Position numbers and translations under genes: made by a program | Shown: one piece after another, positions 1-64,000 of the stretch | How positions within the stretch are numbered: position 1 is the first letter of the stretch | How the letters are laid out: the number at the start of each line of letters is the position of its first letter | From: Labilithrix sp. | GTDB lineage: Bacteria > Myxococcota_A > Polyangia > Polyangiales > Polyangiaceae | Assembly (NCBI GenBank): GCA_044227045.1 | Contig: JBGAFW010000002.1 | Span: 195,457-259,456 of the forward strand | Length of the DNA stretch: 64,000 nucleotides | Direction of reading: 5' to 3' | The notes under the pieces: generated by a model | What the model was told of the DNA's origin: nothing | What the model saw: the letters and a program-made list of their open reading frames with translations, nothing else | Databases searched by the model: none

Positions 1-845
1 GCGAGCTCGGCGAGCGCGGCCTCGCGGACCGCGCGTGCGCGTTCGGCGACGTCCGGATCGTTCATCGTCTTCGCGAGCGGCTTCGGTGGCGGCGCACCTC
101 CGCCGTCCGCGGGCGGCATCACCTTCCGCGTCGCTGCGTCGCTGCTCGTCGGACCGAGGAGATCGCCCGCCGGATCGGGCGGAGGGACGACCGGCGTCGG
201 GCGCTCGTGTCCGCGCGGCCGCGTCGGGTCGTTCGATGACGCGATCGCAACGTTGGGCGCGTTCGGCTCCGTCACCGACTGCGGAGGCGCGACCTTCGTC
301 GTCTCCGATCCGTACGGCGCAGGATCGAACAGCGTCTTGCCAAACGTCGGCGGGACCGGCGCGGGCGGCGCGACCGCGTGGCCGATCGCGGTTGGCATCC
401 CGGCATGCGGGCGCGGCGGAGGTGGCGCGGCGGCGGGCGTCGCGGGCGCGGGCGGCGGAGCAGCCGCGGCGTGTCCGATCGCGGTCGGCAGCCCTGCGTG
501 CGGGCGCGCTGGCGGCGCTGTCATCCCGAGGCCAGGCGAAGGGGTCGGCGCGGGCGCAGGCACGACAGGCGCTCCCGGCACAGCCGCGTGACCGACCGCG
601 GTCGGCATCCCTGCGTGCGGTCGCGCGATCGGCGCGGGACCTGGCGCGGTCGGCTGAGGTGCGACGGGCGGCGGATCGGCGGTCGCGTCGTCGAGCGTGG
701 TCGGAGCAAACGTGCGACCGCATTGGCCGCAAAAGCGGGCCTGCAGGGGAACGGCTGAGCCGCACTGAGGACAGGGTTTGCTATTCACCGCGCGCTGGGG
801 GTCACCATACCTCCACAGCGTCGAAAAACGGAGCGGTTTGCACAT
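1..845 (-). CDS. Partial (C-terminus off window) zinc-ribbon, Pro/Ala-rich repeat protein. N-terminus MCKPLRFSTLWRYGDPQRAVNSKPCPQCGSAVPLQARFCGQCGRTF, followed by three RPHAG[ML]PTA[IV]GHA repeats. Not in the ORF track because no stop lies in the window.
   Basis: Manual translation of the minus strand in the frame whose codons occupy plus positions 3k..3k+2. No stops from 845 down to position 1. CPQCG...CGQCG double-CxxC zinc ribbon. Three near-identical 13-aa repeats match three ~50-bp DNA repeats. ATG at 845-843, alternative GTG at 788. Divergent from the MBL gene at 941. Confidence 0.5.
   Translation of the reverse strand, partial: MCKPLRFSTLWRYGDPQRAVNSKPCPQCGSAVPLQARFCGQCGRTFAPTTLDDATADPPPVAPQPTAPGPAPIARPHAGMPTAVGHAAVPGAPVVPAPAPTPSPGLGMTAPPARPHAGLPTAIGHAAAAPPPAPATPAAAPPPPRPHAGMPTAIGHAVAPPAPVPPTFGKTLFDPAPYGSETTKVAPPQSVTEPNAPNVAIASSNDPTRPRGHERPTPVVPPPDPAGDLLGPTSSDAATRKVMPPADGGGAPPPKPLAKTMNDPDVAERARAVREAALAEL
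369..627. repeat. Three imperfect ~48-bp direct repeats (ccgcgtg[gat]ccgatcgcggt[ct]ggca[tg]ccc[tg]gc[ag]tgcgg[gt]cgcgc) at about 369-418, 461-510 and 580-627. They are coding repeats inside the zinc-ribbon gene.
   Basis: Direct comparison of the sequence. Spacing between copies is unequal (about 42 and 70 bp). The copies translate to RPHAGMPTAIGHA on the minus strand. Confidence 0.7.
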
Positions 846-940
846 GCTCGCCGTGCGCCTGCGGCTCGACGTCGAGGCGCCCGGCACGAAAGGCTTGCCA
901 TAGCGTTTCCCTCTTGCGATGACAGACGACAGGCAGAGCG

Positions 941-1852
941 ATGCGCGTCTTCGTGCTCGGAAGTGGATCGAGCGGCAACGCGCTCCTCGTCGAATCGTGC
1001 GGCACGCGTGTGCTCATCGAGGCGGGCGTGTCGCCCCGCTCGATCGTGACGCGCCTCGCGCAGCTCGGGGTCGATCTTCGCCCTGGCGATCTCCATGGCA
1101 TCGTCGCGACGCATCACCACGGCGATCATTTCGGATACGCCGAGAGGCTCTCCTCGGCGTTCGGCGCGCCGCTCTTCTTGCATCCGGGGATCGATCCGAG
1201 CGTGCGCCAGCGGACCAAGCGCGAGCCGGAAGAAGAGGCGCCTCTCAGCGGACCGCTCAGCCTCTCTCCGCTCAGCCAGAGCGCGCCGTCGAGCACGCCG
1301 TCGCCGCCGCCGTCGGCGGTGTCGCCCTCGCCCGCGGCGCCTCCCGAGCTACACCGCGTCGAGATGAACAAGGCCTTCCGCGTGGGTGAGCTCACGATCA
1401 CGACCGCGCATGTTCCCCACGATGCCCCGCAGGTCGCCATTCGCGTCGACGACGGCGCGTCGGCGCTTGGCGTGGCGACGGACGTCGGGCGCATCACGCC
1501 GTCGCTCATCGCGCTGCTCGCCGAGTGCGACGCGGCGCTGGTCGAGGCGAACCATTGCACCGAGATGCTCGCGTTCAGCGAGTACCCCGACATCGTCAAG
1601 CGGCGCGTGGGCGGCGGCTACGGCCATCTCTCCAACACGCAGACCGCCGAGCTGGCCGCGCGTCTCGTCGGCTCGAGGCTCGCGCGGCTGTGGCTTGGCC
1701 ACCTGTCGCGGTCGAACAACACGCCTGCGCGTGCTCTTGAGGTCGTGGCGACGCGTGCCCGCCGTATGGACGTGTCGGTCGTGCCCCAGGCGACCCCCGT
1801 GGCCCTTCACGTTCGGTCGACCAAGCCCTATCAGCTAGGGCTCCCGTTCTAA
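941..1852 (+). CDS. MBL-fold metallo-hydrolase with a Pro/Ser-rich low-complexity insert
   Basis: HxHxDH motif (ATHHHGDH) and the N-terminal VLGSGSSGN beta-lactamase-fold signature. Internal SPLSQSAPSSTPSPPPS linker. Coherent composition. Confidence 0.8.
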   Translation: MRVFVLGSGSSGNALLVESCGTRVLIEAGVSPRSIVTRLAQLGVDLRPGDLHGIVATHHHGDHFGYAERLSSAFGAPLFLHPGIDPSVRQRTKREPEEEAPLSGPLSLSPLSQSAPSSTPSPPPSAVSPSPAAPPELHRVEMNKAFRVGELTITTAHVPHDAPQVAIRVDDGASALGVATDVGRITPSLIALLAECDAALVEANHCTEMLAFSEYPDIVKRRVGGGYGHLSNTQTAELAARLVGSRLARLWLGHLSRSNNTPARALEVVATRARRMDVSVVPQATPVALHVRSTKPYQLGLPF

Positions 1853-1943
1853 TCAACGGCTGATGGCTCGCGGCGTGCCCCCGTCCACGCGTTGAAAGCT
1901 GGGCTGGCGCCCGGCCGCGGGCACGACTAAAAGGCGAAACGTT

Positions 1944-2261
1944 ATGACCGATCAACCTCGCCTCGTCATGTGCAAGAAGCTCGGCAAAGAGCTCCCTGGT
2001 CTCCCGAAGCCGCCGTACAAGAACGAGCTCGGCAAGCGCATCTACGAAGAGGTCTCGAAAGAGGCCTGGGACATGTGGATCAAAGACTCGGTCAAGTACA
2101 TCAACACCTACCGCGTCGATCTCACGACCCCGCAGGGACAGAAATTCATGTTCGACCAAGCCGAGGTCTACTTCGGCTTCAAGGACGGCAAGCTCGCGGA
2201 CACCGCGTTCGTTCCGGCGCAGCCTGGTGCGGCGGAGGACGACGACGAGGACGACAAGTAA
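1944..2261 (+). CDS. yggX: YggX-family Fe(2+)-trafficking / oxidative-damage protection protein with an acidic tail
   Basis: LGKRIYEEVSKEAWDMW closely matches the YggX core (GELGKRIYNEISKEAW.QW). About 90 aa core plus a C-terminal EDDDEDDK tail. Confidence 0.75.
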   Translation: MTDQPRLVMCKKLGKELPGLPKPPYKNELGKRIYEEVSKEAWDMWIKDSVKYINTYRVDLTTPQGQKFMFDQAEVYFGFKDGKLADTAFVPAQPGAAEDDDEDDK

Positions 2262-2285
2262 GCACGACGACCGAGACGACCCACG

Positions 2286-5200
2286 ATGAACATCGCGAAC
2301 GGAACGAGCACGAACGGCGCGGCAGCCACGGCGAGCGCGGCAGGCGCAGACAGCTTTCGCGTCATGCGCAAATCATTTCCTCCGCCGGAGGGCTTGCCGA
2401 GCTCCGAGATGCCGCTCGGCGTCTCCGGCTTCCGCTACTCGGATCTGTTCGTGCCCGAGCGCCTCAAAGATCTTTACGATGTATTCTGCACGGATCTAGA
2501 GAAGCGCGCCCCTGACACGTGGCGGGCCTACGAGGCCTACCGCGCGAGCCAGGGCACCGGGATGAAGCCCGAGGAGATCTCGAGCGCCGTCCTCGCCGTC
2601 GCCCCGCACGTGAGCGCGTTCGTCGGCAAGCTGTTCGGCGTCGAGAAGGAGATCGCCGAGCTCGCCCACGAGGTGAAGGACCGCTCGCCGCTCTGGAAAT
2701 TCAAGGCGGACTTCGCCAAGAAGCGCGTCCTCAAGGACAACGCGGGCAAGGCGTGGAAGGGCACGTTCGCCGAAGCCGGCGGCGTGGCGACGGCGGCGAT
2801 CACGGCGATGTTCCCGCAGCGCCCCGACGCTGTCCTCCGTGGGACGCAGAGCTACCCGGACGAGGAGCTCGCCGTCGCGAAGGCCGTCCTCATGCTCGTC
2901 GAGGTCGACGACACCGCGCGCAAGGCCGCGAAGGCAGGCGGCGCGACGTGGACGTCGGAGCTTCGCGAGCGCGCCGCCACCGTTCGCCATGCGCTCACGT
3001 CGAGCTGGAACGCGTCGCGTATCAGCGAGGAGGCATGCAAGGTCGCCGATCCGGCCGCGCCCACCGACGCGGAGAACCAGAAGGTCGTCGCCTTCGCGCT
3101 CGACGCGATCGAAGCGTGGCTTGGCTTCCGCCGAAAGGATCACGCCGACCCCGCGTATCACTGGCCGTCGCTTCGCGTCCCGAAGAACATCGACTACCAG
3201 CACCTCCCCGACCACGAGCGTCGCGAGCGCGACGGGTTTCCGCTCACCGATCGCCGCGCCGACCCGCGGCAAGCCGAGCAAGAGATCGACTACTGCCTCT
3301 ACTGCCACGAGCGCGACAAGGACTCGTGCTCGAAGGGCCTGCGTGACAACAAGACGAACGAGGTGAAGAAGAACCCGCTGACGGTCCTGCTCGACGGCTG
3401 CCCGCTCGACGAGAAGATCAGCGAGATGCACGTCGTTCGTCGCGAGGGCGACGCGCTCGGCGCGCTCGCGATCGTGTGCATCGACAACCCGATGTGCCCG
3501 GGCACCGGTCACCGCATCTGCAACGACTGCATGAAGGCATGCGTCTTCCAGAAGCAAGAGCCGGTCAACATCCCGCAGATCGAGACGCGTGTGCTCACCG
3601 AGGTCCTCTCGCTGCCTTGGGGCCTCGAGATTTACGGCCTCCTCACGCGATGGAACCCGCTCGACGTTCGCCGGCCGTATTCGCTTCCGTACAACGGCAA
3701 GAACGTCATGGTCGTCGGCCTCGGCCCGGCCGGCTACACGCTCGTGCACCATCTCACGCGCGAAGGCTTCGGCGTCGCGGCGATCGACGGCCTCAAGATC
3801 GAGCCGCTGCCGATCGAGCTCACCGGCGACGCGAAGACGCCCCCGACGCCGATCAAAGACTTCGGCTCGCTCTACGAAGAGCTCGACGAGCGCACGCTGC
3901 TCGGCTTCGGCGGCGTCAGCGAGTACGGCATCACCGTTCGTTGGGACAAGAACTTCCTCACGCTCCTCTACATCACGCTCGCGCGAAAGCGCCTGCTGCG
4001 CATCTACGGCGGCATCCGCTTCGGCGGCACGCTCACGCTCGACGACGCATGGGAGCTCGGCTTCGATCACGTCGCGCTCGCCGCCGGCGCGGGACGCCCC
4101 ACGATCATCGATCTGAAGAACAACCTCTCGAAGGGCATTCGCAAGGCGAGCGACTTCTTGATGGCGCTTCAATTGACGGGCGCTTACAAGCGAAGCTCGC
4201 TCGCGAACCTGCAGATCCAGCTCCCCGCGGTGGTCATCGGCGGCGGCCTCACCGCGATCGACACGGCCACGGAGCTGCTCGCGTACTACCCCGTCCAGAT
4301 CGAGAAGCTCGCCACGCGCGTCCGCGATCTCGTCGCGCAGAAGGGCGCCGACGGCGTCCGCGCGATGTTCGACGACGAGGAGTGGGGTGAGCTCCAAGTC
4401 CAGCTCGCCCACGCGAAGGAGCTCGAAGACGAGCGCGAGCGCGCCGCAAAAGAAGGACGCGATCCGCGCATCCAGCCGCTGCTCGACAAGTGGGGCGGCG
4501 TCTCCCTCGTCTACCGGCGAAGCGTGCTCGAGTCGCCCGCCTACCGCCTGAACCACGAAGAGGTTCAGAAGAGCCTCGAGGAAGGCGTGCGCTACATCGA
4601 GAACCTCTCGCCCACCGAGGCGGTGCTCGACAAGTTCGGTCACGTGAAGGCGATGAAGTTCCGTCGCAACACGGGCACTCGTGACGAGGTCGAGATCCCC
4701 GCACGCACCGTCTGCGTCGCGGCCGGCACGAGCCCCAACACGATGTACGAGAAGGAGTACGAGGGCTCCTTCGCGCTCGATCAGAAGAAGCAATACTTCC
4801 AGGCGCACGAAGCGAAGGTCGACGAGAACGGCGTCATCTCGCTCACGCCTTCGTCACAGAAGAACCCCGAGGCGTTCTTCACGAGCTACCTCAAGGACGG
4901 GAAGCACACCGTCTCGTTCTACGGCGACAACCATCCGTTCTACGCAGGCAGCGTCGTCAAGGCGATGGCGAGCGCGAAGCACGGCTTTCACCACGTCGGT
5001 CATCTCTTCCCCGAGATCAAGAAGCTCGCGGCGAGCGATCAGCCCGCCCGCAACGACAAGCTCGCCCAGTTCTTCGCGACCCTCGACGACTCGCTCGTCG
5101 CACGCGTCGTCGAGGTCAATCGCTTGACGAAGACGATCGTCGAGGTCGTGGTCAAGGCGCCGATGGCGGCGCGCAAGTTCAAGCCTGGCCAGTTCTACCG

Positions 5201-6074
5201 GCTCCAGAATTTCGAGTCGTACGCGCCCGTGCTCGACGGCACGCGCCTCGGCATGGAAGGCCTCGCGCTCACGGGCGCGTGGATCGACGAAGAAAAAGGC
5301 CTCCTTGGCACGATCGTGCTCGAGATGGGCGGTTCGTCGCGTCTCTGCGCGGCGCTGCGACCAGGCGAGCCGATCATCTTGATGGGCCCGACCGGCACGC
5401 CCACCGAAGTGAAGGCGCACGAGACCGTGCTCCTCTGCGGCGGTGGTCTCGGCAACGCCGTCCTCTTTTCCATCGCGCGCGCGATGAAGGCGCTCGGCGA
5501 CACCGTCCTCTACTTCGCGGGGTACAAGAAGGGCGAAGACCTCTTCAAGCAGGACGACATCGAGCGCTACACCGACCAGGTCATCTGGTGCACGGACACC
5601 GGCGCCGACGTGAAGCCGCGCCGCCCGCAAGACACGCATTTTCGCGGCAACATCGTTCAAGCGATGGTCGCCTACGGAAAGGGCGAGCTCGGCGTCGATC
5701 GGAAGGTGAAGCTCTCCGACGTCAGCCGCATCATCGCGATCGGATCCGACCGCATGATGGCCGCCGTCAAAGAGGCGCGCCACGGCATCCTCGAGCCGAT
5801 GCTCAACCCGCGTCACGTCGCGATCGGCAGCATCAACTCACCGATGCAATGCATGATGAAGGAAGTCTGCGCGCAGTGCCTGCAGAAGCACTTCGACCCG
5901 AAGACGGGCAAGGAGTCGCTCGTCTTCAGCTGCTTCAATCAGGACCAGGAGCTCGACACCGTCGACTTCAAGCACCTGAACGATCGCCTCCGCGCCAACT
6001 CGATGCAGGAGAAGGTCGCGAACGCGTGGCTCGATCGCCTGCTCGAGAAGCACCCGAGCATCCTTCGCATCTGA
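2286..6074 (+). CDS. 1262-aa multidomain Fe-S flavoprotein oxidoreductase. An unknown ~400-aa N-terminal domain is fused to a glutamate-synthase-small-subunit (GltD/SudA)-like FAD/NAD(P) domain and a PyrK/FNR (SudB)-like C-terminal domain.
   Basis: Cys clusters CLYCHERDKDSC, CIDNPMCPGTGHRICNDCMKAC and C-terminal CMMKEVCAQC. Rossmann motif VVGLGPAGY plus AVVIGGGLTAID. PyrK-like GQFYRL...LCGGGLGNAVL motif. Confidence 0.7.
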   Translation: MNIANGTSTNGAAATASAAGADSFRVMRKSFPPPEGLPSSEMPLGVSGFRYSDLFVPERLKDLYDVFCTDLEKRAPDTWRAYEAYRASQGTGMKPEEISSAVLAVAPHVSAFVGKLFGVEKEIAELAHEVKDRSPLWKFKADFAKKRVLKDNAGKAWKGTFAEAGGVATAAITAMFPQRPDAVLRGTQSYPDEELAVAKAVLMLVEVDDTARKAAKAGGATWTSELRERAATVRHALTSSWNASRISEEACKVADPAAPTDAENQKVVAFALDAIEAWLGFRRKDHADPAYHWPSLRVPKNIDYQHLPDHERRERDGFPLTDRRADPRQAEQEIDYCLYCHERDKDSCSKGLRDNKTNEVKKNPLTVLLDGCPLDEKISEMHVVRREGDALGALAIVCIDNPMCPGTGHRICNDCMKACVFQKQEPVNIPQIETRVLTEVLSLPWGLEIYGLLTRWNPLDVRRPYSLPYNGKNVMVVGLGPAGYTLVHHLTREGFGVAAIDGLKIEPLPIELTGDAKTPPTPIKDFGSLYEELDERTLLGFGGVSEYGITVRWDKNFLTLLYITLARKRLLRIYGGIRFGGTLTLDDAWELGFDHVALAAGAGRPTIIDLKNNLSKGIRKASDFLMALQLTGAYKRSSLANLQIQLPAVVIGGGLTAIDTATELLAYYPVQIEKLATRVRDLVAQKGADGVRAMFDDEEWGELQVQLAHAKELEDERERAAKEGRDPRIQPLLDKWGGVSLVYRRSVLESPAYRLNHEEVQKSLEEGVRYIENLSPTEAVLDKFGHVKAMKFRRNTGTRDEVEIPARTVCVAAGTSPNTMYEKEYEGSFALDQKKQYFQAHEAKVDENGVISLTPSSQKNPEAFFTSYLKDGKHTVSFYGDNHPFYAGSVVKAMASAKHGFHHVGHLFPEIKKLAASDQPARNDKLAQFFATLDDSLVARVVEVNRLTKTIVEVVVKAPMAARKFKPGQFYRLQNFESYAPVLDGTRLGMEGLALTGAWIDEEKGLLGTIVLEMGGSSRLCAALRPGEPIILMGPTGTPTEVKAHETVLLCGGGLGNAVLFSIARAMKALGDTVLYFAGYKKGEDLFKQDDIERYTDQVIWCTDTGADVKPRRPQDTHFRGNIVQAMVAYGKGELGVDRKVKLSDVSRIIAIGSDRMMAAVKEARHGILEPMLNPRHVAIGSINSPMQCMMKEVCAQCLQKHFDPKTGKESLVFSCFNQDQELDTVDFKHLNDRLRANSMQEKVANAWLDRLLEKHPSILRI

Positions 6075-6075
6075 T

Positions 6076-6516
6076 TCACTTCGATTGATCGGTGAAGCAA
6101 TCGGCGAAGCCGAACACGTTGAAGCCGTCGTCTTTGGCTTCGTTCACCCAGCTGCCTTCGCTGTCTTTGTAGAGCCGGTTCACCGCGTTCGGACCGTCGT
6201 ACCGGTCTTTGCGAAGCTTGATGTCGCGCTTGTCCCACTCGGCTTTCGAGAGCGTGCGCTGCTCCATCGAGCCGTGGTTCGTCAGCTCCTTCAAGGTGTA
6301 CGTGCCGTTCTTCTCGTAGACCGTGACCTGCTGATCGGGACCGCCGCCGGACTCGAAGACGTTGCAGTCGAGGAGCTTCTTGCCTTCGGTGAGGTTGGCG
6401 TCGTCTCCTGTGACTGCACCAGGCGACGAGACGTCGGAGGCGTCCGAGCCGGAGCAGCCCACCAAAAGACCCAACAAAACCGCCATTCCCGCGAGCAGAC
6501 CCGTGCGAGCGACCAT
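6076..6516 (-). CDS. Hypothetical lipoprotein
   Basis: Signal peptide with lipobox LLVGCSG. Hydrophilic, charged mature region. Confidence 0.6.
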   Translation of the reverse strand: MVARTGLLAGMAVLLGLLVGCSGSDASDVSSPGAVTGDDANLTEGKKLLDCNVFESGGGPDQQVTVYEKNGTYTLKELTNHGSMEQRTLSKAEWDKRDIKLRKDRYDGPNAVNRLYKDSEGSWVNEAKDDGFNVFGFADCFTDQSK

Positions 6517-6596
6517 GTCAGTCTATGCAATGAAAGGCACGATTGCGCAAGGTCCGAAGTTCTGAAATTGCGCAAGTTGCGCAAATTCAGGGCTGT

Positions 6597-7472
6597 TCAC
6601 GGAAGGCACAAGAAGGTCATGCCCGCCGCGTTGGGCGGCGTCGTGAGCGTGAGCGCGCTCGTCGCGCTGCCGGTGGAGAGCGAGGGCTTGGCGTCTGCCG
6701 ACCCGATCGGAGGCGGCGCAGGGAAGACCGCTGTTCGCGTGACGCCGCCCGAGTCGAACGTGAGGTACGTCGCAGAGCCGCCCGACGCGTTCGTGACCTT
6801 CGCCTCGACCATCTTCGATGGGACACCGACGAAGACGCGTGCGTCTTCGTAGCGTGTGTCGAGCGCGGCGCGAGTGACGACGAGGCGCTCGCTCGTCGCC
6901 GTCGTCGCGTCGAAGAGGACGCTCACCGTGTTGGGGAGGTTCTTCACCGCGAGTGACGCGATCGCGTCCGTGCCGGCGACGGACAGGCTCTCGGTGCCGG
7001 GCGCGCCACCTTGGAAGTCCTTCGCCTCGAGCGCTCCACGAAGGACGTCCATCTTCGTCGTGACGGTGCCAGCGCGCGCGAGCTTCAACGCAAAAGCGGA
7101 GGGCTTGCCGTCATCGACGGTGATCGTGATCGCGTCGGGCGTGGTGCCCGATCCCGAGACGACGCGCCGCTGCAGTGCGCCGGGCTCGGACACGAACACC
7201 CGGTAGTCGCTGCCCGACGGCTGGTCGACGACGTAGACGACGCCGGCCGCGTCGCGACCGATACCGAGCACGTTCGAGAGGGTCGTGGGCTTGTCGACTT
7301 CGGCCAGCGGGTTACACGGAACGCTCGCAGCGCCGCTCTCGGAGGACACCTTTCCGTTTGCGTCGTCACGAGACGGCTCGGACGAGCCGCTGCTCGAACA
7401 ACCAACAAGCAGCAGAGCTCCTTGTGTGCACATCGCGAGGGTGAACGCGGAGACGAGGGTAGGTCGGTTCAT
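6597..7472 (-). CDS. Hypothetical lipoprotein (start at MNRPTLVSAF)
   Basis: Signal peptide plus lipobox LLVGCSSS. Ser/Thr-rich secreted composition. Confidence 0.55.
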   Translation of the reverse strand: MNRPTLVSAFTLAMCTQGALLLVGCSSSGSSEPSRDDANGKVSSESGAASVPCNPLAEVDKPTTLSNVLGIGRDAAGVVYVVDQPSGSDYRVFVSEPGALQRRVVSGSGTTPDAITITVDDGKPSAFALKLARAGTVTTKMDVLRGALEAKDFQGGAPGTESLSVAGTDAIASLAVKNLPNTVSVLFDATTATSERLVVTRAALDTRYEDARVFVGVPSKMVEAKVTNASGGSATYLTFDSGGVTRTAVFPAPPPIGSADAKPSLSTGSATSALTLTTPPNAAGMTFLCLP

Positions 7473-7684
7473 GCGCGCGCCCTCTGCAGGCGATGCACCA
7501 ACACGTTTCCGACGAAAATCCCTGGCGATCGCGCTTCGATCCGTGTGCCATGGCACAAGAAGACGACCTCTCGATCACCAATGAACCCAGAGATCACCCG
7601 TGTCCATGAAGCCACTCAGCGAACCGTTGGCGGTGACGCCGAAACCGCTCATCGCGTGCGCGGTCGTTCGATGACGGCGATGAA

Positions 7685-8071
7685 ATGACCCGTCGCCTCG
7701 CTGCGCTGTGCATCGTGCTCACGATCGCGCTTGGGATCGCGTCGCGAAAGGTTCACCTCGGCGTCTTCGTCTGGGACAAGAGCCTCGGCGACGCGCTCTA
7801 CACGGTGATGATTTACTTCTTCCTCGCGGCGCTTCGACCCCAGACGAGGCCGCAGATGCTCGGCGTCGCTTCGTTCGTCATCTCGTTCGCGATCGAGCTC
7901 TTTCAGCTCACCGGCGTGCCGGAGCGCATGCCATTCCCGATCAACCGGATCCTGGGCACGACGTTCCAGTGGCACGACGTCGCCTGCTATGTCGTGGGCG
8001 CTGGCGTGGTGACCGGTGCCCACGTCGTGGTGGAGAAGAAGACTAGCGCGTCAGGGAAGAACGCGCGTTAG
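7685..8071 (+). CDS. Small integral membrane protein (3-4 TM helices)
   Basis: Hydrophobic segments LAALCIVLTIALGIA, VMIYFFLAAL, VASFVISFAIELF and VACYVVGAGVVTGA. Its stop overlaps the trxA stop tail-to-tail. Confidence 0.5.
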   Translation: MTRRLAALCIVLTIALGIASRKVHLGVFVWDKSLGDALYTVMIYFFLAALRPQTRPQMLGVASFVISFAIELFQLTGVPERMPFPINRILGTTFQWHDVACYVVGAGVVTGAHVVVEKKTSASGKNAR

Positions 8072-8424
8072 ACCGACGCCGAGGCCGAGGCCGCCTCATC
8101 GGGGAGGAGCCGCAGCAGCGTCTCCATCGACGTCGCGCCGGTGTGTCGCTTGTGCTCCTTGCCACCGACGAACGAGATGATCGTCGGAAGCGCACGCACG
8201 CGGTACTGCGCGGCGATCGCGGCGGACTCGTCGGCGTCGATGCGGAGGACGCGGACCTTGCCGCCATGACGCTCGGCGATCTTCTCGATGATGGGCTCGA
8301 GCGCGCGGCACGGGCCGCACCAGTCAGCGCCGAAGTCGAGGAGGACGGGCAGGGGGGACTCCAGCACCTGGGCGGCGAAGTCGGTCTCGGTGATCATGGG
8401 CACGTGTTTCGTGGGTTTGCTCAT
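8068..8424 (-). CDS. trxA: Thioredoxin
   Basis: WCGPC active site. About 110-aa core. Confidence 0.9.
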   Translation of the reverse strand: MSKPTKHVPMITETDFAAQVLESPLPVLLDFGADWCGPCRALEPIIEKIAERHGGKVRVLRIDADESAAIAAQYRVRALPTIISFVGGKEHKRHTGATSMETLLRLLPDEAASASASV

Positions 8425-8526
8425 GCCAAACCAGGTCCCGACACCGCCGCTTCTTACTCGACATCAGAGAGGAATAGATTTTCGACAAAGCCTGTAAGAC
8501 CCGCGAACGCCAGCACCTAGAATCGG

Positions 8527-9126
8527 TTGGAGAGCCCTTTGAGCCAGAGCAGCGAGCACGAGAGCAGAGCCCTCACCGAGAGAGGGGTCCGGCGTGACCC
8601 CATCGACGCGCTGACGGATCTCATCCGCGCACAACGGGCGTCGTTCGTAAGCGCCGCACGTCGTGAAGGTCTCGGCGCCGAAGACGCGGTCGAGGTCGCG
8701 CAGGAAGCGCTCTCCACGTTCCTTCAAATCATCCAGCGCGGCGAGGCGCCGGAGGCGGCGAGCGAGTGGCCTGCGTACGTCACGACGATCACGAAGAACG
8801 CCGCGAAGAATCGCCGTCGCCGTCATCACAACGCGCTCCCGCACGAAGCGATCGACGCGCTCGACGCGAGCGGCAAGACGCCCGCGGCGTCGATCTCCGA
8901 CGGCAGCGCGACCGCCGAGGAGCTCCTCGCGGAGGCCGAAGAGCACGTGCGTCTTCGCGCGTGCGTCGAGCGTCTATGTGGAACGCAGAAGTCCGTCGTG
9001 ATGCTGCGGCTGCTCGAGGAGCGCGCAGGGCAAGACGTCGCGAGCGAGCTTGGCATCACACGCGGGCACGTCGACGTCCTCCTCCATCGGGCGAAGGCGT
9101 CGCTGCGCGAATGCATGATGGAGTGA
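8527..9126 (+). CDS. ECF-type RNA polymerase sigma-70 family factor
   Basis: Region 2 (EDAVEVAQEALSTFL) and region 4 HTH (QDVASELGITRGHVDVLLHRAKASLR). Confidence 0.85.
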   Translation: MESPLSQSSEHESRALTERGVRRDPIDALTDLIRAQRASFVSAARREGLGAEDAVEVAQEALSTFLQIIQRGEAPEAASEWPAYVTTITKNAAKNRRRRHHNALPHEAIDALDASGKTPAASISDGSATAEELLAEAEEHVRLRACVERLCGTQKSVVMLRLLEERAGQDVASELGITRGHVDVLLHRAKASLRECMME

Positions 9127-9210
9127 GCGCGGCTCAGTCGAGTGAGCCAGCTCCTTGCGTGGCGCTCGGTTGATCGAAGGGGGGCGCTGCACAGGCGATG
9201 ACGATGCGTT

Positions 9211-10341
9211 TCATTTCACTCCTCCCGATTCTTTCGTCGCGCAGCCGAAGAGCACTTCCATCTGCCCGGCTTTGCCCTTCACACCCGCGCAGCTTCCTTC
9301 GCAGAGAAGAATGCGCTTCGGATTGTTCACGTCGTCGTATTGCCAACCGGTCCCTGCGGCGCAGGATTGGTTGTACGGAATCGTGTCGGTCGACGACCCA
9401 GACTTGTAGAGGACGTTGACCTTCGATCGATCGAGCTGCTCGCCGGCGGGCGGCGCAGGGATCTCGTAGTCGCACGAGAGCGCGCTCGCTTTGATCGTGT
9501 TCACCGCCTTCAAGAAGTCGGCTTGGATCTGCGCAGGCTCGCTCACGTTGACGATGAACGCGTTTTGGGTGCCTCCACCGGCGGCGATCTCTTTCAGGCT
9601 CGTGAGCTGGTTGCCGACGCCGATCACGTACGTTGGGATCGTCCCAGCGACGGTCGCGGCGAGTGACTTCACGTCCGGGATCGAGTTGCCCGAGCACTGC
9701 GAGTCGGGGATGCCGTCCGTCACGAGGACGATGGCGACGTTCCCATCCTTGCCGTCATTGGCGGCGACGTTCTTCGCGTAGTCGATCGCGCCTTGCATCG
9801 CGACGTACGTGGGCGTGCCACCGATCGGTGTCTGCACGTCCATGCTCTCGCCGAAGTCGACGTTCGGGAGCGCCGTCATCGCGACGCTGGGCGCGCTGTA
9901 GTCCGCCTTGCTGCAGGAGTAGTCCTCTTGATCGGGGAAGTAGGTCAGCGAGGCGTAGACTCCCTTCGAGTCTTGCGACTCGAAGAACGCCTTCGACGCG
10001 GCCTTCGCGGCGGCCCACTTCGGTGAGCCGCTCGACGTCATGCTGCCGGACTTGTCGAACATGAAGACGAGGTAGACAGGCTTCGGCGTCGCCGCGGCAG
10101 ACTTCGTCGCGCATTGCTTGAAGTCGTCGGGCGTGGACGCGCCCGCTCCCGAGGTCTCACCGCCGAGGGCGCCGCTCCCGTCCTCTCCGCCGAGCGACGG
10201 CGTGGTGCCTCCACCTTTCTTGAACGTCGACGAGGACGGCTCTGGCGCCGAGCAAGCCGCGAGGCCGAGCATCAGGCCGAGCGCGGTTAGGCCCAGCGCA
10301 CGCTTCGTCGATATCGTGGAAAAAGGTGAAAGTGACACCAT
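9211..10341 (-). CDS. von Willebrand factor type A (VWA) domain lipoprotein with a Cys-rich C-terminal domain
   Basis: Lipobox LGLAACS. MIDAS motif FDKSGSMTSS. Cys-rich C-terminus. Confidence 0.8.
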   Translation of the reverse strand: MVSLSPFSTISTKRALGLTALGLMLGLAACSAPEPSSSTFKKGGGTTPSLGGEDGSGALGGETSGAGASTPDDFKQCATKSAAATPKPVYLVFMFDKSGSMTSSGSPKWAAAKAASKAFFESQDSKGVYASLTYFPDQEDYSCSKADYSAPSVAMTALPNVDFGESMDVQTPIGGTPTYVAMQGAIDYAKNVAANDGKDGNVAIVLVTDGIPDSQCSGNSIPDVKSLAATVAGTIPTYVIGVGNQLTSLKEIAAGGGTQNAFIVNVSEPAQIQADFLKAVNTIKASALSCDYEIPAPPAGEQLDRSKVNVLYKSGSSTDTIPYNQSCAAGTGWQYDDVNNPKRILLCEGSCAGVKGKAGQMEVLFGCATKESGGVK

Positions 10342-10600
10342 GAAGGAACCTCCAAATTCGCCGGCATCCCAAACGCGACAAGCGCACGTTGGGCATCCGA
10401 GCGACGAGCTCATGCCGACCCGAGCGAACGGTGACGTTCGAAAATTCTTCTGGTGCAGTACGCGTGCCCAAGTAAAATCGAGGGTTTAGTGAGACTGGAA
10501 AGGTGACGATGTAGGCTAAAGTAGTAAGGAACTTACCAACCCAGATCATCCCTGTGGGGTCTCGGGCCTGGGGTGGCTAGAAACCATCCGAGGGTCGCGC

Positions 10601-11530
10601 GTGATCCGGAGAACGACGATGAAGGAGCGCAACGAAGAGAGCTCGCTCGAGCGAACGCACGACGAGCCGCGCGCGCACGAGAACCTGTTCTGGCGTCGCG
10701 CGGCAAGGTGGGGATCGAGCGGACCCGAGTGGTGGCTGAGGCACGGCCCTCGGTTCTTCGGATGGGGCGCCGCGCTGCTCGTCCCCTCGGCGCGGAGGGC
10801 CGTTCGGAGCAACCTGCATCGCCTGCGCGGGCCGGCTTCGCCGCTTCGCGACGCGCGCGACGTCCTCCAGACGTTCGGCACCTACGCGTCCTGTCTCGCC
10901 GAGGTGCTCTCGAACGACGCGCCAAGCGGACCGAAGAAGCCAGACGCGCTCGTCATCGGCGAGCGGTTCGTCCGCGCCGTGCTCCGCGAGCGCAAAGGGC
11001 TGGTGCTCGTCACCGCGCACACGGCGGGCTGGGACGTCGTGGGTCCGCTGCTAGGCAAGACGTATGGCCTCGATCTCATGCTCGTCACGCATGCCGAGCC
11101 GGACGCCAAGGCGGGGCAGCTGCAAGACGAAGCGAGGCGGCGCGGCGGCGTGTCGATCGCCCACGTCGGCGACGATCCGTTGAAGTCGCTGCCGCTCCTG
11201 CAACATCTGCGACGTGGCGGCGTCGTCGCGCTTCAACTCGATCGCGTGGTGCCTGGAATGCGGACGCGCTCGGTCCCGCTCCTCGGCGCGCAGGGTGAGG
11301 TGCCCGAGGGGCCGCTTCGTCTCGCGCAGCTCTCCGGCGCGCCGATCCTGCCCATTTTTTGCGCTCGGCGCTCGCATCGCGAGTACCTGGTGCAAGCGTT
11401 TGCGCCTCGGTACGTTCCGCGAAGCGCGACCGAAGAGACGCTCGACGAAGCGGCGGCCCACGTCGCCGCGTGCATGACGACCTTCCTTCGTGCACATCCG
11501 ACGCAATGGTTCCAGTTCGGCGGCGCGTAG
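10601..11530 (+). CDS. Lysophospholipid/lipid A biosynthesis acyltransferase (HtrB/LpxL-like LPLAT family)
   Basis: Family-typical layout and length of about 300 aa. HTAGWD (HX4D-like) block. C-terminal HPTQWFQF. Confidence 0.75.
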   Translation: MIRRTTMKERNEESSLERTHDEPRAHENLFWRRAARWGSSGPEWWLRHGPRFFGWGAALLVPSARRAVRSNLHRLRGPASPLRDARDVLQTFGTYASCLAEVLSNDAPSGPKKPDALVIGERFVRAVLRERKGLVLVTAHTAGWDVVGPLLGKTYGLDLMLVTHAEPDAKAGQLQDEARRRGGVSIAHVGDDPLKSLPLLQHLRRGGVVALQLDRVVPGMRTRSVPLLGAQGEVPEGPLRLAQLSGAPILPIFCARRSHREYLVQAFAPRYVPRSATEETLDEAAAHVAACMTTFLRAHPTQWFQFGGA

Positions 11531-11585
11531 CGTATACGGTGCCCTTGCGGCGTGGCCCCTAGGCCCAAGCGAGAACCAAGGCATC

Positions 11586-12341
11586 ATGGCGACGACACGA
11601 GTGCACATCGGGAGCAAGGAATTGCGAGGGGAGCTCGCGGCCTACGCGAAGCGCTTCGACCTCCTCGAGGTGCGTGGTGTCGATGCGGCGAACCTGAAGC
11701 AGGCGCCGTCGGCGGCCACGCTTCGTCGCTGGCGCAAAGCCGCCCCGCCCACGTTCGAGTTCGCCGTCACGGCCGGACCGAACGTCGGCAAGCTCAAGGC
11801 ATCGGACGCCTTCGAGACGGAGCTGAAGGCGCTGCTCGAGACGGCGACGACGCTCGAGTCGCAGCTGCTCGTCATTCCGACGCCGGCCGATGTCACGCCG
11901 AGCAAGCTCTCGCGCGATCGTTTCGCGAAGCTCCTCGAGCGCCTCCCGATGGATGCGTCGTCGATCGTCTGGGAGCCGAGCGGCCTCTGGGAGCTCGAGG
12001 ACGCCGCCGTCCAGGCGAAGAAGTGGAGCGTCGTGCTCTCGGTGGATCCTGCGCGCGATCTCGTCCCGGTTGGACCGGTCGCGTTCGCGCGCCTGCGTGC
12101 GCTTGGCGGGACGCGCTCGTACAGCGCGGCTGCGCTCGAGCGCGTGGTGAACGCCATCTCCGGAACGAACCAGGATCGCCGCGACGTCTACGTCGTGATC
12201 GAGACGCAGAGCGCGCTGAAAGAGGGCAAGACGCTCCGCGGGCTCTTCCGCGCCGCCAGCAAAGGCAACAAGGCGCTGTCGCGGCTCGTGCGACCGCGCG
12301 GCGCGCCGCTTGATCTCCCGGACGACGAGCAGGACGAGTAA
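11586..12341 (+). CDS. DUF72 (YecE-like) family protein
   Basis: N-terminal VHIGSKELRGELAAYAKRFDLLEV matches the DUF72 signature (G..GW....Y......LE.YA..F..VE). Confidence 0.7.
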   Translation: MATTRVHIGSKELRGELAAYAKRFDLLEVRGVDAANLKQAPSAATLRRWRKAAPPTFEFAVTAGPNVGKLKASDAFETELKALLETATTLESQLLVIPTPADVTPSKLSRDRFAKLLERLPMDASSIVWEPSGLWELEDAAVQAKKWSVVLSVDPARDLVPVGPVAFARLRALGGTRSYSAAALERVVNAISGTNQDRRDVYVVIETQSALKEGKTLRGLFRAASKGNKALSRLVRPRGAPLDLPDDEQDE

Positions 12342-12346
12342 CCGAG

Positions 12347-13501
12347 ATGGCGCTTCGTAAAGCAAGAGCGACGGTCGCGTCATTGCCCGAGATCGAAGCG
12401 GCAGCCGAGGAGCTGCTTCGACGAGGCAACGCGATCGACGCCGTCGTCGCAGGGGTCTTCGCGGCGTGCGCGATGTCGGCGGGCGTGCTTCTCGGTCCCG
12501 TCCAGATCCTCGTCGGCGGCGCCGGCGCGGGCCTGCTCGCGATCGACGGGCGCACGCGTCAGCCGGGCATCGGCGCTCCGCGTCCGCGCGGCTTTCAAAA
12601 CGACGAAGAGGTGCCGGACGCGGCGCGCGTCGCGACGCCATGGCTTCCGGCGGCGCTCTCGGTCGCGACCGCCACGATGGGGTCGGCCACGTTCGCCCAG
12701 GTGCTCGCGCCTGCGGTGAGCCTCGCCAAAGGGACGCCTCGCGCGGAGCTCCTGCAGAAGATCGCGTCACGTGGTCCACGCGCGATCGAAGAGCGACCGC
12801 TCGGCGTCGAGCTGCTCGCGTCGTGCGGACGTCCGAGCGGCGGTCTCCTCACGAGCGACGACCTCTCGTCACCGCGTCCCGAGGTACAGAAGGCCGCGCG
12901 GATCGATCGCCCCACGAGCGCGATGATCAACGAAGCAGCATCCTCGCACGGCGCGAACATCAGCAACGCGCCGATGAGCGGCCGGAGCCGCGCCGCTGCG
13001 CTCGCCGCAGAGCTCGCGAAGAAGCGCGCGGCGGCAGGCACCGCGGAAGAGCCCCGCGTGCTCATCACGTTCCCGTGGACGCACATCGACAACGGCCTGC
13101 CCGAGGCGCCCGCCCACGACGTCGACGTCGCGCGCGTCCGGGCGGTCTGCGCGGTGGACCGCAACGGCACGTTCGCGATCGGGTGCTGGGACGAGCCGAC
13201 CGACGGCCTCTTGATCCCCGACCTCGGGCTTCGTGCGCCCTTCTTCGCAGAGCCGGTGCGCCGCGGTCAGACGCGCGTGCGACCTGGCGATCCGCGCCCG
13301 GCCGCTGGCCCCGCGGCGCTCCTCGGAACGGCAGCAAGCCCCGAGATCGCGTTCGCGGCGTTTGGCGCCGCCGATGCGTACGATGTGCTGGCCCAAGCGA
13401 TCGCCGGCCTCGACGACGACCAACGCATCGAAGCGCACGGTGAAGCCAGGCTCGTCGCGCTCGCCCACGCCAAGGGCACAGCGTCCGTCCTCCGCGGCTA
13501 A
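12347..13501 (+). CDS. Gamma-glutamyltranspeptidase-like protein. It is truncated relative to catalytic GGTs (about 530-580 aa) and is probably non-catalytic.
   Basis: N-terminal GNAIDAVVAGVFAACAMSAGVLLGP resembles the GGT GGNAVDAAVA motif. No signal peptide. Only 384 aa. No obvious TTHxS autoprocessing site. Confidence 0.45.
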   Translation: MALRKARATVASLPEIEAAAEELLRRGNAIDAVVAGVFAACAMSAGVLLGPVQILVGGAGAGLLAIDGRTRQPGIGAPRPRGFQNDEEVPDAARVATPWLPAALSVATATMGSATFAQVLAPAVSLAKGTPRAELLQKIASRGPRAIEERPLGVELLASCGRPSGGLLTSDDLSSPRPEVQKAARIDRPTSAMINEAASSHGANISNAPMSGRSRAAALAAELAKKRAAAGTAEEPRVLITFPWTHIDNGLPEAPAHDVDVARVRAVCAVDRNGTFAIGCWDEPTDGLLIPDLGLRAPFFAEPVRRGQTRVRPGDPRPAAGPAALLGTAASPEIAFAAFGAADAYDVLAQAIAGLDDDQRIEAHGEARLVALAHAKGTASVLRG

Positions 13502-13627
13502 GCGCGCTCGATCGTCATCCAGACCGACGAAGCGGGAACGACGAAGCGGGAACGACGAAGCCGCGCGGCGCTACCTCGACATGAGGGCGCAACGCGGCCT
13601 TGATGCTCGCGCGTATTCGTCAGCTTG

Positions 13628-13852
13628 TCAGAGCTTGACGCCGTGACGCTTCGCGTACGCGACGACGCCGATCTTGTCGATCGTGCGGATGTCGCGCGTC
13701 GTCAGCTTCAGCGAGACGTAGCGATTCAGCTCGGGAACCCAAACGCGGCGCGTCTGGATGTTCACGTTCTGCCAGCGCTTCGTCTTGATGTTCGAGTGGG
13801 AGACGTTTTGCGCCTTCAGCTTGCGCTTGCCAGTAATGTCGCTCTTCGCCAT
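13628..13852 (-). CDS. rpmB: 50S ribosomal protein L28
   Basis: MAKSDITGKRKLKAQNVSHSNIKTKRWQNVNIQTRR... matches L28 ([27 protein letters not shown].PNL). Confidence 0.85.
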   Translation of the reverse strand: MAKSDITGKRKLKAQNVSHSNIKTKRWQNVNIQTRRVWVPELNRYVSLKLTTRDIRTIDKIGVVAYAKRHGVKL

Positions 13853-14068
13853 GACCAAAGTCCTTGAAAGGGCGCGAAACTTGGCGGAAACGGCTCACCG
13901 TGTCAAGCGCAGCTTGACGCTGGCCGCTCGACCCGGCGCCTCGAGGCGCGGCTGACCCGAGCTCGATGCGAGGCCAAAAGGGCCATTTTGACCGGGTTTC
14001 ATGATGATTTCGCGGGCGTCCTCATGACGCCAGCGCGCGCCGCGGGCCCGCCGCTTTTTTTGCGTGGG

Positions 14069-14908
14069 TTACGGCTTCACCGCGCCGACGCGGTCGACGA
14101 GCTCGCTGCAGAAGGCCTTCACCCGCTCGAAGGCGGGCGTCTTCTTCAGCGTGAGCTCCTCCATATAGAGGCGGCGCGCGAGCTCGACTTGGACGACGTG
14201 GGCGGACTCGGCCGGCCGGCCGTAGTTCAGCGTCGTGAAGCCGCCTTGGTACGGGTCGTCGTGCGCGACGGTGAAGCCGGCGCTTCGGGCGTGCGCGTCG
14301 ACCGCGTCGATGAAGGTGCGGCTCGCGCTCGTCCGACCGCGGGTGCCGGGGACGACGTCCGCGCGGTGCACGTGAGGGTCCCCATGGGTCGCGCGGCCGA
14401 CGCTCGGCATCGAGTGGGCGGCGATCAGGATCGCATAGCCGAATTTCGCGCGCTTTCGCTCGATGAGCGAGGTGATCGCGCGATGGTACGGGCGGTAGTA
14501 TGCGTCGAGGCGGCGCTCGAGCTCGACACGCGGGAGCGGGGCGTCGAGGACGCGCGCGCCCTCGCTCGTGAGGCGCCACACGACGCCGCGTGTCGCGCGG
14601 ATGTTCGTCGGCGCGCCTTCCACCGACTCGGAGTCGATGTCTTTCTCGCTTCGATTGAGATCGACGACGTAGCGCGACACGTGCGCGACGATCATCGTCG
14701 CGCCGCGCGACGGGGCGTCGGCATAGAGCTCGTCGACGTAGAGGTCGGCGTCGCGACCGATCGAGCGGGCAGGGGCGGCGAGCGTGGCGAGCGAAGGACC
14801 GTCCACCCACAGACCACCGTGAGGAACCTCGACGATGACGGGCGTTTCGGACGCAGCCGGCGTGGGCTCGTAGATCGAGAAGGGGGTCACGGCGCTCGGG
14901 GTGGTCAC
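14069..14908 (-). CDS. N-formylglutamate amidohydrolase (HutG-like) family protein
   Basis: EVPHGG motif and family-typical length and composition. Confidence 0.7.
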   Translation of the reverse strand: MTTPSAVTPFSIYEPTPAASETPVIVEVPHGGLWVDGPSLATLAAPARSIGRDADLYVDELYADAPSRGATMIVAHVSRYVVDLNRSEKDIDSESVEGAPTNIRATRGVVWRLTSEGARVLDAPLPRVELERRLDAYYRPYHRAITSLIERKRAKFGYAILIAAHSMPSVGRATHGDPHVHRADVVPGTRGRTSASRTFIDAVDAHARSAGFTVAHDDPYQGGFTTLNYGRPAESAHVVQVELARRLYMEELTLKKTPAFERVKAFCSELVDRVGAVKP

Positions 14909-14991
14909 GGAGGTCGCTTCACAAACCTAGCCGCCCCGCCAGACGAAAACTCGACAAAAACCAACGCGACGGAAAATCGCCGGCCGACCCG

Positions 14992-15888
14992 TCACGCGCG
15001 TGGATGCGCGCGATCGAAGGCGGCGCGGACGTGGTCTTGCGCGACGCGTGTGTAGATCTCGGTGGTGCCGAGATCGGCATGTCCGAGCATGGCTTGGACC
15101 GCGCGAAGGTCGGCGCCTCCACGGAGGAGGTGGGTCGCGAACGAGTGACGAAGCTTGTGCGGCGAGATCGGCGTCGTGATCCCGCAGGCGCGAGCGTAGG
15201 CCTTGAGGAGCTTCCACAGGCCCTGCCGGGTGAAGCGTTTGCCGCGCGGCGAGAGGAAGAGGTGCTTGTCGCGCGCGGCGCCCTTGTTCATGAGACGTAC
15301 GGTGTCGACGTAGCGGTCGATGCGATCGAGCGCGATCTGCCCGACCGGGACGACACGACGCTTTCCGCCTTTGCCGAGCGGCGAGACGGTGCCGACGCGG
15401 CGATCGAGCTCGCCGAGCTCGAGGTTGCACAGCTCCGAGACGCGAAGGCCCGAGGCGTACATCAAATGGATCATCGCGCTGTCGCGGATCCCGCGCGCGG
15501 TGTCCTCGGGCGGCGCGGCGAGCAGGCGATCGACCTCTTCGTAGGAGAGGACACGCGGGAGCTTCCGCGCGAGCTTCGGGCGCTCGACCATCTCGGTGGG
15601 ATCGGCGGCGATCGCGCGCTCCTTGACGAGGAACTTGAAGAAGCCGCGCATCGCCGAGAGCTGGCGTGCGCTCGAACGGGCGGATTTGCCGCGCTTGCTC
15701 GCGCTGATCACGAGGTCGAGGACGCTCGCGCCGTCGATGCGCTTGACGTCGTCCGCGGCGTCTTCACCGAGGTGCTTGGCGAGCTCGTTGAGGTCGCGTG
15801 CGTAGGCCTCGAGGGTGTTCTTCGACAGCGCGCGCTCCACGCGAAGATGATCGAGGTACGTGTCGATCCATCCGTGGATGTCCATCAT
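14992..15888 (-). CDS. xerD: Tyrosine site-specific recombinase XerD/XerC (chromosome dimer resolution)
   Basis: N-terminal SAM-like domain (LDHLRVERALSKNTLEAYARDL). Catalytic R...HxLRHSFAT...Y (LGHADLGTTEIYT) motifs. Confidence 0.8.
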   Translation of the reverse strand: MMDIHGWIDTYLDHLRVERALSKNTLEAYARDLNELAKHLGEDAADDVKRIDGASVLDLVISASKRGKSARSSARQLSAMRGFFKFLVKERAIAADPTEMVERPKLARKLPRVLSYEEVDRLLAAPPEDTARGIRDSAMIHLMYASGLRVSELCNLELGELDRRVGTVSPLGKGGKRRVVPVGQIALDRIDRYVDTVRLMNKGAARDKHLFLSPRGKRFTRQGLWKLLKAYARACGITTPISPHKLRHSFATHLLRGGADLRAVQAMLGHADLGTTEIYTRVAQDHVRAAFDRAHPRA

Positions 15889-15940
15889 CAGGCTTGGCGT
15901 GATCATACGTCTCCCGATCACGCGGGGCAAACACGCGTCG

Positions 15941-16768
15941 CTAGAGCGTGGCGGCGGCGGCGTGCATCGAGGCGAGGAGCGCCGCCGGGTCGTCTTCGCG
16001 CATCAGCGCCTCGCCGATGAGCGCCGCGTCCGCGCGCGTCTTGGCGATCGCAGCGACGTCTCCGGCGGTCTTCAGCCCCGACAGGTGGATCGCGATTGAC
16101 GTCGCCGGGATGCCCGCGAGCACCTTGGCGGCGCGCTCGGCGTCCATGGCGAGGGTGTCCAGATCGCGCGCGTTGACTCCGATCGTGTCGGCTCCGGCGT
16201 CGATCGCCACGCGAAGCTCGTCTTCGGTCGCGACCTCGACGAGCGGCTCGAGGCCCGTGCTCTTCGCGTGCGCGACGAGCTCGCCGAGAGTCTTCGGATC
16301 GACGATGCGCACGATGAGGAGCACCGCGTCGGCGCCGCGCGCGACGGCCTCGTCGATCTGCCTCGGGGAGAGGATGAACTCCTTGGCCAGGATCGCGACG
16401 TCTTCGATGCGCGCCTCGGAGAACGCGCTTCGCGACTCGGTGAGGTGGATGTAGCCGCCGTCGAAGAACGTGGTGTCGCAGAGGACGCTGACCATCGCAG
16501 CGCCTCCGCGCGCGTAGGCGACGGCGCGGGCGCCGACCGACAGCTTCGTCGAGAGCGCGCCGGCGCTCGGGCTCCTCCGCTTGATCTCGGCGATGAGACG
16601 GAGACCTTCTCGAGAGCCATGCGCTGGCGATCGCCGGAGCCGCTCTCGCACGAGGGAGCGTCGGGGCGAGAAGCGTGTCGCGATCGGGCGGCCTTGAACG
16701 AGCGTCGCGATCTCTTCGCGCTTCACGCGGACGATCTCGTCGAGGACGCCGGCTTGGTCGCGTGTCAT
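15941..16768 (-). CDS. trpC: Indole-3-glycerol phosphate synthase
   Basis: LDEIV..K..E, LIAEIKRRSPS and IGVNARDL motifs. Start at MTRDQ abuts the trpD stop. Confidence 0.85.
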   Translation of the reverse strand: MTRDQAGVLDEIVRVKREEIATLVQGRPIATRFSPRRSLVRERLRRSPAHGSREGLRLIAEIKRRSPSAGALSTKLSVGARAVAYARGGAAMVSVLCDTTFFDGGYIHLTESRSAFSEARIEDVAILAKEFILSPRQIDEAVARGADAVLLIVRIVDPKTLGELVAHAKSTGLEPLVEVATEDELRVAIDAGADTIGVNARDLDTLAMDAERAAKVLAGIPATSIAIHLSGLKTAGDVAAIAKTRADAALIGEALMREDDPAALLASMHAAAATL

Positions 16769-17847
16769 TTCGTGGGCGCTCCTTTCTTTGCGGCGTCCGA
16801 CGCGAGCGCGCGCCATTGCTCGAGCGTCTCGCGCGCGCGTCCGCTTGCGATCGCGTCGCGGGCACGCTCGGCGCTCGTCTTCAACACGCCTTCATCAGCG
16901 TCGCCGCTCGCGACGACGAGCGCGGCGGCGGCGTTGAGCACGATCGCGTCGACCGCCGGATGCGCCGCGCCGCTCAGGATGCGGGTGATGACGCTGGCGT
17001 TGGCGGAGGCGTCGCCGCCAGCGAGCGCGCTCACGTCGAAGCGAGCGACGCCGAAGTCCTCGGGGCGGACGACGCGCTCACTGACGGAGCCGTCTTCGCG
17101 GAGGATGCTCACGCGCGTGGGCGCGGCGGGGCTGATCTCGTCGAGGCCGTCTTCGCTTCGCACGACCCATGCGCGCCGGACGCCGAGCTTGCCGAGGGCA
17201 GCGGCTGCGATCGGGCGCAGCGCGTCGTCGTACACCCCGACGAGCTGGTAGGTGGTCCGCGCGGGGTTCACGAGCGGTCCGAGCGCGTTGAAGATCGTGC
17301 GGACGCCGAGCTCACGGCGTGCCGTCGCCGCGTGACGCAGGGCGGGATGATGCGCGGGCGCCATCAAGAAGGCGATCTTGGCGTCTCGGAGGATCGCCGC
17401 TTGATGCGACGGATCGAGGTCGATCGGGATCCCGAGCGCGTCGATGACGTCGGCGCTGCCGCATCGGCTCGAGACGGAGCGATTGCCGTGCTTGGCGACG
17501 TGCACACCGCACGCGGCGACGACGATCGCGGCGCCGGTCGATACGTTGATCGTGTGCGCCCCGTCGCCGCCGGTGCCGCACGTGTCGAGCACGTGCTCGA
17601 GGTCGTGGTCGACAGCGGTCATCACCGAGCGAAGCGCCTCGGCAGCGGCGACGATCGCCTCGGCGGTCTCGGCGCCGCGTAGCCGAAGCGCAGCGGCGAA
17701 GGCGCCGATCTGCACGGGGGTCCACGCGCCCGCGAAGATCGCGCCGAACGCAGCGCGCACTTGGTCGGGCGCGATGACGCCGTCGCGCTCGATCAACGCG
17801 AAGACGGAGGCGAACGTCGGGTGTTCCGCTGAGGCGCCGCTGCTCAT
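16765..17847 (-). CDS. trpD: Anthranilate phosphoribosyltransferase
   Basis: [16 protein letters not shown] and [15 protein letters not shown] motifs. Confidence 0.9.
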
Positions 17848-18419
17848 GACAAGGACAGCGAGCGCACCCAGTTGGAGATCAGGTCTTTGCCGTGCGTCGT
17901 CAGCACGCTCTCGGGATGGAACTGGACGCCTTCGATCCGCTTCTCTTTGTGCGCGAGCCCCATGATCTCACCTTCGGCTGTCCACGCCGTGACGGTGAGG
18001 CAGTCGGGGAGCGACGCGCGCTCGACGATGAGCGAGTGGTAACGGGTCGCCTCGAAGGGCGAGGGGAGGCCACGAAAGACGCCCACGTCGTCGTGCAGGA
18101 TCGGCGACGTGCGACCGTGCATCAAGCGGTCGGCGCGAATGACCTTGCCGCCAAACGCCTGCCCGATCGACTGATGGCCGAGGCATACGCCGAGCACCGG
18201 CACGGCCGCCGCTTCGATCGCGGCGAGCGAGACGCCGGCTTCGTTGGGCGTGCACGGACCGGGCGAGATCAAGAGGCCTTGGATGTCGGCCATCGAGCGG
18301 ATCGCGCTCGCGTCGATGGCGTCGTTCTTCACGACGCGTGACTCTGCGCCAAGCTCGCCGAGGTATTGCACGAGGTTGTACGTGAACGAGTCGTAGTTAT
18401 CGATCACGAGCACACGCAT
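17844..18419 (-). CDS. trpG: Anthranilate synthase component II (glutamine amidotransferase, TrpG/PabA)
   Basis: Class I GATase. GVCLGHQ catalytic Cys. HPES C-terminal motif. Confidence 0.85.
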
Positions 18420-18490
18420 GGCCCGGCATCATTGAAGCATGACGTCGTGGTCCGGTCGACCCGGCGGATCCCGAAGCGCTCGCGCTCGCT

Positions 18491-18973
18491 TCAGCGACCT
18501 TCGCGGATGTCGACCGTCGCGGCGAGCGCACGGCGCTCGATCTTCGCTTGCGCTTCCATCGAGTCGAGCAGCTTCTGCGGGTCGCTGCTCTTGATCGCTT
18601 CGGTGTAGGGACCGATCTCGGCCTTGCGGTCGCTCAAGATCTTGCCGAGCGTCTCCTTCTTCGACCGTCCCCACTCGGTCTTCGTCTCGGTCTGCTGGGC
18701 ACGCTCGAGGCCAGCCTCGATCGCCGGCTTCGCGCGTTGGTCGAGCGCTTCGATCGCGCCCGGGATGTTGCCTTTGCGGGCCGCGTCGTCCGCTTCGGCC
18801 ATCGCCTTCGACGCACGAACGTCTTGCTCGATGATGAGCTCGATCTTCGGACGGTCTTCCTGCCGGAGCTCGGCTTCGCTCTTCGTGCAGCCCATGAGGA
18901 GCGCGAACGAGAACGAGAGGAGGACGACCCCCGATCGAGAAGGAGGAAGAGAAAGAGGACGACGAAAGCTCAC
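18491..18973 (-). CDS. Hypothetical lipoprotein
   Basis: Signal peptide with lipobox LLMGCT. Charged, helical mature region. Confidence 0.55.
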   Translation of the reverse strand: MSFRRPLSLPPSRSGVVLLSFSFALLMGCTKSEAELRQEDRPKIELIIEQDVRASKAMAEADDAARKGNIPGAIEALDQRAKPAIEAGLERAQQTETKTEWGRSKKETLGKILSDRKAEIGPYTEAIKSSDPQKLLDSMEAQAKIERRALAATVDIREGR

Positions 18974-19308
18974 GCCGCGAGCGTACGCAGAAACTTCTTG
19001 AGGCGCGCGCGGTCAATCGAGCTGGCTGCGAGGATTTGGTACGCCTCACGGTCGCCCACTCTCCGAACACGTTTGGCCCACGCCCAGAAAGGACGCGGCG
19101 TCTGGCTCTGCTCGTCCGTCACCGACAGCTCGAGGGCGAAGGCATCCGGCTCGTCTTCGCGCGGAAGATGCGGCTCAGAGATGCGTCGCACGAAGACGCC
19201 GTCCATCGATGCGTCGATCAGCTCCACCGCGAACGGCATTCCACCGATGTACTTGTTGGCGAAGCGGCCATGCATCGCGACCCGAGATTCACGCCGATTG
19301 TCCATCAT
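18970..19308 (-). CDS. PilZ-domain-like protein (putative c-di-GMP receptor)
   Basis: RRESRV (RxxxR-like) and DASMDGVFV (D.S.GG-like) motifs. Its stop overlaps the upstream lipoprotein start by 4 nt. Confidence 0.45.
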   Translation of the reverse strand: MMDNRRESRVAMHGRFANKYIGGMPFAVELIDASMDGVFVRRISEPHLPREDEPDAFALELSVTDEQSQTPRPFWAWAKRVRRVGDREAYQILAASSIDRARLKKFLRTLAA

Positions 19309-19661
19309 CCTCGAATGGTGGGATAATGTATGTGCGATGGCCAAGCTTATGGTGTCGCGATCCGATGGGCTAAACCCCGATCAAGCGCTCGCCAAAAGGA
19401 CAAACCTCACAAGCGCATCTCAAGACGCCCATCTCGTAAAAAGAAGTCCAAACCAACGGCCAAAGCGGGTTTGAAGGAGAGGTTCATGCGCACAAACCGA
19501 CGCGTGGCTTTTCCGGCGCCCCTCCGAAGGAGGCGAGTGTGGCTCTTGAGCAGCGGCCGAGCGGCAAGCCCGCAACCAATCTTGCGTAATTTTCCGGAAA
19601 ACAATATGGTGACGCGCGTTTTCTGCTGATCTCACGACGCACGATCGCTCTCGCGATCTCG

Positions 19662-19702
19662 CTCTCAGAATTTTGAGAGAGGCTCGTGACCATCCTCTCT
19701 CG
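19662..19702. promoter_or_regulatory. Two adjacent inverted repeats (CTCTCAgaattttGAGAGAG and GAGAGAGgctcgtgaccatcCTCTCTC) overlapping the translation start region of the 19686/19713 gene
   Basis: Direct read. Located at the 3' end of a ~370-bp low-GC divergent intergenic region. Confidence 0.3.
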
Positions 19703-19712
19703 AGGGCTCGGA

Positions 19713-20966
19713 ATGGCCGACGAAAAGAAGCCGAAGATCGATCTGAAGGCACGCCTCGGCAAGACAGCCGTTGGTGGTGCGACTCCTCCGCCTCCTGCTG
19801 CAGGTGGAGCTGGCATCCCCATGCCCGCACCGGCGCCGACTCCGGCTCCGGCAGGAAATGCATCCGGCGGATTCTCGCCGGCAGCGATCCCCGTTCCGAC
19901 TCCGGCGACGCCGAAGGCGGTGGGTGGTGGCTTGCCGGTTCCGCCAGGCATCCCCGTGGGACCGCCCCCGGCCTTCAAGTCGCCTGCGATGAACCTCGAT
20001 CCGTCGAACCCGCTCGCCGCGGCGATGGCTCCTCCCGCCGCGCCGGCTCCGGCTCGGCCGGCGCCTCCTCCTCAACCGCAGCGCATCGAAGTCGATGAGC
20101 TCACGGTTCAAGAGGCTCGCAAGGGCGCGCGCAAGCAGGGCGTCATCGCGGGCATGGTGTTCGGATTGGTGCTCGGCGCCGTCGGCTACATCGCCGGTGG
20201 TGCGCAGGAGACCAAGAAGGGCCGCGAGCAGTCGGTCACCCACGCGAAGTCGCTGGCCGGTGATGTGACGAAGTCGCGCGAGCAGCTGAAGAGCCTCGCC
20301 GACAAGCTCGAGGCAGGTCGCAACACGCTCGGCAAGGACCACAAGTTCCCCGACACGCTCGCGAAGGACCTCGGTGGCATCAACGTCGACTTCGACGGAA
20401 CGAAGCTCGCGGGCGTTCGCTTCAGCGGCTTCAACACCGAGACCACGACGGGCCTCATCGAGTACATCAGCGGCGTTCAAGCGACCAACGATCGCAAGAA
20501 CGCGCTGATCGGCCTCCTGTCGAAGCTCCAGAAGCCGATGACGGAGCAGCTGAACGACGCGGCGGCGAACAAGCCGCCGAAGGTCAGCTTCGTCGTCCTC
20601 CTCAACAAGGACAGCGCGAAGAACCCGTTCGGCGTCCTTGCTCCGCTGAAGACGCCGATCGATCTCAGCGCGGCGATGCCCGCGGAGTTCACCGCGACCG
20701 ACCCGCTCAGCAAGGCGAACGTCACGGCGCCGAAGTTCACGACGCTCGACAAGCCGGGCGCCGCGTACGTCGTGCCGAAGTCGATCGAAGCCGCATGCCC
20801 GAGCGAGACGGCAGGCCAGCTCGGCCAGCTCGTCAGCCAGCTCACGCGCCTCATCAACGACGTGCGCGGCGAGGCTGTCCCCGGCGGTGAAGCCCTCGTC
20901 GAGCCGAAGCCCGGTCTCCTCGAGCGCGCCGACCGCCTCATCGTGAACCTCAACAAGGTTCAGTAG
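19713..20966 (+). CDS. Membrane-anchored protein with a Pro-rich N-terminal segment, one TM helix and a ~270-aa extracytoplasmic domain
   Basis: Pro/Ala-rich 130-aa N-terminus. TM helix VIAGMVFGLVLGAVGYIAGG. Possible GTG start at 19686. Confidence 0.6.
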   Translation: MADEKKPKIDLKARLGKTAVGGATPPPPAAGGAGIPMPAPAPTPAPAGNASGGFSPAAIPVPTPATPKAVGGGLPVPPGIPVGPPPAFKSPAMNLDPSNPLAAAMAPPAAPAPARPAPPPQPQRIEVDELTVQEARKGARKQGVIAGMVFGLVLGAVGYIAGGAQETKKGREQSVTHAKSLAGDVTKSREQLKSLADKLEAGRNTLGKDHKFPDTLAKDLGGINVDFDGTKLAGVRFSGFNTETTTGLIEYISGVQATNDRKNALIGLLSKLQKPMTEQLNDAAANKPPKVSFVVLLNKDSAKNPFGVLAPLKTPIDLSAAMPAEFTATDPLSKANVTAPKFTTLDKPGAAYVVPKSIEAACPSETAGQLGQLVSQLTRLINDVRGEAVPGGEALVEPKPGLLERADRLIVNLNKVQ

Positions 20967-21020
20967 ACCGAGCAGCGACTCTGCAAGCGCTTCCACGAGC
21001 GCTTGCAGAAGCACGTATTT

Positions 21021-21380
21021 CTACGCGGGGACGTAGCCGAACGCGAGGTCGTCGGCCGCGCCCACGCGCACGTAGCCGCGCGCGACGAGCGCGGTGCAGC
21101 GAAGGGCGGTCGGCACCGTCTTGTTGCGTCCGAAGACCGCGAGCACGCTCTTCGTGAACGACCGCCCGCCGCCGATCTGCGCTGGGACGATCACGAGCGC
21201 GCCCGGATCGAGCTCGCTCGGGTCGGGCAAGGCGAGCATGATGCCCGCCGTCGAGGTTGCGTCTTTCTCGCTCAGGCTGACGCGCTTGGCCGACGCACGC
21301 TCCGCCTCGCTCGGCGCGCGGGCCGCGGTCTTCGTGGGCGCATGGCGTGTGGCTTCGTGGTGGTGCTCCTTGCCACTCAC
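21021..21380 (-). CDS. Hypothetical small protein, possibly translationally coupled to the CorC-family gene (GTG start overlapping the corC stop as GTGA)
   Basis: GTG at 21380-21378 overlaps the TGA of the upstream gene. His-rich N-terminus (KEHHHE). No homology recognised. Confidence 0.3.
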   Translation of the reverse strand: MSGKEHHHEATRHAPTKTAARAPSEAERASAKRVSLSEKDATSTAGIMLALPDPSELDPGALVIVPAQIGGGRSFTKSVLAVFGRNKTVPTALRCTALVARGYVRVGAADDLAFGYVPA

Positions 21381-22714
21381 GACGCCGCCTCGATCTTGGC
21401 GCGGCTTCGTTTGCGCTCACTCGTCGTGCCGCTGCTCTCGCCGACTTCACCGCTCTCCGCTTCGCCGTCGCCCTCGCCAGGCGGGACGAGCTCGGAGCGA
21501 ATGATCTCGACCTTCACGACGCGGGTCTCGTCGGCTTCGCGCACGATGAGCTTGTAGCCGTCGAGCGTGATCGTGGCGCCGACCTCGGGGACGCGTCCGG
21601 CGCGATGGACGATGAGGCCACCGAGCGACTCGAAGTCGCCGTCTTCGGGCAGCTTCTTGCCGAGATGCAGCTCGAGGTCCGCGATCGGGATCGCCGCGTC
21701 GGCGACGTAGCGGCCTTCGGCGAGCTTCTGAATCGGGGCGACCTCTTCGGTGTCGTACTCGTCGCGGATGTCGCCGACGATCTCTTCGATGATGTCCTCG
21801 AGCGTGACGAGGCCGCTCGTCCCGCCGAACTCGTCGGTGACGATCGCAAGGTGGAGGCGGCGGCCGCGCATCTCGCGGAGCACGCTGAGGGCGACCTGCG
21901 CCTCGGTGACGAACAGGACGGGCTTGCGGACGATGTCTTCGAGCTTCGTCTCCGCCATCTTTCCTTGGCGAACGACGTCGAAGAGGTCTTTGACGTAGAG
22001 AAGCCCGATCACGTTGTCGACCGTCTCGCGGAACACCGGATAGCGCGAGTGGCCGTCTTTGATGACGTGCTCGAGCACGGCTTCGAGGTCCATCGTGACG
22101 TGGATGCCCGAGATGCGGCGCCTCGGGACCATGACCTCCTTGGCGGTGAGGTGCTTGAAGTCGAGGACGTTGCGGATCATGTTCGCCGGCTCTTTTTCGA
22201 GCGCGCCGGCCTTCTCACCCTTCGCGACGATCCACTCCACCTCGGTCTCGGTCAGCCGTGCGTCGGCGCTGGTCGCGGACTCGGGGACCTTGCGTCCGAC
22301 GAATCGACCGAGCACCGCGAGCGGCTCGGCGAGGGGAAGCACGAGCAGCTCGATCGGCTTCAAGAAGCGGAGCGCGTAGCGGCCCACCTCTTCGGGTCGG
22401 CGGCGGGCGATGGTCGAGAGGACCTCGGCGAAGGTCGCGTAGACGACGACCGAGACGACGACGGCCACGAAGGCGGAGAGCCCAGGGCCGAGACGCACGT
22501 TGAAGGCGTCTGCGAGGACGACGGCGGAGAGGCTGATCGCCAAGACGCGCGCGACCAGCCAGCGCGAGAGCAGCCGCAGCGGATTCTGCGAATACCGAAC
22601 AAATCCCTCGTCTTTCTCGTCGACGAGGTTCGACAGCCGCGCCTCGGGCAGAGCGGTCAACGCGGCGTCGGCGCAGGCGAAGAGTGAGCCGACCGCGGCG
22701 GCCACGATGGCCAT
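21377..22714 (-). CDS. HlyC/CorC-family transporter (DUF21 membrane domain, CBS pair, CorC_HlyC C-terminal domain)
   Basis: N-terminal TM helices, two CBS motifs and a C-terminal transporter-associated domain. The ORF-track extension up to 23902 is an Arg-rich artefact. True start at MAIVAAAVGSLF (ATG 22714). Confidence 0.85.
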   Translation of the reverse strand: MAIVAAAVGSLFACADAALTALPEARLSNLVDEKDEGFVRYSQNPLRLLSRWLVARVLAISLSAVVLADAFNVRLGPGLSAFVAVVVSVVVYATFAEVLSTIARRRPEEVGRYALRFLKPIELLVLPLAEPLAVLGRFVGRKVPESATSADARLTETEVEWIVAKGEKAGALEKEPANMIRNVLDFKHLTAKEVMVPRRRISGIHVTMDLEAVLEHVIKDGHSRYPVFRETVDNVIGLLYVKDLFDVVRQGKMAETKLEDIVRKPVLFVTEAQVALSVLREMRGRRLHLAIVTDEFGGTSGLVTLEDIIEEIVGDIRDEYDTEEVAPIQKLAEGRYVADAAIPIADLELHLGKKLPEDGDFESLGGLIVHRAGRVPEVGATITLDGYKLIVREADETRVVKVEIIRSELVPPGEGDGEAESGEVGESSGTTSERKRSRAKIEAAS

Positions 22715-22767
22715 CACGACCGGACCTAACGGGATTTCCAACTCCGGCTCGCGACTCGCATTGAGAA

Positions 22768-22806
22768 AGGGGCGCCGCCCCCGCGGGGTTTGGGGCAAAC
22801 GCCCCT
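22768..22806. promoter_or_regulatory. Nested palindrome in the corC / hypothetical-gene divergent intergenic region (AGGGGCG ... CCCCGCGGGG ... CGCCCCT)
   Basis: Outer 7-bp arms at 22768-22774 and 22800-22806. Inner 10-bp perfect palindrome at 22779-22788. Lies in an AT-richer non-coding stretch. Confidence 0.3.
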
Positions 22807-22827
22807 CAACGAGAGAAACGGTAGCGT

Positions 22828-23694
22828 GTGGGATGGTCGGCTTCAAGGCCCGCCCACGCCGACCTCCCGGTCGCGCTTGGTCCGTTACGGACAAGCTGCG
22901 AAAATGGCTCGGGTTCTCGGAATGCGGCCCGCGTACGCAGGGCTGCCTATCTCTTTCGATGGGTGATTCGTCAAAAGACGCAACGAAGCCCGAGGTCGGT
23001 CGATGAACCGGACGTGAACCCCACGAACCCCGCCTCGAACGCCTCGAACGCCTCGAACGCACGAGCGCGAGAGCCGCAGCCACCGACTCCGCCGCGGGCG
23101 CCTGGCCACGGCAAGGCGTTTGGTCAGGTCCTTGTCGGCCGGAAGGGCCTCCCGCCCAAGGCATCGCGGGGAGTGATCCGCGCGATCCCTTCGCGTGCCC
23201 ATCTTCCCCCAAACCCAGCGAAGACCGACGCCGCGCCGAAGGGCGACGCGGTCGAGGCCCGCGCCGATCCCCTGCGGCGCGACGAGGACGACGAAGAAGG
23301 CTTGCTTCACGCGTCGACGAGGCATGCGGCGCACCTCGCGCCGCCGTTCTCGCTCGGTGAAGGGCAATGTAGCGGTGGCGTGAACGCGATCGCGGCGACC
23401 GCAGCCACGCGTGAGATCGACGCTGCACCTGCGACGGCCGCGCGCGTCTCGATGGAGGATTTGCTCCCGCAGCTCGTTCGGCGCATCGCGTGGGCAGGCG
23501 ATCGGAAGCGCGGGACCATGCAGCTCGAGCTCGGCGCGGGTCGTCATGAGGGGACCACCGTGACGGTGCACGCCGACGACGGCCGCGTCCGCATCGAGCT
23601 CGGCGGCAAAGACGCCGCTGCCGTCGCCGATCTTCGCTCTCGCATCGACGCACGGCTGCGCAGGCAGGGCATCGATGTCGAGAGCGTGACGTAG
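22828..23694 (+). CDS. Hypothetical protein with a FliK/YscP-like C-terminal domain and a NASNASNA tripeptide repeat. The true start may lie downstream of 22828.
   Basis: C-terminus MQLELGAGRHEGTTVTVHADDGRVRIELGG...LRSRIDARLRRQGIDV follows the FliK_C pattern (LxLxL.P..LG.V.V.L....G.V.I.F....A...L......L...L...GI.V). Divergent from corC and convergent with the peroxidase gene. Confidence 0.35.
   Translation: MGWSASRPAHADLPVALGPLRTSCENGSGSRNAARVRRAAYLFRWVIRQKTQRSPRSVDEPDVNPTNPASNASNASNARAREPQPPTPPRAPGHGKAFGQVLVGRKGLPPKASRGVIRAIPSRAHLPPNPAKTDAAPKGDAVEARADPLRRDEDDEEGLLHASTRHAAHLAPPFSLGEGQCSGGVNAIAATAATREIDAAPATAARVSMEDLLPQLVRRIAWAGDRKRGTMQLELGAGRHEGTTVTVHADDGRVRIELGGKDAAAVADLRSRIDARLRRQGIDVESVT
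23031..23059. repeat. 9-bp tandem repeat (gcctcgaac) x3 encoding NASNASNA
   Basis: Direct read at 23031-23057. Confidence 0.8.
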
Positions 23695-23702
23695 CCGGCG
23701 GG

Positions 23703-25583
23703 TTAGAGGCTCTCGAGGTACGCGGAGAGATCGCTCTTCGCCGCGCTCGACAGGCCGCTGATCGCCGAGGCGTGGCGGCTTCCACCGCACGCCGGATCGA
23801 GGACGTTCGCGAGCGTCGTCGCGCAGCCGTCGTGCACCCAGGGACCACGCCACGCGACGCCGACGAGCGAAGGGACCTGGAATTTCCCGTCCGTCCCGAC
23901 ATTCATCGAGGCGTTGTTCGTGAGCATCGTGCCCTCGTGGCAGCTCGTGCAGTGGGACTCGAACGTGGTCTTTCCGCGCGTGGCCGCGAGATCGGCGGCA
24001 GGACGAAGCGGCTTGGGCGCCGGGAGATCGAACATGTAGTGCTCGAGCGCCTTCACCTGGTAGTCCGCGAGGTAGGGGCCTGCCATCCGCTCGCGGAACG
24101 TCCCGTCGGTGAGCCCTTGTACGTTCGCCACCGAGCCGTCCCAGTGGAAAGGCGCGGTGTTCTTCATCGTGCCGAGCAGCGACGGCGTTCGACGCGGTCC
24201 GATGTCGCCGAACGACCACGTGTGGCCGTCGTCGCCGCCCTCGGCATGGCACGTCGCGCACGCGAGCATGCGGCCTGCCGTGGCGTGGAAGATGTCGTGC
24301 CCGGTGTCTTTGCGGCTGATGTTCGACAGCGGGATCGTCTTCGCCGCGCGAGACAGGTCCTTCGTCATGATGTGGAGCGCCGCGGGCTCTCGCGTCTGCA
24401 CCAGCAGCTCGTCACGGCTCGTGAACGCAGCGGCGATCGCCTGGCCGTCCACGTTGCCTTCGGCGAGCGGCACGCAGTCCTGATGCCCGTCGAGGAGCAT
24501 GTTCTCTTGAACGATGAGGAGCTGATGCAGCCCCTTCGCGAACGCGTTTCCGGCCGCGACGACGACGTGCTGCCGGCCATTCGACGCGACGTCCACCGGC
24601 ACGACGGCGCGCGGAACGATGACCGAGCCGGTGCGGCTCGACAAGCGCGTGACGACGACGCTCACGCTCGCGTCGACCGTGCTCGGTGAATCCACCGGAC
24701 AGTTGCGGAGCCCTGACGGCGCTGCGTAATACTCGCTCGGCAGCGGCACGGGCGGAGGCGGCAGCGGCTCCTGGCTCACCATGATCGGCTCATCGCCTCC
24801 GTCTCCGCGTGGCGCGGGCGCGGCGATCGCGCGGTATCCGACGCTGCCGCCGGTCGTGACCAACGCGCTCGAGACGACGCCGTCGAACACGCGTTCGATC
24901 GCGGCGTTGCGGAAGTGTGTAATGTACATGCTCCCGCTCTTCGAGACGAAGACGTCGCGAAGGTCGGCGCCGAAGTGGCGCGTGCGCGTCGGCTCTCTCG
25001 TGTCGGCGCTGGCCACGGGCGAGAACGAGACGAGCGAGCCGTCCGTGCATGCGATGTGCACTTCGTTGGTCGACTTCTCGAACGCGACGCCTCGCGCCGC
25101 CGTCTTGCAGGCGGGTCGCAGCACGAAGAGCCCGCTCGCGGCCTCGATCGTCACGAGCTCTCCGGTGCCGCGCAGCGCGACGTGAACCTTGCCCTGATCG
25201 TCGAACGCGACGCGCCCCGGCTCGGAGCCTTCGGGCAGCTCGATCGTGTGAAGCAGCGCGCGCTGATCGACGTCGACGAGGTAGACGAGATCGCGATCGG
25301 GATCCGCCATCGCCACGAGGTTTCCGTCAGGGCCGACCGTCATCGTCCCGCCGCTGATCGGCGGAGGCGCCTTTGCCTGCGTCACCGTCGGTCCGAAGGT
25401 CGGCGCGAACGACGCCGCTTGTTCGGTCGGTGAGGGGACCGTGGCGGAGGCGGAGGGGGGATCGCCGCGAAGCTCGTCGGGGGCGAACCGTGTGCTGCAT
25501 GCGCTTCCGGCGGCGAGGCCAATCACGCAAGCGACGCCAAGCGCCGCGCGAGGACCATGGGCTGCATCGGCCTTCATCGTCAT
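23703..25583 (-). CDS. Di-haem cytochrome c peroxidase (CCP/MauG family) lipoprotein with an N-terminal beta-propeller-like domain
   Basis: Two CxxCH haem motifs (CATCH, CTSCH). Lipobox AAGSAC. C-terminal CCP-like region. Confidence 0.8.
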   Translation of the reverse strand: MTMKADAAHGPRAALGVACVIGLAAGSACSTRFAPDELRGDPPSASATVPSPTEQAASFAPTFGPTVTQAKAPPPISGGTMTVGPDGNLVAMADPDRDLVYLVDVDQRALLHTIELPEGSEPGRVAFDDQGKVHVALRGTGELVTIEAASGLFVLRPACKTAARGVAFEKSTNEVHIACTDGSLVSFSPVASADTREPTRTRHFGADLRDVFVSKSGSMYITHFRNAAIERVFDGVVSSALVTTGGSVGYRAIAAPAPRGDGGDEPIMVSQEPLPPPPVPLPSEYYAAPSGLRNCPVDSPSTVDASVSVVVTRLSSRTGSVIVPRAVVPVDVASNGRQHVVVAAGNAFAKGLHQLLIVQENMLLDGHQDCVPLAEGNVDGQAIAAAFTSRDELLVQTREPAALHIMTKDLSRAAKTIPLSNISRKDTGHDIFHATAGRMLACATCHAEGGDDGHTWSFGDIGPRRTPSLLGTMKNTAPFHWDGSVANVQGLTDGTFRERMAGPYLADYQVKALEHYMFDLPAPKPLRPAADLAATRGKTTFESHCTSCHEGTMLTNNASMNVGTDGKFQVPSLVGVAWRGPWVHDGCATTLANVLDPACGGSRHASAISGLSSAAKSDLSAYLESL

Positions 25584-25710
25584 CTTCTCCTTGTCTATGC
25601 GAACGAGCGCGCGCGAGGCGCGTGAGGTGGACGCGCTACGCGAAGCGAGCTGCGCCGTACACCGAACGTGAGGACAGTGTCTTGCGAGCGTGCGCGCGGC
25701 TCACATTCGT

Positions 25711-26415
25711 TCAAGGGCAGACGGCAGGTGCTTCGAGCCAGAGTGGCTGAATCGGCCAGGCCGGCGGCTTCACACATTCGACGCGCATGCCGTGCTTGAA
25801 CGCGCAGCTGCCGTAATCGCACGCGGCCAGCTCGCTGCACGGTTGGCCGAGCCGCGGCCGCCTCGCCGGACACGGGGGTGGGGTGCGGGATGCATCGGGC
25901 GAGCTCGCGCGAGGCTTCACGCACACCCACCGCGCCTCGTGGGCGTGCGCGCCATCGGGACCCGTCGTGCAGGCGCAGGTGGCGCCGTCTTCACGCGGGC
26001 AGAGGCGACCTTCGACCTCGCCTTGCTCGATCTCGCAAGGAGATCCATCGGCAGGGAGAGGTGAGGGGCAAGCGGCGCTGCCTCGCACGGCAGAGGGACA
26101 CGCCACGCGCGATTGCAGATCGAGGACGTAGGACTGCTCCGTGCTCGCCGTGCACACGTACGTCGGGTTGCACGCGGGGTCTTGGTCTTCGCCGGCTTCA
26201 CATACACGGCCAACGGTGAAGCACGACGTCGCGACCCGACTGTCCCACGCCGCGCTCGGACACTCGGTGAGCAAAGGCGAGGCGACCGATCCACTGGAGC
26301 TCTCGCCGCCGCCGTATCCGATGTCGGATTTGACCTCGCAGGCGCCGGCGACGAATGCCAGCGTGAGCGTCGAGGCGATGACGAGAGGGCGACGAAGCGC
26401 AGCGTGGGTGTCCAT
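25711..26415 (-). CDS. Cys-rich secreted lipoprotein (hypothetical)
   Basis: Signal peptide plus lipobox FVAGAC. About 24 Cys in the mature protein. Confidence 0.6.
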   Translation of the reverse strand: MDTHAALRRPLVIASTLTLAFVAGACEVKSDIGYGGGESSSGSVASPLLTECPSAAWDSRVATSCFTVGRVCEAGEDQDPACNPTYVCTASTEQSYVLDLQSRVACPSAVRGSAACPSPLPADGSPCEIEQGEVEGRLCPREDGATCACTTGPDGAHAHEARWVCVKPRASSPDASRTPPPCPARRPRLGQPCSELAACDYGSCAFKHGMRVECVKPPAWPIQPLWLEAPAVCP

Positions 26416-26454
26416 GAGCTATCTCGACCTCGGTCTCGTCTCTCGTCTTCGCCC

Positions 26455-27567
26455 TCAGGGCGTCACTTCGACACGCATCGCGACCGCGCCGAAGGGCTGA
26501 CCCCACGACGCGACGTCGTCTCCGCCGACGCTCAGGGTCAAACGCTGGAGCGTCGTTCCGATCAACGCGTCCACCGCGAGGCGCACCGGGCCGTAGATCC
26601 GAAGCGAGCCACCCGCGCCGACGTTGGCCTGGGCGGTCGCGAGCAAGTCTCTCTCCTTCGTGAAGGAGCCTCCGTACGGCGCGGCCGAGACATCGAGCAG
26701 CACGGCGCCGAGCCCCGCGCCCAACGTCGGGACGAACCGCGAGGATGCATCGACGAGCGGTAGATCCACCGTCATCCCGAAGACGATCGGCTTCATCGTC
26801 GTCGAGACGAGGCCCCACGTCGGCGTGAAATACTGGCCCGTCGCGCCTTGTCCGATCGGCAGATCGAGCCTGGCGCCGAGCATGGCTTGCTTGGCGACGC
26901 GCACCGCGACCTTCGCCGAGAGCGCGTTCGCGCCCGCGTCGACGCCCATGAGGCGCGAGAAGCCTGCGCTGAGGAGCCACGGAGGCGTGCGCTCGTCTCT
27001 GCGTCGGGTGGGGCTCGCGTCGCCTGCGGCCGGAGGAAACGCGACGCCTTCGATCCCCGCCGTGTCGCTCTTGTCATAGGTGATGAACGTGGGCGGCGGG
27101 TCGGAGTCGCCGGCGCCATGCTCGAGGATGGCTCGCGAGATCTCGGCGGCTCGAAGCGCGACGCGGCTCGTGGGCTCCTCGGCGTCGGGCGCCTCGGCGA
27201 CGACTTGCCGAAAGCGAACGTTGCCGGATGCGTCGCGCGTGAAGATGCGGATCATCTCGCCATCCGAGCAGGCCGCCACCCAGCCACGCTTCTCTTCCAG
27301 CCTGGCGCCGACGACGACGCGCGCGCAGTGGTTGGCGTCGTCGACGCGATCCGCGCGGATGTCGAGCGCGGTGAGCTCCTTCTCGAGGCGATCACCGATC
27401 GGATCTCCGGGAGCTGCGGCGACGACGATGCGGCGATCTGCGGCCTCCGCGACGCGATCGACGGACAGCACCGCGCCAAGCACGGAGAACGCAATCGCAG
27501 CCCGAGCGCTGGCTCTCACGGCATGCAAAGTGTCCACAGGCCTTCGTGACGGCTCAACAAAGTGCAT
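26455..27567 (-). CDS. Secreted hypothetical protein
   Basis: Signal peptide (AAIAFSVLGAVLS). Gly/Ala-rich beta-type composition in the C-terminal half. Confidence 0.5.
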   Translation of the reverse strand: MHFVEPSRRPVDTLHAVRASARAAIAFSVLGAVLSVDRVAEAADRRIVVAAAPGDPIGDRLEKELTALDIRADRVDDANHCARVVVGARLEEKRGWVAACSDGEMIRIFTRDASGNVRFRQVVAEAPDAEEPTSRVALRAAEISRAILEHGAGDSDPPPTFITYDKSDTAGIEGVAFPPAAGDASPTRRRDERTPPWLLSAGFSRLMGVDAGANALSAKVAVRVAKQAMLGARLDLPIGQGATGQYFTPTWGLVSTTMKPIVFGMTVDLPLVDASSRFVPTLGAGLGAVLLDVSAAPYGGSFTKERDLLATAQANVGAGGSLRIYGPVRLAVDALIGTTLQRLTLSVGGDDVASWGQPFGAVAMRVEVTP

Positions 27568-27585
27568 GATGCTTCGCCCCCGCGA

Positions 27586-28689
27586 TCACGCATTCGGTGC
27601 GCGTCCGATGGGCTTAGGCAGCGCGCGCTTGCGGCTCCCGAACGCCTTCGCGACCGTCTCGGGCGAAATCCACTCGGCACGCGACCACGACAGGTCACCC
27701 CCATCTGCGCCTTGTTCGCGCGTCAAGATCCACGGCGCGTGGACGAAGTCCTCGACCTCGGCGGTCTCTCCGATCGCCACCTGCCATGGGAGCTCACCCG
27801 TCGCCCACTCGACCTTCGTCGTCGCGCGCTCGGAGAGCCGCGGGTAGGTGAGGTCTTCGTACCGCACCTCGCTCTCCGAGGCGGCAGCTCGACCGGCATC
27901 GATCGGCGTGACGATCGACCAATGCCCGTCGTCGGAGACGACCAGCCAGCGAAGACCTTCGGTCGTGGCGGTCGTGTCGTAGATCAAATACTCGTCCCAC
28001 GTCGACGAGGTGGAGACGTTCCGCCGGCTCACCAAGCCAAGCACGCGACATCGGTCGCCAGGGCGCATCAGCCCCACACCTTCGTCGCCGACGTCCAAGC
28101 ACGGCGGCAACCCCTTCGGACGGGACACGTTCGGCGCCGGATCGAACCGCGGCCATCCTTGCCGTGGACGAAGCCCAAGATCGCCGAGCGTCCGCCGCCG
28201 TCCTTCGAAGACGCGCGGCGTTCGTGCGTCACGATCCCCCTTCGCGCCGTAGTCGATCGACGCGACCACGGCGGGCCGCGTCCGCGACGAGAGGTCCGCG
28301 TAGCGAAACGTCGCGCCGGCCTCGTCGCCTTCGACCTCGCCCCAGCGGGCGACGCGCGTCCCTTCGCCGCGCTCGACCACGACGAAGTCGGTCGCGAGGC
28401 TTACGCCCACCTCGAGATCGTCCCAGGAGGGCGCCAAGGTCGCTTCTTCCATCACCGCGATCGATCCGCCGGGCGCTTCGGCGAGGAAGTAGCGCGGCTC
28501 GTCCTCCGGCACGTCGAGGAAGCGAATCGCCCACTCGTTCGAGATCGCCCCTTTGCGCCCGCGCATGCAGGTGCGGCCCGCGAGGACGAAGGGGCGGCCA
28601 TCGAGCACGCCGCGATCGCCGAGCGTGAGCACGGTCGACTCTTCGAGCCGGCCGGCGATGCCTGTCGCGTTCGACCCCGGACGGTTCAT
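27586..28689 (-). CDS. Hypothetical protein, possibly a tandem DUF4178-like protein (start MNRPGSNATG)
   Basis: Coherent non-Arg-rich composition begins only at MNRPG. Upstream part of the track ORF is an artefact. ATGA overlap with the dipeptidase stop. Confidence 0.45.
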   Translation of the reverse strand: MNRPGSNATGIAGRLEESTVLTLGDRGVLDGRPFVLAGRTCMRGRKGAISNEWAIRFLDVPEDEPRYFLAEAPGGSIAVMEEATLAPSWDDLEVGVSLATDFVVVERGEGTRVARWGEVEGDEAGATFRYADLSSRTRPAVVASIDYGAKGDRDARTPRVFEGRRRTLGDLGLRPRQGWPRFDPAPNVSRPKGLPPCLDVGDEGVGLMRPGDRCRVLGLVSRRNVSTSSTWDEYLIYDTTATTEGLRWLVVSDDGHWSIVTPIDAGRAAASESEVRYEDLTYPRLSERATTKVEWATGELPWQVAIGETAEVEDFVHAPWILTREQGADGGDLSWSRAEWISPETVAKAFGSRKRALPKPIGRAPNA

Positions 28690-29729
28690 GCCTCGGCGAG
28701 CACGCGCATGACGTTGTCGCGAAGGAGCTTGCCGACGGCCTTCTCCGAGAAGCCCGCGTCGAGGAGCGCGTCGGTGAGGAGCGGCAGCCCGCGCGGATCT
28801 TTCAAGGGCTTCGTGGGGATGATGAACCCATCCCAATCGCTTCCGAGCGCAGGGGCATCCTCTCCGACGATGTCGACGATGTGCTTCAAATGGCGAACGA
28901 CCGGCTCCAGGCCATCGCCGCCGACGAACTTCGGGCAGAAGATGACGCCGACGACACCTCCTTTGTCCGCGACCGCACGCAGCTGCTCGTCGTCGATGTT
29001 GCGCCAATGCTCGAACGCGCCGATGACGCCGGTGTGGCTCACGATCGGCGGCTTCTTCGCGACTCGGCACGCATCGAGGAAGCCCTTCTTGTTGATGTGG
29101 GCCAGGTCGACGATGACGTCTTCGGCCTCGCAGCGCTCGACGAGGCCGAAGCCCCATCGGGTGAGCCCGTCGTCGTCGCGCCGGCCGCGGCCGTAGGCGG
29201 GGTAACCCGCTTCGTTCGCGCTGAAGTGGAGGAGGCCGATGTAGCGGACGCCGCGGCGCGCGAAGACGCCGACGTTGTCGAGCGATCCTTCGAGCGCGTG
29301 CGCGCCTTCGATCCCGAGGAGGGCGCCCATGACACCCTCGCGCTTGCATTGCTCGATCTCGTGGGCCTTGCGGACGAGCCGGACCGAGCTCGACTTGTTC
29401 AAGAGCTGCCGGTCGAGCGCGTCGATCTGCTCGTGCACCGTGCGCGCCATGCCCCGCGGTCGATCCGCGAGGGGCAGGGACACGAGGCCGAAGAACTGCG
29501 CGCCCATTCCACCTTCGCGCATCCGCGGGAGGTCGACGTGGCCGCCGAGCGCCGCGAACGGCAGCGGTGGCTCGTGGGCTTTGTGGATGTCGTAGTCGAG
29601 CCAACGCGACCACATGAGCGTGTCGGCATGGAGATCAATCGCCGGATGCTCGGCGTGGATCGCGCGCGCCGCGTCGGAGCCGTGCGTGATCGCGTTCGAG
29701 GTCTTGTTGGGAGAGGAGCTCTGGGTCAT
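28686..29729 (-). CDS. Membrane dipeptidase (peptidase family M19)
   Basis: AIDLHADTL and HFSANEAGYPAYG motifs. Family-typical length. Confidence 0.85.
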   Translation of the reverse strand: MTQSSSPNKTSNAITHGSDAARAIHAEHPAIDLHADTLMWSRWLDYDIHKAHEPPLPFAALGGHVDLPRMREGGMGAQFFGLVSLPLADRPRGMARTVHEQIDALDRQLLNKSSSVRLVRKAHEIEQCKREGVMGALLGIEGAHALEGSLDNVGVFARRGVRYIGLLHFSANEAGYPAYGRGRRDDDGLTRWGFGLVERCEAEDVIVDLAHINKKGFLDACRVAKKPPIVSHTGVIGAFEHWRNIDDEQLRAVADKGGVVGVIFCPKFVGGDGLEPVVRHLKHIVDIVGEDAPALGSDWDGFIIPTKPLKDPRGLPLLTDALLDAGFSEKAVGKLLRDNVMRVLAEA

Positions 29730-29879
29730 GAGGAACGTGAGGACGGGAATTGTCGCTCACATCGAGGCCGCCGGGAGGGGATAGCGAGGGTGCCGCAAGG
29801 AAATCTACGTAATTTTATTGAGTTGACCAAGGTACTTGAGTTTTCCGATGCGACAATTAGATTCCTGGTCGGTCCCTCC

Positions 29880-30332
29880 ATGCTTCGCCTCTCGAACCGC
29901 GGTCGCTACGCCTTGAAGGCGGTCTTCGATCTCGCCGTTCATTCGGAGTCGCCGGTGCAGGTGAAGGACGTCGCCACGCGCCAGAAGATCCCGCTGCGGT
30001 TCCTCGAGCAAATCTTCCAGCTCCTGAAGCGGGCGAACCTCGTCGAGTCGAAGCGCGGACCACGCGGCGGGTTTCTGCTCGCCAAAGAGCCGGATGAAGT
30101 GAAGCTCGGCGACGTCCTCCGCGCGGTCGAAGGCCCGGTCGTGCTCACCGGCAACCAGCGCCAACAGAAGCGGGGCGCGAGCACCGCCGACGTCACCGAC
30201 GCTGTCCTCGCGGACCTCTCGCGCTCGGTCGAGCAATGCTTCGACGGGATCACCCTCCAAGACCTTTGCGCGCGTGGTGAGCGGGTCGCGCTTCAAAAAG
30301 CCCGCAGCGCGGCCACTCCGTACGTTATCTAA
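29880..30332 (+). CDS. Rrf2-family transcriptional regulator (IscR/CymR-like)
   Basis: MLRLSNRGRYALKAVFDLA... N-terminal wHTH typical of Rrf2. 150 aa. Confidence 0.85.
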   Translation: MLRLSNRGRYALKAVFDLAVHSESPVQVKDVATRQKIPLRFLEQIFQLLKRANLVESKRGPRGGFLLAKEPDEVKLGDVLRAVEGPVVLTGNQRQQKRGASTADVTDAVLADLSRSVEQCFDGITLQDLCARGERVALQKARSAATPYVI

Positions 30333-30370
30333 GTCAGCCAGGCCCACTCCAGACAAGACGCCCAGACAAG

Positions 30371-31366
30371 ATGATCGCCGAATCGATGCTCGACCTCGTT
30401 GGACACACGCCGCTCGTGCGTGTCCGCGCGGACTGGCTCAACAACAGCGAAGGCTCGGCGAAGATCTGGGCGAAGATGGAGAACCTGAACCCCGGCGGGA
30501 GCGTCAAGGATCGCATCTGCCGCGCCATGATCGAAGACGCCGAGGCGCGCGGCCTCCTCGTCAAGCCAGGTCCCGTCGTGGAGCCTACGAGCGGCAACAC
30601 CGGCATCGGCCTCGCGCTCGTCTGCGCGGTGAAGGGCTATCGCCTCATCTTGACGATGCCCGAGAGCATGAGCCTCGAGCGCCGTCAGCTCCTCGAGGCG
30701 TACGGCGCGGAGATCGTGCTCACCCCGGCAGACGGGCAGATGGAAGGCGCGATCGAGAAGGCCCGCGAGATCGTCCAGGAGACGCCGGGCGCGTTCATGC
30801 CGCAACAGTTCGAGAGCGCCGCGAATCCCTCCGTGCATGCGCGCACCACCGCCTTCGAGATCCTCCAGGCGATGGACGGCTGCTCGATCGACGCGTTCGT
30901 CGCGGGCGTCGGGACGGGCGGCACCGTCAGCGGCGTGAGCCCGGAGCTTCGGAAGGTTCATCCGCACGTCCGCATCATCGCGGTCGAGCCCGACGCCTGC
31001 GCCACGATCTCGCGCGGGCAGCGCGGGCCGACGAAGATCCAAGGGCTCGCCGCCGGTTTCGTCCCGAAGAACTACGACGCCTCGGTCGTCAACGAGGTGC
31101 GCACCGTCACCGACGACGACGCGTGGCGCACGAAGAACCTCCTCGCCAAGCACGAGGGCTTGCTCGTCGGCATCAGCGCAGGCGCGGCGGTGAACGTCGC
31201 GCTCGACATCGCCCGCGAGCTGCGTGATCCCAAGAAGAACGTCGTCACCGTCCTCTGCGACACAGGCGAGCGCTACTTCAGCCTCGACGAGTATTTCCAG
31301 CACCTCAAGGGCAGCGATCCCGGCTCCACGAACGCCGAGCGCCTTCGCAAGGGGCCGCGTCGATGA
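30371..31366 (+). CDS. cysK: Cysteine synthase A (O-acetylserine sulfhydrylase)
   Basis: PLP-fold motifs NPGGSVKDR, TSGNTGIGLA and GVGTGGT. Confidence 0.9.
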   Translation: MIAESMLDLVGHTPLVRVRADWLNNSEGSAKIWAKMENLNPGGSVKDRICRAMIEDAEARGLLVKPGPVVEPTSGNTGIGLALVCAVKGYRLILTMPESMSLERRQLLEAYGAEIVLTPADGQMEGAIEKAREIVQETPGAFMPQQFESAANPSVHARTTAFEILQAMDGCSIDAFVAGVGTGGTVSGVSPELRKVHPHVRIIAVEPDACATISRGQRGPTKIQGLAAGFVPKNYDASVVNEVRTVTDDDAWRTKNLLAKHEGLLVGISAGAAVNVALDIARELRDPKKNVVTVLCDTGERYFSLDEYFQHLKGSDPGSTNAERLRKGPRR

Positions 31367-32127
31367 GCTCGGGCGATCGTCAGGTGCTCCAGAAGAAGCG
31401 CGTCCTCGTCGTAGGCATTGGTGGCCTCGGATGTCCTGCGGCGATCGTGCTCGCGCGCGCCGGCGTCGGCACGATCGGGATCGCCGACGATGACGACGTC
31501 GATCTCACGAACCTGCATCGCCAGGTGCTGTTCGAAGACGCTGACGTCGGCAAGCCCAAGACCGACGTCGCCGTGACGCGTCTCTCTTCATGGACGGCGG
31601 GCGTCGCCTCGCCGGCGATCGTCCCGCACCGCACACGCCTTCTCCCAACGAACGCGATCGCGCTCGTCCGCGACTACGACCTCGTCGTCGAGGGCAGCGA
31701 CAACTTCGCGACGAAATTCCTCGCCGCCGACGCCTGCGCGATCGCGAACAAGCCGATCGTTCACGCCGCGGCGGTCCGCTGGCATGGCACCGCGCTCGCG
31801 GTCGCTCCGCATGGCGCGCCTTGCTACCGCTGCGTCTTCGAAGACCTGCCGCTCGAGAACCCGCCGAACTGCGCCGAGGCGGGTGTTGTCGGCCCGATGG
31901 TGGGCGTCGTCGCGGCCGCGCAGGCCGATCTCGCGCTCTCGGCGCTCCTCGGTGATGCGAGCGTCTTCGGCGAGCTCTTCACCTTCGACGGCAAGTCGCT
32001 CACCTCGCGGCGAAGGCACGTCGCGAAGCGCTCGACCTGCGCGCTCTGCGGCGACGCAGCCAGCATGGCGCGCATCCAAGACATCAACGAGGCCCGCTAC
32101 GTCGAAGGCATCTGCGCCGCCGGCTAG
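31363..32127 (+). CDS. ThiF/MoeB/MoeZ-type E1-like adenylyltransferase. It lacks the rhodanese domain found in M. tuberculosis MoeZ.
   Basis: Rossmann GIGGLGCPAAIVLARAGVG. Two CxxC pairs (CYRC, CALC). ATGA overlap with the cysK stop. Confidence 0.85.
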   Translation: MSSGDRQVLQKKRVLVVGIGGLGCPAAIVLARAGVGTIGIADDDDVDLTNLHRQVLFEDADVGKPKTDVAVTRLSSWTAGVASPAIVPHRTRLLPTNAIALVRDYDLVVEGSDNFATKFLAADACAIANKPIVHAAAVRWHGTALAVAPHGAPCYRCVFEDLPLENPPNCAEAGVVGPMVGVVAAAQADLALSALLGDASVFGELFTFDGKSLTSRRRHVAKRSTCALCGDAASMARIQDINEARYVEGICAAG

Positions 32128-32184
32128 CCCAACCACCCAACCGATCACGCACGCATTCAGACAGAGGAAAGGAAGACACTCATC

Positions 32185-32457
32185 ATGGACACGATCGTCA
32201 GAATCCCCGCCGCGCTCCGAACGTTGACCGGCGGTGCCGACGAAGTGAAGGCCGCTGGGGGCACGGTCGGCGACGTCATCGAGGATCTCGAGAAGCGTCA
32301 CCCTGGCTTGAAGGACCGCCTCCTCGACGACAAGGGCGTTCGCCGCTTCATCAACATCTACGTCGGCGAAGAAGACGTCCGCTTCACCGGTGGCCTCAAG
32401 ACGGAGCTGAAGTCCGGCGACCAGATCAGCATCATCCCGGCGATCGCGGGCGGCTGA
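32185..32457 (+). CDS. cysO: CysO/ThiS/MoaD-family sulfur carrier protein with a C-terminal Gly-Gly
   Basis: 90 aa. Ends ...IIPAIAGG. Beta-grasp size and composition. Confidence 0.8.
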   Translation: MDTIVRIPAALRTLTGGADEVKAAGGTVGDVIEDLEKRHPGLKDRLLDDKGVRRFINIYVGEEDVRFTGGLKTELKSGDQISIIPAIAGG

Positions 32458-32482
32458 AATAGGGCTCCGCGCCTCGAACGAC

Positions 32483-32791
32483 ATGACCCCCGAACAACGC
32501 CGCCGCTACGGACGCCAAATCCGCCTCGCCGAGATCGGTGAAGCCGGCCAAGCTGCGCTCTGTTCGCTCGAGGTCTCGCTCGCTTCGCGTGGCGAGCATG
32601 CGCGTGCGATCGAGCGGCGCTACCTCGAGGCCGCCGGCGCGCGGGTCGTGGGGACGGGCGATGAGGCTCACGAGATCGTTCCCACGCTCGGCCTCCGGCA
32701 TCCCGAAGCGCGCGAGCTCGCCGAGGGCGCGATGCACGCGCTCGACGCGATTCGCGCCTCTGTGCTCTCGGCGAAGGGCAACGCGCCATGA
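32483..32791 (+). CDS. Truncated ThiF/MoeB-N-terminal-like ORF. It keeps the RYxRQI motif but lacks the GxGxxG nucleotide loop, so it is a possible pseudo-E1 or gene remnant.
   Basis: EQRRRYGRQIRLAEIGEAGQAALCSLEV aligns to the MoeB start RYNRQIILRGFDFDGQEALKDSRV. Stop overlaps the cysM start by 4 nt. Confidence 0.4.
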   Translation: MTPEQRRRYGRQIRLAEIGEAGQAALCSLEVSLASRGEHARAIERRYLEAAGARVVGTGDEAHEIVPTLGLRHPEARELAEGAMHALDAIRASVLSAKGNAP

Positions 32792-33735
32792 GCGGGTGGC
32801 TTCGTGCGCGCCGGATCGAGTCCGTCGTCGAGGCGGTGGGCGACACGCCGCTCCTTCGCCTGCGCCTTGCGATGAAGACAGCGCCGAGCGTGCCGGTGTA
32901 CGCGAAGCTCGAGTTCGAGAACCCCGGCGGCAGCGTCAAAGATCGCGCGGCGCTTCGGATGATTCAAGACGCGATGAAAGACGGGCGCTTGTCGAAGGGC
33001 AAGGTCCTCATCGACTCGACGAGCGGCAACACCGGCGTCGCATACTCGCTCTTCGGCGCCGCGCTTGGCATTCCGGTGAAGCTCGTGATGCCTTCGAACG
33101 TGTCGAAGGCGCGGAAGGACATCGCGCAGGCGTTCGGCACCGAGATCATCTGGTCCGATCCGCTCGAGGGATCCGACGGCGCGATCCGCCTCGCGAAGAA
33201 GATCACCGATGAGGAGCCGGGCCGCTTCTTCTACCCGGATCAGTACTCGAACCCGTCGAACCCCCTCGCGCACTACCACGGCACGGGTCCCGAGATCCTG
33301 CGCGACGTCGGCGATCGCATCACCCACTTCGTGGCCGGCCTCGGGACGAGCGGCACGATGATGGGCACGGCGCGCCGGCTGAAGGAGCACCATCGACCCA
33401 TCCGCTGCGTCGCCGTCGAGCCTGACGGGCCGATGCACGGCTTGGAAGGTCTCAAGCACATGGCGACGAGCCTCGTGCCGGCGATCTACAACCCGCGCAC
33501 GCACGACGAGGTCTTTCCTGTCTCCACCGAAGACGGCTGGGACATGGCCGATCGCCTCGCGCGCGAGGAGGGCCTTCATGTCGGCCACTCGTCGGGCGCG
33601 AACATCTTCTGCGCGGTGAAGATCGCCGAGCGCCTCGAAGCCGAAGGGAAGGCGGGCTGCATCGTCGCGATCGTCGCCGATCGAGGGGACCGCTACTTCT
33701 CACCCCTCCGGTGGGAGAAGAAATACGTGTGGTGA
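32788..33735 (+). CDS. cysM: CysM-type cysteine synthase (CysO-thiocarboxylate-dependent, PLP fold)
   Basis: NPGGSVKDR, STSGNTGVAYS and GLGTSGT motifs. Sits in a cysO/mec context as in M. tuberculosis. Confidence 0.85.
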   Translation: MSGWLRARRIESVVEAVGDTPLLRLRLAMKTAPSVPVYAKLEFENPGGSVKDRAALRMIQDAMKDGRLSKGKVLIDSTSGNTGVAYSLFGAALGIPVKLVMPSNVSKARKDIAQAFGTEIIWSDPLEGSDGAIRLAKKITDEEPGRFFYPDQYSNPSNPLAHYHGTGPEILRDVGDRITHFVAGLGTSGTMMGTARRLKEHHRPIRCVAVEPDGPMHGLEGLKHMATSLVPAIYNPRTHDEVFPVSTEDGWDMADRLAREEGLHVGHSSGANIFCAVKIAERLEAEGKAGCIVAIVADRGDRYFSPLRWEKKYVW

Positions 33736-33745
33736 GGAGAGGGTC

Positions 33746-34267
33746 ATGAGTGGTGACGAGAAGAAGCATCCCTGGATCCGCGGGTCGCTGCGCATCGCCA
33801 AAGCGGTGATCGATCGGGTCGATGAAGAGGCGCGCGCCGCCTTCGGGCGCGACGAAGAGAGCTGTGGGCTCTTGATCGGACCTGCGGGCGATCCGCTCTT
33901 CGTCGACGAGATCGTCACGATGGAGAATCGCGCGAACAAGCTCCATCGCCTCGACCCCGAGACCTACCCTCGCACGGGCAGGATGTACTTCGATATCGAT
34001 CCGATGAAGTTCGAGCGTGCCGTCCTTGCCGGCGAGTCGTCGGGGCGTCCGGTGAAGGTGCTCTACCATTCGCATCTCGACGTCGGCGCGTACTTCTCGG
34101 ACACGGACGCCGCGGCCGCGACGATGGGCGGCGACGCGCCCACGTACGACCTCGCGTACCTCGTCACCTCGGTGCGTGCGGGCGTCGTCGACGACCGTAA
34201 GCTCTTCATCTGGGACGGCGACACGCGACGCTTCGTCGAGACGAGCCTCGAGATCGCGACCGCCTAG
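33746..34267 (+). CDS. mec: JAMM/MPN+ metalloprotease (Mec+-like CysO-cysteine isopeptidase)
   Basis: JAMM motif HSHLDVGAYFSDTD (HxHx7SxxD). Upstream E (EESCGLL). Confidence 0.85.
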   Translation: MSGDEKKHPWIRGSLRIAKAVIDRVDEEARAAFGRDEESCGLLIGPAGDPLFVDEIVTMENRANKLHRLDPETYPRTGRMYFDIDPMKFERAVLAGESSGRPVKVLYHSHLDVGAYFSDTDAAAATMGGDAPTYDLAYLVTSVRAGVVDDRKLFIWDGDTRRFVETSLEIATA

Positions 34268-34332
34268 AAGCTCGTCCATCGTCGAAGACGGGGCGCAAAT
34301 CCGCGCAAATCTTCGAGACATGGTAAGTCTTA

Positions 34333-35691
34333 ATGACCGCTTCCATGGGGTCGTCTCCGTCATCCACCACGAACGTCGCCGCACGAGGCTTTGGCGTTCT
34401 GCTCGGCATGAGCGTCGCGCTCTCGTGCTCGCTCGTGGCGCGGGAAGCGCACGCCGACAACGCACGTGAGATCGCCGGCCGCGTGAACGAGCAGTGGCGC
34501 GTGGCGGGCGCGCGATCGATTCAGATCCCGACGCGGTTCTTGTTCGACGAGGAGACCGCGCTGATCGCGATCCCGCCGGACGAGACGGAGAAGGATGGAG
34601 ACTGCACGCAGATCGCGGTCATCGGATCACGCGGGCTCAGCTTCCGCGCGCGCCTCTCCGACGCGCCGGTGGATCCGCTGCTCCCGCCCGAGCCGGGCGC
34701 GCGAGGCTCGAGCACGGCGGGTGTCCTCGAGCTGCGACGCTGCGAGCGCGGCCGGCCGTCGATCCGTCACGTCATCATCACCGCCGAGGCAGGCCGCGGC
34801 GCCGTCGAGGTCGTGGTCGGGCGATCGCCCTCCCCACTGCCGTCGCTCGGATCGATCATCCCCGAGCGAACGGGCGGCGCGATCCCTCCGCCGCCCGAGG
34901 CCGGGCCGCTCCCTCCGCTCACGCCGCAAGACAAGCGCGCCGAGTCGGCGGAGGCTCGCGCTCGTCGTGACGGCGCCAACGTCCGCGCTCGCGTCAGCAC
35001 ACGCGCCGGCGACGATGGCTCGGGCGACGAAGAGCTCGAGCTCGACGAGGGGTGCCATCGGATCGAGGTGTTCGGCAAGGAGATGATGCGCGAGCGACCT
35101 GGGCGGCGCTTTCGCCTCGACGTCGACGCCGAGCTTCGCGACGGCGATCATCTCATCGCGCGCGACCGCACCGAGGCGCCGGACGCAAGGCTCGAGACGT
35201 GCGTGGGCGCGCCGACGAAGCTCACGCTTCTCTACTCCGGCACGCCGCCCCATACGGAGGTGGTCGTCACGCGCGGAAGCTGGCCGCTGCCGGCGCGCCT
35301 GCCGCCGATCTGGGGACCCACCGTGCGCAGCAAGATGGCGCGCGTGATGTTCCTCCGCCACGTCGCGGTGCCCTCCGAAGATCCCGTGTATCTTGCACAA
35401 GGTTCCGCCGGCACGACGCCGGTGCCGCTGTCGGTCGAGACCGGCGGCTGCTACGTCGCCGTCGTCGGGATCACTCACGGCCAACGCCTGCGCCAGCTCC
35501 AGCTTCGCGCGATCGTCGGCGCGCGCGAGTCGACCGACGAGCGAGGCGCGGCCGAAGAAGCGGCGCTCTCCGCGTTCTGCGTTCGCGCGCACGAGTCGGC
35601 GCGCGTCGAGGTGCTCGCGCGCGGAACGGGCATCAGCTGGGGCCTCGCGCTGTTTCGCATCAAGAGCGGCCTCTGGGAGCCGGGGCGATGA
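34333..35691 (+). CDS. Secreted hypothetical protein with repeated Cys-anchored beta-type modules
   Basis: Signal peptide (MSVALSCSLVAREAHA). Internal modules CTQIAVIGSRG, CHRIEVFGKE and CYVAVVGITHG. Confidence 0.55.
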   Translation: MTASMGSSPSSTTNVAARGFGVLLGMSVALSCSLVAREAHADNAREIAGRVNEQWRVAGARSIQIPTRFLFDEETALIAIPPDETEKDGDCTQIAVIGSRGLSFRARLSDAPVDPLLPPEPGARGSSTAGVLELRRCERGRPSIRHVIITAEAGRGAVEVVVGRSPSPLPSLGSIIPERTGGAIPPPPEAGPLPPLTPQDKRAESAEARARRDGANVRARVSTRAGDDGSGDEELELDEGCHRIEVFGKEMMRERPGRRFRLDVDAELRDGDHLIARDRTEAPDARLETCVGAPTKLTLLYSGTPPHTEVVVTRGSWPLPARLPPIWGPTVRSKMARVMFLRHVAVPSEDPVYLAQGSAGTTPVPLSVETGGCYVAVVGITHGQRLRQLQLRAIVGARESTDERGAAEEAALSAFCVRAHESARVEVLARGTGISWGLALFRIKSGLWEPGR

Positions 35692-37376
35692 AGACGATCG
35701 CGCCTCTGCCCGTGATCGGGACGCTCGCCGCTCTCGCGATGGCGTCGGCGTGTGGTCCGCGTGCGCAGCCCGCCACGATGCCGCCGCCGACGGTGAACGA
35801 CCCACCGCGCGTGACGCCCGGGCCTCTCGAGGCGCGCCCGCTGCTCTCCGATTTGCCGGCGAAGGCGTCCCGCTTCGGCGCAGGTCCCGTCGCGATCGTC
35901 GCCGCGAGCCCGATGTCCGAAGGCGAGCGCGTCGGCGCGTTCGTCGACGTGCCGAAGGACGCGTGCCTGCTCGCCTATGCGCGATCGTCGGCGTCGCTCG
36001 AAGACATCGATCTCGCGGCGTTCGCCGAAGAAGGCAACCCCGTCGCTGTCGATGAGGGACCCGATCCACGTCCCACGATCCTGATCTGTCCGCCGCATCC
36101 AGACCGCGTGTACGTCGCCGCGCACGCCGCCGCGGGCGAAGGCCTCTGCGTGATCGCCGCGCAGCTCGTACCGCGAGACCGCGCCGAAGCCGTCGGGCGC
36201 GCGGTCGGAGCGCATGGCTCGACGCCGCGGTCCCCCGAGACATGGCCAGGCCTCGACGATCACGTCCGCAATCACCGCGCCGCGATCGGCGGCACGTGGG
36301 AAGAGCAGAGGCGCGTCGCCGTCGCGGTCGACTCGCGCGCTCCGTCGATCGTGGGGCTCACGATCGAGGAGGGGAGCTGCACGGACGCGCTCGTCGTGCC
36401 CGATGACGACGTCTCCGTGATCGACGTCGATGTGCTCGACGGCGAAGGGCGCCTCGTCGCGCGCGCGAAGGACACTTCGGCCATTCGATCGATCACGATC
36501 TGCTCGCAAGTCGCCGTCTCGGGATCGCTCCAGGTGCGACCGCACGTGGGTCGCGGCCTCGTCGCCGTCGTCGTCTCGAAGGCCAAGGCCGAGAGCACGC
36601 GCGAGATGCTCACCCGTCCCGAGGTCGCGTGGGTCGCGTCCGGGCTGCCGCTCGACTCGCAGCGCAACGCGCGCGAGAAGGCGCTCGGGAAAGCCGGCTA
36701 CGCGGGACCGTCCGCGAGCCAGACGGGCCAGCTCCAGCTCGGCCGCCGCGCGACCGTACCGGTCGATCTCGGCGCGGGACCGTGCGCACGCGTCGATGTC
36801 GTCGCCGGCGCTCCGCTCGCGCTCGTCGAAGCGGCGATCTGGGATGACAGCGGCGCTCTGCTCGCGAACGGCGACGGCGCGGACGGCGCTGTGCTCTTCG
36901 CGTGCGGCAAGGGCAAGGCGCGCGTCGATCTCGGCACGCGTGGCCGGCCTGGACCGTTCGCCGTCCTCGTCCGCCAGGAGAAGTGGAAGGACCCTGCGTT
37001 CTCGGCGCATCCGCTCGCCGCGAGCCGCATGCTGTCGCGCTCCTCGGGACCGGCGAGCGCGCCGCACGAAGGCAAGCCTGGCGCGGTGAAGCACGCCGTC
37101 CTCGAGCCGGCGAAGCGATACATGCATGATGCAAATATCGCCGCCGGCCAGTGTCTCCGCGTCTCCGCGGGCGTGGAGGGCGAAGGCACGGGCCTCGAGC
37201 TTCGGATGTGGGACGCGGTGACCGGCGAGGAGCTCGATCGATCGCACGGCCAGTTCTCGGCGAGCGTCCGCGCATGCACGGCATCCGCGGCGCGCTCGGT
37301 CCGAGTCGAGGCGCGCGCGTCCGCCGGCAAGCTCGACGCCGTCCTCGGCGAACGCCTGGTCAACGCGAAGGAGTGA
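35688..37376 (+). CDS. Lipoprotein paralogue of the preceding gene (about 5 repeated C-x-x-[LV]-x-V modules)
   Basis: Lipobox AMASAC. ATGA overlap with the preceding gene. The track ORF starting at 35052 has an artefactual N-terminal extension. Confidence 0.55.
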   Translation: MKTIAPLPVIGTLAALAMASACGPRAQPATMPPPTVNDPPRVTPGPLEARPLLSDLPAKASRFGAGPVAIVAASPMSEGERVGAFVDVPKDACLLAYARSSASLEDIDLAAFAEEGNPVAVDEGPDPRPTILICPPHPDRVYVAAHAAAGEGLCVIAAQLVPRDRAEAVGRAVGAHGSTPRSPETWPGLDDHVRNHRAAIGGTWEEQRRVAVAVDSRAPSIVGLTIEEGSCTDALVVPDDDVSVIDVDVLDGEGRLVARAKDTSAIRSITICSQVAVSGSLQVRPHVGRGLVAVVVSKAKAESTREMLTRPEVAWVASGLPLDSQRNAREKALGKAGYAGPSASQTGQLQLGRRATVPVDLGAGPCARVDVVAGAPLALVEAAIWDDSGALLANGDGADGAVLFACGKGKARVDLGTRGRPGPFAVLVRQEKWKDPAFSAHPLAASRMLSRSSGPASAPHEGKPGAVKHAVLEPAKRYMHDANIAAGQCLRVSAGVEGEGTGLELRMWDAVTGEELDRSHGQFSASVRACTASAARSVRVEARASAGKLDAVLGERLVNAKE

Positions 37377-38010
37377 CGGCGCTCCGGCCGATCCCGTTCG
37401 ACGAGGACACGGGGCTCTGGTCGCCCTTCTTTGCGCCGCCGGCCTGGCGCGGCTCGCGATGGAGCCCTTCGCCGATCTCTTCGATGAGCTTCTCGTTGAA
37501 CGCCGGGATGTCGTCGGGCTTGCGGCTCGTCACGAACCCGCCGTCGACGACGACCTCTTCATCGACCCACTTGGCGCCTGCGTTCGTGAGGTCGGTCTTG
37601 AGCGTCGGCCACGACGTCATCGTCCGTCCTTGGACGCAGCCCGCGTTGATGAGCGTCCACGGACCATGACAAATCGCGCCGACGGGCTTTCCAGCGCCGA
37701 CGATCTGCCGCACGAACGAGATCACCTCGGGGATGACGCGGAGCTGGTCCGGATTCATCACGCCGCCGGGTAGCACGAGCGCGTCGTAGTCGTTCGCGTT
37801 CGCCTTGCTGAGGGCGAGCGTGACATCGACCTCGTTGCCCCAGTCGGTGTGCTTCCACCCTTTGACGGTCTTTGCGTCGTCCTTCGGTGAGATCACGTCG
37901 CAGCGTGCGCCTTCGTCACGAAGCGCCTTCAGCGGCTCCTCGAGCTCCGATTGCTCGAAACCATCCGTAACGACGAACGCGACACGCTTACCCTCGAGCT
38001 TCTTTGTCAT
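37360..38010 (-). CDS. DJ-1/PfpI-family protein (class I glutamine amidotransferase-like)
   Basis: GKRVAFVVTDGFEQSEL. Catalytic Cys in AICHGP. Confidence 0.85.
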   Translation of the reverse strand: MTKKLEGKRVAFVVTDGFEQSELEEPLKALRDEGARCDVISPKDDAKTVKGWKHTDWGNEVDVTLALSKANANDYDALVLPGGVMNPDQLRVIPEVISFVRQIVGAGKPVGAICHGPWTLINAGCVQGRTMTSWPTLKTDLTNAGAKWVDEEVVVDGGFVTSRKPDDIPAFNEKLIEEIGEGLHREPRQAGGAKKGDQSPVSSSNGIGRSAVTPSR

Positions 38011-38079
38011 GGTGTGTTCCTCCAGGCCATTCGCGCTTGCGAACGTGAGGCCAAGGCACCACCGATGAGCGCGAGCAGA

Positions 38080-40251
38080 TCAGCGACGAAGCGAGCGGGT
38101 GAGCGCGTCGTCAGCGCGCTTCGAGTCGACATTTCCGACGCAGAGCGTGGGGCCGGTGCGCGGGACGAACGCCACACGGCAGCGACCTCGCGTGCCCGGG
38201 ATGAGCGTGCCGAGGACGAAGTCGGCGCCGATCCCGATCGCGACGATGAGGAGCCCCACCACGAGGAGCGACGGCGAGGCGGCGCGGACGCCGTCGGCGA
38301 AGGCGCGGACGCCGATGTAGCTGCCGAGCGCGAGCGCGAACAAACCCGCGTAGAAGGCGGCGCGCGGGAAGCGCACCTCACGGACGACGCGGACGAGCCC
38401 GGTACGCAAGATGACATGCTCGCGCTCACGAAGCGTGCGGCCGAGGAGCTCGGTGCGCGTCTTCACGCGGATGCCCGACTCCGAGAACGAGACCTCGGCG
38501 GGGCGCTTGTACGCGAGCGCGAGGCGCGCGGTGAGCCGCACCACGTGCACGGCGAAGAGGATCCCGGTGAACGCGAGGAGCGTGGTCGCGACAGGACCAC
38601 GCGGCGTCGGGAGCATCTCGCCCTCGAGGCGCACCTCTTCGGGCATCGCGTGGTCGCCGGTGGCGAGGACGCGGAGGAGGACCGGGTCTTTGACCTCCTT
38701 CGTGAGCTCGACGCAGAGGGCCTTCGCGCGATCGGCGCCGGAGCCTGCGAGCGCGGCGCAGCCGACGATCGCCTCGCCGCGTCCGAGCGCGCCGCCTTTG
38801 CCGCGCTCGATCCGGCGAACGCGATCGGCGATGGCGGTCCAGAGATCCGCGGCCTCTTCGCCAAGCGCGCGATCGAGCAGGGGCGTGGCGTCGAACGGCG
38901 TGTGCGTCGCGAGCCAGAGGATGTCGCCCGCGAGGCGGTTCTCGTCTTCGGGCGTCTTCTTCGGAGACTCAGCGACCGCGTGCGCCCAGAGCGCGCACGC
39001 GAGGGACTTCTCGGCGGCGCCTTCGCCTCCGTTGCCGAGCACGTCGAGCGCGTTGCCAAAGCGCGTGTCGGCGTCCTCGCGCGTGAGCTTGTGCTCTTCG
39101 GCGGCGCTCAGCACCTTCGACGTGAAGTGCCACGACGTGATGCGTGACGCCGCGGCTTCGGTGATCACGCGATTCGCGATCGCGACGAGATCTCCGAGAC
39201 GCGCCGAGCGCGCGAGCAGCTCGTAGGCCGCGAGCGGACGCGCATCGCTCGGCTCCGCCACGACGTTTCGCTGCGAGGGCGCCTTCACGACCTCGGGTGG
39301 CAAGCCGAGCGCCGCGAGCTGGTCGCTGGCGCGCGCCACGATGGGCTCGTTGCGCGACGAGCTCTTCGCGACCGCGAGCGAGGAGTCGCTCGTGGCCTTC
39401 GCGGCCTTCGCTTCTTTGGCTTCGAGGATGCGGGCCTCGATCTCTTCGGTTGCCTTTTCGGCAAGCTCGTTCAGAGCCGGCGCGCTCTTCATGCGATCGG
39501 CGGCGCTGTCGAACTCGACCGCCGCGGTCTTGCCTTCTTTCTCGTTGGGAACCAGTGGGTTCCCAAGCCCTCCCGCGATCGCCATGCGCACCGACTCGAA
39601 CGCGCTCGCGGTCGCGGCGGCGGTCTTCTGCTTCGTCGACGATTCGCGGCGAGGCTCGGGCTCGGTGGAGGACGATGCGAGCGCCGACGAAGAAGACGCT
39701 GCGGGGACGGGGAGGGGTGGAGCGTTCGACATGCGTGTGGTCGGTGGAGCAGGCTCGACGGTCGGAGCGGACTGCGGCGCCTTCGGGATCGTGAGCGGTG
39801 CGTCTTCGAGCGTGGCGGTGTCGATCGCGCCAGCTTGTGCGTTTGGTCGCGACGACGGCGCGGCCGGCGGAACGGCGACCGCGGTCATCGCGCCGCTTCC
39901 TTTGCCCGCGTTCGGCGACTTCGACGCCGGCGGCGCGACGCCGATCAACGTCTGCGCGGCGAGCCTACGCTTCGCCTTGCGTGCCTCGATCGAGTCGGGC
40001 GCAGGCTCGGAGGCAGGCGCGGACGCCGCCATGTCTTTCGTGCTCGGCGCGGGCGGAATCGGGAGGGACTCCGAGCCGTGCGGTGACGTCGCGGGCGCCG
40101 ACTCGGTTTTGTCGTCGGCGCGCTCGTCCTCCGGCTTGCCTGAAGCGCTCGTCGTCGGCGCTGCGTCCGACTCCGTGGGCGCCTTGGCGGCGGCAGCGGC
40201 GTCGGCGTCGGGCGACTTGTCGGCGCTTTTCTCCGTCTCTGCTGTCGTCAT
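38080..40251 (-). CDS. Large (723 aa) low-complexity Ala/Pro/Ser-rich protein with two C-terminal TM helices
   Basis: The N-terminal two-thirds is low-complexity. C-terminus has LLAFTGILFAVHVV and LFALALGSYIG...LLVVGLLIVAIGIGA. Confidence 0.5.
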   Translation of the reverse strand: MTTAETEKSADKSPDADAAAAAKAPTESDAAPTTSASGKPEDERADDKTESAPATSPHGSESLPIPPAPSTKDMAASAPASEPAPDSIEARKAKRRLAAQTLIGVAPPASKSPNAGKGSGAMTAVAVPPAAPSSRPNAQAGAIDTATLEDAPLTIPKAPQSAPTVEPAPPTTRMSNAPPLPVPAASSSSALASSSTEPEPRRESSTKQKTAAATASAFESVRMAIAGGLGNPLVPNEKEGKTAAVEFDSAADRMKSAPALNELAEKATEEIEARILEAKEAKAAKATSDSSLAVAKSSSRNEPIVARASDQLAALGLPPEVVKAPSQRNVVAEPSDARPLAAYELLARSARLGDLVAIANRVITEAAASRITSWHFTSKVLSAAEEHKLTREDADTRFGNALDVLGNGGEGAAEKSLACALWAHAVAESPKKTPEDENRLAGDILWLATHTPFDATPLLDRALGEEAADLWTAIADRVRRIERGKGGALGRGEAIVGCAALAGSGADRAKALCVELTKEVKDPVLLRVLATGDHAMPEEVRLEGEMLPTPRGPVATTLLAFTGILFAVHVVRLTARLALAYKRPAEVSFSESGIRVKTRTELLGRTLREREHVILRTGLVRVVREVRFPRAAFYAGLFALALGSYIGVRAFADGVRAASPSLLVVGLLIVAIGIGADFVLGTLIPGTRGRCRVAFVPRTGPTLCVGNVDSKRADDALTRSLRR

Positions 40252-40496
40252 GGTGGGGTTGGGCGGCCTGCCTCGGCGAGGGCGCGGCGCGCCAGCGCTA
40301 CTTCAGCTCAGGGAACGAGAGAACAGCCGAGTCCATCGTCTAGCCGAACGCTTGCCGCGCGACCACTATTCTTCCCTAGTTTTCCCCTACATCCTGCTTC
40401 CCCACGTGCTTTGAGCGGAATCTTCTTGCGTTCGCGGACGAGCGCCGGTGCGTGGAAAATTTGGCCCAATCACGCGCGATCCAGTACCCCCACCGC

Positions 40497-40766
40497 ATGA
40501 AAGACAAGTCGGAAGTGATCGCGGACCTGCGGAGCATGCTGGCGGACGTCTTCACCGCCAAGGCGCAGGGCGAAGCTTACGGTCGACTCGCACGCGCGCA
40601 CGGCTACGTCGATGGCTACATGCGCGCCTTGCTCGAGCTCGGCTTCGTCTCGAAGGACGAGCTGCTCGACATCGTGAACGCCGAGCGCGAGCGCGCGAGC
40701 GGCCCCGCGATCCGCCCGATGGCGGAGATCGTCGGCGTCGCCGCTGCCGCTGTCGCAGCGGCCTGA
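40497..40766 (+). CDS. Small hypothetical protein
   Basis: Coherent composition and a sensible position after an AT-richer intergenic region. No homology recognised. Confidence 0.3.
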   Translation: MKDKSEVIADLRSMLADVFTAKAQGEAYGRLARAHGYVDGYMRALLELGFVSKDELLDIVNAERERASGPAIRPMAEIVGVAAAAVAAA

Positions 40767-40807
40767 TGGCCTGCGGCTCGCGCATGCGACTTGCTCGTGC
40801 CTAGGGC

Positions 40808-41233
40808 ATGAGCAGCCCCGAAAGCCAACCGCACCCGCAGAAGCTGACCGTCGACGGCGAGCGTAAGCCCGGCCGATCCTTCAGCGACCCGAGTCGCCCG
40901 CTGGGCGAAGACGTCATCGAGCGCGGAGATCCACTTGGTGGAAGCTCCGACGAAGGGATGTACGGTCGCTCGTCGATCCACGACAAGACGCAACACGGTG
41001 TGGCCGAACGCGCCAAGTGTGTCTCCGTCCTTCGCAAGGCCGAGGAGCTCATGGCGTCGGGCAACCCATCCGGCGCGACCGAAGAAGGACGCCGCCGCGC
41101 GATCGAGCTCGCCTGCGGCCGTGTTGGCGTGCGGGTCCACGAGTACGACGTGATGCTCGCGAACGACGAGGAGATCCAGTCGCTCCACAACGCGGTCATG
41201 GACGCCGCGCGCACGCACGGCGTGGAGATCTAG
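40808..41233 (+). CDS. Hypothetical protein (141 aa)
   Basis: Hydrophilic, non-artefactual composition. No homology recognised. Confidence 0.35.
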   Translation: MSSPESQPHPQKLTVDGERKPGRSFSDPSRPLGEDVIERGDPLGGSSDEGMYGRSSIHDKTQHGVAERAKCVSVLRKAEELMASGNPSGATEEGRRRAIELACGRVGVRVHEYDVMLANDEEIQSLHNAVMDAARTHGVEI

Positions 41234-41256
41234 AGGTTCGTGGGCCGCGCCGGTGG

Positions 41257-44200
41257 CTACGGCTCGACGAGCGTGACGTTGCCCTCGACGGTCTTGCTCG
41301 CGCGCGTCGACTGGCGCCACCACGCAGCGACCTTGCTCTCGCCCGGGACGAACTGCGGGAACGCGACCCAGCGGTTGTCCTGACCCGTCACGGTGCGGAG
41401 ATCCCACTTGTGCGAGGTGGGTGAGCTGCCGGTCCCGACGGCCTTGCGGAGGCCGAGCGAGGAGGAGTCGGCGTAGTAGATCGTCACGACGTCGCCGTCG
41501 ACGCGAATGACGGAGTCGTCGCCGACGATGTGCTTGCCGTCGGGGAACGTCTTGCCGTCGACGGTCGAGCCGTCATCGACGACCTCGGACTTGCCGGGCT
41601 TGCCGTCGTTCACCGCGATGTAGCGGAGCGACTCGTCGAGGCCGTTGACGTAGCTCACGTGCCACGTGCCGGTGCTCGCGATCGCGAGCGACGCTGCGAT
41701 GCCGACGTCGCCGGTGTCGATCGCCGTCTTGTCCTCGCGCTTGCCGGTCTCGCCGTCGAGGATGACGCGCTCCCACGGGATCGCGCCTCGATCGAGGAAG
41801 CCGATCAGGTTGCCGTGGTAGCCGTCGTACGCGACGAGGCCGAGGCCCTTCGGCCCGGTGGCGATGCTGATGAACGCGCCGAGCGCGCTCGGGTAGGTCT
41901 CGATCGCGCCTTGTTTGGCGAGGCAGGTGGCCTTGTTGTCCTTCGTGACGCAGGCCTGGCTGTCGGTGCATGCGGGCGCGCAGCCGCCGATGGTCTTCGT
42001 GCAGATGCCGGTCTCCTTGATGCACGCGTCGCCGCCGGTGCAGCTGTTCGCGCGGCAGGGCCCGTCTTCGTCGACCGCGATGTCTTCGAACCCGAAGTCT
42101 TCTGCGCCTTGCGGCTTGTCGGTCTTCGCGCGTGCGAGGACGATCTTCGAGCGCGTGCGGCCGCCGTTTCCCGGCTCGATGTGCATGTACGCGATGACCG
42201 GCTTGCCATCGACGAGCACCATCTTGCCGTATTTGCCGATGTCGGCGCCGGCTTGCTCTTTGAGGACGGAGATCTTCCAGCCGTCGTCCTTCGTCTTCAC
42301 CGCGAGCTTCAGGCGGTGGTTCGTGTCGTCGTAGTAGCTCACCATCGGCAGATCGTCTTTGTCGAGCTGGATCGAGGTGTAGCGGCCGACGTTGTCACCC
42401 GAGTCGACTTCGCCCTTGCGCCAGCCATACGGCTCGTAGCCGGGGCACGTGCCGTCGGTGCGTGCCGGGATGCCGTCGACGGTCTCCCAATCGACCTCTT
42501 TCTTGCCGAGGTCGTACTTGCCGACGACGAGGTCGCCCCAGAGGAGCGAGTCGCCTTCGGAGAGCATCGAGTCGTTGTAACCGGCCGCCCAGATCGTCCC
42601 GTCCTTCGCCTTCGCGACGGAGAGGTACGCGCCGGGCTGACCATGGCCGAGGCCCGTCGAGCACGGCTGGTTGCAGTCGGAGCCGCATCCGGTCTGCGGA
42701 TCCGCTTCGCTTCCGCAGGCGCAGCCTTGGCTCGTCGCGGCGACGGCGCTGATCGCGCCGATGGCGAGGCCAGCGCGCGTGGCGATGCCGCGCCATGACG
42801 ACGGCGTGGAGGAGGCGATGACGTCGCCGCTGCGACGCGAGCGACGTGCGAGCACGATCGCGAGCGCGCCGAGGCCGACGAGGACCGCGACGAGGCCGCC
42901 GTTGTCGCTCGTGCCCGGCGTCGAGCAGCCGCAGCCGGAGCCCGCCGCCGCGATCGTCGGATCCGCCGCGCCGCGAAGCGCCTGGCGAACCGTGCCGATG
43001 TTTCCTTCTTCGTCTTTGACCTCGACGTTCACCGAGGCCGCGTTCGGGGCCTCGATGCGCGCGAGCTCGCTGAGGCTCTTCCACTCGCTCCACGCCTGGT
43101 TGTCGACCTGGTAGCGCGCGGTGAGGGCCTCGGGCTTCGAGACGATGTCCCACGCCTTCAGCGTGAGCGCGCGGCTGTCGTGCGGATCCTTCTCGAGCTT
43201 CACGAACGGCGCGAGCGCGTCGATGACGTACTCGATGTCGGCGGGCGTGCCGTCCTCGGTGTTCGGCTGACCCACGACGCGCGCGGCGGTGTGGAGCGTG
43301 TGCTTGCCTTGGACGAAGAGCTGATCGTCCTTGATGACGATGTGCTTCTCGGTCGACCACGGCGAGCGCGTGCCGCTGTCGATCCACCACGAGTACTCGA
43401 CGGGGTGAACGGTGTCGCCGTCGAGCGACGACGACAGCTCGACCTCGAGCTCGGGGAGCTTGTCGGCTTCGTAGGTCCACGCCTGGAGGTGATCCTTCCA
43501 GACCTTCTTGCCGAGGAGCTTCGCGCGGGTGTCGACCTCGATCGACGCGGTGCTCGCCTTCGAGAGCGTCGAGAAGATGCCGACGAAGTCATCGGTGTCC
43601 TTCGTGAGCTTCTTGATCTCGTTGACCTCGAGGCTGAGGCCGAGGCTCGCGACCGCGCCGGAGATGTCGATCGGCGAGAAGCCGCCGCCGACGAGCTGCT
43701 TCGACACGGTGCCGAAGATGCCGCTGACGGCGCCCGCGACCACGTCCGGGTTGTCCATGAGGAGGATGTCGGCGTTCGAGATCTTGCCGTTCGTGACCTT
43801 GATCTCGCCGAGCGACGGCACGAGCCCGCCGTTCGGGTTGCTTGGGCCCTTCGCTGTTTGGAGCGTGACGGGGATCGTCAGGTCGCCCGTGTACGTGAAG
43901 ACGCGCGCGAAGCGATCGAAGCTCCAGATGTAGAAGTCGATCGCGAGCTCGGGGATCGTCACCATCAAGAGCGGGTCGGTGTTCTTGTCGTTGCCAGTGC
44001 CGATCTTCACCTGCGGCGGCTTCTGCGGGCGCGTCGCGATCGCCGCGGCGGCGTCGGACTGCTCGAACGTGAGCGACTTCAACGACGGGATGAGGAGCGA
44101 GAGGAGACCGCTCTTCAACATGTCGAACTGCTCGGTCGACACGCCGAGGCACAAGAGGCCGCTGTTGTAGACGCTGGTGAACGAGTAATCGAGGAAGCGG

Positions 44201-45489
44201 CCCGAGAGCGCGATACCCACGTGGGGCGCGCCCGCGGCCTCGGCGGCCTTCGGCGCGAGCTCGTCGGGGATCGGGATGCCGGTCGGGGGCGTGACGGGCT
44301 TCTGGACGACGCACTTCGACGTCGGTTGCGGGAGGACGCCGCCGACCATGCCGAGCGTGACGCCGTTCTTCGTGCGCCCCGACGCCTCGGCGTTGAGGTT
44401 CGGGTGCGGCTGCATCGCGCCGAACGAGCCGATGCCGAAGTCGACGCCGCCCGCCGTGCTCGGCGAGAACGACTTCAAGAGGCCGCCGAGCTCGACGTGC
44501 GAGTCGGTGCCGAGGAGCATCGGGACGCACTTCGCCTTGTCGGTGTCGTAGACGCAGTGCTTGTTCTCGGCGTCGGGGCTCGTGTCCGTCGGGCACGACG
44601 GGTTCAGCGTGGGGATCGGCTTCGTGCAGAGCTGGTCTTTGAGGAGGCTCCGAACCTGATCGGTGAGGCCCTTCTTGAGCGGGTCGACGACGAGGCCCTT
44701 CACGAAGCCGGAGTTCGTGATCGCGCTGCACACGTCGGTGGCGAAGCCGCACGACGAGCAGACCTTCACGTCATCGGACGAGAGGCCGGAGAGATCGATG
44801 TCGGCGTTGTCGATGTCGATCTTCGTGTAGCCGGTGCGCGGGGCCGTGGTCTCCGCGACGAGCGGGATCGTGATCCCGATCGGGAGCGCCTTCGGCGTGA
44901 CGTTGGGCTTGCCGTCGCTGCATCCGCCGTTGCCGTAGCCGATGTGGAGCGTGATCGAGCCGATGTCGAACGTGCCGCCGACGATCGGGTCGCCTTTGAT
45001 CGTCGCCTCGATCGGGGTGTCTTCGAGCTCGAGGGGAATCGTCGCGATGACCTTGATCGCGTTCGGCTTCACCGAGTCGATCTGGAACGTCGACTTGCCG
45101 ATGCCGACGCCTGCGTGGCACTTCGGCGGGGTCGCCGCCGGGTTCGGACCGCCAGGGCACACGTTGGGGTCGAGGAGGATCTTGCCGATGCCGAGGTTCG
45201 CGATCTGCGAGCTCGGAGGATCGATCGCGGGGATGTCGAAGCCGAGCGTGCCGTTCGGCGCGTTCGTGAGCTTCGTCGCGATGGCGGGCAGCTCCTTCTC
45301 GATGAAATCGAGGCCGGGTCGCGAGACGCGAACCGACGCTGCGTTCTCGACGGCCTTGTCCGTCGGGAAGCCACCCGGCAGCGGGGTCATCCCCGCGCAG
45401 CCACCGCAACCACCGCATCCGCCGCCGCTACACGAAGCGATCAGCAGAAAGAAGACGACGCCAAAGACATGGCGGAAACGTGAAAGCAT
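41257..45489 (-). CDS. Giant secreted lipoprotein ORF. As sequenced it fuses (A) an N-terminal ~880-aa lipoprotein ending in a MYXO-CTERM-like sorting motif to (B) a ~520-aa beta-propeller-type lipoprotein with its own signal peptide. Probably two genes (A about 42834-45489, B about 41257-42822).
   Basis: N-terminal lipobox FLLIASCSGG. Internal GSGCGCSTPGTSDNGGLVAVLVGLGALAIVLARRSRRS (MYXO-CTERM tripartite pattern) at about 42834-42944. It is immediately followed by RGIATRAGLAIGAISAVAATSQGCACG (lipoprotein signal). No in-frame stop lies between the two. Confidence 0.6.
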   Translation of the reverse strand: MLSRFRHVFGVVFFLLIASCSGGGCGGCGGCAGMTPLPGGFPTDKAVENAASVRVSRPGLDFIEKELPAIATKLTNAPNGTLGFDIPAIDPPSSQIANLGIGKILLDPNVCPGGPNPAATPPKCHAGVGIGKSTFQIDSVKPNAIKVIATIPLELEDTPIEATIKGDPIVGGTFDIGSITLHIGYGNGGCSDGKPNVTPKALPIGITIPLVAETTAPRTGYTKIDIDNADIDLSGLSSDDVKVCSSCGFATDVCSAITNSGFVKGLVVDPLKKGLTDQVRSLLKDQLCTKPIPTLNPSCPTDTSPDAENKHCVYDTDKAKCVPMLLGTDSHVELGGLLKSFSPSTAGGVDFGIGSFGAMQPHPNLNAEASGRTKNGVTLGMVGGVLPQPTSKCVVQKPVTPPTGIPIPDELAPKAAEAAGAPHVGIALSGRFLDYSFTSVYNSGLLCLGVSTEQFDMLKSGLLSLLIPSLKSLTFEQSDAAAAIATRPQKPPQVKIGTGNDKNTDPLLMVTIPELAIDFYIWSFDRFARVFTYTGDLTIPVTLQTAKGPSNPNGGLVPSLGEIKVTNGKISNADILLMDNPDVVAGAVSGIFGTVSKQLVGGGFSPIDISGAVASLGLSLEVNEIKKLTKDTDDFVGIFSTLSKASTASIEVDTRAKLLGKKVWKDHLQAWTYEADKLPELEVELSSSLDGDTVHPVEYSWWIDSGTRSPWSTEKHIVIKDDQLFVQGKHTLHTAARVVGQPNTEDGTPADIEYVIDALAPFVKLEKDPHDSRALTLKAWDIVSKPEALTARYQVDNQAWSEWKSLSELARIEAPNAASVNVEVKDEEGNIGTVRQALRGAADPTIAAAGSGCGCSTPGTSDNGGLVAVLVGLGALAIVLARRSRRSGDVIASSTPSSWRGIATRAGLAIGAISAVAATSQGCACGSEADPQTGCGSDCNQPCSTGLGHGQPGAYLSVAKAKDGTIWAAGYNDSMLSEGDSLLWGDLVVGKYDLGKKEVDWETVDGIPARTDGTCPGYEPYGWRKGEVDSGDNVGRYTSIQLDKDDLPMVSYYDDTNHRLKLAVKTKDDGWKISVLKEQAGADIGKYGKMVLVDGKPVIAYMHIEPGNGGRTRSKIVLARAKTDKPQGAEDFGFEDIAVDEDGPCRANSCTGGDACIKETGICTKTIGGCAPACTDSQACVTKDNKATCLAKQGAIETYPSALGAFISIATGPKGLGLVAYDGYHGNLIGFLDRGAIPWERVILDGETGKREDKTAIDTGDVGIAASLAIASTGTWHVSYVNGLDESLRYIAVNDGKPGKSEVVDDGSTVDGKTFPDGKHIVGDDSVIRVDGDVVTIYYADSSSLGLRKAVGTGSSPTSHKWDLRTVTGQDNRWVAFPQFVPGESKVAAWWRQSTRASKTVEGNVTLVEP

Positions 45490-45775
45490 GAACTTCCTCC
45501 TCCTCGTGACCGCGCCAGCTCTCAAGCAAAGTCTAGCGGTCGCCTCGCGAGAGCCCGGCAAGGTCTCGATCAAAGCGCCTCGCGACCTATCCACATCGTG
45601 ACAGATGCGCGAGCAATCACCACTCCCAACACGACCCGAACGAGGGGCCGAAAATCATGACGATTTCGGCGTCCTCAACCCAAAAGAGGCCTTACCACGG
45701 GAGGCGTGGCCGATTTCCGGAAATCGTGCGCTGTGGCTCCTCATGAGACGGAGCCTTGATGCACAGCGTCAACGG

Positions 45776-46927
45776 TCAGTCCGCGTCCGAGGCATCTGCT
45801 GCGTCGCTCGCGTCCGTCGTGGTCGCGTCGGCGTCCGCGCCTCCATCCAAACCGCCCGTTGACAGACCCGAACAGCCGTCCACGCTGCCTTTGCCGTCGA
45901 AGATCTTGGCGGCGCTCGCGGCGAACGTCGCGGCGAGCCACACGCTGTCCTGGCAGGAGCCGGGCGCTTTGTCGGTCGAGCAGTAGTCGCCTTTGAAGGT
46001 GATCTTGCCAGCGCCGTCGCGCGGACAGACGAGCCCGGCTTCTGACGCCAAGAAGGCACACAGCGACTTGTTGTTGAGGTCCCGGATCTTGACCGCGTCG
46101 GCTTGCTCGAGCGTGATGAAGCCGCCGAGCGAGCCCGCGGTGTTCCACTTCGGGCACAGCTCGCGGTCTTCGGTGCACGACGTGTCGAGCGCGGCGGCGT
46201 TGAACGCGCCGATGCAGTTGCCGTCGGGGGACAGCGAGACATTCTCGATGCGCGCGTCGCTGATCGGCAAAATGATCGCGCTCTCGAGCTTCTCGGAGAG
46301 GAAGATCGGGATGTTCACGCTCGCGCGCTCGAGCGTCTTGAACGTGTTGCCCTTGATCTCGATCTTGACGTTGAGCGGCTCGACCTTCGTGTTGTTGAGC
46401 GTGAAGCTCGCGAAGCAGAAGCCCTTGCCGGTCGGATCGGTCGAGGGAGGCGCGCCGCCCGTGAGGAGCGTGTTGTTCTTCTTGTCGACCCGAAGGATCC
46501 ACGTGAAGAGGCCGGTGCCGTTCTCGGCGCACGTGGGCTCGGCGAGGTCGATGCCTCGGTTGACCACGTTGTTTTGGATGAACGACCCTGCGAGCGGCGC
46601 CGGCGCGGCGATGTTCAGCCGGCGCATCCGAAGGTCGAGGATGTCTTTGCCCTTGTTGTCGCCGATCGGAAGGCAGGTGGCGGTCGGTCCGCAGCGCGCC
46701 GTGTCGATCACGCATCCGCTCCCCGAGCACGACTTCTGCGAGTTGTCGCAGTCGGGAGGCGGAAGGTCACCAGGCTTCGCCTCGCACGCGCCGCCGCCGC
46801 CGCTCGCCGCCTGCTCGGGCGACGTGCGAAGGTGGTCATCGTCGCAGGCGAGCGCGATGAGCGTGGCCGCGGCGCCGAGCGCGCCGAGCGCGAGGATCGA
46901 GACGAGTCGGTTCGAAGGGGCGCGCAT
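45776..46927 (-). CDS. Secreted Cys-rich lipoprotein (hypothetical)
   Basis: Lipobox LIALACDDD. Asp/Ala-rich C-terminal tail. Confidence 0.6.
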   Translation of the reverse strand: MRAPSNRLVSILALGALGAAATLIALACDDDHLRTSPEQAASGGGGACEAKPGDLPPPDCDNSQKSCSGSGCVIDTARCGPTATCLPIGDNKGKDILDLRMRRLNIAAPAPLAGSFIQNNVVNRGIDLAEPTCAENGTGLFTWILRVDKKNNTLLTGGAPPSTDPTGKGFCFASFTLNNTKVEPLNVKIEIKGNTFKTLERASVNIPIFLSEKLESAIILPISDARIENVSLSPDGNCIGAFNAAALDTSCTEDRELCPKWNTAGSLGGFITLEQADAVKIRDLNNKSLCAFLASEAGLVCPRDGAGKITFKGDYCSTDKAPGSCQDSVWLAATFAASAAKIFDGKGSVDGCSGLSTGGLDGGADADATTTDASDAADASDAD

Positions 46928-46941
46928 TGGGCTGGAGAACG

Positions 46942-47877
46942 CTACTCGATCACCGAGATGGGACCACCCGTCTCGACCAGCGTCGTGAACTGCTCCATGC
47001 GCTTGTTCAAGTCGGCCGGGCCGACGTCGAGCAGGCGCTTCGGGCCGATGCCTTCGACGCAGAACGAGCCGAGCGCGGAGCCGAAGTAGATCGCCCGGCG
47101 GACCGTCTGCGGATCGACTGCGCCAGCGCGCGCGATGTAGCCGATGAGGCCGCCTGCGAACGAGTCTCCTGCGCCGGTCGGATCCACGACGTCTTCGAGC
47201 GGGTAGGCGGGCGCGAAGAACACGCCGGCGTCGTCGAAGTAGAGGGCGCCGTGCTCGCCGCGCTTGATGATGAGGCGCGACGGTCCGCGCTTGCGGATGT
47301 CGGCCGCGGCCTTCACGAGGTTGTGGATGCCGGTGAGATCGCGCGCCTCCTCGTCGTTGATGACGAGCATGTCGATCTTCGCGAGCACCTCACCGAGGAG
47401 CTTCGGCTCTCCGGTGATCCAGAAGTTCATCGTGTCCGCGATGACGAGCTTCGGCTTGTCGACCTGCGCGAGCACCTCGAGCTGGAGCGCCGGGTGGATG
47501 TTGCCGAGCAGGACGTACGGAGACGATCGGAACTGCGGCGGGATCTTCGGGCGAAAATCCGCGAAGACGTTCAGCTGGGTGTCGAGCGTGGTGCGGCTTG
47601 CGAGGTCGTGCGAGTAGCGCCCGCGCCAGCGGAACGTCTTGCCGTTCGCGTGCTCGACGCCGGCGGTGTCGACGCCGCGCTTCTTCAGGTCTTCGAGGAC
47701 GGCCGCGGGGAAATCGTTTCCGACGACGCCGACGAGGCGGACCGAGGTGAGCATCGACGCCGTGATGGACGAGTACGTCGCGGCGCCACCGAGCACGTCG
47801 TTGAACGTGCCGGACGGCATCTCGAGATCGTCGAACGCAAGCGAGCCAACGATGAGGGCGGGTGCTTTTTGAACCAT
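46942..47877 (-). CDS. PfkB-family carbohydrate/nucleoside kinase (ribokinase superfamily)
   Basis: DPTGAGDSFAGG ATP-binding signature. N-terminal GG substrate motif. Confidence 0.85.
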   Translation of the reverse strand: MVQKAPALIVGSLAFDDLEMPSGTFNDVLGGAATYSSITASMLTSVRLVGVVGNDFPAAVLEDLKKRGVDTAGVEHANGKTFRWRGRYSHDLASRTTLDTQLNVFADFRPKIPPQFRSSPYVLLGNIHPALQLEVLAQVDKPKLVIADTMNFWITGEPKLLGEVLAKIDMLVINDEEARDLTGIHNLVKAAADIRKRGPSRLIIKRGEHGALYFDDAGVFFAPAYPLEDVVDPTGAGDSFAGGLIGYIARAGAVDPQTVRRAIYFGSALGSFCVEGIGPKRLLDVGPADLNKRMEQFTTLVETGGPISVIE

Positions 47878-47901
47878 GATGGGTATGTCTCGGCGGGCAG
47901 C

Positions 47902-48771
47902 CTAGCCCAAAGCATCACCAAGGAGCCAGCCAAGCCTCGCGCGAGCCGGCTCGGTGATGGCGCTCGGCGCGGTCATGATGGCGCCCTTGGTCGCGCGGTA
48001 CGCGATGCTCTTGGCCGGATCGGGCAGGTGCGAGGAGAGGTCGGCGAGCGCCTTCTTCGCATTTCCGACGTTCTTCTTCATCGTGGCGACGACCGCCTCG
48101 ACCGTCACGTCGTCGTGCGCGTCGTGCCAGCAGTCGTAGTCGGTGGCGAGCGCCAACGTGGCGAACGGCAGCTCGGCCTCGCGCGCCAGCTTCGCCTCGG
48201 GCATCGACGTCATCCCGATCACCGAGACGCCCCACGTGCGGTAAAGCCGGCTCTCCGCGCGGGTCGAGAATTGCGGCCCCTCCATGCAGACGTAGGTTCC
48301 GCCCTGGTGCGTCGTCGCGCCCGTCGACTGCGCGGCGGCGCCGAGCGCGTCGGCGAGCAACGCGCAGGTGGGGTCGGCGAACGGGACGTGGCCGACGATC
48401 CCATCTTCGAAGAACGTCGTGATGCGCTTCTTCGTGAGGTCGATGAACTGGTCGGGGACGACGAGGTGTCCGGGCTCGATCTCCTCTTTCATCGACCCGA
48501 CGGCGCTCACCGACACGACGTGCGTGGCGCCGGCCTTCTTCAGCGCGCAGACGTTCGCGCGGTAGTTGATGGCGTGTGGCGGGAAGCGATGGCCGCGACC
48601 ATGGCGCGGCAAGAAGAGCATCGTCGTCCCGTTCGCGAGCGTCCCTTTGACGAGGACGTCGCTCGGGCGCCCGAACGGCGTGTCGATGTCGAGCTCCGTG
48701 ACGTCACGAAGACCGTCCATTTCGTACAGACCACTGCCGCCGAGGACACCGAGTGTGTAGCCGCTGCTCAT
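47902..48771 (-). CDS. mtnP: S-methyl-5'-thioadenosine phosphorylase
   Basis: GVLGGSGLY and PFGRPSD motifs. MTAP-typical length. Confidence 0.85.
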   Translation of the reverse strand: MSSGYTLGVLGGSGLYEMDGLRDVTELDIDTPFGRPSDVLVKGTLANGTTMLFLPRHGRGHRFPPHAINYRANVCALKKAGATHVVSVSAVGSMKEEIEPGHLVVPDQFIDLTKKRITTFFEDGIVGHVPFADPTCALLADALGAAAQSTGATTHQGGTYVCMEGPQFSTRAESRLYRTWGVSVIGMTSMPEAKLAREAELPFATLALATDYDCWHDAHDDVTVEAVVATMKKNVGNAKKALADLSSHLPDPAKSIAYRATKGAIMTAPSAITEPARARLGWLLGDALG

Positions 48772-48820
48772 CGCCCCCGGACATAGCGGCGAATGCCCAG
48801 AGCCTCAAGAGTGAGCGACG

Positions 48821-50053
48821 CTAGCGAGGAGCTTTGGCGACGCTGCCTTTGCCGTCGACGAAGCCGCGATGGGCGTTGTTCGTCCAGTACAGGCTCTTGG
48901 CGTCGAGCGCCATCTGGGACGGAGCCTTCTGCTTGGTGGCGATCACCTTCGTGGTCGGTCCGCAATTGGCGATCTCACACGTCTTGATGACGCCTTCGTC
49001 GTTCAAGAAGGAGCCCGCGTCGTTGCTGTAGGTCACGACGGACCAGTAGACGGTCGGTCCCGAGACGGCGATCGCGGTGATGACGTCGTTCGTCACCTCC
49101 GGCACGATCGTCGTGGGGTTCGCGCAGAGCGGCGAGAGCGCGCAGCTCAGGACCTCGTAGCGGCCGGCCCAGTAGAGGATGTTGTTGTCGATCTTGAAGT
49201 CGTTCACGTAGGCGCCAGGGTGGTTCGGCACCGTGACGGGCGCGGGGCAATTCGCCTTCGAAGCGCACTTCTTGATCGTGTAGCCGTTGTCGTCGGAGTA
49301 GATGACGGCGCCGTCCGCGGCGACGATGACGAGCTCCGGGTTCGACGCGTCGGCGATCTTCTTGAAGCCACCGGTGCAGTCCGGGATGGGGCATTGGTAG
49401 ACGCCGCCGGTGCTCTCGTTTTCGGTCCAGTAGAGCGTCGTCGAGTCGAGCGCGAGGCCGTACGAGCGCGTCGACGCGGTGTGCGGGAAGGGAAACGATC
49501 CGCCGTCGGTGCTGCTGAGCGCGATGCGGAGCGGGTTGCCCGGGTCGTAGTAGTTCGACGCGTAGAGATGCGTCGCGTTCACCGCGAGCCGTTCGATCGT
49601 CACCGACTGCGCCGGAGGCAGGAGGGGCTTGGCGGCGACCGTCGCGCTCGCGCAGCCGTTCGTCGGGCAGCTCACGATGCCGGCGGGGTTCGAGTCTCCG
49701 AGGAACCCGAGGTAGACGGTGTCACCTTGCACCGCGATCGCTTCGGCGCCGTACGTGTTCTCGAGCAGCGTGCAGATGCCATTGGCGCAGAGGCCGTTCG
49801 TGCAGTCGTGGCCGCACGCGCCGCAGTTCGCCTTGTCGGTCTTGAGGTCGGCGTTGCACGTGGGCGTCGACGTGTCGCCGTTCGGCCCGTCGCCCGAGAC
49901 GATGACGTCGCCGCTCGAGGACGACGCTTGGCCGTCCGGGTTGTTCGACCCCGCCTCGGCGTTCTCGTCGAAGGTGAGATCCGGCACGCCGATGAGCCCC
50001 GCGCATCCGGTGAGCACGCTGACGAAGAGAAAGAGAAGACGACCGCGCCTCAT
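48821..50053 (-). CDS. Lipoprotein with repeated LYW/YW blades (beta-propeller-like) and a Cys-rich N-terminal module
   Basis: Lipobox LTGCAG. Repeated TLYWT, ILYWA, TVYWS and SLYWT blades. The 708-aa track ORF has an Arg-rich artefactual N-terminus. ATG at 50053. Confidence 0.65.
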   Translation of the reverse strand: MRRGRLLFLFVSVLTGCAGLIGVPDLTFDENAEAGSNNPDGQASSSSGDVIVSGDGPNGDTSTPTCNADLKTDKANCGACGHDCTNGLCANGICTLLENTYGAEAIAVQGDTVYLGFLGDSNPAGIVSCPTNGCASATVAAKPLLPPAQSVTIERLAVNATHLYASNYYDPGNPLRIALSSTDGGSFPFPHTASTRSYGLALDSTTLYWTENESTGGVYQCPIPDCTGGFKKIADASNPELVIVAADGAVIYSDDNGYTIKKCASKANCPAPVTVPNHPGAYVNDFKIDNNILYWAGRYEVLSCALSPLCANPTTIVPEVTNDVITAIAVSGPTVYWSVVTYSNDAGSFLNDEGVIKTCEIANCGPTTKVIATKQKAPSQMALDAKSLYWTNNAHRGFVDGKGSVAKAPR

Positions 50054-50055
50054 CG

Positions 50056-51102
50056 TTAGAAGACCCCCAGCACTGTGAGGCCACCACCCGTCGGTCCGCC
50101 GGTGGGCGCGACGCGAATGGTTGCATGTTGCAGGCTTTTCTTCGAAGCAGGCTCGTTTTGCCCGGTTTTGTTGCCGCCCGGAGCGGTGAAGATGAGCACC
50201 GCGCCGCCCGCGAGGAGCGCGCCGCCAGCCACGAACGAGATCGTCGAGACGAGCCCGAGCGTCTTGGCGCTGTCGGCGGCGTCCACCGCCGACTTGTTCG
50301 CGCACGGACCGTCGTTCGGGCACGCGTTCTTCGCGTCGCTGCTCTTGCCCATCGCCATGAGGCCCGTGACGGCGCCGACCGCGAGGCCCGCGACACCGAC
50401 GCCGCCGACGACGTAGCCGATCGTTCGCTGGCCGCTGCCTTCGTCTTCGGAGGCGCGCGAAGGCGTCTTGGTGGGTTGCGGCGTCGTGCTCGGCTTCGTC
50501 GCGACGGGCGCCGGGGCGGGGGCGTCCGACTCGAGCTTCGGCACCGTGACCTCGACCGACTCGCCGTCCTTCGCCACCGTCGCCGAGGTCTTGAACGGTT
50601 TGTAGCCCGCGGCCGTGGCCTCGACGGAGTGCGCGCCGACGTCGACGGGCGTCGGCAGGTTCCACGACGCTTGAGAGACCGACGCGCCGTCGCGCGTGAC
50701 CTCGAGCTTCGGCGCAGGATCGACGACCTTGATCGTGAGGCGCGCGAGCTTCGGCTCGAGCGCGGTCGCACGTTGGTTGGCGAGCTTCTCCCAGTCCTTG
50801 CGACCGAGCGCCTGCGCCGCGCTGGCGGCTTCCTTGTAGGTCGCCCACGCGCTCGCGGTCTGCTTGTTCTTCTCGTAGCAGTCGCCGAGATGGATGAGCG
50901 TGCCGGCGCCGCGATCGAGCCGGTTCGACTCGGCGAACTTCGGGCACGCCTCGGCGTAGTTGCCTTTGGCGGCGAGCTTCTTCGCGGCGTCGAAGAGCGC
51001 CTCGGCGGCTGCTTCGTTGCCGGCACGCGCGCGCGGCGCGAACGTGACGATCGCAAACGCGACCGCGACCGATGTCGTGAACGTCGTGAGGCGACGGTTC
51101 AT
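50056..51102 (-). CDS. Secreted TPR-like / PEGA-like protein with a C-terminal TM segment
   Basis: Signal peptide. TPR-like helices (NYAEACPKFAES, AWATYKEAASAAQALGR). Two hydrophobic segments near the C-terminus. 2-nt gap to the downstream gene. Confidence 0.55.
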   Translation of the reverse strand: MNRRLTTFTTSVAVAFAIVTFAPRARAGNEAAAEALFDAAKKLAAKGNYAEACPKFAESNRLDRGAGTLIHLGDCYEKNKQTASAWATYKEAASAAQALGRKDWEKLANQRATALEPKLARLTIKVVDPAPKLEVTRDGASVSQASWNLPTPVDVGAHSVEATAAGYKPFKTSATVAKDGESVEVTVPKLESDAPAPAPVATKPSTTPQPTKTPSRASEDEGSGQRTIGYVVGGVGVAGLAVGAVTGLMAMGKSSDAKNACPNDGPCANKSAVDAADSAKTLGLVSTISFVAGGALLAGGAVLIFTAPGGNKTGQNEPASKKSLQHATIRVAPTGGPTGGGLTVLGVF

Positions 51103-51151
51103 GGTCCCCATGATCCTCATCGTACCCAATCTCGCTCGACCCGACGCCTTT

Positions 51152-52639
51152 CTAGCGCCGTCCGATGTTGCTCAGATCGTCAGGCTGCTTTTCGGCAGGC
51201 TTGTCCGGCTGCTTGCCGTTCTTCGGAGCGGCAGGCTTCGTGGCGGGTGTTGGTGGCTTACGCATGTCGGGCAGCGCGCTCGCGGCAGGCGGCTCCGGCG
51301 CGGCGGGCGGACTCGCGCTCGTCGAGGCCGAGGGAAGGGGAGGGAGATCCTTACGGCCGGGCGGGAGCGGGACGCTCTCGCTCTTCTCCGTGCCTTGCGC
51401 TTGGGTGCTCGTCGCGGCGTTCGCGCGCTTGACGTACCAAACCGCGCCGCCGGTCGCTGTCCCCGCGACGAGCAGACCCACGACCGCGATCGCCGCGATC
51501 AAGCCGCCGCTGCTGCTGCTGCTTCGCGCGACGCCGACCTTCTGCTGCTCGTGAAGGAACGGCATCGGGCCGACCTGCGACTGCGTCTCGCCCCACGCGA
51601 CCGAGGTCCCGCCGTGCACGTTCACACGTGACGACGTGGCCGGAGGAATGGGGTTCGAGGCCGTGGGCGCGGACGGCGCGGGGTTCGAAGGAGCCGCGCT
51701 CGGCGAGCGACCTCCGCCTGCGACGGCGCGCACGCGATCGGTCGCGGTGGCCTGGACGTAGCTCGTGAACGGCTCGAGCGCTTGCACGAGCTCGACGACC
51801 GTCTGGAAGCGATCTTCGGGGCGCTTCGCGAGGCAGCGACGCACGATGAGCTCGAGCCCTTCAGGCACGTCGGGGCGGAACTGGCGGACGGGCGGATCGG
51901 GCTCGGTGACGACGACGAGAACGAGCTCGGTCACCGTCTCGGCGTAGAAGGGCACGCGGCCGGTGAGCAATTCGAACAAGATGACGCCGAGCGCCCAGAT
52001 GTCCGTTCGCGTGTCGACGTTCCGCGCGCTCCGGAGCTGCTCGGGCGACATGTAGCTCGGCGATCCGATGACCTCGGTCGTCCTCGTGAGCTGCATGTCC
52101 TCTTGGCCACGCGCGAGCTGCGGGTCGACCTTCGAGATGCCGAAGTCGAGCACCTTCACGACCGGCTTGCCGTGGACGGCGTGCGTGAGAAACAGGTTCT
52201 TCGGCTTGAGATCGCGGTGGATGATGCCGGCCGCGTGCGCTTCGGCGATCGCCTCGCATGCTTGGAGCACGTAATCGACGGCGACGTTGACCGGGAGCTG
52301 CTGCTGCTTGTCGACGATCTCGCCGAGGTCGTGGCCCTCGAGCCGCTCCATCACGATGAACGGGCGGCCGTCTTCGAGGTTGCCGACATCGAGGACGCGC
52401 GCGACGTGCTCGCTGCGAAGGCTCACCGCGGCGCGCGCTTCACGAAGGAAGCGACCGAGGACGTCCGTGTGCTCGAGCGCGCTCTCGCGCAGGAGCTTGA
52501 TCGCGACCTTCTGGCGAAGCGCTTCGTGCTCGGCGGCGAGCACCACGCCCATTCCGCCTTCGCCAATCAAACGCTCGACGCGGTACTTGCCCGCGAGAAG
52601 CTCGCCTCCGGAGAAGCTGCGTTGGGTTGTTCCGTTCAT
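51152..52639 (-). CDS. Hanks-type Ser/Thr protein kinase with a TM helix and a Pro-rich extracytoplasmic tail
   Basis: GEGGMGVV glycine loop, VAIK, HRDLKPKN, DFG and SPEQ motifs. TM helix LIAAIAVVGLLVAG. Confidence 0.9.
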   Translation of the reverse strand: MNGTTQRSFSGGELLAGKYRVERLIGEGGMGVVLAAEHEALRQKVAIKLLRESALEHTDVLGRFLREARAAVSLRSEHVARVLDVGNLEDGRPFIVMERLEGHDLGEIVDKQQQLPVNVAVDYVLQACEAIAEAHAAGIIHRDLKPKNLFLTHAVHGKPVVKVLDFGISKVDPQLARGQEDMQLTRTTEVIGSPSYMSPEQLRSARNVDTRTDIWALGVILFELLTGRVPFYAETVTELVLVVVTEPDPPVRQFRPDVPEGLELIVRRCLAKRPEDRFQTVVELVQALEPFTSYVQATATDRVRAVAGGGRSPSAAPSNPAPSAPTASNPIPPATSSRVNVHGGTSVAWGETQSQVGPMPFLHEQQKVGVARSSSSSGGLIAAIAVVGLLVAGTATGGAVWYVKRANAATSTQAQGTEKSESVPLPPGRKDLPPLPSASTSASPPAAPEPPAASALPDMRKPPTPATKPAAPKNGKQPDKPAEKQPDDLSNIGRR

Positions 52640-52785
52640 TTGAAGAGGGCGGCGACAGAACAGGGGGTAGGCGCGAAACCCCCTGTGCTTGCAGAACGCT
52701 CGATGAGAATAACGACGTCCGGGACCACCGTCGACCCCAAGATCTCGCTAAAGTTTCGGCTAGTCTGCGGTCGACACGAGAAATC

Positions 52786-53721
52786 ATGCGCCCTGAGCTC
52801 TTCCGCCTCTTCGACGTAGGGTTCCCCTCCTACTTCGTGCTTCTGCTGTCCGGCTTTGTCTTCGCGACGGGGCTCGGCGTGCTCTGGGTGCGCCGAATCG
52901 GCTTGAATCCCGATGTGATCGTCGACCTCGGCCTCGCGATGCTCCTCTCGGGGGTCGCGGGCTCACGCATCCTTCACGTGCTCGCGGACGGTCACTTCAT
53001 GGAGTACGTCCACTTGTGTACCGATCCGTCGCAGGTCGACTGGCCGTTCGACCGGGCGGAATGTGTGTCTGCTGCCTACGATGGGGTGTGGGACGCCGCG
53101 AAGGGCGTCTGCCATCCGAAGAGCAGCGACTGCTTTGCGTGGGCGAAGTTCTGGGCGGGCGGCCTCACCTATTACGGAGGGTTCCTCGGCGCGACCGTGG
53201 CCGCGGTCTTCCTCCTGCGTCGCGATCGGTTTCCGTTCTGGAAGGCCGCCGACATGGCGGGCTTCGCGATCCCGATGGGGCTCGCGTTTGGTCGCATGGG
53301 TTGTCTCCTCGCGGGCTGCTGCTTCGGCGCTGTCACGAAGCTCCCGTGGGGGATGTCATTCCCGCCACGAAGCCCCGCGAGCGAAGCGCAGGCGAAAGAG
53401 CATTTGTTGCAGAGTGCACGCATGTGGAGCGAGCCCGTCCATCCGACGCAGGTCTACGAGTCGGCCGCCTCGCTGCTCGTCGCGTTCGTGTGCCTCTACG
53501 TCGTCATGCCGCGGAAGCGATACGACGGTCAGGTCTTCGCCGCGTCGCTCGTCCTCTATGCGACCGCGCGCTGCCTCGTCGAGATCCTGCGGCGCGATGA
53601 TCGCGGCGGCATGATCGGCCTCTCTACGTCGCAGCTCATCGGCCTCGGGCTCATCGCTGCGGCGTTCGTGATCCATCGCACGCTCGGGAAGAAGAAGACC
53701 GCCGCGCTGGCGCCGGCGTAG
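52786..53721 (+). CDS. lgt: Prolipoprotein diacylglyceryl transferase
   Basis: YGGFLGATVAAVFLLRRDRF...IPMGLAFGRMG aligns to E. coli Lgt HGGLIGVIVV...RR...IPFGLGAGRLG. HPTQVYES aligns to HPSQLYEL. Variant signature GRMGCLLAGCCFG. Cys-containing insertion at about residues 75-135. Confidence 0.75.
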   Translation: MRPELFRLFDVGFPSYFVLLLSGFVFATGLGVLWVRRIGLNPDVIVDLGLAMLLSGVAGSRILHVLADGHFMEYVHLCTDPSQVDWPFDRAECVSAAYDGVWDAAKGVCHPKSSDCFAWAKFWAGGLTYYGGFLGATVAAVFLLRRDRFPFWKAADMAGFAIPMGLAFGRMGCLLAGCCFGAVTKLPWGMSFPPRSPASEAQAKEHLLQSARMWSEPVHPTQVYESAASLLVAFVCLYVVMPRKRYDGQVFAASLVLYATARCLVEILRRDDRGGMIGLSTSQLIGLGLIAAAFVIHRTLGKKKTAALAPA

Positions 53722-53846
53722 GCTTTTCTTGTTGGCGCGCGCTTGCGCGACAGTGTGCGTAGACGCCTCAACGGTCGCGCGAGCTCCTGCTCGCGACGCG
53801 CGGGTATTTACGAGCTCGTCCTCGGTTCGCCCCGCGGGAATGTGCC

Positions 53847-54227
53847 TTGCTCTGCCACCCGGAGCAGAACATGACGATGGAACCGACCTACTTCTTGTAC
53901 GCAGGCAAGCTCTTTCACGACGCGTTCGCCGCTCCATTCGACGACCTGGCGCCGGACACGATCCGCGATCCACGTCCGCGCTGGGAGCTCGTGCCGGGCT
54001 CCGAGCACGACGTGCGCCATGACGGCGACCCAACGCCCGCAGGTCCGGAGAGCGAGCCGGTCGGCGACGACGACGACGACGAAGAAGGAGACGCGGGCGA
54101 AGAGGCGGGCGACGGCGATGAGGACGAGGGCGTCGAGAGCAGCGAGCGATCGCCCGCGAGTCACATGCCGATGATCCCGCAGCACCCCACGCCCGACGCC
54201 AACCCGATCGATCCGCGCGTCTTCTAG
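53847..54227 (+). CDS. Hypothetical acidic protein (poly-Asp/Glu tail)
   Basis: Coherent composition. DDDDDEEGDAGEEAGDGDEDEG tract. No homology recognised. Confidence 0.3.
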   Translation: MLCHPEQNMTMEPTYFLYAGKLFHDAFAAPFDDLAPDTIRDPRPRWELVPGSEHDVRHDGDPTPAGPESEPVGDDDDDEEGDAGEEAGDGDEDEGVESSERSPASHMPMIPQHPTPDANPIDPRVF

Positions 54228-54252
54228 GCACGACGCGCTCAAGGAGGACGAT

Positions 54253-54747
54253 ATGGATGATGCAAAGACGAAGCTGATCGAGGCGCTGCGTTCGTTCGAC
54301 ACGCTGATGGTCGCCACGCGCTCGGCAACCGGATCGATCCACGCACGCCCGATGGCGGTGGCCGACGTCGACGATGGCGGCGAGGTGTGGTTCGTGACGG
54401 CCAAAGAGAGCGAGAAGGTCGACGAGACGAGCCTCGACGCGACGGCGCTCGTGACAGGGCAAGATGACCACCGCTACGTGTCGGTGAGCGGCAAGATCGA
54501 CATCATCAACGACCGCGAGCGCATCGCCGCGCTGTGGAAGGCGTCGTGGAACGTCTGGTTTCCCGAAGGAAAAGACGACCCGAGCGCCGTGCTCATGCGC
54601 GTCCGCCCGGAGGTCGCCGAGTACTGGCTGCAAGGCGGCCTGAAGGGCGTTCGCTACCTCTTCGAGGCGACGCGCGCGCTCCTCGATGGGACGACGCCAC
54701 GCGACGAAGCGCTCGACCACGCGAAGGTCTCGCTCCAGGGCCGCTGA
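54253..54747 (+). CDS. Pyridoxamine 5'-phosphate oxidase-like FMN-binding split-barrel protein (general stress protein 26 family)
   Basis: LMVATRSATGSIHARPMAV...VWFVT motif pattern. About 160 aa. Confidence 0.75.
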   Translation: MDDAKTKLIEALRSFDTLMVATRSATGSIHARPMAVADVDDGGEVWFVTAKESEKVDETSLDATALVTGQDDHRYVSVSGKIDIINDRERIAALWKASWNVWFPEGKDDPSAVLMRVRPEVAEYWLQGGLKGVRYLFEATRALLDGTTPRDEALDHAKVSLQGR

Positions 54748-54897
54748 GCCGAACCGCCCGCATCGATCTGCGCGCGGCATCCGCCGTCAGGCAGCGAACG
54801 ACTCGTTCGCTGCCTTTTGGCGTTTCGCGCCGCGTTTCCGCCTTGCATCCGCGCGACTCTGGTGTAAATCGGGCGCGGGGTTAGGGGAAAAGAAGAG

Positions 54898-55116
54898 ATG
54901 AGCAGCTCCGTTTCGACCGTTCCGACGACCGAGTCTTCGAAGAACCTGATGGCCGCTGCAGCAGCGACCGTCGCCGCACGTGGCGAGCTGGAAGAGGCGT
55001 GGTTCGCGGAAGAGCCGCCGGCCAGCACGCGCCGTCCGTCGAGCGGACCGCCTTCGCAGCCCGTGAAGATCGGCGATTTCCTCGGCGATCCCGACGTCGA
55101 CGGCTGGTTGCGCTAA
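54898..55116 (+). CDS. Small hypothetical protein
   Basis: Only the ORF itself and a non-artefactual composition. Weak. Confidence 0.25.
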   Translation: MSSSVSTVPTTESSKNLMAAAAATVAARGELEEAWFAEEPPASTRRPSSGPPSQPVKIGDFLGDPDVDGWLR

Positions 55117-55137
55117 GTAGCCTTCCGCGCGCGTGTG

Positions 55138-55704
55138 TTAGCTGTTGGCCGGTAGCGCTGCCTCGGCGGAGGCGGTCACGTCGGAGGCCGCGGTGGTCAC
55201 GAGCACCGCGCGCGCACGTGCTTGCTCCTCGCGCGTTCGCGTGTGAATCCCGATGAGGATCGTGCCGAAGAGCACCTTGCCGTCGTAGTACTTCGCTTCG
55301 ATCGCGGGCGAGCCGAGCCCCACGAGCGTCCCGAGGATCCCGAGCAGGGCCGCGCCGAGGGCCGCGCCGCTGAGCGCGACGAGCACGGGCCCCGCTTCGG
55401 CGATGGCCGCGAGGCTCGGGATCATGCCCGAGAGGCCCACCGCGAGCCCGGTCATCACGCCGAGCAGCGCGCCGAACGCGACGCCGATGAGCGCGCCTTC
55501 CGGGGCACGCGTCCGCGCCTCGAACGCGAAGTCGTGATCACCATGCCGATCCGGGAACAGCACGGAGACGTCAGCCGCTGGAAACCCGGCCGCGACGAGA
55601 CGACGCACAGTGAGATCGGCCTGCTTGGGGTTGTCGACGATGCCAAGAACGACGCGATTCATGGCCAGCGAGAGCTGCACGTTGTGAGCCTGCGGGTCTC
55701 GCAT
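55138..55704 (-). CDS. Glycine-zipper membrane protein (DUF1269-like stress protein architecture)
   Basis: Soluble N-terminal domain then GALIGVAFGALLGVMTGLAVGLSG and GAALGAALLGILGTLVGLG glycine zippers. The N-terminal extension in the track is an artefact. Confidence 0.5.
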   Translation of the reverse strand: MRDPQAHNVQLSLAMNRVVLGIVDNPKQADLTVRRLVAAGFPAADVSVLFPDRHGDHDFAFEARTRAPEGALIGVAFGALLGVMTGLAVGLSGMIPSLAAIAEAGPVLVALSGAALGAALLGILGTLVGLGSPAIEAKYYDGKVLFGTILIGIHTRTREEQARARAVLVTTAASDVTASAEAALPANS

Positions 55705-55955
55705 GGGCTGCGTCAGCGCCCCCTGATCTTGATCGAGCTCGGGTCGTTTCTGGATCACGCGCGATCCGCATCCGTGTGCGATCTGCGCGGAAAAATCGAC
55801 CCGGTTGAATTTTGAACCGCAACGATTCCGAGAAGTTAACGGTGTCGCCCTAGGTGGTGCGATGTGTGCTTTATGACCATGCACACGCGTCGCGGATCGC
55901 TCACTCGGGAGCCTTCCGCGCGGAAGCGTCCTGCACGCTCTTTGGAGGTCTCGCC

Positions 55956-56960
55956 ATGCTCGCTCGTCGTTTGCTCGCTCTTCTCTTCATCACCACCTCG
56001 GCATGCGTTGCGGTCACAGGCTGCACGGCCGACACAGGCGATGACGCGGCCAACAACGACGAGGACGACAACGTTCACGTCGGCGACGGCAACTCCCCCG
56101 AAGACGAGCTCGTCTCCGAGCGGCAGCTCAATGGCAGCGAGCTCCCCGACAAGACGATCAGCCTCACGTTCGACGACGGGCCTGGGCAGCGGACGTCGGA
56201 GCTCGCGGACTACCTGGCGGCGCAAGGCATCAAGGCGACCTTCTTCATCAACGGCATGAAGGTGCCCGGGCGGCAGGCCGCCGTCGATCGCGTCGTCGGT
56301 CGCGGGCATCTCCTCGCGAACCACACGCAGAACCATCTCCAGCTCACGAAGCAGAGCGCGACGAAGATCGTCAGCGAGATCAGCCTCACCGACCAGACGA
56401 TCGCCGCCGCGCAGCCCGGAGGGCCGTGGGTCATCCGCGCGCCGTTCGGCGCATGGAACGCGACCGTCGCGCACGCGGTGAACGCAACGCCGATGAAGAA
56501 GTACGTCGGAAGCGTGTTCTGGGACGCGGGCGGTGAGCTGACCGCGACGAGCGCAGCCGACTGGGATTGCTGGGGCAAAGGCGTCTCGATCCAGCGCTGC
56601 GGCGAGCTCTACTTGCAGGAGATCAATCGCCGCAAGCACGGCATCGTCCTGATGCACGACATCCACAACAAGACCGTCGACATGGTCAAGCAGATCGTCC
56701 CGCAGCTCGTCGCCGCAGGGTACAAGTTCGCGCCGCTCACCGACGTCCCGTCCGTCAAGCGCGCGATCGCGGCGTCGACCGGCGGCGGCGCCCCCGAGAC
56801 CGATCAGCAGTGCTCGAGCGCCACGCTCGGTCGCGCCGTCGACGAGAACGTTTGCGTGCAGTCACGCAGCAACCAGAAGTGGTTCCGTTGCGTCGACGGC
56901 GAGTGGGCTTCGTCGACCGGTCCCGCCGACACGAAGTGCACGCAGCGTTTCCCGCTCTGA
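55956..56960 (+). CDS. Polysaccharide deacetylase (NodB homology domain) lipoprotein
   Basis: Lipobox AVTGCT. TFDDGP motif, HTQNH and LMHD motifs. C-terminal Cys-rich module. Confidence 0.8.
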   Translation: MLARRLLALLFITTSACVAVTGCTADTGDDAANNDEDDNVHVGDGNSPEDELVSERQLNGSELPDKTISLTFDDGPGQRTSELADYLAAQGIKATFFINGMKVPGRQAAVDRVVGRGHLLANHTQNHLQLTKQSATKIVSEISLTDQTIAAAQPGGPWVIRAPFGAWNATVAHAVNATPMKKYVGSVFWDAGGELTATSAADWDCWGKGVSIQRCGELYLQEINRRKHGIVLMHDIHNKTVDMVKQIVPQLVAAGYKFAPLTDVPSVKRAIAASTGGGAPETDQQCSSATLGRAVDENVCVQSRSNQKWFRCVDGEWASSTGPADTKCTQRFPL

Positions 56961-57006
56961 CGTTTCTTCGCTCGGAGCACGTTCCCACGAGAGCGTGCTC
57001 CGATCG

Positions 57007-57504
57007 TCACTCCGAGGTGTGCTCGCGGAGCGACGTGAGCAGCGACGCCCACCACATGCCGATCGTACGGAGGAACGCCGCGCCGACCTGGCCGTGCCGT
57101 GCCGGATGATCGTCGGGGATCGCGCTCCAGCCGTAGTGACGAACGGTGACGAGCGTGCCTTCCGACTCCGAGCCGGCGGTCGTCTCGAAGAGGACCTCGA
57201 CGAACGTCTTCTCGCCGGGCTTGAAGTTCGCGATGCGCCACTCGAGCTGCAGCTCACGCGGCGGCTCCCACACCGTGATCTTGCCGACCTCGAAGGTGCG
57301 CGTGCCACCGGAGGCGACCTCGAACGTCTCGAAGAGGCGGCCACCGACGCCTTCTTCCATGAACAGCGTGCCTCGACGTGTGCCGCCGAGGCGGTACTTC
57401 GGCCCTTGCCGCCACCATCGATCGATCTCCTTCGTGAAGATCTCGAAGGCGTCGGCGATGGGCACCGCGACGAACACGCTCACCTTGGCGGAGTCGGCGC
57501 TCAT
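57007..57504 (-). CDS. SRPBCC (AHSA1/polyketide-cyclase-like) domain protein
   Basis: Family-typical about 165 aa. Coupled (ATGA) to the upstream ArsR gene. Confidence 0.7.
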   Translation of the reverse strand: MSADSAKVSVFVAVPIADAFEIFTKEIDRWWRQGPKYRLGGTRRGTLFMEEGVGGRLFETFEVASGGTRTFEVGKITVWEPPRELQLEWRIANFKPGEKTFVEVLFETTAGSESEGTLVTVRHYGWSAIPDDHPARHGQVGAAFLRTIGMWWASLLTSLREHTSE

Positions 57505-57857
57505 CGCGGCTTCTTCGTCCCACGCGTGCGCTCCGCGTGCTCTTTGAACGAGGCGAGCTCGAGGCTCCAATACGACTCGACCTCGTCGAGCCAGCGTCGC
57601 AGCGCGCGAAACGGCTCCTTGCGTAGCGTGTAGACACGCACGCGCGCGTCGGCCTCGTCACCCGAGGGTCGCTCCTCTTCGACGAGCCCCGAGCGGCGGA
57701 GGACGCGAAGATGCCGGCTCATCGCGGGCGCGCTCATCTCGAGCGCCTCCGCGAGCTCACCGGCGCGCCGCGGCTTGTGCCGGAGCAGATCGATGACGCC
57801 ACGGCGCGTCGGATCGGCGAGCGCCGTGAGCGTCCCGTCGAGGGAAGGTGCGGTCAT
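57501..57857 (-). CDS. ArsR/SmtB-family metalloregulator-type transcription factor
   Basis: LADPTRRGVIDLL...ELAEALEMSAPAMSRHLRVLRRSGLV wHTH. Confidence 0.85.
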   Translation of the reverse strand: MTAPSLDGTLTALADPTRRGVIDLLRHKPRRAGELAEALEMSAPAMSRHLRVLRRSGLVEEERPSGDEADARVRVYTLRKEPFRALRRWLDEVESYWSLELASFKEHAERTRGTKKPR

Positions 57858-57862
57858 GGCGG

Positions 57863-58309
57863 TCAGGGCTTCGGCTTCGGGTTGCGCATGCGCTGGTAGA
57901 ACCACCAGCCGTGGCCGCCGATGTCCTGGCACTCGTAGCCGCGGTCCTCCCAGTAGTCTTCGCCGTAGTCGTGCGTCGTCGGCTCTTGGATGATCTTCGC
58001 GCCGGCTTCGCGTGCACGCTTGCAGTGGGCCTCGACGTCGTCGACGTAGACCATCATGTTCTGCGTGTTCGCGCCGCCCGCGTGCGCTGGCGCCTTGCGG
58101 TTCGGGAACTTCTCAGGCTTCTCTTCGCCGACCATGATCAAGCCGTCTCCATAGACGAGCTCGGAGTGCTCGAGCCGGCCGCCTTCACCCTCGACCTTCA
58201 AGCGTGTCTCGAAACCGAAGGCGCGGCAGAGCCAGTCGATCGCCTTGTGACCGTCTTCGTAATAGAGGGCGCTCGAGATGCGCGGCCAGCCGGGAGGTGT
58301 GGGCTTCAT
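57863..58309 (-). CDS. VOC-family (glyoxalase/bleomycin-resistance fold) protein
   Basis: About 148 aa. beta-alpha-beta-beta-beta module composition. GEDYWEDRGY C-terminus typical of the PhnB-like subgroup. Confidence 0.7.
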   Translation of the reverse strand: MKPTPPGWPRISSALYYEDGHKAIDWLCRAFGFETRLKVEGEGGRLEHSELVYGDGLIMVGEEKPEKFPNRKAPAHAGGANTQNMMVYVDDVEAHCKRAREAGAKIIQEPTTHDYGEDYWEDRGYECQDIGGHGWWFYQRMRNPKPKP

Positions 58310-58406
58310 CGGTCGTTTCTCCTTTTCGCGTGGGCAAAGAGCTTCACGTCGAAGAGAATAGTTAACCGCAACGTAAACTAAATCAAGGTCGAATTTCTCT
58401 CTGGGC

Positions 58407-59258
58407 TCACGAAGACGACGCGAACGTGCGAAGGAGGCGTGTCGTCGCTTCGTCCGCGGGGAAGTACGTCTCGATGCGGATGTCCTCCGCGGTCGCGTCG
58501 ATCGGCGTCCCGATCGTGGAGATGGTCGTGAAGAGCCGAGCTTCGAGGCCACCGCGCCGCAGATGGACGCTGATGAACGGTCCCTGATCCGCCTGCGTCA
58601 CCGTCCGGATCGACGTCGGCAGATCGGGGATCTTGGCCACCGCCTCACGCAGGCGACCGATCTCGGGATCGTCGGGGAAGCGCGCGGCCTCGCGACGTGC
58701 GCGGTCGAGCGCGAGCGCAGCGACCTCCTCGAAGTTCACGATCGACGGCCGCAGCCCGCGCGGATGCAGGGTCGCGAGGAGCACGTTCTTCATCACCTCG
58801 GGCGGCGCGGTCGCCAGATCGCAGAACGCCGCGAACAGCCGCGTCGCGCCTTGATTCATCTGGAGCAAGCTCCACGTCCGGTCGCACGCCACCGCTCCGT
58901 TCGGCTCGATCCCGCCGAGCACGAGATCGATCGCGCGCCGGAGGGAAGCGGCCTCGGGCGCCTCGAGCGGCACGTCGCGGTAAGCCGCGACGAACCCGGC
59001 GGCCTCGAGGAGGACGTTGCGATCGCGAAGCGGGAGGTCGAGCGCCGAGCCAAGGACGAGCACCATCGTCTTGCTCGGCGCGGCCCGACCGGTCTCGAGG
59101 CAGCTCAGATGGCGCGTCGAGATCTCGGCGTCGCGCGCCAGCCGCTCTTGGCTGATGCCGCGGCTGCTTCGATGGCGCCGGAGCGCGGCTCCGAACGGGG
59201 AGTGCGGCTTCGAGGGGCTGGCGGGGGATGAGGACGGTGACGAAGAAGAGGGCGGCAT
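58407..59258 (-). CDS. MmyB-like XRE-family HTH transcriptional regulator
   Basis: HTH LRRHRSSRGISQERLARDAEISTRHLSCLETGR. C-terminal MmyB-like domain. Low-complexity Pro/Ser N-terminus. Confidence 0.7.
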   Translation of the reverse strand: MPPSSSSPSSSPASPSKPHSPFGAALRRHRSSRGISQERLARDAEISTRHLSCLETGRAAPSKTMVLVLGSALDLPLRDRNVLLEAAGFVAAYRDVPLEAPEAASLRRAIDLVLGGIEPNGAVACDRTWSLLQMNQGATRLFAAFCDLATAPPEVMKNVLLATLHPRGLRPSIVNFEEVAALALDRARREAARFPDDPEIGRLREAVAKIPDLPTSIRTVTQADQGPFISVHLRRGGLEARLFTTISTIGTPIDATAEDIRIETYFPADEATTRLLRTFASSS

Positions 59259-59352
59259 CGTGGGAGCTCTCGACAGGATAGCCCGCGGCCTCCGAACGGG
59301 CATGACCTCGGAGGTCATGGTCCTCATGACCTCGCGCCTTCACATTCGAGGC

Positions 59353-59688
59353 ATGAAGAAGGTCCTTCCGCTCCTCGTTCTCCTCCCGTTTGCCGGCTAC
59401 AGCACGCTCGTCATCCTCGAGCACGGGTACTTCGGCTTTCTGACGCTTGCCTTGCGCGAGCCCTGGGCGATGCAGCTTTTGCTCGATCTGTCGATCGCGT
59501 GCTTCTTCATCGGAGCATGGATCCGCCGCGATGCACGCGAGCGCGGCATCAGCGCGCTGCCGTACCTCCTGCTCTTGCCGTTCCTCGGCTCGATCGCCAC
59601 GCTCGCGTACTTCGTCCATCGCGCCTGGAAGGGCGAGACGCCACGCGCGTCGTCTGCCGAGTCGAAGTCGCGTCTCGCCTCGGCCTGA
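59353..59688 (+). CDS. Small membrane protein (3 TM helices), divergent partner of the MmyB-like regulator
   Basis: TM helices KKVLPLLVLLPFAGYSTLVIL, LLLDLSIACFFIGAWI and PYLLLLPFLGSIATLAYFV. Confidence 0.55.
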   Translation: MKKVLPLLVLLPFAGYSTLVILEHGYFGFLTLALREPWAMQLLLDLSIACFFIGAWIRRDARERGISALPYLLLLPFLGSIATLAYFVHRAWKGETPRASSAESKSRLASA

Positions 59689-59751
59689 CGTCTTCGCACG
59701 CGCGGGCCCCGGTGCTATGCGAGATGAGCACCGAGAGAGCACGACCGCGCG

Positions 59752-61677
59752 ATGGCACACGCGACACCCCGCTTCGTCTTCTTGGCGCGTGCGCTGGCGT
59801 GCACGGCGCTGGCGGCGGCGTGTGCGGTGGGATGCAACGCCTCGGCGCCCGACCCGACCGCGAGCGACGGCACGTTTGGTCGCCGCTGCGCGCCCGGTGA
59901 GGAGGGCCCGGACTGCAAGTCGTGCGCAGCAGGCTACCAAGATCGCGACGGCAACGGCCTCTGCGCGCCAAGCTGCGCGATCACCTCGTGCGGGGCCCAC
60001 GAGCGCTGCGACGACGCGAGCGGACGCGCGATCTGCCGCTGCGTCGCCGGGTACGTGCGCGCCAGCCGCGTGAGCGCCGAGGACGGCGGCGTGGGCGGCG
60101 CGAACAACGGCAAGAATCGCATCGAAGAGGACGCGCGCAACGCGTGCATCTTCCAAGGCGGTCCGCGCGACTGGGGCTTTCAGCAAGACGGCAGCGCGGC
60201 GAACGGCTGGACGACCGACGGCGTCGCGTTCCTCGTCCCGACGGCGCCGACGGACGCGCGTGGTGGCATCGAGCCGGGCTGGGTTCAGCTGCCGGGCACG
60301 AGCATGATCTCGCAGTCGTTCGAGATGCCGTCGTGGCAAGACGCCGAGCCGCTCGCGATGGATCTGACCTTCGGCTGCGAGCTCGGAGGGACATGCCAAA
60401 ACGTCAAGTCGCTCACCGTCCTGTTCGGTGAGCGCGGCGTGAGCATTCCGTTCGCGACCGCGACCGGCGGATTTCTCCAGCGTCGCATCTGCCTCGGGGA
60501 TGGCGTCTTCGGTCGTCGGGTCACCCTCTCTTCCGTGAGCTATGCCAACTACAGCCGCATCTCGAGCGGCGAAGATGGTCTCATCGATCATCTTCGGTTC
60601 GTGCCCGCGAGCGAGTGTCCAGCGCCAGGACGCGTCCTCGACGGAACGTTCGACGACTACGAAGGCGGGATGTCGGGCTGGCATCCGGAGACGCACTCGC
60701 TCGACGGAAACACGAACGGGACGCTCGTGGAGATCCGCGAAGGGGTCGGGACGAACGGCGGTCGCGCAGGCGTCCTGATCGCCCCGAAGTGCAACGCACC
60801 AGGGCTCGTGTCGGTCGTGTCCGTGCCCGAGCGCATGCAGCACCCATCGCTGCGATTCAAGCTCCGAGCGTCGCATCCTCGCGTCAAGCTCGAGGTCGCG
60901 CTCGCTGCAGAGCCGATCGCGATCGTCGGGGCCACGAACGCGCGCGAGGACCTCTCGCAGGTCGAGCATCCACGCGTCTGCTTGCCTCAATGGTCACGCG
61001 GCCTCGCGCACGAGCTTGGCGTGAGCCTGCACGCCAACTGCGGTGAGAGTCAGCCGCTTCGCACCGCGATCGTGGACGACTTCGAGGTCGTTGACGATCC
61101 GTCATGTGGCGCCGCCGCTGTGATCGACGGCGGCTTCGAGGAGATGGCGCTCTCGTCGACCGCGGCGTGGATCAAGCCGGGCTACGAGACGCGAAGCGAG
61201 ATCGGCGGCGATGAGGAGCGCGTCGTGCTCGATCCCTCGCGCGCACACGGCGGCGCGGCGTATCTGTCGCTCACGGCGTTCTGCGGGGCGGTGCAGCGCT
61301 CGCAGGCGGTCGCGGTCCCGGTGAGCCGATCGACCGATCTCGGCGGACCGGCCGTCCGCTTCTTCTACCGGACGAAGGACAACGATCTCGGCGGCTCCTA
61401 TGCGCACGTCGACGGCAGCTGGAAGGATCTTCCCACCGCCCCTGAGTGGACCGAGCGTCGCCAGTGCATCTCGCCGGAGCACGCGGGGCTCTTCGTCGAC
61501 GTCGTGTTCTCGGCGACCACCAACGCTGGCGGCGTCTTCGGGTCGGGTGATCCCGAGTCACCCACGTGGTCTTGCGACGCGATTCGGCACACCGTCGACA
61601 TCGACGACGTGTCGGTCGTCCTGGATCCCGCGTGTCCGAAGACCTACGTCGCGCCCGACGGCATCAGCGACCCGTAG
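59752..61677 (+). CDS. Secreted lipoprotein with an EGF-like Cys-rich N-terminal module (hypothetical)
   Basis: Lipobox LAAACAVGCN. CxxxC-rich 100-aa module, then a large beta-type domain. Confidence 0.6.
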   Translation: MAHATPRFVFLARALACTALAAACAVGCNASAPDPTASDGTFGRRCAPGEEGPDCKSCAAGYQDRDGNGLCAPSCAITSCGAHERCDDASGRAICRCVAGYVRASRVSAEDGGVGGANNGKNRIEEDARNACIFQGGPRDWGFQQDGSAANGWTTDGVAFLVPTAPTDARGGIEPGWVQLPGTSMISQSFEMPSWQDAEPLAMDLTFGCELGGTCQNVKSLTVLFGERGVSIPFATATGGFLQRRICLGDGVFGRRVTLSSVSYANYSRISSGEDGLIDHLRFVPASECPAPGRVLDGTFDDYEGGMSGWHPETHSLDGNTNGTLVEIREGVGTNGGRAGVLIAPKCNAPGLVSVVSVPERMQHPSLRFKLRASHPRVKLEVALAAEPIAIVGATNAREDLSQVEHPRVCLPQWSRGLAHELGVSLHANCGESQPLRTAIVDDFEVVDDPSCGAAAVIDGGFEEMALSSTAAWIKPGYETRSEIGGDEERVVLDPSRAHGGAAYLSLTAFCGAVQRSQAVAVPVSRSTDLGGPAVRFFYRTKDNDLGGSYAHVDGSWKDLPTAPEWTERRQCISPEHAGLFVDVVFSATTNAGGVFGSGDPESPTWSCDAIRHTVDIDDVSVVLDPACPKTYVAPDGISDP

Positions 61678-61678
61678 C

Positions 61679-62896
61679 TCAGTGCTCGCAGCACACCGTC
61701 GTCTCGGGTCCGGGGTCGAACGAGCCGATCGGCGCGCCGCCCGTCGCCGGACAGCTGCCTCCGTTCGGCGTGACGCTCACGACCGCCGAGTCGATCGAGC
61801 CGACCGCGGCGCACGTGACGGGGAGCGAAGCCGTCGAGGTTGGCTGGACGCATTTGCCGCCCGCGTTCGGACCGCTCGCGTTGAATCCCGAGAACGAGCC
61901 GCTGCACGCGATGCCGCTGGCCGAGCCGCACGAGCAAGCGGAGCAACTTCGCGTGTCGCTCCCGCTCGCATGGAACACGTGGTGGGACGGGTAGCCCGCG
62001 GGGCAAGCGAACGAGCCGCTGCGCGCGATGCATGCGTTCGACGGAGCGAAGGCCGGCGTGGTGGTGGGCGCGCACACGTTGCCGGCGTCGCAGGTCGACT
62101 GCGTCGCGGCCATGCCCATCCCGCAGAGGCGTACCGCGCTCGACCACGAGGCCGGCGGGACCTGCGTGGCGGCGACGACCGCGCAGGAGCCGCCGGACGC
62201 GACGGGTTGGGTGACCGTCATGCGCAGTGAGGTGCAATAGAGAGACGAGGAGAGCTCCGTGCACGCGTTCGTCGAGAACGATTGGCTCGCGGCCGAGGAG
62301 CATGTCTGGGAGCACTCCTTGTCGCGGTAGTACGTGACGACGGGCTTCCCGCACGTCGCGCCGGCCGGCGCCTCGCAGGAGCACGTGCACTGCGCAGCCG
62401 GAGCGATCGGATCGGCGTAGCCCGAGTAGACGCTGACGTTGTAGTCGCCCGAGCACGGAGGGGCGCCAGCGAGTGAGCCGCTGCTCGTCCTGAACATCTC
62501 GAGCGGCCCTTGCCAGCCATCGGGCACGACGAGGACACATCGTCCGCCGCTGCATGAATTCGAGGGAGGCGAGACGATGACGTCTTCTTCGATCACGTCT
62601 GGAGCTGCGTCCACCCCACGCCCGCCATCGGTCTCCGACTGCGCTCCTTCGGAGGAATCGCGTCCGTTCGGATCGCCGTCGAGCGTCGCGGCCGCGGGCG
62701 ATGCGTTCGTGCTGCTCGCGTCATCGGTCAGGAGGTCTCTGGCGTCTTGAAAGTCGAGGATCGTCGCGCATGCCGTCGACGCCGACGCGAAGATCAAAAA
62801 GCAGAAGGCCGCGCCGAGCGATCGAGCGAGGCGTGTGCGCGCACGCGTGGCCGCGGCCAATCGGCGTGAGCATGAGCGTGAGGACGAAGACGACAT
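61679..62896 (-). CDS. Cys-rich secreted protein (about 40 Cys, hypothetical)
   Basis: Signal peptide (FCFLIFASASTACA). Many CxC/CxxC pairs. Confidence 0.55.
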   Translation of the reverse strand: MSSSSSRSCSRRLAAATRARTRLARSLGAAFCFLIFASASTACATILDFQDARDLLTDDASSTNASPAAATLDGDPNGRDSSEGAQSETDGGRGVDAAPDVIEEDVIVSPPSNSCSGGRCVLVVPDGWQGPLEMFRTSSGSLAGAPPCSGDYNVSVYSGYADPIAPAAQCTCSCEAPAGATCGKPVVTYYRDKECSQTCSSAASQSFSTNACTELSSSLYCTSLRMTVTQPVASGGSCAVVAATQVPPASWSSAVRLCGMGMAATQSTCDAGNVCAPTTTPAFAPSNACIARSGSFACPAGYPSHHVFHASGSDTRSCSACSCGSASGIACSGSFSGFNASGPNAGGKCVQPTSTASLPVTCAAVGSIDSAVVSVTPNGGSCPATGGAPIGSFDPGPETTVCCEH

Positions 62897-62909
62897 GGCG
62901 AGCGCTCGA

Positions 62910-64000
62910 TCAGCGAATGGGGCGTGGAAGAGACGGCGGGGATTGGTGATGGTGATGGTGCGGCGGGCGCGGCGAGGGCTGATGGTCGAGCGCCCGCTTG
63001 AGCGTGACGCGGAAGCACGTCCCGCGACCGAGCACGCTCCAGAACGAAATCTCGGCGCCGATCTGACGCGCGAGCTCGCGGCACAGCGAGAGGCCGAGGC
63101 CGGTGCCGCCGCGACCGCGACGCGTCGTGAAGAAGGGCTCGAAGATCTTGTCGTGCATTTCCTCGGGGATGCCCGGACCGTTGTCTCGGATCGAGACGAT
63201 CGCGTGGTGCGCGTCTGCGGCGTAGACGTGGAATCGGACGCGCGGCGCCGAGAGGCTCTTCGCGGCGAGCGCGGCGTTCGTCGCGAGGTTGAGGACGATC
63301 TGGCCGAGGAGGTTCGTGTCGCCGATGACCGCGAGCGGCGTGCCCTCCTCCTCGACGGTGACCCCGTGAAGCGGCTCCGCGGCCCAGCGGCGAACGTCGC
63401 GCACGAGCGACAGGAGATCGATCCGCTGCTCTTTCACGACGCCTTGCCCAATGAGCACGCGCAGGTTCGTGAGCAGCGCTTCGATTCGATGGTAGCTCCC
63501 CGCCGCGTCATCCATCGCGGTGTAGAGCTCGTTGGCGTCACCGGCGTCGACCAAGTGTGCGCGCGCGGCGTGGAGACCATTCTCGAGCTCGCCCCTCGGC
63601 GCCACCGTGAGCGCGGCGAGGAGACGCTCGGACTCGATCAGGCGTGCGACCTCTTGCCGAATGAACTGGAGCGATCCGATCGCGACGGAGAGCGGGTTGG
63701 CGATCTCGTGCGTGAGCCCGGCGCTCATCCGTCCGATCGACGCGAGATGGCTGTGGAGATCGAGCTGCTTGGCGAGGTCGGCGACCTTGATCTTCGCGGT
63801 GGTCGCGTCGACCGCCGACTGCATGAGGCCGATGAGCTCGCTCCCCGCGAAGGGATAGCGAATGCACGCGAAGGCGCCTGCGCCATGCGCCGCGCTGACG
63901 GACTCGGTCGGACGGCCTTCGAAGACGTAGACGATCGCGGCGTCGGTGCGTGCGCGCGCGCGTACCTGAGCGATGTGCGCCCCGACGTCGAAGCGGTCGT
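62910..64000 (-). CDS. Sensor histidine kinase (HisKA + HATPase_c), partial. The N-terminus extends beyond the window end.
   Basis: H-box LASIGRMSAGLTHEIANPL. N, G1 (DNGPGI) and G2 (GGTGLGLSL) boxes. Manual translation upstream of 63824 continues without a stop to at least 63899. Confidence 0.8.
   Translation of the reverse strand, partial: DRFDVGAHIAQVRARARTDAAIVYVFEGRPTESVSAAHGAGAFACIRYPFAGSELIGLMQSAVDATTAKIKVADLAKQLDLHSHLASIGRMSAGLTHEIANPLSVAIGSLQFIRQEVARLIESERLLAALTVAPRGELENGLHAARAHLVDAGDANELYTAMDDAAGSYHRIEALLTNLRVLIGQGVVKEQRIDLLSLVRDVRRWAAEPLHGVTVEEEGTPLAVIGDTNLLGQIVLNLATNAALAAKSLSAPRVRFHVYAADAHHAIVSIRDNGPGIPEEMHDKIFEPFFTTRRGRGGTGLGLSLCRELARQIGAEISFWSVLGRGTCFRVTLKRALDHQPSPRPPHHHHHQSPPSLPRPIR

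Follow-up and report, generated by a model that had tools for sequence, protein, structure and literature searches.

The window analyzed here, a 64-kb stretch of Labilithrix DNA, contains a cluster of seven open reading frames encoding, in order, an Rrf2-family regulator, CysK, an E1 enzyme, CysO, a 102-residue protein hereafter referred to as mini, CysM, and a JAMM protease. The host is a soil myxobacterium. Protein families were assigned with Pfam and NCBIfam profiles and by sequence matches to the Protein Data Bank, and the relevant features are provided in Table 1. The coordinates and gene order given in a preliminary description of the locus were borne out, with all seven genes on the forward strand, and both of the 4-nt ATGA overlaps it reported, between cysK and the E1 gene and between the mini gene and cysM, are present in the sequence. 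Its family assignments, namely Rrf2, CysK, ThiF-type E1, CysO, CysM, and JAMM, likewise hold.

Table 1 Features of the cysteine operon and its surroundings
Feature	Position	Strand	Evidence and remarks
DUF4178 protein	27586..28689	-	Pfam DUF4178, 1.2e-13; same orientation as the M19 dipeptidase gene and located downstream of it
M19 membrane-type dipeptidase	28686..29729	-	Pfam Peptidase_M19, 1.1e-77; divergent from the cysteine operon
Candidate operator half, GCGACAATT	29748..29756	-	Near the M19 gene start
Promoter/operator-like block, CTTGAGTTTTCCGATGCGACAATTAGAT	29832..29866	+	Upstream of Rrf2; holds a second GCGACAATT at 29850-29858
Rrf2-family regulator, without Fe-S ligands, C-terminus -PYVI	29880..30332	+	Pfam Rrf2, 6.5e-36
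CysK, O-acetylserine sulfhydrylase A	30371..31366	+	NCBIfam TIGR01139 (cysK), 381 bits (cut-off, 351)
ThiF/MoeB-type E1 catalytic core	31363..32127	+	Pfam ThiF, 5.8e-62; no rhodanese domain
CysO sulfur carrier, β-grasp, C-terminal Gly-Gly (ends AGG)	32185..32457	+	Pfam ThiS, 3.2e-17
Mini, 102-aa vestigial E1 paralogue	32483..32791	+	No Pfam match; weak NCBIfam MoeB match to the E1 N-terminus, 3e-5
CysM-type PLP sulfhydrylase, CysO-linked kind	32788..33735	+	Pfam PALP, 1.2e-60
JAMM/MPN+ metallopeptidase (Mec+-like)	33746..34267	+	Pfam Prok-JAB, 4.6e-11

The arrangement of the operon is not due to chance. Indeed, the order M19 dipeptidase (on the reverse strand), Rrf2, CysK, E1, CysO, mini, CysM, and JAMM recurs in 10 further Polyangia MAG loci, from Labilithrix-like, Polyangiaceae, and Sandaracinus genomes, with protein identities of 38-92% and with Rrf2 or other members absent from some. 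The divergent M19 neighbor is kept in L002, L003, L004, L007, and L083-L085, and the DUF4178 neighbor is also found in L083, L084, and the P0141 contig. The M19 enzyme possibly functions in the salvage of Cys-Gly or other Cys-dipeptides.

By homology and synteny, CysK is established as an ordinary O-acetylserine sulfhydrylase, CysO as a Gly-Gly carrier, CysM as an enzyme of the CysO-linked kind, and the JAMM metal site as intact. The first of these is the co-located classical sulfhydrylase claimed at the outset, given its TIGR01139 score. The 90-residue CysO had been expected to be a β-grasp protein, and its sequence is closely related to those of two CysO β-grasp proteins with solved structures, 4n6e_B (6.3e-28) and M. 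tuberculosis CysO, 3dwg_C (4.8e-24). The score of CysM against the NCBIfam model TIGR01138 is 320 bits, under the cut-off of 394, and thus the protein does not qualify as a CysM equivalog of the E. coli type. Its match in the Protein Data Bank to E. coli CysM (3.4e-63) is slightly better than that to M. tuberculosis CysM (1.3e-57). As can be seen from an alignment, the C-terminal tail ends in a tryptophan (KYVW), which compares with M. tuberculosis CysM (..QLWA) and other CysO-linked CysMs. The nearest relatives from outside the Polyangia, with 51% (L010) and 47% (L082) identity, adjoin CysO and E1, and together these observations support the CysO-binding type of C-terminus anticipated for CysM. 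Note that a lysine aligns with Arg 220 of the M. tuberculosis enzyme, which we take to be the residue that specifies O-phosphoserine. The JAMM motif, read from the translation, is EESCG...HSHLDVGAYFSDTD (E..CG ... HSHx7Sx2D).

The Rrf2 regulator falls under the cut-offs of both the IscR and the CymR equivalog models of NCBIfam (80 bits versus a cut-off of 195 for CymR), and the IscR models outscore the CymR model. The CX5CX5C arrangement of the IscR cysteines occurs in none of 120 homologues (0/120), and a C-terminal [Y/W/F]-x-Ile occurs in all of them (120/120). The protein had been labeled CymR/IscR-like; the aromatic-x-Ile tail upholds the first half of that label, and the lack of Fe-S ligands removes the second. 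In the CymR-CysK complex of Bacillus and Staphylococcus, the Rrf2 protein is cluster-less and bears an aromatic-x-Ile tail (S. aureus CymR ends in ..YMFYI), and the C-terminal isoleucines of CymR and CysE enter the CysK active site (bioRxiv 10.1101/2024.09.19.614015). The Labilithrix protein is similarly cluster-less, terminates in -PYVI, and is encoded adjacent to cysK, but it is not an NCBIfam CymR equivalog and is of Myxococcota origin. On this comparison, the tail probably docks into the CysK active site in the manner of CymR. The level of O-acetylserine would then set the repression of both the operon and the divergent M19 dipeptidase gene via the GCGACAATT-containing sites. Only two copies of this 9-mer occur in the window; they are inverted, and both lie in the M19-Rrf2 intergenic region, where they flank the divergent promoters. 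The 9-mer is likewise kept in the orthologous regions of other loci. The block CTTGAGTTTTCCGATGCGACAATTAGAT is kept in L003, L004, L085, L007, and L011, in front of the Rrf2 gene or, in loci that lack it, in front of cysK, and a simple sigma-70 scan gave no match at its position. A search for operator sites, as suggested in the preliminary description, yielded the inverted pair and the conserved block as candidates.

The absence of a rhodanese domain from the E1, reported earlier, was corroborated by the Pfam profile search. A second truncation, at the N-terminus, had been missed. The Pfam ThiF match begins at profile position 14, and, in alignment to canonical E1s, the two N-terminal RYxRQ arginine-finger helices are lacking. 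RYxRQ was found in 0/123 of the closest E1 homologues, in which the GxGGxG motif lies at residues 5-26. The upstream in-frame sequence, inspected in 11 of 11 loci, contains no finger motif beside the P-loop and cannot supply the missing part of the E1. A regex match in L083 was rejected as a finger, for it lies in an out-of-frame CysK overlap. The E1 retains the ATP-binding arginine and aspartate, both CxxC zinc motifs, the crossover-loop cysteine, and the P-loop. Among 120 homologues, the P-loop is kept in 119, NLxRQ in 116, DNF in 120, the two CxxC motifs in 119 and 120, and the crossover cysteine in 117.

The arginine-finger motif of mini is RRYGRQIRLAEIGEAGQ. The protein further comprises a degenerate β-α-β unit that has no P-loop, a linker that varies, and a C-terminal helix that is conserved. 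Apart from the finger helices, this protein preserves little of an E1 that can be recognized. Its residues 1-52 align by hhalign to residues 1-54 of canonical E1s with a probability of 97.7% and an E value of 1.6e-12; homology of the C-terminal helix to an E1 helix was not significant. The AF2 model is a confident one, with a pLDDT of 81.6 and a pTM of 0.69. The family, which is unnamed, comprises 186 representative clusters (50% identity) at E<=1e-10, all of about 85-145 residues and full length, and the P-loop is missing in 148 of 153 members. Arg 11 (96%) and Gln 12 (93%) of the arginine finger and Gly 19, Gly 22, and Gln 23 (98-99%) are near invariant, and in the conservation profile the best-conserved stretch is the finger motif itself, R-x-x-R-Q-x-R-L-x-E-x-G-x-x-G-Q. 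What had been regarded as a degenerate E1-like mini-ORF is instead a conserved small-protein family carrying exactly the motif that the E1 lost.

The truncated E1 and mini occur together in 11 of 11 loci, whereas mini is absent from all 11 of the clusters from other phyla in which a full-length rhodanese-E1 accompanies CysO and CysM. In L002, mini directly follows the E1 gene without an intervening CysO or CysM, and thus it is tied to the E1. These observations suggest, tentatively and with a chance just short of even, that the two proteins form a two-part E1. Mini would bind to the truncated E1 and supply the arginine finger in trans, resulting in a heteromeric enzyme. Arg 11 of ThiF and Arg 14 of MoeB are fingers that extend from the neighboring subunit toward the γ-phosphate of ATP, and the inactive Tcd1 gives Arg 59 to Tcd2 (PMC13139853). 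In yeast Tcd1-Tcd2 and in the eukaryotic APPBP1-UBA3 and SAE1-UBA2 pairs, a paralogue incompetent in ATP binding carries the finger of the active subunit (PMC13139853). Mini similarly has a finger and no P-loop, and the E1 the reverse. Unlike those partners, which are full domains, mini is a fragment of an adenylation domain of ∼100 residues, and the Labilithrix pair, matched here from sequence, is bacterial and would function in sulfur transfer.

The M. tuberculosis CysO-CysM-Mec+ mechanism has been summarized elsewhere (PMC3227635). The Labilithrix operon resembles that system in its related Gly-Gly β-grasp carrier, its adjacent Trp-tailed PLP sulfhydrylase, and its JAMM with an intact motif, but differs in the presence of mini, in the co-encoded CysK and Rrf2, in the lysine in place of Arg 220, and in an E1 encoded within the operon without rhodanese domain or arginine-finger helices. 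In M. tuberculosis, MoeZ is presumably unlinked to the CysO operon. The original statement that the locus reproduces the M. tuberculosis route is supported for the components; given the lysine, it may not extend to the level of the substrate. After that paradigm, the E1 would adenylate the C-terminus of CysO for conversion to the thiocarboxylate, which CysM would add to an activated serine (O-phosphoserine or O-acetylserine), and following an S-to-N shift JAMM would free cysteine and regenerate CysO. The sulfur would come from outside of the window as free sulfide, from a desulfurase, or through a separate rhodanese-E1 paralogue as in a related MAG. Among the window's Pfam-scanned open reading frames, chosen by codon-position GC, there was neither a sulfur donor nor cysE nor any serine-phosphate gene. 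A rhodanese-less E1, whose sulfur donor the preliminary description had called unexplained, is not puzzling in itself since E. coli MoeB takes IscS/YnjE in trans (PMC3227635), and a separate rhodanese-E1 fusion is encoded in at least one related MAG (L039).

An operon class with the same core gene set, ThiS/MoaD, E1-rhodanese, JAB, and cysteine synthase, is known from a 2006 comparative-genomic study (Iyer, Burroughs & Aravind, PMC1779556, Table 1, row 4c), and thus the pathway itself is not new. Examples were found in Gaiellaceae, Anaerolineae, and Vicinamibacteria, with E1, CysO, and CysM adjacent. In class 4c, the E1 is a rhodanese fusion with a RYSR[HQ] finger of its own, whereas the Labilithrix E1 has neither, and the finger motif resides on a separate protein of 85-145 residues. 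The Labilithrix operon also lacks ClpS and the helical protein, both of which belong to the actinobacterial operon type (PMC1779556, row 4d).

Assignment of CysO, CysM, and JAMM to a thiocarboxylate route to cysteine is made with considerable confidence. It is quite improbable that the carrier, E1, and JAMM serve instead in ubiquitin-like conjugation (SAMP/TtuB-like) or supply another thio-metabolite such as a thiosugar, thioquinolobactin, or PDTC. CysO-type carriers are admittedly common to secondary metabolism; the best structural match, 4n6e_B, was deposited simply as a 'ThiS/MoaD family protein' and belongs to what we take to be a 2-thiosugar synthase complex. Furthermore, CysO scores 59.1 bits against the NCBIfam SAMP1 model, just below the cut-off of 60, the best NCBIfam match of JAMM, a weak one, is to desampylase, and in L002 the E1 and mini occur without cys genes. 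Yet CysO lies between two cysteine synthases, in the company of a CymR-like regulator and a dipeptidase, an arrangement with 10 further examples; CysM displays the CysO-linked tryptophan tail; and no E2-like, siderophore, or sugar genes are found among the Pfam-scanned reading frames flanking the operon.

As for the two-part E1, catalysis by MoeB and ThiF reportedly does not depend on the finger, and E. coli TcdA lacks it (PMC13139853); therefore the truncated E1 may work alone. It would then be a self-sufficient homodimer, with mini acting as an adaptor or chaperone for CysM/CysO, a competitive regulator of dimerization of the E1, or a scaffold for delivery of CysO-COSH to CysM. The 4-nt mini/cysM overlap in the window and in all full loci, with translational coupling to cysM rather than to E1 in most, one known CysO-mini fusion (P0267), and the much faster evolution of mini than of its neighbors (dN/dS of 0.32-0.67 versus 0-0.30 for CysO) would all fit. 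We nevertheless consider a self-sufficient E1 rather unlikely: conservation of mini is highest precisely in the finger motif, which is unexplained if the motif is not used as in E1s, the distributions of mini and of the E1 N-terminus complement each other perfectly, and in L002 mini stays beside the E1. It is very improbable that mini has no function and is simply decaying from a full-length E1 that lay ancestrally between cysO and cysM. Mini does fill the slot of the rhodanese-E1 in the Anaerolineae locus L010, it has lost the P-loop and most of the domain, and its GC by codon position departs from the usual pattern (GC3 of 0.79 versus 0.86-0.90 in the neighbors). However, across the range from Sandaracinus to the Labilithrix-like loci, mini retains its frame, its start just 3' of cysO, and its 4-nt overlap with cysM; all of its linker indels are in frame, its dN/dS is below 1, and the 186 full-length clusters share near-invariant residues.

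Taken as a whole, the locus is read, with slight preference, as one operon combining two cysteine routes, a CymR-like switch, and a two-part E1. What extends beyond the preliminary description is the loss of the arginine finger from the E1 together with a mini protein carrying that motif, and an Rrf2 regulator that is without Fe-S ligands and has a tail of the CysK-docking type.

The seven plus-strand open reading frames of the operon lie exactly where a preliminary description of the sequence had placed them, and translation together with profile searches provided the assignments listed below. Both ATGA overlaps within the operon are present in the sequence. The G+C content of the window is 64-71%.

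Genes of the operon and their profile matches
Product	Position	Strand	Match
Rrf2 regulator	29880-30332	+	Pfam Rrf2 6.5e-36
CysK	30371-31366	+	TIGR01139 381 bits (cut-off 351 bits)
ThiF-type E1, 254 aa	31363-32127	+	Pfam ThiF 5.8e-62, no second domain
ThiS/MoaD carrier (CysO), 90 aa, C-terminus AIAGG	32185-32457	+	Pfam ThiS 3.2e-17
Mini-ORF, 102 aa	32483-32791	+	no Pfam family
Second PALP enzyme (CysM)	32788-33735	+	nearest CysM models; 320 bits, below the E. coli-type equivalog cut-off of 394
Prok-JAB peptidase (JAMM)	33746-34267	+	Pfam 4.6e-11

The CysO/CysM/Mec+ route to cysteine is textbook biochemistry for mycobacteria, and its proposed presence here stands: the operon encodes the carrier, a linked CysM with a tryptophan-containing tail, and an intact JAMM peptidase. 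The carrier is CysO-like with a Gly-Gly end, as had been described. In the PDB it matches 4n6e_B (6.3e-28) and 3dwg_C, the M. tuberculosis CysO (4.8e-24), and because these are solved CysO structures it can be called a β-grasp protein without fold prediction. The HxHx7Sx2D motif of the Mec+-like protease is intact in the translation (EESCG ... HSHLDVGAYFSDTD). Likewise, profile searches detected a ThiF domain alone in the E1, in keeping with the reported lack of a rhodanese. The thiocarboxylate chemistry has been worked out for M. tuberculosis (summarized in PMC3227635), and operons of the type ‘ThiS/MoaD, E1-like enzyme, JAB and cysteine synthase’, with an E1-rhodanese fusion, were catalogued as class 4c by Iyer, Burroughs, and Aravind in 2006 (PMC1779556). 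The pathway and the operon class are thus known, and the occurrence in Polyangia is a range extension only.

The cysM gene is located 330 nt downstream of cysO. In M. tuberculosis CysM, Arg 220 is the residue that confers specificity for O-phosphoserine, and the C-terminal tail guards the aminoacrylate. An alignment employing the M. tuberculosis sequence (a 100% match to 3dwg_A) places a lysine at the Arg 220 position of the window CysM (EGLKHM). A lysine is also found in the CysO-linked enzymes of three loci from Sandaracinus, Anaerolineae, and Vicinamibacteria (L011, L010, and L082). The position is occupied by arginine in the actinobacterial CysO-linked enzymes and in E. coli CysM, and by glutamine in the window CysK. 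The window CysM ends in ..KYVW, the M. tuberculosis enzyme in ..QLWA, and the actinobacterial and other CysO-linked enzymes in ..VWW or ..TLW. The linkage to cysO and the C-terminal tail support the prediction that the window CysM is carrier dependent; O-phosphoserine and O-acetylserine are both candidates for its activated serine.

The E1 begins late. Its match to Pfam ThiF does not begin until profile position 14, and in an alignment with twelve canonical E1 domains the protein starts beyond the segment L-T-x-E-Q-x-x-R-Y-S-R-H-x-x-L-P-E-V-G-E. The residue missing from the N-terminus is the arginine finger. In ThiF and MoeB, the finger (Arg 11 and Arg 14, respectively) is contributed by the neighboring subunit and contacts the γ-phosphate of ATP (PMC13139853). 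The R[YFHW]xRQ motif is absent from the window E1 and from all 123 of its closest homologues (63-100% identity), in which the GxGGxG sequence falls at residues 5-26. Upstream in-frame sequence could not supply the finger in any of the 11 loci with DNA; in these, the sequence preceding the P-loop overlaps cysK in another frame. The window E1 thus differs from the homodimeric MoeB/ThiF enzymes by the missing RYxRQ helix but shares with them the ATP-binding P-loop (GIGGLG), the equivalents of Arg 73, Lys 86, and Asp 130 (NLHRQ, GKPK, and DNF), the two CxxC zinc motifs (CYRC and CALC), and the crossover-loop cysteine (NCAEAGV). Within the clade, conservation amounts to 119/120 for the P-loop, 116/120 for NLxRQ, 120/120 for DNF, 117/120 for the crossover-loop cysteine, 119/120 and 120/120 for the CxxC motifs, and 82/120 for GxPK. 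Note that the C-terminus of the truncated E1s is conserved as well: the tail, ..IQDIEPRRYVEG(V/I)C (window 32080-32127 and homologues), has a cysteine close to its end and is similar to the ..IDYEEFC terminus of rhodanese-E1s. It might, for example, serve in a persulfide relay.

The mini-ORF, earlier regarded as degenerate, instead belongs to a conserved family. Searching 1.84 billion representatives with a profile retrieved 186 clusters (defined at 50% identity) with E<=1e-10. Among the 150 of these that were listed, the proteins are mostly 85-145 residues in length (range 77-211), and nearly all cover almost the whole profile. In a profile-profile alignment (hhalign), residues 1-52 of the mini-ORF align to residues 1-54 of canonical E1 with a probability of 97.7% and an E-value of 1.6e-12. 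The best-conserved positions, calculated over 153 representatives, are Arg 8 (85%), Arg 11 (96%), Gln 12 (93%), Arg 14, Leu 15, Glu 17, and Gly 19, Gly 22, and Gln 23 (98-99%), which together make up the finger helix. Tyr 47, Leu 48, Ala 51, and Gly 52 form a second rank, and a C-terminal helix, G82-A83-x-x-A86-L87, is conserved as well. The GxGGxG motif is absent from 148 of the 153 representatives. The two blocks are joined by a linker of variable length, all of its insertions and deletions being in frame. Values of dN/dS for the same genome pairs are 0.32-0.67 for the mini-ORF versus 0-0.30 for CysO; the mini-ORF is under purifying selection, more relaxed than that on its neighbors. Codon-position GC fails to distinguish its frame from the antisense frame, and so the coding assignment rests on homology and conservation rather than on composition. 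The mini-ORF product is a conserved, vestigial E1 paralogue bearing the finger.

The AlphaFold2 model of the mini-ORF product is confident (pLDDT 81.6, pTM 0.69) and shows an alpha-beta-alpha-beta-linker-alpha arrangement. A Foldseek search of the PDB with this model gave no match at E<=0.001, and structural searches returned generic Rossmann fragments only. Equating the C-terminal helix with the E1 helix that follows the crossover loop (G..QA.EA.K.LG) was considered and rejected, the best hhalign placement having a probability of only 4%. In one family member, P0267 (211 aa), the mini-ORF sequence is joined to CysO: a ThiS domain at residues 5-90, with an AIAGG end, runs straight into RYSRQIRLAEVG / RGRYSRQIRLAEVG. 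Either the fusion is genuine and would have to be cleaved by the JAMM peptidase, or, as it is a single case, it may reflect an assembly frameshift or artefact.

Homologues of the mini-ORF with 42-52% identity occur in contigs and MAG loci labeled Myxococcales, Polyangiaceae, Sandaracinus, and Labilithrix, and the E1 and Rrf2 homologues carry Labilithrix names in their source records, which places the window in a Labilithrix-like lineage of Polyangia. The shared order is M19 dipeptidase (divergent), Rrf2, CysK, E1, CysO, mini-ORF, CysM, and JAMM; Rrf2 is missing from L007, L083, and L084. One locus, L002, contains only M19, E1, and the mini-ORF. There the mini-ORF lies directly 3' of the truncated E1 (L002:4573-5666) with the M19 dipeptidase adjoining, and no CysK, CysO, CysM, or JAMM gene is found between or upstream of them. 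The contig of P0141 probably has the same arrangement. The E1/mini-ORF pair may also serve carriers encoded elsewhere. Across the related loci, the distribution of the mini-ORF and that of the E1 N-terminus are strictly complementary: the mini-ORF is present in all 11 loci whose E1 is truncated and in none of the 11 in which a full-length rhodanese-E1 adjoins CysO and CysM. Indeed, all of the E1-CysO-CysM clusters from Gaiellaceae, other Actinomycetota, Anaerolineae, and Vicinamibacteria have RYSR[HQ] 27-28 residues N-terminal to the P-loop, and the sequence ahead of this motif ends like a rhodanese.

This complementarity, the adjacency of E1 and mini-ORF in L002, and the P0267 fusion suggest a two-part E1: the mini-ORF product would supply the arginine finger in trans to the truncated E1. 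On the strength of these sequence comparisons, we regard such a donation as a serious possibility, its chances falling a little short of even. The mini-ORF product would then be a minimal ‘inactive adenylation domain’ composed of the arginine-finger helices and a docking module. There is a precedent within the ThiF fold, in that the inactive yeast Tcd1 donates Arg 59 to the active site of Tcd2 (PMC13139853). Like the finger-donating partners of heteromeric E1s, the mini-ORF product is an E1 paralogue that has lost the nucleotide-binding loop and kept the finger. The truncated E1 might, on the other hand, work alone, since E. coli TcdA lacks the finger and MoeB and ThiF reportedly do not require it (PMC13139853). 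We propose tentatively, with similar or slightly less confidence than for the finger donation itself, that a bacterial heteromeric E1 of the ThiF/MoeB type has the mini-ORF product as an obligate component, which completes the active site of the truncated catalytic subunit. No description of an N-terminally truncated E1 accompanied by a separate arginine-finger mini-protein was found in the literature searched.

The preliminary description had also treated the sulfur donor as a puzzle. A Pfam scan of approximately 50 window ORFs, chosen by codon-position GC, indeed contained no rhodanese, cysteine desulfurase, CysE, or sulfate-assimilation or -reduction genes. The arrangement is not anomalous, however, for an E1 without rhodanese is the usual state in E. 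coli, with IscS and YnjE acting in trans (PMC3227635). Whereas the sulfur-loading rhodanese is fused to the E1 in the M. tuberculosis MoeZ type, the window E1 consists of the ThiF domain only. The metagenome-assembled genome GFS_14252, which harbors cluster locus L007, encodes a separate rhodanese-ThiF protein (L039:1712-2902; Pfam Rhodanese 1.7e-17, ThiF 9.2e-82) with an N-terminal rhodanese, a complete ThiF domain, and its own RYSRH finger. Genomes with a truncated E1 can thus also carry a canonical rhodanese-E1, and a protein of this type is a candidate sulfur donor.

The Rrf2 protein ends in -PYVI (30321-30332) and has just two cysteines, whose arrangement is not that of IscR. Among 120 homologues (P0289-P0408, 51-100% identity), the CX5-6CX5-6C motif occurs in none, and a [Y/W/F]-x-Ile end occurs in all (YVI 77, WVI 31, WTI 6, YAI 3, FII 2, and YSI 1), preceded by sequence of variable length. 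Both CysE and CymR insert a C-terminal isoleucine into the CysK active site, and S. aureus CymR ends in ..GYMFYI (bioRxiv 10.1101/2024.09.19.614015). The window Rrf2 shares with CymR a winged helix devoid of Fe-S ligands and the C-terminal isoleucine tail but is not an NCBIfam equivalog of it, scoring 80.4 bits where 195 are required (NF047409); for IscR (TIGR02010) it scores 106.9 against 207.6. Because cysK lies immediately downstream of this tail-bearing regulator, the pair is best interpreted as a CymR-like switch dependent on CysK. A homologue from Labilithrix luteola is annotated ‘IscR’, a label that is probably wrong. Intergenic comparison revealed a conserved upstream block, CTTGAGTTTTCCGATGCGACAATTAGAT, in the orthologous regions. 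Its core, GCGACAATT, is present in only two copies across the 64 kb, inverted relative to each other and one beside each divergent gene; 6 of 100 shuffles had at least two copies anywhere in the window. The block is a candidate operator. No promoter matching the sigma-70 consensus was detected in the operon region. Rfam and tRNA scans of the window were empty, and hence no riboswitch leader is assigned.

Several neighboring features deserve mention. The M19 dipeptidase and a DUF4178 gene (27586-29729, minus strand) form a pair that is transcribed away from the operon and keeps this position in most related loci, with a spermine-synthase-like gene nearby in L002 and L085; a link to the salvage of cysteine-containing dipeptides is only a guess. 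Directly after the JAMM gene lie genes for proteins of 452 and ~562 residues with no Pfam family (34333-35691 and 35688-37376, plus strand). Pfam-less genes of comparable size follow JAMM in L083, L084, L085, and the P0141 contig. A 1445-residue ORF (41257-45594, minus strand) with a very high GC3 of 0.92 has no Pfam match. The sole Pfam domain of a 1262-residue protein (2286-6074, plus strand) is a pyridine nucleotide-disulphide oxidoreductase at residues 473-825, and a Fe(2+)-trafficking protein and a thioredoxin are encoded nearby (8068-8424, minus strand). This looks like a redox-related neighborhood 20 kb upstream of the operon. Finally, class-I glutamine amidotransferase, glycosyl transferase family 3, and indole-3-glycerol phosphate synthase domains of the tryptophan-biosynthesis type (Pfam; 14992-18419, minus strand) adjoin a phage-integrase-family (XerC/D-like) recombinase.

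With respect to the regulator, the invariant tail suggests that cysteine metabolism is regulated by CysK docking outside the Firmicutes as well, and the ‘IscR’ name in L. luteola points to a probable systematic misannotation. A two-part E1, if true, would mirror, in prokaryotic sulfur transfer, the inactive/active split in eukaryotic E1s and in Tcd1-Tcd2. If the E1 and the mini-ORF product do cooperate, they would provide a natural, genetically separable system for the contribution of the finger in MoeB/ThiF enzymes, show how asymmetric E1s with a dead subunit can arise, and reveal what a widespread, unannotated family (more than 180 clusters at 50% identity) does. The finger-less E1 with its separate finger-bearing mini-protein is a trait of a whole clade of abundant soil bacteria.

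Follow-up and report, generated by a model that had tools for sequence, protein, structure and literature searches.

A 102-residue E1-derived protein encoded between cysO and cysM in Polyangia as a candidate trans-complementing subunit of a truncated E1

All ubiquitin-like and sulfur-carrier pathways begin with an E1 enzyme. How symmetric ThiF/MoeB homodimers gave rise to the asymmetric eukaryotic E1, with one active and one inactive domain, is as a rule a matter of inference. A 64-kb stretch of Labilithrix DNA (hereafter the window) raises a question of this kind at small scale: why is a protein of 102 residues, which opens with the N-terminal motif of an E1, encoded between the genes for a sulfur carrier and a cysteine synthase, two genes downstream of an E1 from which that same motif is missing? 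Below we consider the gene block and its relatives, the family to which the small protein (here the mini-protein, encoded by the mini-gene) belongs, the defect of the neighboring E1, and the ways in which these might be connected.

The gene block and its relatives

The mini-gene lies in a tightly packed block of seven genes on the forward strand of the window, with the order Rrf2, cysK, E1, CysO, mini-gene, cysM and JAB/Mec (Table 1). The CysO-like carrier has the C-terminus AIAGG, i.e. a GG end, and the block thus clusters a GG-ending ThiS/MoaD-like carrier, a CysM-type PLP enzyme, a JAB peptidase and an E1, which places it among operons of the CysO-CysM-Mec type. Two of the junctions are overlaps: the stop of the cysK-like gene (31366) lies within the start of the E1 gene (31363), and the TGA of the mini-ORF (32789-32791) shares an ATGA with the ATG of cysM (32788-32790). 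The identical 4-nt overlap between the mini-gene and cysM recurs in six further loci (L001, L003, L005, L006, L010 and L177). A preliminary description of this DNA had reported a 102-aa ORF between cysO and cysM, with an E1 N-terminal motif and a stop overlapping the cysM start, and all of these features are borne out here. A scan for promoters and terminators detected no internal ones in the window's operon, an Rfam scan of the whole window gave no matches, and there is no obvious Shine-Dalgarno sequence ahead of the ATG of the mini-ORF.

Table 1. Features of the gene block in the window, with coordinates, strand and supporting evidence.
Feature	Position	Strand	Evidence and remarks
Rrf2-family transcriptional regulator, first gene of the block	29880..30332	+	Pfam Rrf2 E=5.5e-28; start MLRLSNRGRYAL
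cysK-like O-acetylserine sulfhydrylase (PLP enzyme)	30371..31366	+	Pfam PALP 1.2e-71; NCBIfam cysK TIGR01139, 381 bits, exceeding the cut-off of 351
N-terminally truncated ThiF/MoeB-type E1, 254 aa, presumed catalytic subunit	31363..32127	+	Pfam ThiF 5.8e-62; begins MSSGDRQVLQKKRVLVVGIGGLGCP
CysO-like ThiS/MoaD/SAMP sulfur-carrier protein, 90 aa	32185..32457	+	Pfam ThiS 3.2e-17; NCBIfam MoaD_arch above cut-off
Mini pseudo-E1, 102 aa, of an unnamed stand-alone family of about 83-150 aa	32483..32791	+	MTPEQRRRYGRQIRLAEIGEAGQAALCSLEVSLASRGEHARAIERRYLEAAGARVVGTGDEAHEIVPTLGLRHPEARELAEGAMHALDAIRASVLSAKGNAP
Mini-protein residues 8-26, E1 N-terminal helices, RYGRQIRLAEIGEAGQAAL	32504..32560	+	Alignment to ThiF 1zud, RYGRQ vs RYSRQ; R11 codon 32513-32515
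Mini-protein residues 31-40, VSLASRGEHA, degenerate beta1 and remnant of the GxGxxG loop	32573..32602	+	Alignment to ThiF LIIGLGGLGT
Mini-protein residues 74-97, conserved long C-terminal helix, PEARELAEGAMHALDAIRASV	32702..32773	+	AlphaFold2 helix; G82, A83, A86 and L87 conserved
ATGA overlap of mini-ORF stop and cysM start, translational coupling	32788..32791	+	
cysM-type cysteine synthase B	32788..33735	+	Pfam PALP 1.2e-60; NCBIfam cysM TIGR01138, 320 bits, under the equivalog cut-off of 394
Mec-like JAB/JAMM peptidase	33746..34267	+	Pfam Prok-JAB 4.6e-11; NCBIfam desampylase 2.6e-9, under cut-off

Related loci were collected with an alignment of six sequences, and all but one of them were reached through the mini-protein itself. 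The mini-gene occurs at no fewer than 22 stand-alone loci, some of them in MAGs of Myxococcales, Polyangiaceae and Sandaracinus and the others in metagenomes. They show a common layout: an M19 peptidase gene on the minus strand is followed by Rrf2-cysK-E1-CysO-mini-cysM-Mec and then by a conserved gene for a 452-aa protein. Among the matches listed, which are mostly N-termini of full-length E1s, synteny of the CysO-CysM-Mec type holds in about 20 loci, and the Rrf2 regulator is itself syntenic in six (L006, L007, L014, L086, L087 and L089). The one locus that was reached via the E1, from a Labilithrix sp. assembly (GCA_026128965.1), has the order cysK-E1(240 aa)-ThiS-(93-aa ORF)-cysM-JAB, and its 93-aa ORF is matched by the HMM of the mini-protein with E=3e-30.

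There are two departures from this layout. At L002 and L004 the M19 peptidase gene on the minus strand is followed directly by E1, the mini-gene and the conserved 452-aa gene, with cysK, cysO, cysM and mec all absent from the locus; the mini-gene thus stays behind the E1 even where these other genes are missing. In one lineage, represented identically in two assemblies, the carrier and the mini-protein are fused (...AIAGG-TAAGRG-RYSRQ...), and the gene for this CysO-mini fusion lies 3' of an E1 and directly 5' of the gene for a JAB peptidase. The co-occurrence of the truncated E1 with the mini-protein may go back to one ancestral event in one Polyangia clade, and should not be read as 20 or more independent observations.

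A family of small E1-derived proteins

The mini-ORF begins MTPEQRRRYGRQIRLAEIGEAGQAALCSLEVSLASRGEHARAI, with the E1 N-terminal motif RRRYGRQIRLAEIGEAGQAAL at its start. The window, at 67.5% GC, has many long spurious ORFs, and the frame of the mini-ORF is not picked out by its base composition alone: GC3 is 0.79, as against 0.86-0.90 in its neighbors, and the antisense frame is similar. The call that it is coding is therefore based on homology and conservation. Three ORFs that overlap it, 32432-32737 (-), 32358-32939 (-) and 32538-33212 (+), were rejected as high-GC artefacts without homologs, the conserved protein being the one encoded in the + frame of the mini-gene.

A word-indexed search recovered an identical protein and five small homologs of 88-123 aa with 42-52% identity. 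A profile was built from the window protein and these five homologs and run against a set of 1.84 billion cluster representatives. It matched 1692 of them at E<=1e-3, of which 186 reach E<=1e-10; almost all of the best 150 matches are stand-alone proteins of 83-150 aa that cover the profile from end to end. In an alignment of 98 members R11, G22, Q23, Y47, G52 and A86 are invariant, while Q12, L15, E17, G19, A51, G82, A83 and L87 are conserved in at least 90%. This conservation falls into an N-terminal block and a C-terminal helix, which are joined by a linker of variable length and often of low complexity. Neither Pfam nor NCBIfam was found to hold a family model for the mini-protein, and no description of the family was found in the literature searched.

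The ORF is intact at each of these 22 or more stand-alone loci, and likewise at the single locus reached via the E1, at an identity of 30-50% across loci, and the differences in linker length are all in frame. In comparisons with seven close relatives, at a dS of about 0.08-0.10, the mini-ORF has a dN/dS of 0.06-0.35, a range that comes from small counts; the corresponding values for its neighbors are 0.20-0.26 for the E1, 0.02 for cysM and 0 for CysO. Nearly all amino-acid changes either lie in the linker, at residues 53-68, or in the C-terminal tail, which is disordered, or are conservative: among these relatives the N-terminal block shows a single change, A24T in one variant, and the C-terminal helix is unchanged. 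On this comparative evidence the mini-gene is a real and widely conserved small-protein gene under purifying selection, and the small-count dN/dS, taken together with the integrity of the ORF across every locus, excludes a dead relic. The earlier suggestion that the ORF is not such a relic is in line with these results, and the two checks named with it, conservation in related genomes and dN/dS, came out in its favor: in-frame orthologs occur at every related locus examined, and dN/dS is below 1.

The derivation of the family was examined both with the single protein and with the family profile. The window protein on its own has no match in Pfam, and NCBIfam models of E1s match its residues 2-58 below threshold, the best being the MoeB model PRK08762 (E=3e-5, profile positions 121-176), with a score far under the cut-off of that model; an NCBIfam match to beta-aspartyl-peptidase on the same ORF was judged spurious. 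The family profile, in contrast to the single protein, establishes homology with the superfamily (PF00899). When compared with PDB entries, it recovers E. coli ThiF (1zud, residues 4-57) with E=1.8e-4, followed by Uba4 and MoeB, and in hhalign it matches the N-terminal regions of 130 full-length E1s with a probability of 98.9% and E=4e-17. The similarity to ThiF/MoeB reaches past the RYGRQ pentapeptide over about 55-100 residues. These comparisons uphold the preliminary identification of a degenerate ThiF/MoeB N-terminal fragment.

An AlphaFold2 model computed with the family alignment (pLDDT 92.9, pTM 0.84) has helices at residues 3-8, 10-13, 19-28, 38-50 and 74-97 and strands at 30-33 and 54-58, and the first 15 matches that Foldseek returns from the PDB are all E1s, including ThiF, Uba4, MoeB and the inactive SUMO E1 subunit SAE1. 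With 102 aa and two strands in the model, the protein falls short of a Rossmann fold of the size of a full adenylation domain. The placement of the C-terminal helix is less certain: colinear hhalign puts it on alpha4 of the E1, yet the long members of the family have alpha4-beta3 ahead of that helix, and a weak alternative alignment (E=0.06) equates it with the E1 helix that follows the crossover loop.

The nucleotide-binding loop is degenerate: ThiF IIGLGGLGT is aligned with SLASRGEHA of the mini-protein, ASRGEH standing in place of GLGGLG, much as had been noted from the sequence at the outset, and the loop is degenerate throughout the 98-member alignment, which sets the family apart from active E1s. 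Also missing are the arginine of the NLxRQ motif, the lysine of GxPK, the Mg-binding aspartate (xDN) and the CxxC zinc site. A protein with this motif content cannot, by comparison with active E1s, adenylate. The arginine-finger helix, on the other hand, is present, R8-Y9-G10-R11-Q12 being aligned with R8-Y9-S10-R11-Q12 of ThiF. Being derived from an E1, catalytically dead and in possession of the arginine that acts in trans, the mini-protein has the attributes of an inactive adenylation domain (IAD).

Longer members of the family connect it to canonical E1s. Two of them, P0102 and P0089, score 30.2 and 35.1 bits with Pfam ThiF, i.e. above the gathering score of 28.1, and in comparison with full-length E1s the long forms (about 115-145 aa) show a clean deletion of 24 columns, which correspond to the catalytic Arg/Lys loop, with alpha4-beta3 kept. 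Since the long forms pass the Pfam ThiF threshold and lack just the Arg/Lys loop, the mini family reads as a reduction series from an E1.

The truncated E1 upstream

The E1 encoded in the window is defective in a different place. It can be aligned only from position 14 of the Pfam ThiF profile, equivalent to residue 23 of E. coli ThiF and residue 26 of MoeB, and it matches PRK08762 only from position 143 onward. About 20 N-terminal residues, including the RYxRQ arginine-finger helix, are lost; no upstream in-frame start is possible for this gene in the window, and a rhodanese domain is also absent. Every catalytic motif is nevertheless in place, with GIGGLGCP, DDD, NLHRQ, GKPK, EGSDN and two CxxC pairs retained.

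This truncation recurs throughout the sampled part of the clade. For 15 partner E1s the 5' end of the gene is complete, and in all of them the protein begins at most about 12 aa before beta1; the DNA 5' of the partner E1 starts is cysK read out of frame. A sample of the clade with 123 sequences (119 homologs of 63-75% identity and four members of the window E1's own cluster), some of them annotated as Labilithrix sp., consists throughout of proteins of 230-262 aa, and none of the 123 has an RYxRQ-like motif or a match to the HMM of the mini-protein. The truncated clade typically has 12-15 residues ahead of GxGGxG, where full-length E1s have about 30 or more. The latter, where they occur in comparable contexts, have their own RYxRQ motif and no stand-alone mini-gene; such contexts include Rrf2-cysK-E1 in alphaproteobacterial MAGs, E1-cysM...CysO, and CysO-E1-cysM in an Anaerolineae MAG.

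The profile of the mini-protein, which matches full-length E1s with E=4e-17, reaches only E=0.05 against the truncated clade, and a BLASTP comparison of the mini-protein with its upstream E1 finds no similarity (E=1.7). From the contrast between the two hhalign values and the null result of BLASTP it follows that the truncated E1 and the mini-protein jointly cover the profile of a full-length E1 with almost no detectable overlap. The same values led us to reject the mini-protein as a recognizable duplicate of the upstream E1 in its present form, and with it the earlier proposal of a duplicated remnant of that gene, at least as a recent one.

A proposed two-gene E1 and its known counterparts

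The residues lost from the truncated E1 would be those that, in homodimeric ThiF/MoeB, extend into the partner subunit and bring an arginine to its ATP gamma-phosphate. Arg11 of ThiF and Arg14 of MoeB are such arginine fingers, each contributed to the ATP gamma-phosphate in one protomer by the other (PMC13139853). We propose that the mini-protein, a minimal and catalytically dead derivative of an E1 adenylation domain, acts as an IAD-like subunit that completes the truncated E1 in trans, a reading that we regard as moderately probable. Its parts would be helices alpha1-alpha2, which bear the arginine finger, a beta1-alpha-beta2 unit that is vestigial and has no nucleotide loop, the variable linker and the long C-terminal helix, whereas the catalytic E1 two genes upstream would have the complementary defect, its catalytic motifs kept and its N-terminal residues lost. 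By docking on the truncated E1 the mini-protein is predicted to supply both helix and arginine, so that a two-gene E1 of an active subunit and a mini inactive subunit might adenylate CysO for CysM-dependent cysteine synthesis, with the tight translational coupling of CysO, mini-gene and cysM plausibly keeping the stoichiometry. A 1:1 pseudo-dimer and a decoration of the E1 homodimer are both candidate stoichiometries.

For a pseudo-dimer with R11 in the ATP site of the E1, genomic linkage and complementary loss are the supporting evidence; the physical binding of the two proteins, the contact of R11 with ATP, their stoichiometry and an effect of the mini-protein on activity are inferred. The upstream E1 lacks the segment that the mini-protein keeps, and for this reason a trans-complementing subunit leads over a generic scaffold or regulator. 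Of the preliminary view of the mini-protein as a pseudo-E1 scaffold or regulatory subunit of the CysO system, the pseudo-E1 subunit is thus retained, as a predicted function, and the generic scaffold or regulator takes second place. As to how the pair arose, the vestigial beta1-alpha-beta2 unit still found in the mini-protein argues for a duplication followed by complementary degeneration over a simple gene fission, at least as judged from the present-day sequences.

An E1-directed role of the opposite sign would be that of a regulatory decoy, in which the mini-protein binds the dimer interface of the E1 or caps its ATP site, and so inhibits or gates the activation of CysO, e.g. in response to redox or sulfur status. 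A protein that is catalytically dead yet keeps surface elements of an E1 would suit this role, as would the mobility of E1 N-terminal helices near the ATP site, known from Uba4 (PMC7527816). Moreover, the arginine finger is reported to be dispensable, i.e. catalytically non-essential, in both MoeB and ThiF (PMC13139853), a finding that also counts against trans-complementation, as a truncated E1 might then work alone. We nonetheless consider such a decoy unlikely: the mini-gene is predicted to be co-transcribed and, through its 4-nt overlap with cysM, translationally coupled within a biosynthetic operon, which suggests stoichiometric co-production over conditional control, and the partner E1 has lost the same element that the mini-protein keeps, which is explained by complementation and not by inhibition.

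Equally improbable in our estimate is an adaptor that bypasses the E1 altogether and binds CysO, CysM or Mec, be it for the hand-over of the thiocarboxylate to CysM, as a pro-sequence cleavable by Mec, or as a chaperone. Conservation in the mini-protein is highest in the arginine-finger motif of an E1, which has no known role in binding Ubls or PLP enzymes, and at L002 and L004 the mini-gene stays by the E1 although the locus has no cysO, cysM or mec; still, a CysO- or CysM-directed role is fitted equally well by the position of the mini-gene between cysO and cysM, to both of which it is coupled, and by the natural CysO-mini fusion of two assemblies, with a JAB peptidase gene directly next to it. 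A decaying pseudogene fragment of a second E1 gene, left open by chance in a high-GC genome, could account for the lower GC3, the similar antisense frame and the lack of a Pfam match, but it is extremely improbable and effectively refuted by conservation, given 186 cluster representatives of similar size with conserved ends, an ORF intact in every locus, a dN/dS below 1 and a confident AlphaFold2 model.

A more far-reaching version of the trans-complementation proposal, to which we give slightly less than an even chance, extends it to the Polyangia (Labilithrix, Polyangiaceae and Sandaracinus) as a whole: their CysO pathway would use an obligate two-gene E1, made up of a helix-less catalytic subunit and a minimal inactive adenylation subunit of 100 aa, the smallest IAD known. 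Bacteria would here have repeated independently, and in sulfur metabolism, the duplication and complementary degeneration from which the eukaryotic heterodimeric E1s arose, with the long forms and the CysO-mini fusion as surviving intermediates. If trans-complementation is true, it constitutes a bacterial parallel to those enzymes, and a bacterial clade in which both halves of the E1 transition exist as separate, co-evolving genes would offer a simple experimental system, with graded intermediates on hand in the long forms that pass Pfam ThiF, the short forms and the carrier fusion. Such a system could address the role of the N-terminal arginine-finger helix, the essentiality of which is disputed, how little of an inactive domain suffices, and how subfunctionalization locks two paralogs together. 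There is also a consequence for annotation: the mini family is unannotated, its members are labeled hypothetical by pipelines, and the neighboring "ThiF" genes are hereby flagged as incomplete by themselves.

Precedents for an arginine supplied by an inactive partner come from several systems. All known bacterial E1-like proteins are reported to be homodimers with the exception of BilD, in which the inactive domain donates Arg9 (PMC10557695). In hUBA1, Arg57 and Arg515 together stabilize the gamma-phosphate site (PMC12355090); that Arg57 belongs to the inactive domain is our own reading. Like the mini-protein, the IADs of pseudo-dimeric E1s (NAE1/APPBP1-UBA3, SAE1-SAE2, the Uba1 IAD and the BilD IAD) are E1-derived and have lost ATP and Ubl activation, and the N-terminal arginine by which they complete the partner's only active site has its counterpart in R11 of the mini-protein. 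They differ in being full-size Rossmann domains of about 200-500 aa, in contrast to the about 100 aa of the separately encoded mini-protein; their active partners retain their own N-termini, whereas the presumed partner of the mini-protein is an E1 without the N-terminal helix; and they serve protein conjugation, while the pathway of the mini-protein belongs to sulfur-carrier metabolism.

A further case is the Tcd1-Tcd2 pair of yeast, ThiF-family ct6A dehydratases, in which the impaired Tcd1 gives Arg59 to the ATP site of its active paralog (PMC13139853). It shares with the pair proposed here the ThiF-family heterodimer, the arginine from an impaired paralog and a history of duplication followed by complementary degeneration, but both Tcd subunits are full-length, the substrate is a tRNA, and the arginine of Tcd1 was found to be non-essential. 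The homodimeric ThiF and MoeB of E. coli (1ZUD and 1JW9) are the best matches to the mini-protein in sequence and fold, with a common RYxRQ...GxxGQxxL signature, a common order of secondary structure elements and a sulfur-carrier (ThiS/MoaD-type) pathway; compared with them the mini-protein has lost over half of the fold, and it has neither the crossover loop nor the Zn site.

The operon has its own precedents in the CysO-CysM-Mec/MoeZR system of M. tuberculosis and in the ThiS-E1-JAB-cysteine synthase operons described as types 4c and 4d (Iyer et al. 2006), which follow the same logic of a GG-ending ThiS-like carrier, a CysM-type PLP enzyme, a JAB peptidase and an E1. In those systems, however, one full-length polypeptide comprises the E1 and a fused rhodanese domain, whereas the window operon has a truncated E1 without rhodanese plus the mini pseudo-E1, as well as an extra cysK and Rrf2 at its head. 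The pairing of a truncated, rhodanese-less E1 with a separately encoded pseudo-E1 of 100 aa that keeps the arginine-finger helix is new with respect to all of these systems.

Fusion of the carrier to the mini-protein, and the variable linker

In the homologous protein P0132, the CysO-like carrier and the mini pseudo-E1 form a natural fusion, with the junction …SIVAAIAGG-TAAGRG-RYSRQIRLAEVG…, and the same sequence is found in two independent assemblies (L174 and L175). Its gene is flanked by an E1 gene on one side and a JAB peptidase gene on the other; release of a free GG terminus from such a fusion would need cleavage, with the JAB enzyme as the presumed protease. Across the mini-protein family, the linker joining the N-terminal block to the C-terminal helix has a hypervariable length, from about 10 to 90 aa in P0005 and other homologues, and is often a low-complexity repeat, e.g. 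GAGAGTGTGTGTGAGADADADADAG in P0005, and the length differences among homologues are in frame in every case.

Pairs without cysteine genes, and the flanking genes

The loci L002 and L004 encode the truncated E1 and the mini-gene at a spacing of 2-4 nt, and neither locus contains cysK, cysO, cysM or mec. On their flanks, both pairs have the M19 peptidase gene and the downstream 452-aa-type gene that also border the operon in the window. Either the carrier for these pairs is encoded elsewhere or the pair has another function. The 452-aa ORF has no Pfam match; L004, L006, L009, L010, L086, L093, L095 and L166 all conserve it as the gene directly following the operon. The M19 gene adjoins a DUF4178-type gene in L002 and L177, and in L002 this neighborhood also includes spermidine-synthase and AdoMet-decarboxylase genes. 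With a dipeptidase beside the cysteine genes, a role in salvage of Cys-Gly or glutathione might be hinted at.

Window positions 27562-37400 hold many ORFs of 100-770 aa that overlap one another on the two strands and in several frames; they are typical artefacts of sequence with 67.5% GC, so a long ORF does not by itself indicate a gene in this region. An Rfam scan of the whole window (1-64000) recovered no family at gathering score; the region ahead of the cysteine operon likewise gave no riboswitch.

Coordinates of the features discussed
Feature	Position	Strand	Remark
CysO-mini pseudo-E1 fusion, P0132	L174:709-1344; L175:140-775		natural fusion
Truncated E1 + mini-gene	L002:4573-5666; L004:625-1651		directly adjacent
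Mini-protein P0005	L002:5295-5666
CysO-like + full-length E1	L013:3329-4852		one stop-free frame, then cysM
452-aa ORF	window 34333-35691	+	signal-peptide-like N-terminus
M19 membrane dipeptidase	window 28686-29729	-	divergent; Pfam 1.1e-77
ORF adjoining M19	window about 27586-28700	-	position only: DUF4178-type gene there in related loci
Overlapping ORF	window 27562-29196	+	example
Overlapping ORF	window 34627-36243	-	example
Overlapping ORF	window 35475-37247	-	example

Full-length E1 loci and a possible origin of the Polyangia operon

Alphaproteobacterial MAGs and metagenomes (L054, L080, L121, L114) carry an Rrf2-cysK-E1 module whose E1 is full-length (about 256-259 aa), with no mini-gene near it. 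In the Anaerolineae MAG locus L013, the stop-free frame shared by the CysO-like and full-length E1 sequences is possibly a CysO-E1 fusion. Because the full E1 there occupies the position held by the mini-gene in Polyangia, this arrangement suggests that the mini-gene descended from an E1 once at that same position. The Rrf2-cysK-E1 module is similar to the first half of the operon in the window, and the Polyangia locus may represent two modules merged.

Follow-up and report, generated by a model that had tools for sequence, protein, structure and literature searches.

The midcut-by-XrtH family (NF033207) is, by its name, defined by a mid-protein sorting signal that is cut by an exosortase. In the Myxococcota, proteins with the MYXO-CTERM sorting signal occur in all of the examined genera, and their cleavage by the myxosortase MrtX is Cys-dependent, according to the relevant sections of a 2025 mBio paper from the Wall and Haft laboratories (PMC11980579). 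The same sections state that some substrate escapes MrtX processing, that C-terminal sorting tags still work, in the authors' judgement, when placed mid-protein, and that the lipidation of MYXO-CTERM signals by Lgt is an open question (PMC11980579). They also describe MXAN_5598 of Myxococcus xanthus, with a rare internal MYXO-CTERM for which processing is proposed, and the TraA/TraB pair, in which the gene for the MYXO-CTERM protein overlaps the following partner gene (PMC11980579). A further relevant system is TipA of the predator Bdellovibrio, a BPI-like double-TULIP protein whose gene shares an operon with those of its partners and which is served by the adapter TipB (bioRxiv 10.1101/2025.09.09.675085).

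We analysed a gene on the minus strand of a 64-kb stretch of DNA (the window) from a Labilithrix-like soil myxobacterium. The closest relatives are found in Labilithrix, Polyangiaceae, Polyangium and Sorangium genomes. Because all of the orthologues begin at MLSRFRH, we place the start at the ATG at 45489; the ORF at 41257..45594 (minus strand, 1445 aa from the GTG at 45594) is merely the mechanical maximum. The initial annotation gave coordinates that match the ATG start, but its residue numbers follow the 1445-aa ORF and not the 1410-aa protein. The features are as follows.

41257..45489, minus strand: whole putative precursor gene, 1410 aa and the stop codon, start ATG at 45489
45430..45489, minus strand: N-terminal lipoprotein signal peptide, M1-C20, MLSRFRHVFGVVFFLLIAS followed by Cys, with the canonical lipobox I-A-S-C
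45391..45432, minus strand: Cys/Gly-rich membrane-proximal linker CSGGGCGGCGGCAG, aa 20-33, with Cys kept in 79-95% of the orthologues
43546..45390, minus strand: predicted BPI/CETP-like double-TULIP region, about aa 34-648
42976..43542, minus strand: two beta-sandwich (Fn3/Ig-like) domains, about aa 650-838
42832..42942, minus strand: internal MYXO-CTERM, aa 850-886, with GSGCGCSTPG, hydrophobic span and Arg cluster
42847-42900, minus strand: hydrophobic span of the internal MYXO-CTERM, aa 864-881
42775..42846, minus strand: Arg cluster and predicted cytoplasmic loop RRSRRSGDVIASSTPSSWRGIATR, aa 882-905
42721..42774, minus strand: internal lipoprotein-type signal, h-region and lipobox, aa 906-923, AGLAIGAISAVAATSQG followed by Cys
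42661..42723, minus strand: Cys-rich stalk behind the lipobox, CACGSEADPQTGCGSDCNQPC, aa 923-943, with all Cys invariant or nearly so and low pLDDT
41260..42657, minus strand: seven-bladed beta-propeller, about aa 945-1410
41905-42069, minus strand: 8-Cys insert within the beta-propeller, aa 1141-1195
45776..46927, minus strand: partner lipoprotein gene, 383 aa, signal ending in LIALA before the Cys, directly 5′ of the precursor gene

The model of the first half has the two-barrel TULIP fold of a BPI/CETP-like double TULIP. This resemblance is structural only, as no family, the LBP_BPI_CETP models included, reaches its threshold in a Pfam search. The half behind the junction is confidently modelled as a beta-propeller, as the initial annotation had suspected, while the hairpin region between the two halves has low confidence in the AlphaFold2 model (pLDDT 33-58). 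The 383-aa partner lipoprotein has no Pfam match. Its homologues (29-77% identity, from Labilithrix to Polyangium/Sorangium) lie directly upstream in most of the loci with enough flank, and are absent beside the stand-alone N-only paralogues.

Is the junction between the two halves real? Given that some homologues are split genes whose stop and start codons overlap, one wrong base might in principle suffice to produce such a fusion, and the join could be an indel error or a recent stop loss in this genome only. However, an independent Logan assembly yields the same ORF and an identical protein, with 1 mismatch in 8826 bp. Moreover, the junction is uninterrupted in 66 of the 80 loci from GTDB species-representative genomes (Labilithrix, Polyangium, Sorangium), including the Labilithrix luteola DSM 27648 chromosome, Polyangium jinanense and Sorangium sp. 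So ce1078; these fused loci share 35-75% identity, include closed chromosomes, and maintain the reading frame through many differences in loop length. An artefact or recent lesion is accordingly so improbable that it can be set aside. Among the matches listed, 112 of 120 homologues are longer than 1300 aa, with 46-76% identity and, in most cases, coverage of 97-100% of the query. The layout Cys-span-RR-loop-span-Cys was found by an automatic parse in 170 of 190 full-length proteins, and most of the others look alike by eye. Judged from these comparisons, the join is genuine, under selection and kept in dozens of species, and the fused state is old and dominant rather than a recent stop loss.

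These results bear on the three explanations that were first offered for the two internal sorting signals in one uninterrupted ORF, an observation that both the homologues and the independent assembly uphold. The sequencing or assembly indel is contradicted by the data above. The fusion of two genes is supported as evolutionary history, with overlapping two-gene homologues in existence, but not as a recent loss of a stop. The natural fusion that is cleaved into two proteins is the best supported of the three, with cleavage as its presumed step. The initial annotation had also named two observations that, taken together, would argue against a fused gene or an error: orthologues sharing the uninterrupted ORF and a MYXO-CTERM score below threshold. 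The orthologues do share the ORF, but the score lies above the threshold.

The first motif, GSGCGCSTPG...LARRSRRS (42942-42829), occupies aa 850-887 of the 1410-aa protein, equivalent to aa 885-922 of the 1445-aa ORF. TIGR03901 (NCBIfam; curated cut-off 20 bits) matches aa 850-886 of the whole protein with 25.3 bits (E 1.4e-5) and the isolated 53-aa junction fragment with 33.6 bits (E 3.8e-8), and 55 of 65 orthologous junction fragments match at E below 0.01. The tripartite layout is complete—GCGC at aa 852-855, the span at aa 864-881 and RRSRR at aa 882-886—and the motif noted initially is confirmed. Cys853 and Cys855 are 100% conserved in the alignment of 112 orthologues. In a six-frame scan of the 64-kb window, the Cys/hydrophobic span/Arg-cluster pattern occurs only at the junction and in one spurious match inside the Lgt gene; no CPBP-family gene was seen in the scanned parts of the window. 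The same protein also carries an N-terminal signal peptide, of the lipoprotein type (MLSRFRHVFGVVFFLLIAS before the Cys), with the PROSITE PS51257-type core pattern matched at Cys20, which is kept in 95% of the 112 orthologues. The MYXO-CTERM is internal here, with 524 residues following the Arg cluster, unlike that of the split and N-only homologues, where it is C-terminal.

The second motif, RGIATRAG...SQGCACG (42792-42712), follows in the same frame with no stop codon in between, exactly as initially read. ISAVAATSQGC fits the PS51257-type core pattern, ending at Cys923, and upstream of it lie R900, R905 and the RRSRRS cluster. The signal had been called textbook, which is not quite accurate: its lipobox is S-Q-G-C instead of L-A-G-C, atypical at positions -3 and -2, and the Cys is residue 923 of the precursor, far from the N-terminal zone of about 40 residues that is usual for lipoprotein signals. 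Our literature search turned up no report of an internal signal or lipobox being processed by Lgt or signal peptidase II. Cys923 and Cys925 are 99% and 100% conserved in the orthologue alignment, and a small residue precedes the lipobox Cys throughout the family. Distant fused homologues have canonical L-x-G-C lipoboxes at the second signal, and in distant members the lipoprotein signal comes straight after the Arg cluster, as in RRRR-VALALAVAGC, RRRR-SLVLLGLLGC and RRR-AALLAVALVALASAC. In stand-alone C-half genes, the homologous segment is the N-terminal signal peptide, e.g., MNARATFLGLGVLALIGAMNPGC.

The two spans might instead both stay permanently in the inner membrane as an uncleaved hairpin anchor, with two periplasmic domains on one polypeptide and the motifs as relics or otherwise kept, e.g., for disulfides. 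The uninterrupted ORF in 66 of the 80 loci and the Arg-inside topology suit such a hairpin, the second span has 17-20 uncharged residues in most members, enough to cross the membrane, and the division into two products is a step that we infer. In contrast, a plain anchor needs neither invariant Cys residues on both sides, nor a TIGR03901-scoring motif (55 of 65) and a small -1 residue across the family. In about 12% of cases the second span contains no more than 14 uncharged residues, and in some members it measures only 7-14; lengths of this order are usual for a signal that is cleaved off and insufficient to hold a protein stably in the membrane. Furthermore, a two-gene form recurs among the orthologues, and since its two proteins cannot be linked covalently, such a link is apparently not needed. 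We therefore consider the uncleaved hairpin unlikely.

In other lineages, the halves are indeed separate adjacent genes, N then C. The split N gene ends in a terminal MYXO-CTERM, with 7 of 10 terminal tails scoring at or above the TIGR03901 cut-off, and the split C gene begins with Met and a lipoprotein signal. The stop and start codons overlap as ATGA, GTGA or TGATG, and the C frame is always the N frame + 2. The split pairs share the neighbourhood of the fused genes, PNP-PfkB-partner lipoprotein-N-C, and two of them were found again in independent assemblies. In a neighbour-joining tree of the N half, split forms appear at no fewer than four places among the fused ones; as this tree is crude and carries no support values, neither the direction nor the number of fusions and fissions is certain. 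For a change from one state to the other, a 1-nt indel in the unconstrained tail would be enough. The loop between the Arg cluster and the second span varies from 3 to 39 aa across the family in the automatic parse.

An in-frame ATG-A just before the second span persists in some fused genes, and the propeller half might be translated mainly from an internal start codon, the fused frame being incidental. An in-frame ATG, GTG or TTG is present in the loop of 36 of the 55 parsed fused loci, and in the closest relatives Met-Thr still stands immediately ahead of the second span. However, 19 of the 55 have none, and neither does the window gene between RRSRRS and Cys923, where Ala (GCC) replaces the Met. 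Since there is no stop codon, ribosomes that translate the first half must continue into the second regardless. Independent translation is thus a very improbable source of the propeller half.

What, then, is the function of the two signals? We conclude that this natural, long-conserved fused gene probably encodes a two-in-one envelope precursor that is cleaved into two lipoproteins, because the join is genuine, has been retained in dozens of species and corresponds to two overlapping genes elsewhere. The topology, lipidation, cleavages and final location in the following scheme are what we infer from the data: the two motifs and how well they are conserved, the modelled folds, and the occurrence of fused as well as split homologues. 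First, the N-terminal lipoprotein signal would carry the BPI/CETP-like half across the inner membrane. Second, the hydrophobic span of the MYXO-CTERM would halt the transfer, leaving the Arg cluster and the loop in the cytoplasm. Third, export of the beta-propeller half would resume at the next hydrophobic segment, which would function as an internal signal peptide of type II (lipoprotein); the Arg cluster and loop would then have two roles, giving the MYXO-CTERM its basic tail and the second signal its n-region. Fourth, lipids would be attached to the lipobox Cys923 and to either Cys853 or Cys855 of the MYXO-CTERM. Finally, MrtX would cleave after Cys853/855 and signal peptidase II before Cys923. 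The predicted products are two separate lipid-anchored proteins, one a BPI/CETP-like double TULIP and the other a seven-bladed beta-propeller; the hairpin between them, a peptide of about 65-70 aa comprising span 1, loop and span 2, would be discarded. The two proteins would be the same mature products that the split-gene relatives make from two translationally coupled genes.

Alternatively, only one signal may be used. If signal peptidase II alone acts, the propeller is released and the first half keeps its hydrophobic span as an anchor; if the myxosortase alone acts, the first half is released and the propeller remains attached to the hairpin. The atypical lipobox in the window and the fraction of substrate that escapes MrtX (PMC11980579, in the sections cited above) are compatible with a single cleavage. 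Nevertheless, we regard it as improbable, since both motifs are equally strongly conserved, and both are working terminal signals in the split homologues.

Returning to the doubly cleaved precursor, we propose its complete form more tentatively: three lipidation sites on the outer side of the inner membrane (Cys20, Cys853/855 and Cys923), two different intramembrane proteases (myxosortase and signal peptidase II), back-to-back signals sharing one Arg cluster, and a released hairpin. Since the precursor starts with a signal of the lipoprotein type, its first product would have a lipid anchor at each terminus, one at Cys20 and one at Cys853/855. Such double lipidation is unusual, which speaks against the model, and disulfides could instead join the invariant Cys pairs flanking the hairpin. 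If the model is correct, a BPI/CETP-like lipid-transfer protein anchored at both ends could tether or bridge membranes, and could act together with both the propeller lipoprotein and the lipoprotein of the conserved upstream gene. The Cys region of the MYXO-CTERM also fits the lipobox core pattern, and the family would therefore be a natural substrate for testing the lipidation of MYXO-CTERM by Lgt.

How does this locus compare with the known systems? The mid-protein tag recalls the concept of midcut-by-XrtH, which belongs to another sorting system (PEP-CTERM and exosortase); the window protein has no match to that model, and one orthologue only reaches 13.5 bits against a cut-off of 45, so membership is rejected. 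TipA shares the overall fold class of the first half, on which the likeness rests, whereas lipid anchors and sorting tags are not described for TipA (bioRxiv 10.1101/2025.09.09.675085). TraA-type MYXO-CTERM proteins, sorted by MrtX and the type II secretion system, have the same tripartite motif, a TIGR03901 score above the cut-off, an N-terminal signal peptide and Myxococcota hosts; the tag is C-terminal there, while here 524 residues lie beyond it and the N-terminal signal is of the lipoprotein type. The overlapping TraA/TraB gene layout is that of the split homologues (ATGA, GTGA, TGATG), although the proteins are unrelated and the window pair is one ORF. The coupling of two sorting systems was initially thought to be new, but an internal MYXO-CTERM with proposed processing has already been published for MXAN_5598; the sections describing it read the protein as a two-gene fusion and suggest that its N-terminal portion undergoes processing and becomes anchored at the surface, which resembles the present case (PMC11980579). 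MXAN_5598 combines an adhesin with an outer-membrane beta-barrel and an OmpA domain, whereas a BPI-like region is joined to a beta-propeller here. In those sections, MXAN_5598 is presented as a rare oddity of one genome, with no mention of a second signal peptide or lipobox behind the tag, of family-wide conservation or of fused/split polymorphism (PMC11980579), whereas the fusion described here is kept across 66 of 80 loci.

The longest minus-strand open reading frame (ORF) at this site, 41257..45594, has a GTG start and encodes 1445 aa. In all orthologues the N-terminus is MLSRFRH, which corresponds to the ATG at 45489, and the gene is therefore placed at 41257-45489 on the minus strand, with a 1410-aa product. 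The initial annotation had given the same gene coordinates, which agree with the orthologue-supported ATG, but its residue numbers were those of the longer 1445-aa ORF. The GC3 value across the ORF is 0.92, which is usual for genuine genes of the source genome, and the long opposite-strand ORFs overlapping the gene are an ordinary by-product of the high G+C content. The junction between the N half (BPI/CETP-like double-TULIP part) and the C half (beta-propeller part) is composed of the following elements, in the 1410-aa numbering.

G850-S-G-C-G-C-S-T-P-G, minus strand: Cys motif of the MYXO-CTERM
aa 864-881, minus strand: first hydrophobic span
R882-R-S-R-R-S, minus strand: Arg cluster
From behind the Arg cluster as far as R905, minus strand: loop
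AGLAIGAISAVAATSQG, minus strand: second hydrophobic segment
C923-A-C-G, then CGSDCNQPC, minus strand: Cys of the second lipobox and the residues that follow
41905-42069 (aa 1141-1195), minus strand: insert interrupting the beta-propeller, with eight invariant Cys residues

No in-frame stop codon lies between the MYXO-CTERM and the C923 motif. The structural model of the hairpin region is of low confidence. The 8-Cys insert is probably a disulfide-knotted loop.

Is the join genuine? The locus also occurs in a Logan assembly (L001) made independently from a sequencing run; over 8826 bases it has a single mismatch to the window and codes for the identical protein. In a collection of 5.8 billion proteins, we found 383 homologues at E up to 1e-5. 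Among the 120 homologues listed, which include AKJ09_09059 from the closed genome of Labilithrix luteola, 112 are longer than 1300 aa, with 46-76% identity and mostly 97-100% query coverage. The alignment of these 112 members retains the Cys motif, both hydrophobic segments, the RRR cluster and ...VAATSQGCxCGSE, while the loop is very variable in length and sequence and always keeps the reading frame. Cys853, Cys855 and Cys925 are conserved in 100% of the orthologues, and Cys923 in 99%. The sequencing or assembly indel that had been put forward as one option is thus excluded by the identical L001 protein and the conserved, uninterrupted homologues. An artefact is accordingly very improbable, and the join is almost certainly a natural, conserved fusion.

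The distant fused members clarify the nature of the second signal, as they carry a canonical lipoprotein signal directly behind the MYXO-CTERM Arg cluster (RRRR-VALALAVAGC, RRRR-SLVLLGLLGC, RRRR-VLALLASLGLLGC and RRR-AALLAVALVALASAC). A single basic cluster therefore serves both signals. When 190 full-length proteins were parsed for the order Cys, span, RR, loop, span and Cys, a strict parser missed 39 and a looser one caught 170; by eye, most of the 39 show the junction architecture. In the family, the last charged residue lies 7-25 residues before the second-signal Cys (median 18), and about 12% of the second segments (14 residues or fewer) are too short for a stable membrane span.

The two halves also occur as separate genes. 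An exhaustive phmmer search with aa 264-1410 retrieved 6328 cluster representatives at an E cut-off of 0.001 and still 527 at 1e-30. Many of them are full-length proteins, with identity as low as 29%. Two classes of shorter proteins stand out. In proteins of about 820-900 aa, the match ends precisely at the Arg cluster, and the protein ends in a genuine terminal MYXO-CTERM, such as ...GGCGCSTPGHRPDAPWAAFGALGLGLAALVRRSRRGDRGGAA. In proteins of about 490-525 aa, the match begins precisely at the second hydrophobic segment, and the protein opens with Met and a lipoprotein signal, such as MNARATFLGLGVLALIGAMNPGC or MFSRSRQLLDARSLAIAAIAAVASASQGC. Contig look-ups revealed that the split genes adjoin each other in a window-like neighbourhood—PNP_UDP_1, PfkB, partner lipoprotein, N gene, C gene—with a 4-nt overlap of the N stop and the C start, and this arrangement recurs in three and in two independent assemblies. 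Neighbours of the fused gene in the window are listed below.

45776-46927, minus strand: Cys-rich 383-aa partner lipoprotein gene, directly upstream of the fused gene
46942-47877, minus strand: PfkB-family kinase gene, preceding the module
47902-48771, minus strand: PNP_UDP_1 phosphorylase gene, preceding the module
51152-52639, minus strand: Ser/Thr kinase gene, divergent from the Lgt gene and on the same strand as the PNP, PfkB and lipoprotein genes
52627-53721, plus strand: prolipoprotein diacylglyceryl transferase (Lgt) gene (Pfam E 1.3e-45), about 7 kb from the fused gene

The partner lipoprotein, which has no Pfam match, is encoded directly upstream in most loci with enough flank. From Labilithrix to Sorangium its gene stays next to the fused genes or split pairs, and it is missing beside the stand-alone N-half paralogues; the module probably includes the partner as a third subunit. 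The PNP_UDP_1/PfkB order is strikingly kept in most of the loci examined, with no evident functional link. The Lgt/kinase arrangement is found again at locus L003, and L. luteola and several other Labilithrix-like loci likewise have Lgt a short way upstream. Most other loci lack it within their 6-kb flanks, and its proximity is not counted as evidence. Elsewhere in the window, two PALP (PLP-dependent) genes and a ThiF-family gene at 30371-33735 (plus strand) look like a sulfur-carrier-protein-dependent biosynthetic cluster syntenic with L. luteola, where PALP and ThiF families are likewise found, together with ThiS and a JAB-domain gene.

We surveyed one genome per GTDB species, and classified 80 homologous loci by tblastn and reading-frame tracing. 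The junction is uninterrupted in 66 of the 80, whose hosts include Labilithrix luteola, Polyangium jinanense, two further Polyangium species and Sorangium sp. So ce1078. True split pairs occupy five loci (L048, L049, L055, L069 and L079), and contig ends interrupt four. Four others (L035, L042, L060 and L086) hold N-only paralogues with a terminal MYXO-CTERM, outside the conserved neighbourhood, and three of these four genomes also hold a fused copy (L044, L021 and L078). In the remaining locus (L011; about 6219, JAHBWF010000066.1, Labilithrix sp. ACE_MYX10), the junction is fused and a premature in-frame stop lies near codon 70 of the N half; either this orthologue is a pseudogene or its metagenome-assembled genome contains an assembly error. 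As a separate observation, a C-half propeller lipoprotein gene directly follows the partner lipoprotein gene at L003 (6001-7536, GCA_964269065.1), with no N half at the locus, so the propeller half can occur without an adjacent BPI-like half.

All of the split pairs have an ATGA, GTGA or TGATG boundary, and the C frame is always the N frame plus 2. The switch is mechanistically simple: the gain or loss of one nucleotide in the cytoplasmic tail, which is unconstrained, joins the genes of an ATGA-overlap pair into one ORF that carries an in-frame Met, and the opposite change separates them again. The closest relatives of the window gene still have ...RRVMTRAG... with ATG-A, and Ala903 (GCC) of the window protein aligns with their Met. 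At the window junction, TCATGG contains an ATG in another frame, which was considered as a relic of such an overlap; this frame yields no signal peptide, and we treat the ATG as a chance occurrence. When N halves were compared by neighbour joining, fused genes were present throughout the tree, deep branches included, with split pairs dispersed over at least four positions. The tree is a crude one that lacks support values, and we therefore claim only that the fused state dates back at least to the divergence of the copies in Labilithrix, Polyangium and Sorangium, and that the state has changed several times. The proposal that loss of a stop had fused two adjacent genes fits the split relatives, but not as an event in one genome, because the fused form is dominant and conserved across species.

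Both signals were examined by formal methods. The MYXO-CTERM call is borne out by the NCBIfam model TIGR03901 (cut-off 20), which gives 25.3 bits on the whole window protein and 33.6 bits on the isolated 53-aa junction fragment. The terminal tags of the split and N-only homologues score 18-37 bits, with 7 of 10 reaching the cut-off, and the window fragment equals or exceeds scores of such genuinely terminal tags. Whole-protein NCBIfam scans of seven orthologues found the MYXO-CTERM in one, and five matched only once the fragment was scanned alone, because the HMMER filters lose a 34-position model inside 1400-aa proteins; 65 isolated junction fragments were therefore rescanned with TIGR03901 in place of whole orthologues, and 55 of the 65 matched. 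A six-frame scan of the window found no further MYXO-CTERM-like site, except one spurious match inside Lgt. The PROSITE PS51257-type lipobox core pattern fits Cys20 in the N-terminal signal, Cys923, and Cys855 inside the MYXO-CTERM. The second lipobox, part of a signal peptide that the initial annotation called textbook, fits this core, but its S-Q-G-C is atypical. The junction hence has the HMM match and architecture of a MYXO-CTERM but not its defining terminal position, and the second signal has the lipoprotein pattern but not the N-terminal position; in the split homologues, both are terminal.

How might such a precursor be processed? According to the published account (PMC11980579), MYXO-CTERM proteins are exported by Sec and retained in the inner membrane by the hydrophobic span of the tag, which the CPBP-family protease MrtX (myxosortase) cleaves in a Cys-dependent manner. 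Lipidation of the MYXO-CTERM Cys is thought to precede cleavage, with Lgt as the candidate enzyme, and the same source notes rare internal motifs and states that C-terminal sorting tags work in mid-protein (PMC11980579). Around Cys853/Cys855 (42930-42942, minus strand), TIAAAGSGCGC fits the PS51257-type lipobox core with inverted membrane topology, consistent with the published idea of possible Lgt lipidation of these cysteines.

We propose that the first span of the junction would act as a stop-transfer signal and the second hydrophobic segment as a re-initiating type II signal, leaving both Cys motifs on the outer side of the inner membrane. The two ends of the hairpin would then be cut by myxosortase and signal peptidase II, and two lipoproteins would be set free. 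We regard this full double-cleavage model with moderate confidence, judging from comparative sequence data. The strongest argument for it is that orthologues encode the same two domains as two genes, each with the same signal at a terminus, and that lineages have switched between the layouts. The tag and the lipoprotein signal thus both probably work from inside the polypeptide; our literature search found no published case in which Lgt or signal peptidase II processes an internal signal, and no useful literature on an internal or second lipobox or on XrtH. Because the fused form is dominant in Polyangiales and has switched several times to or from two genes, the two forms presumably yield equivalent products. 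It is unlikely that the hairpin instead stays uncleaved, with the flanking Cys pairs forming disulfides, and quite improbable that only one end is cut. Internal initiation of the propeller half has very little probability: the window gene and 19 of 55 parsed fused loci have no in-frame ATG, GTG or TTG between the Arg cluster (RRSRRS in the window) and the second Cys (Cys923), so there the propeller half is obtainable solely as part of the precursor. In addition to its MYXO-CTERM (42832-42942, minus strand), the N half has, at 45391-45489 (minus strand), a canonical N-terminal lipobox, LIAS-C, and a conserved CSGGGCGGCGGC linker. With double cleavage, the processed first product would be lipid-anchored at both ends, which would be unusual for a lipid-transfer-like protein.

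The analysis brings to light, in predatory soil myxobacteria, a large and so far uncharacterised family of envelope proteins with a BPI-like double TULIP. AKJ09_09059 of the cultured L. luteola, for instance, would be an experimentally tractable candidate substrate for asking which enzyme lipidates the MYXO-CTERM Cys and whether MrtX and signal peptidase II can act on one chain. Moreover, the family calls for caution in annotation, as terminus-only rules and whole-protein HMM scans overlook internal signals.

A mid-protein sorting tag is already a named concept in NCBIfam, midcut-by-XrtH. The window protein is not a member, with 13.5 bits against a cut-off of 45 in one orthologue. Among described cases MXAN_5598 comes closest: it is presumed to be a gene fusion and has an internal MYXO-CTERM, at which processing has been proposed (PMC11980579). 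New here are the MYXO-CTERM set back-to-back with a lipoprotein signal and sharing one Arg cluster with it, the dominance of this signal pair in a large family of Polyangiales proteins, and the occurrence of fused and split forms as a natural polymorphism.
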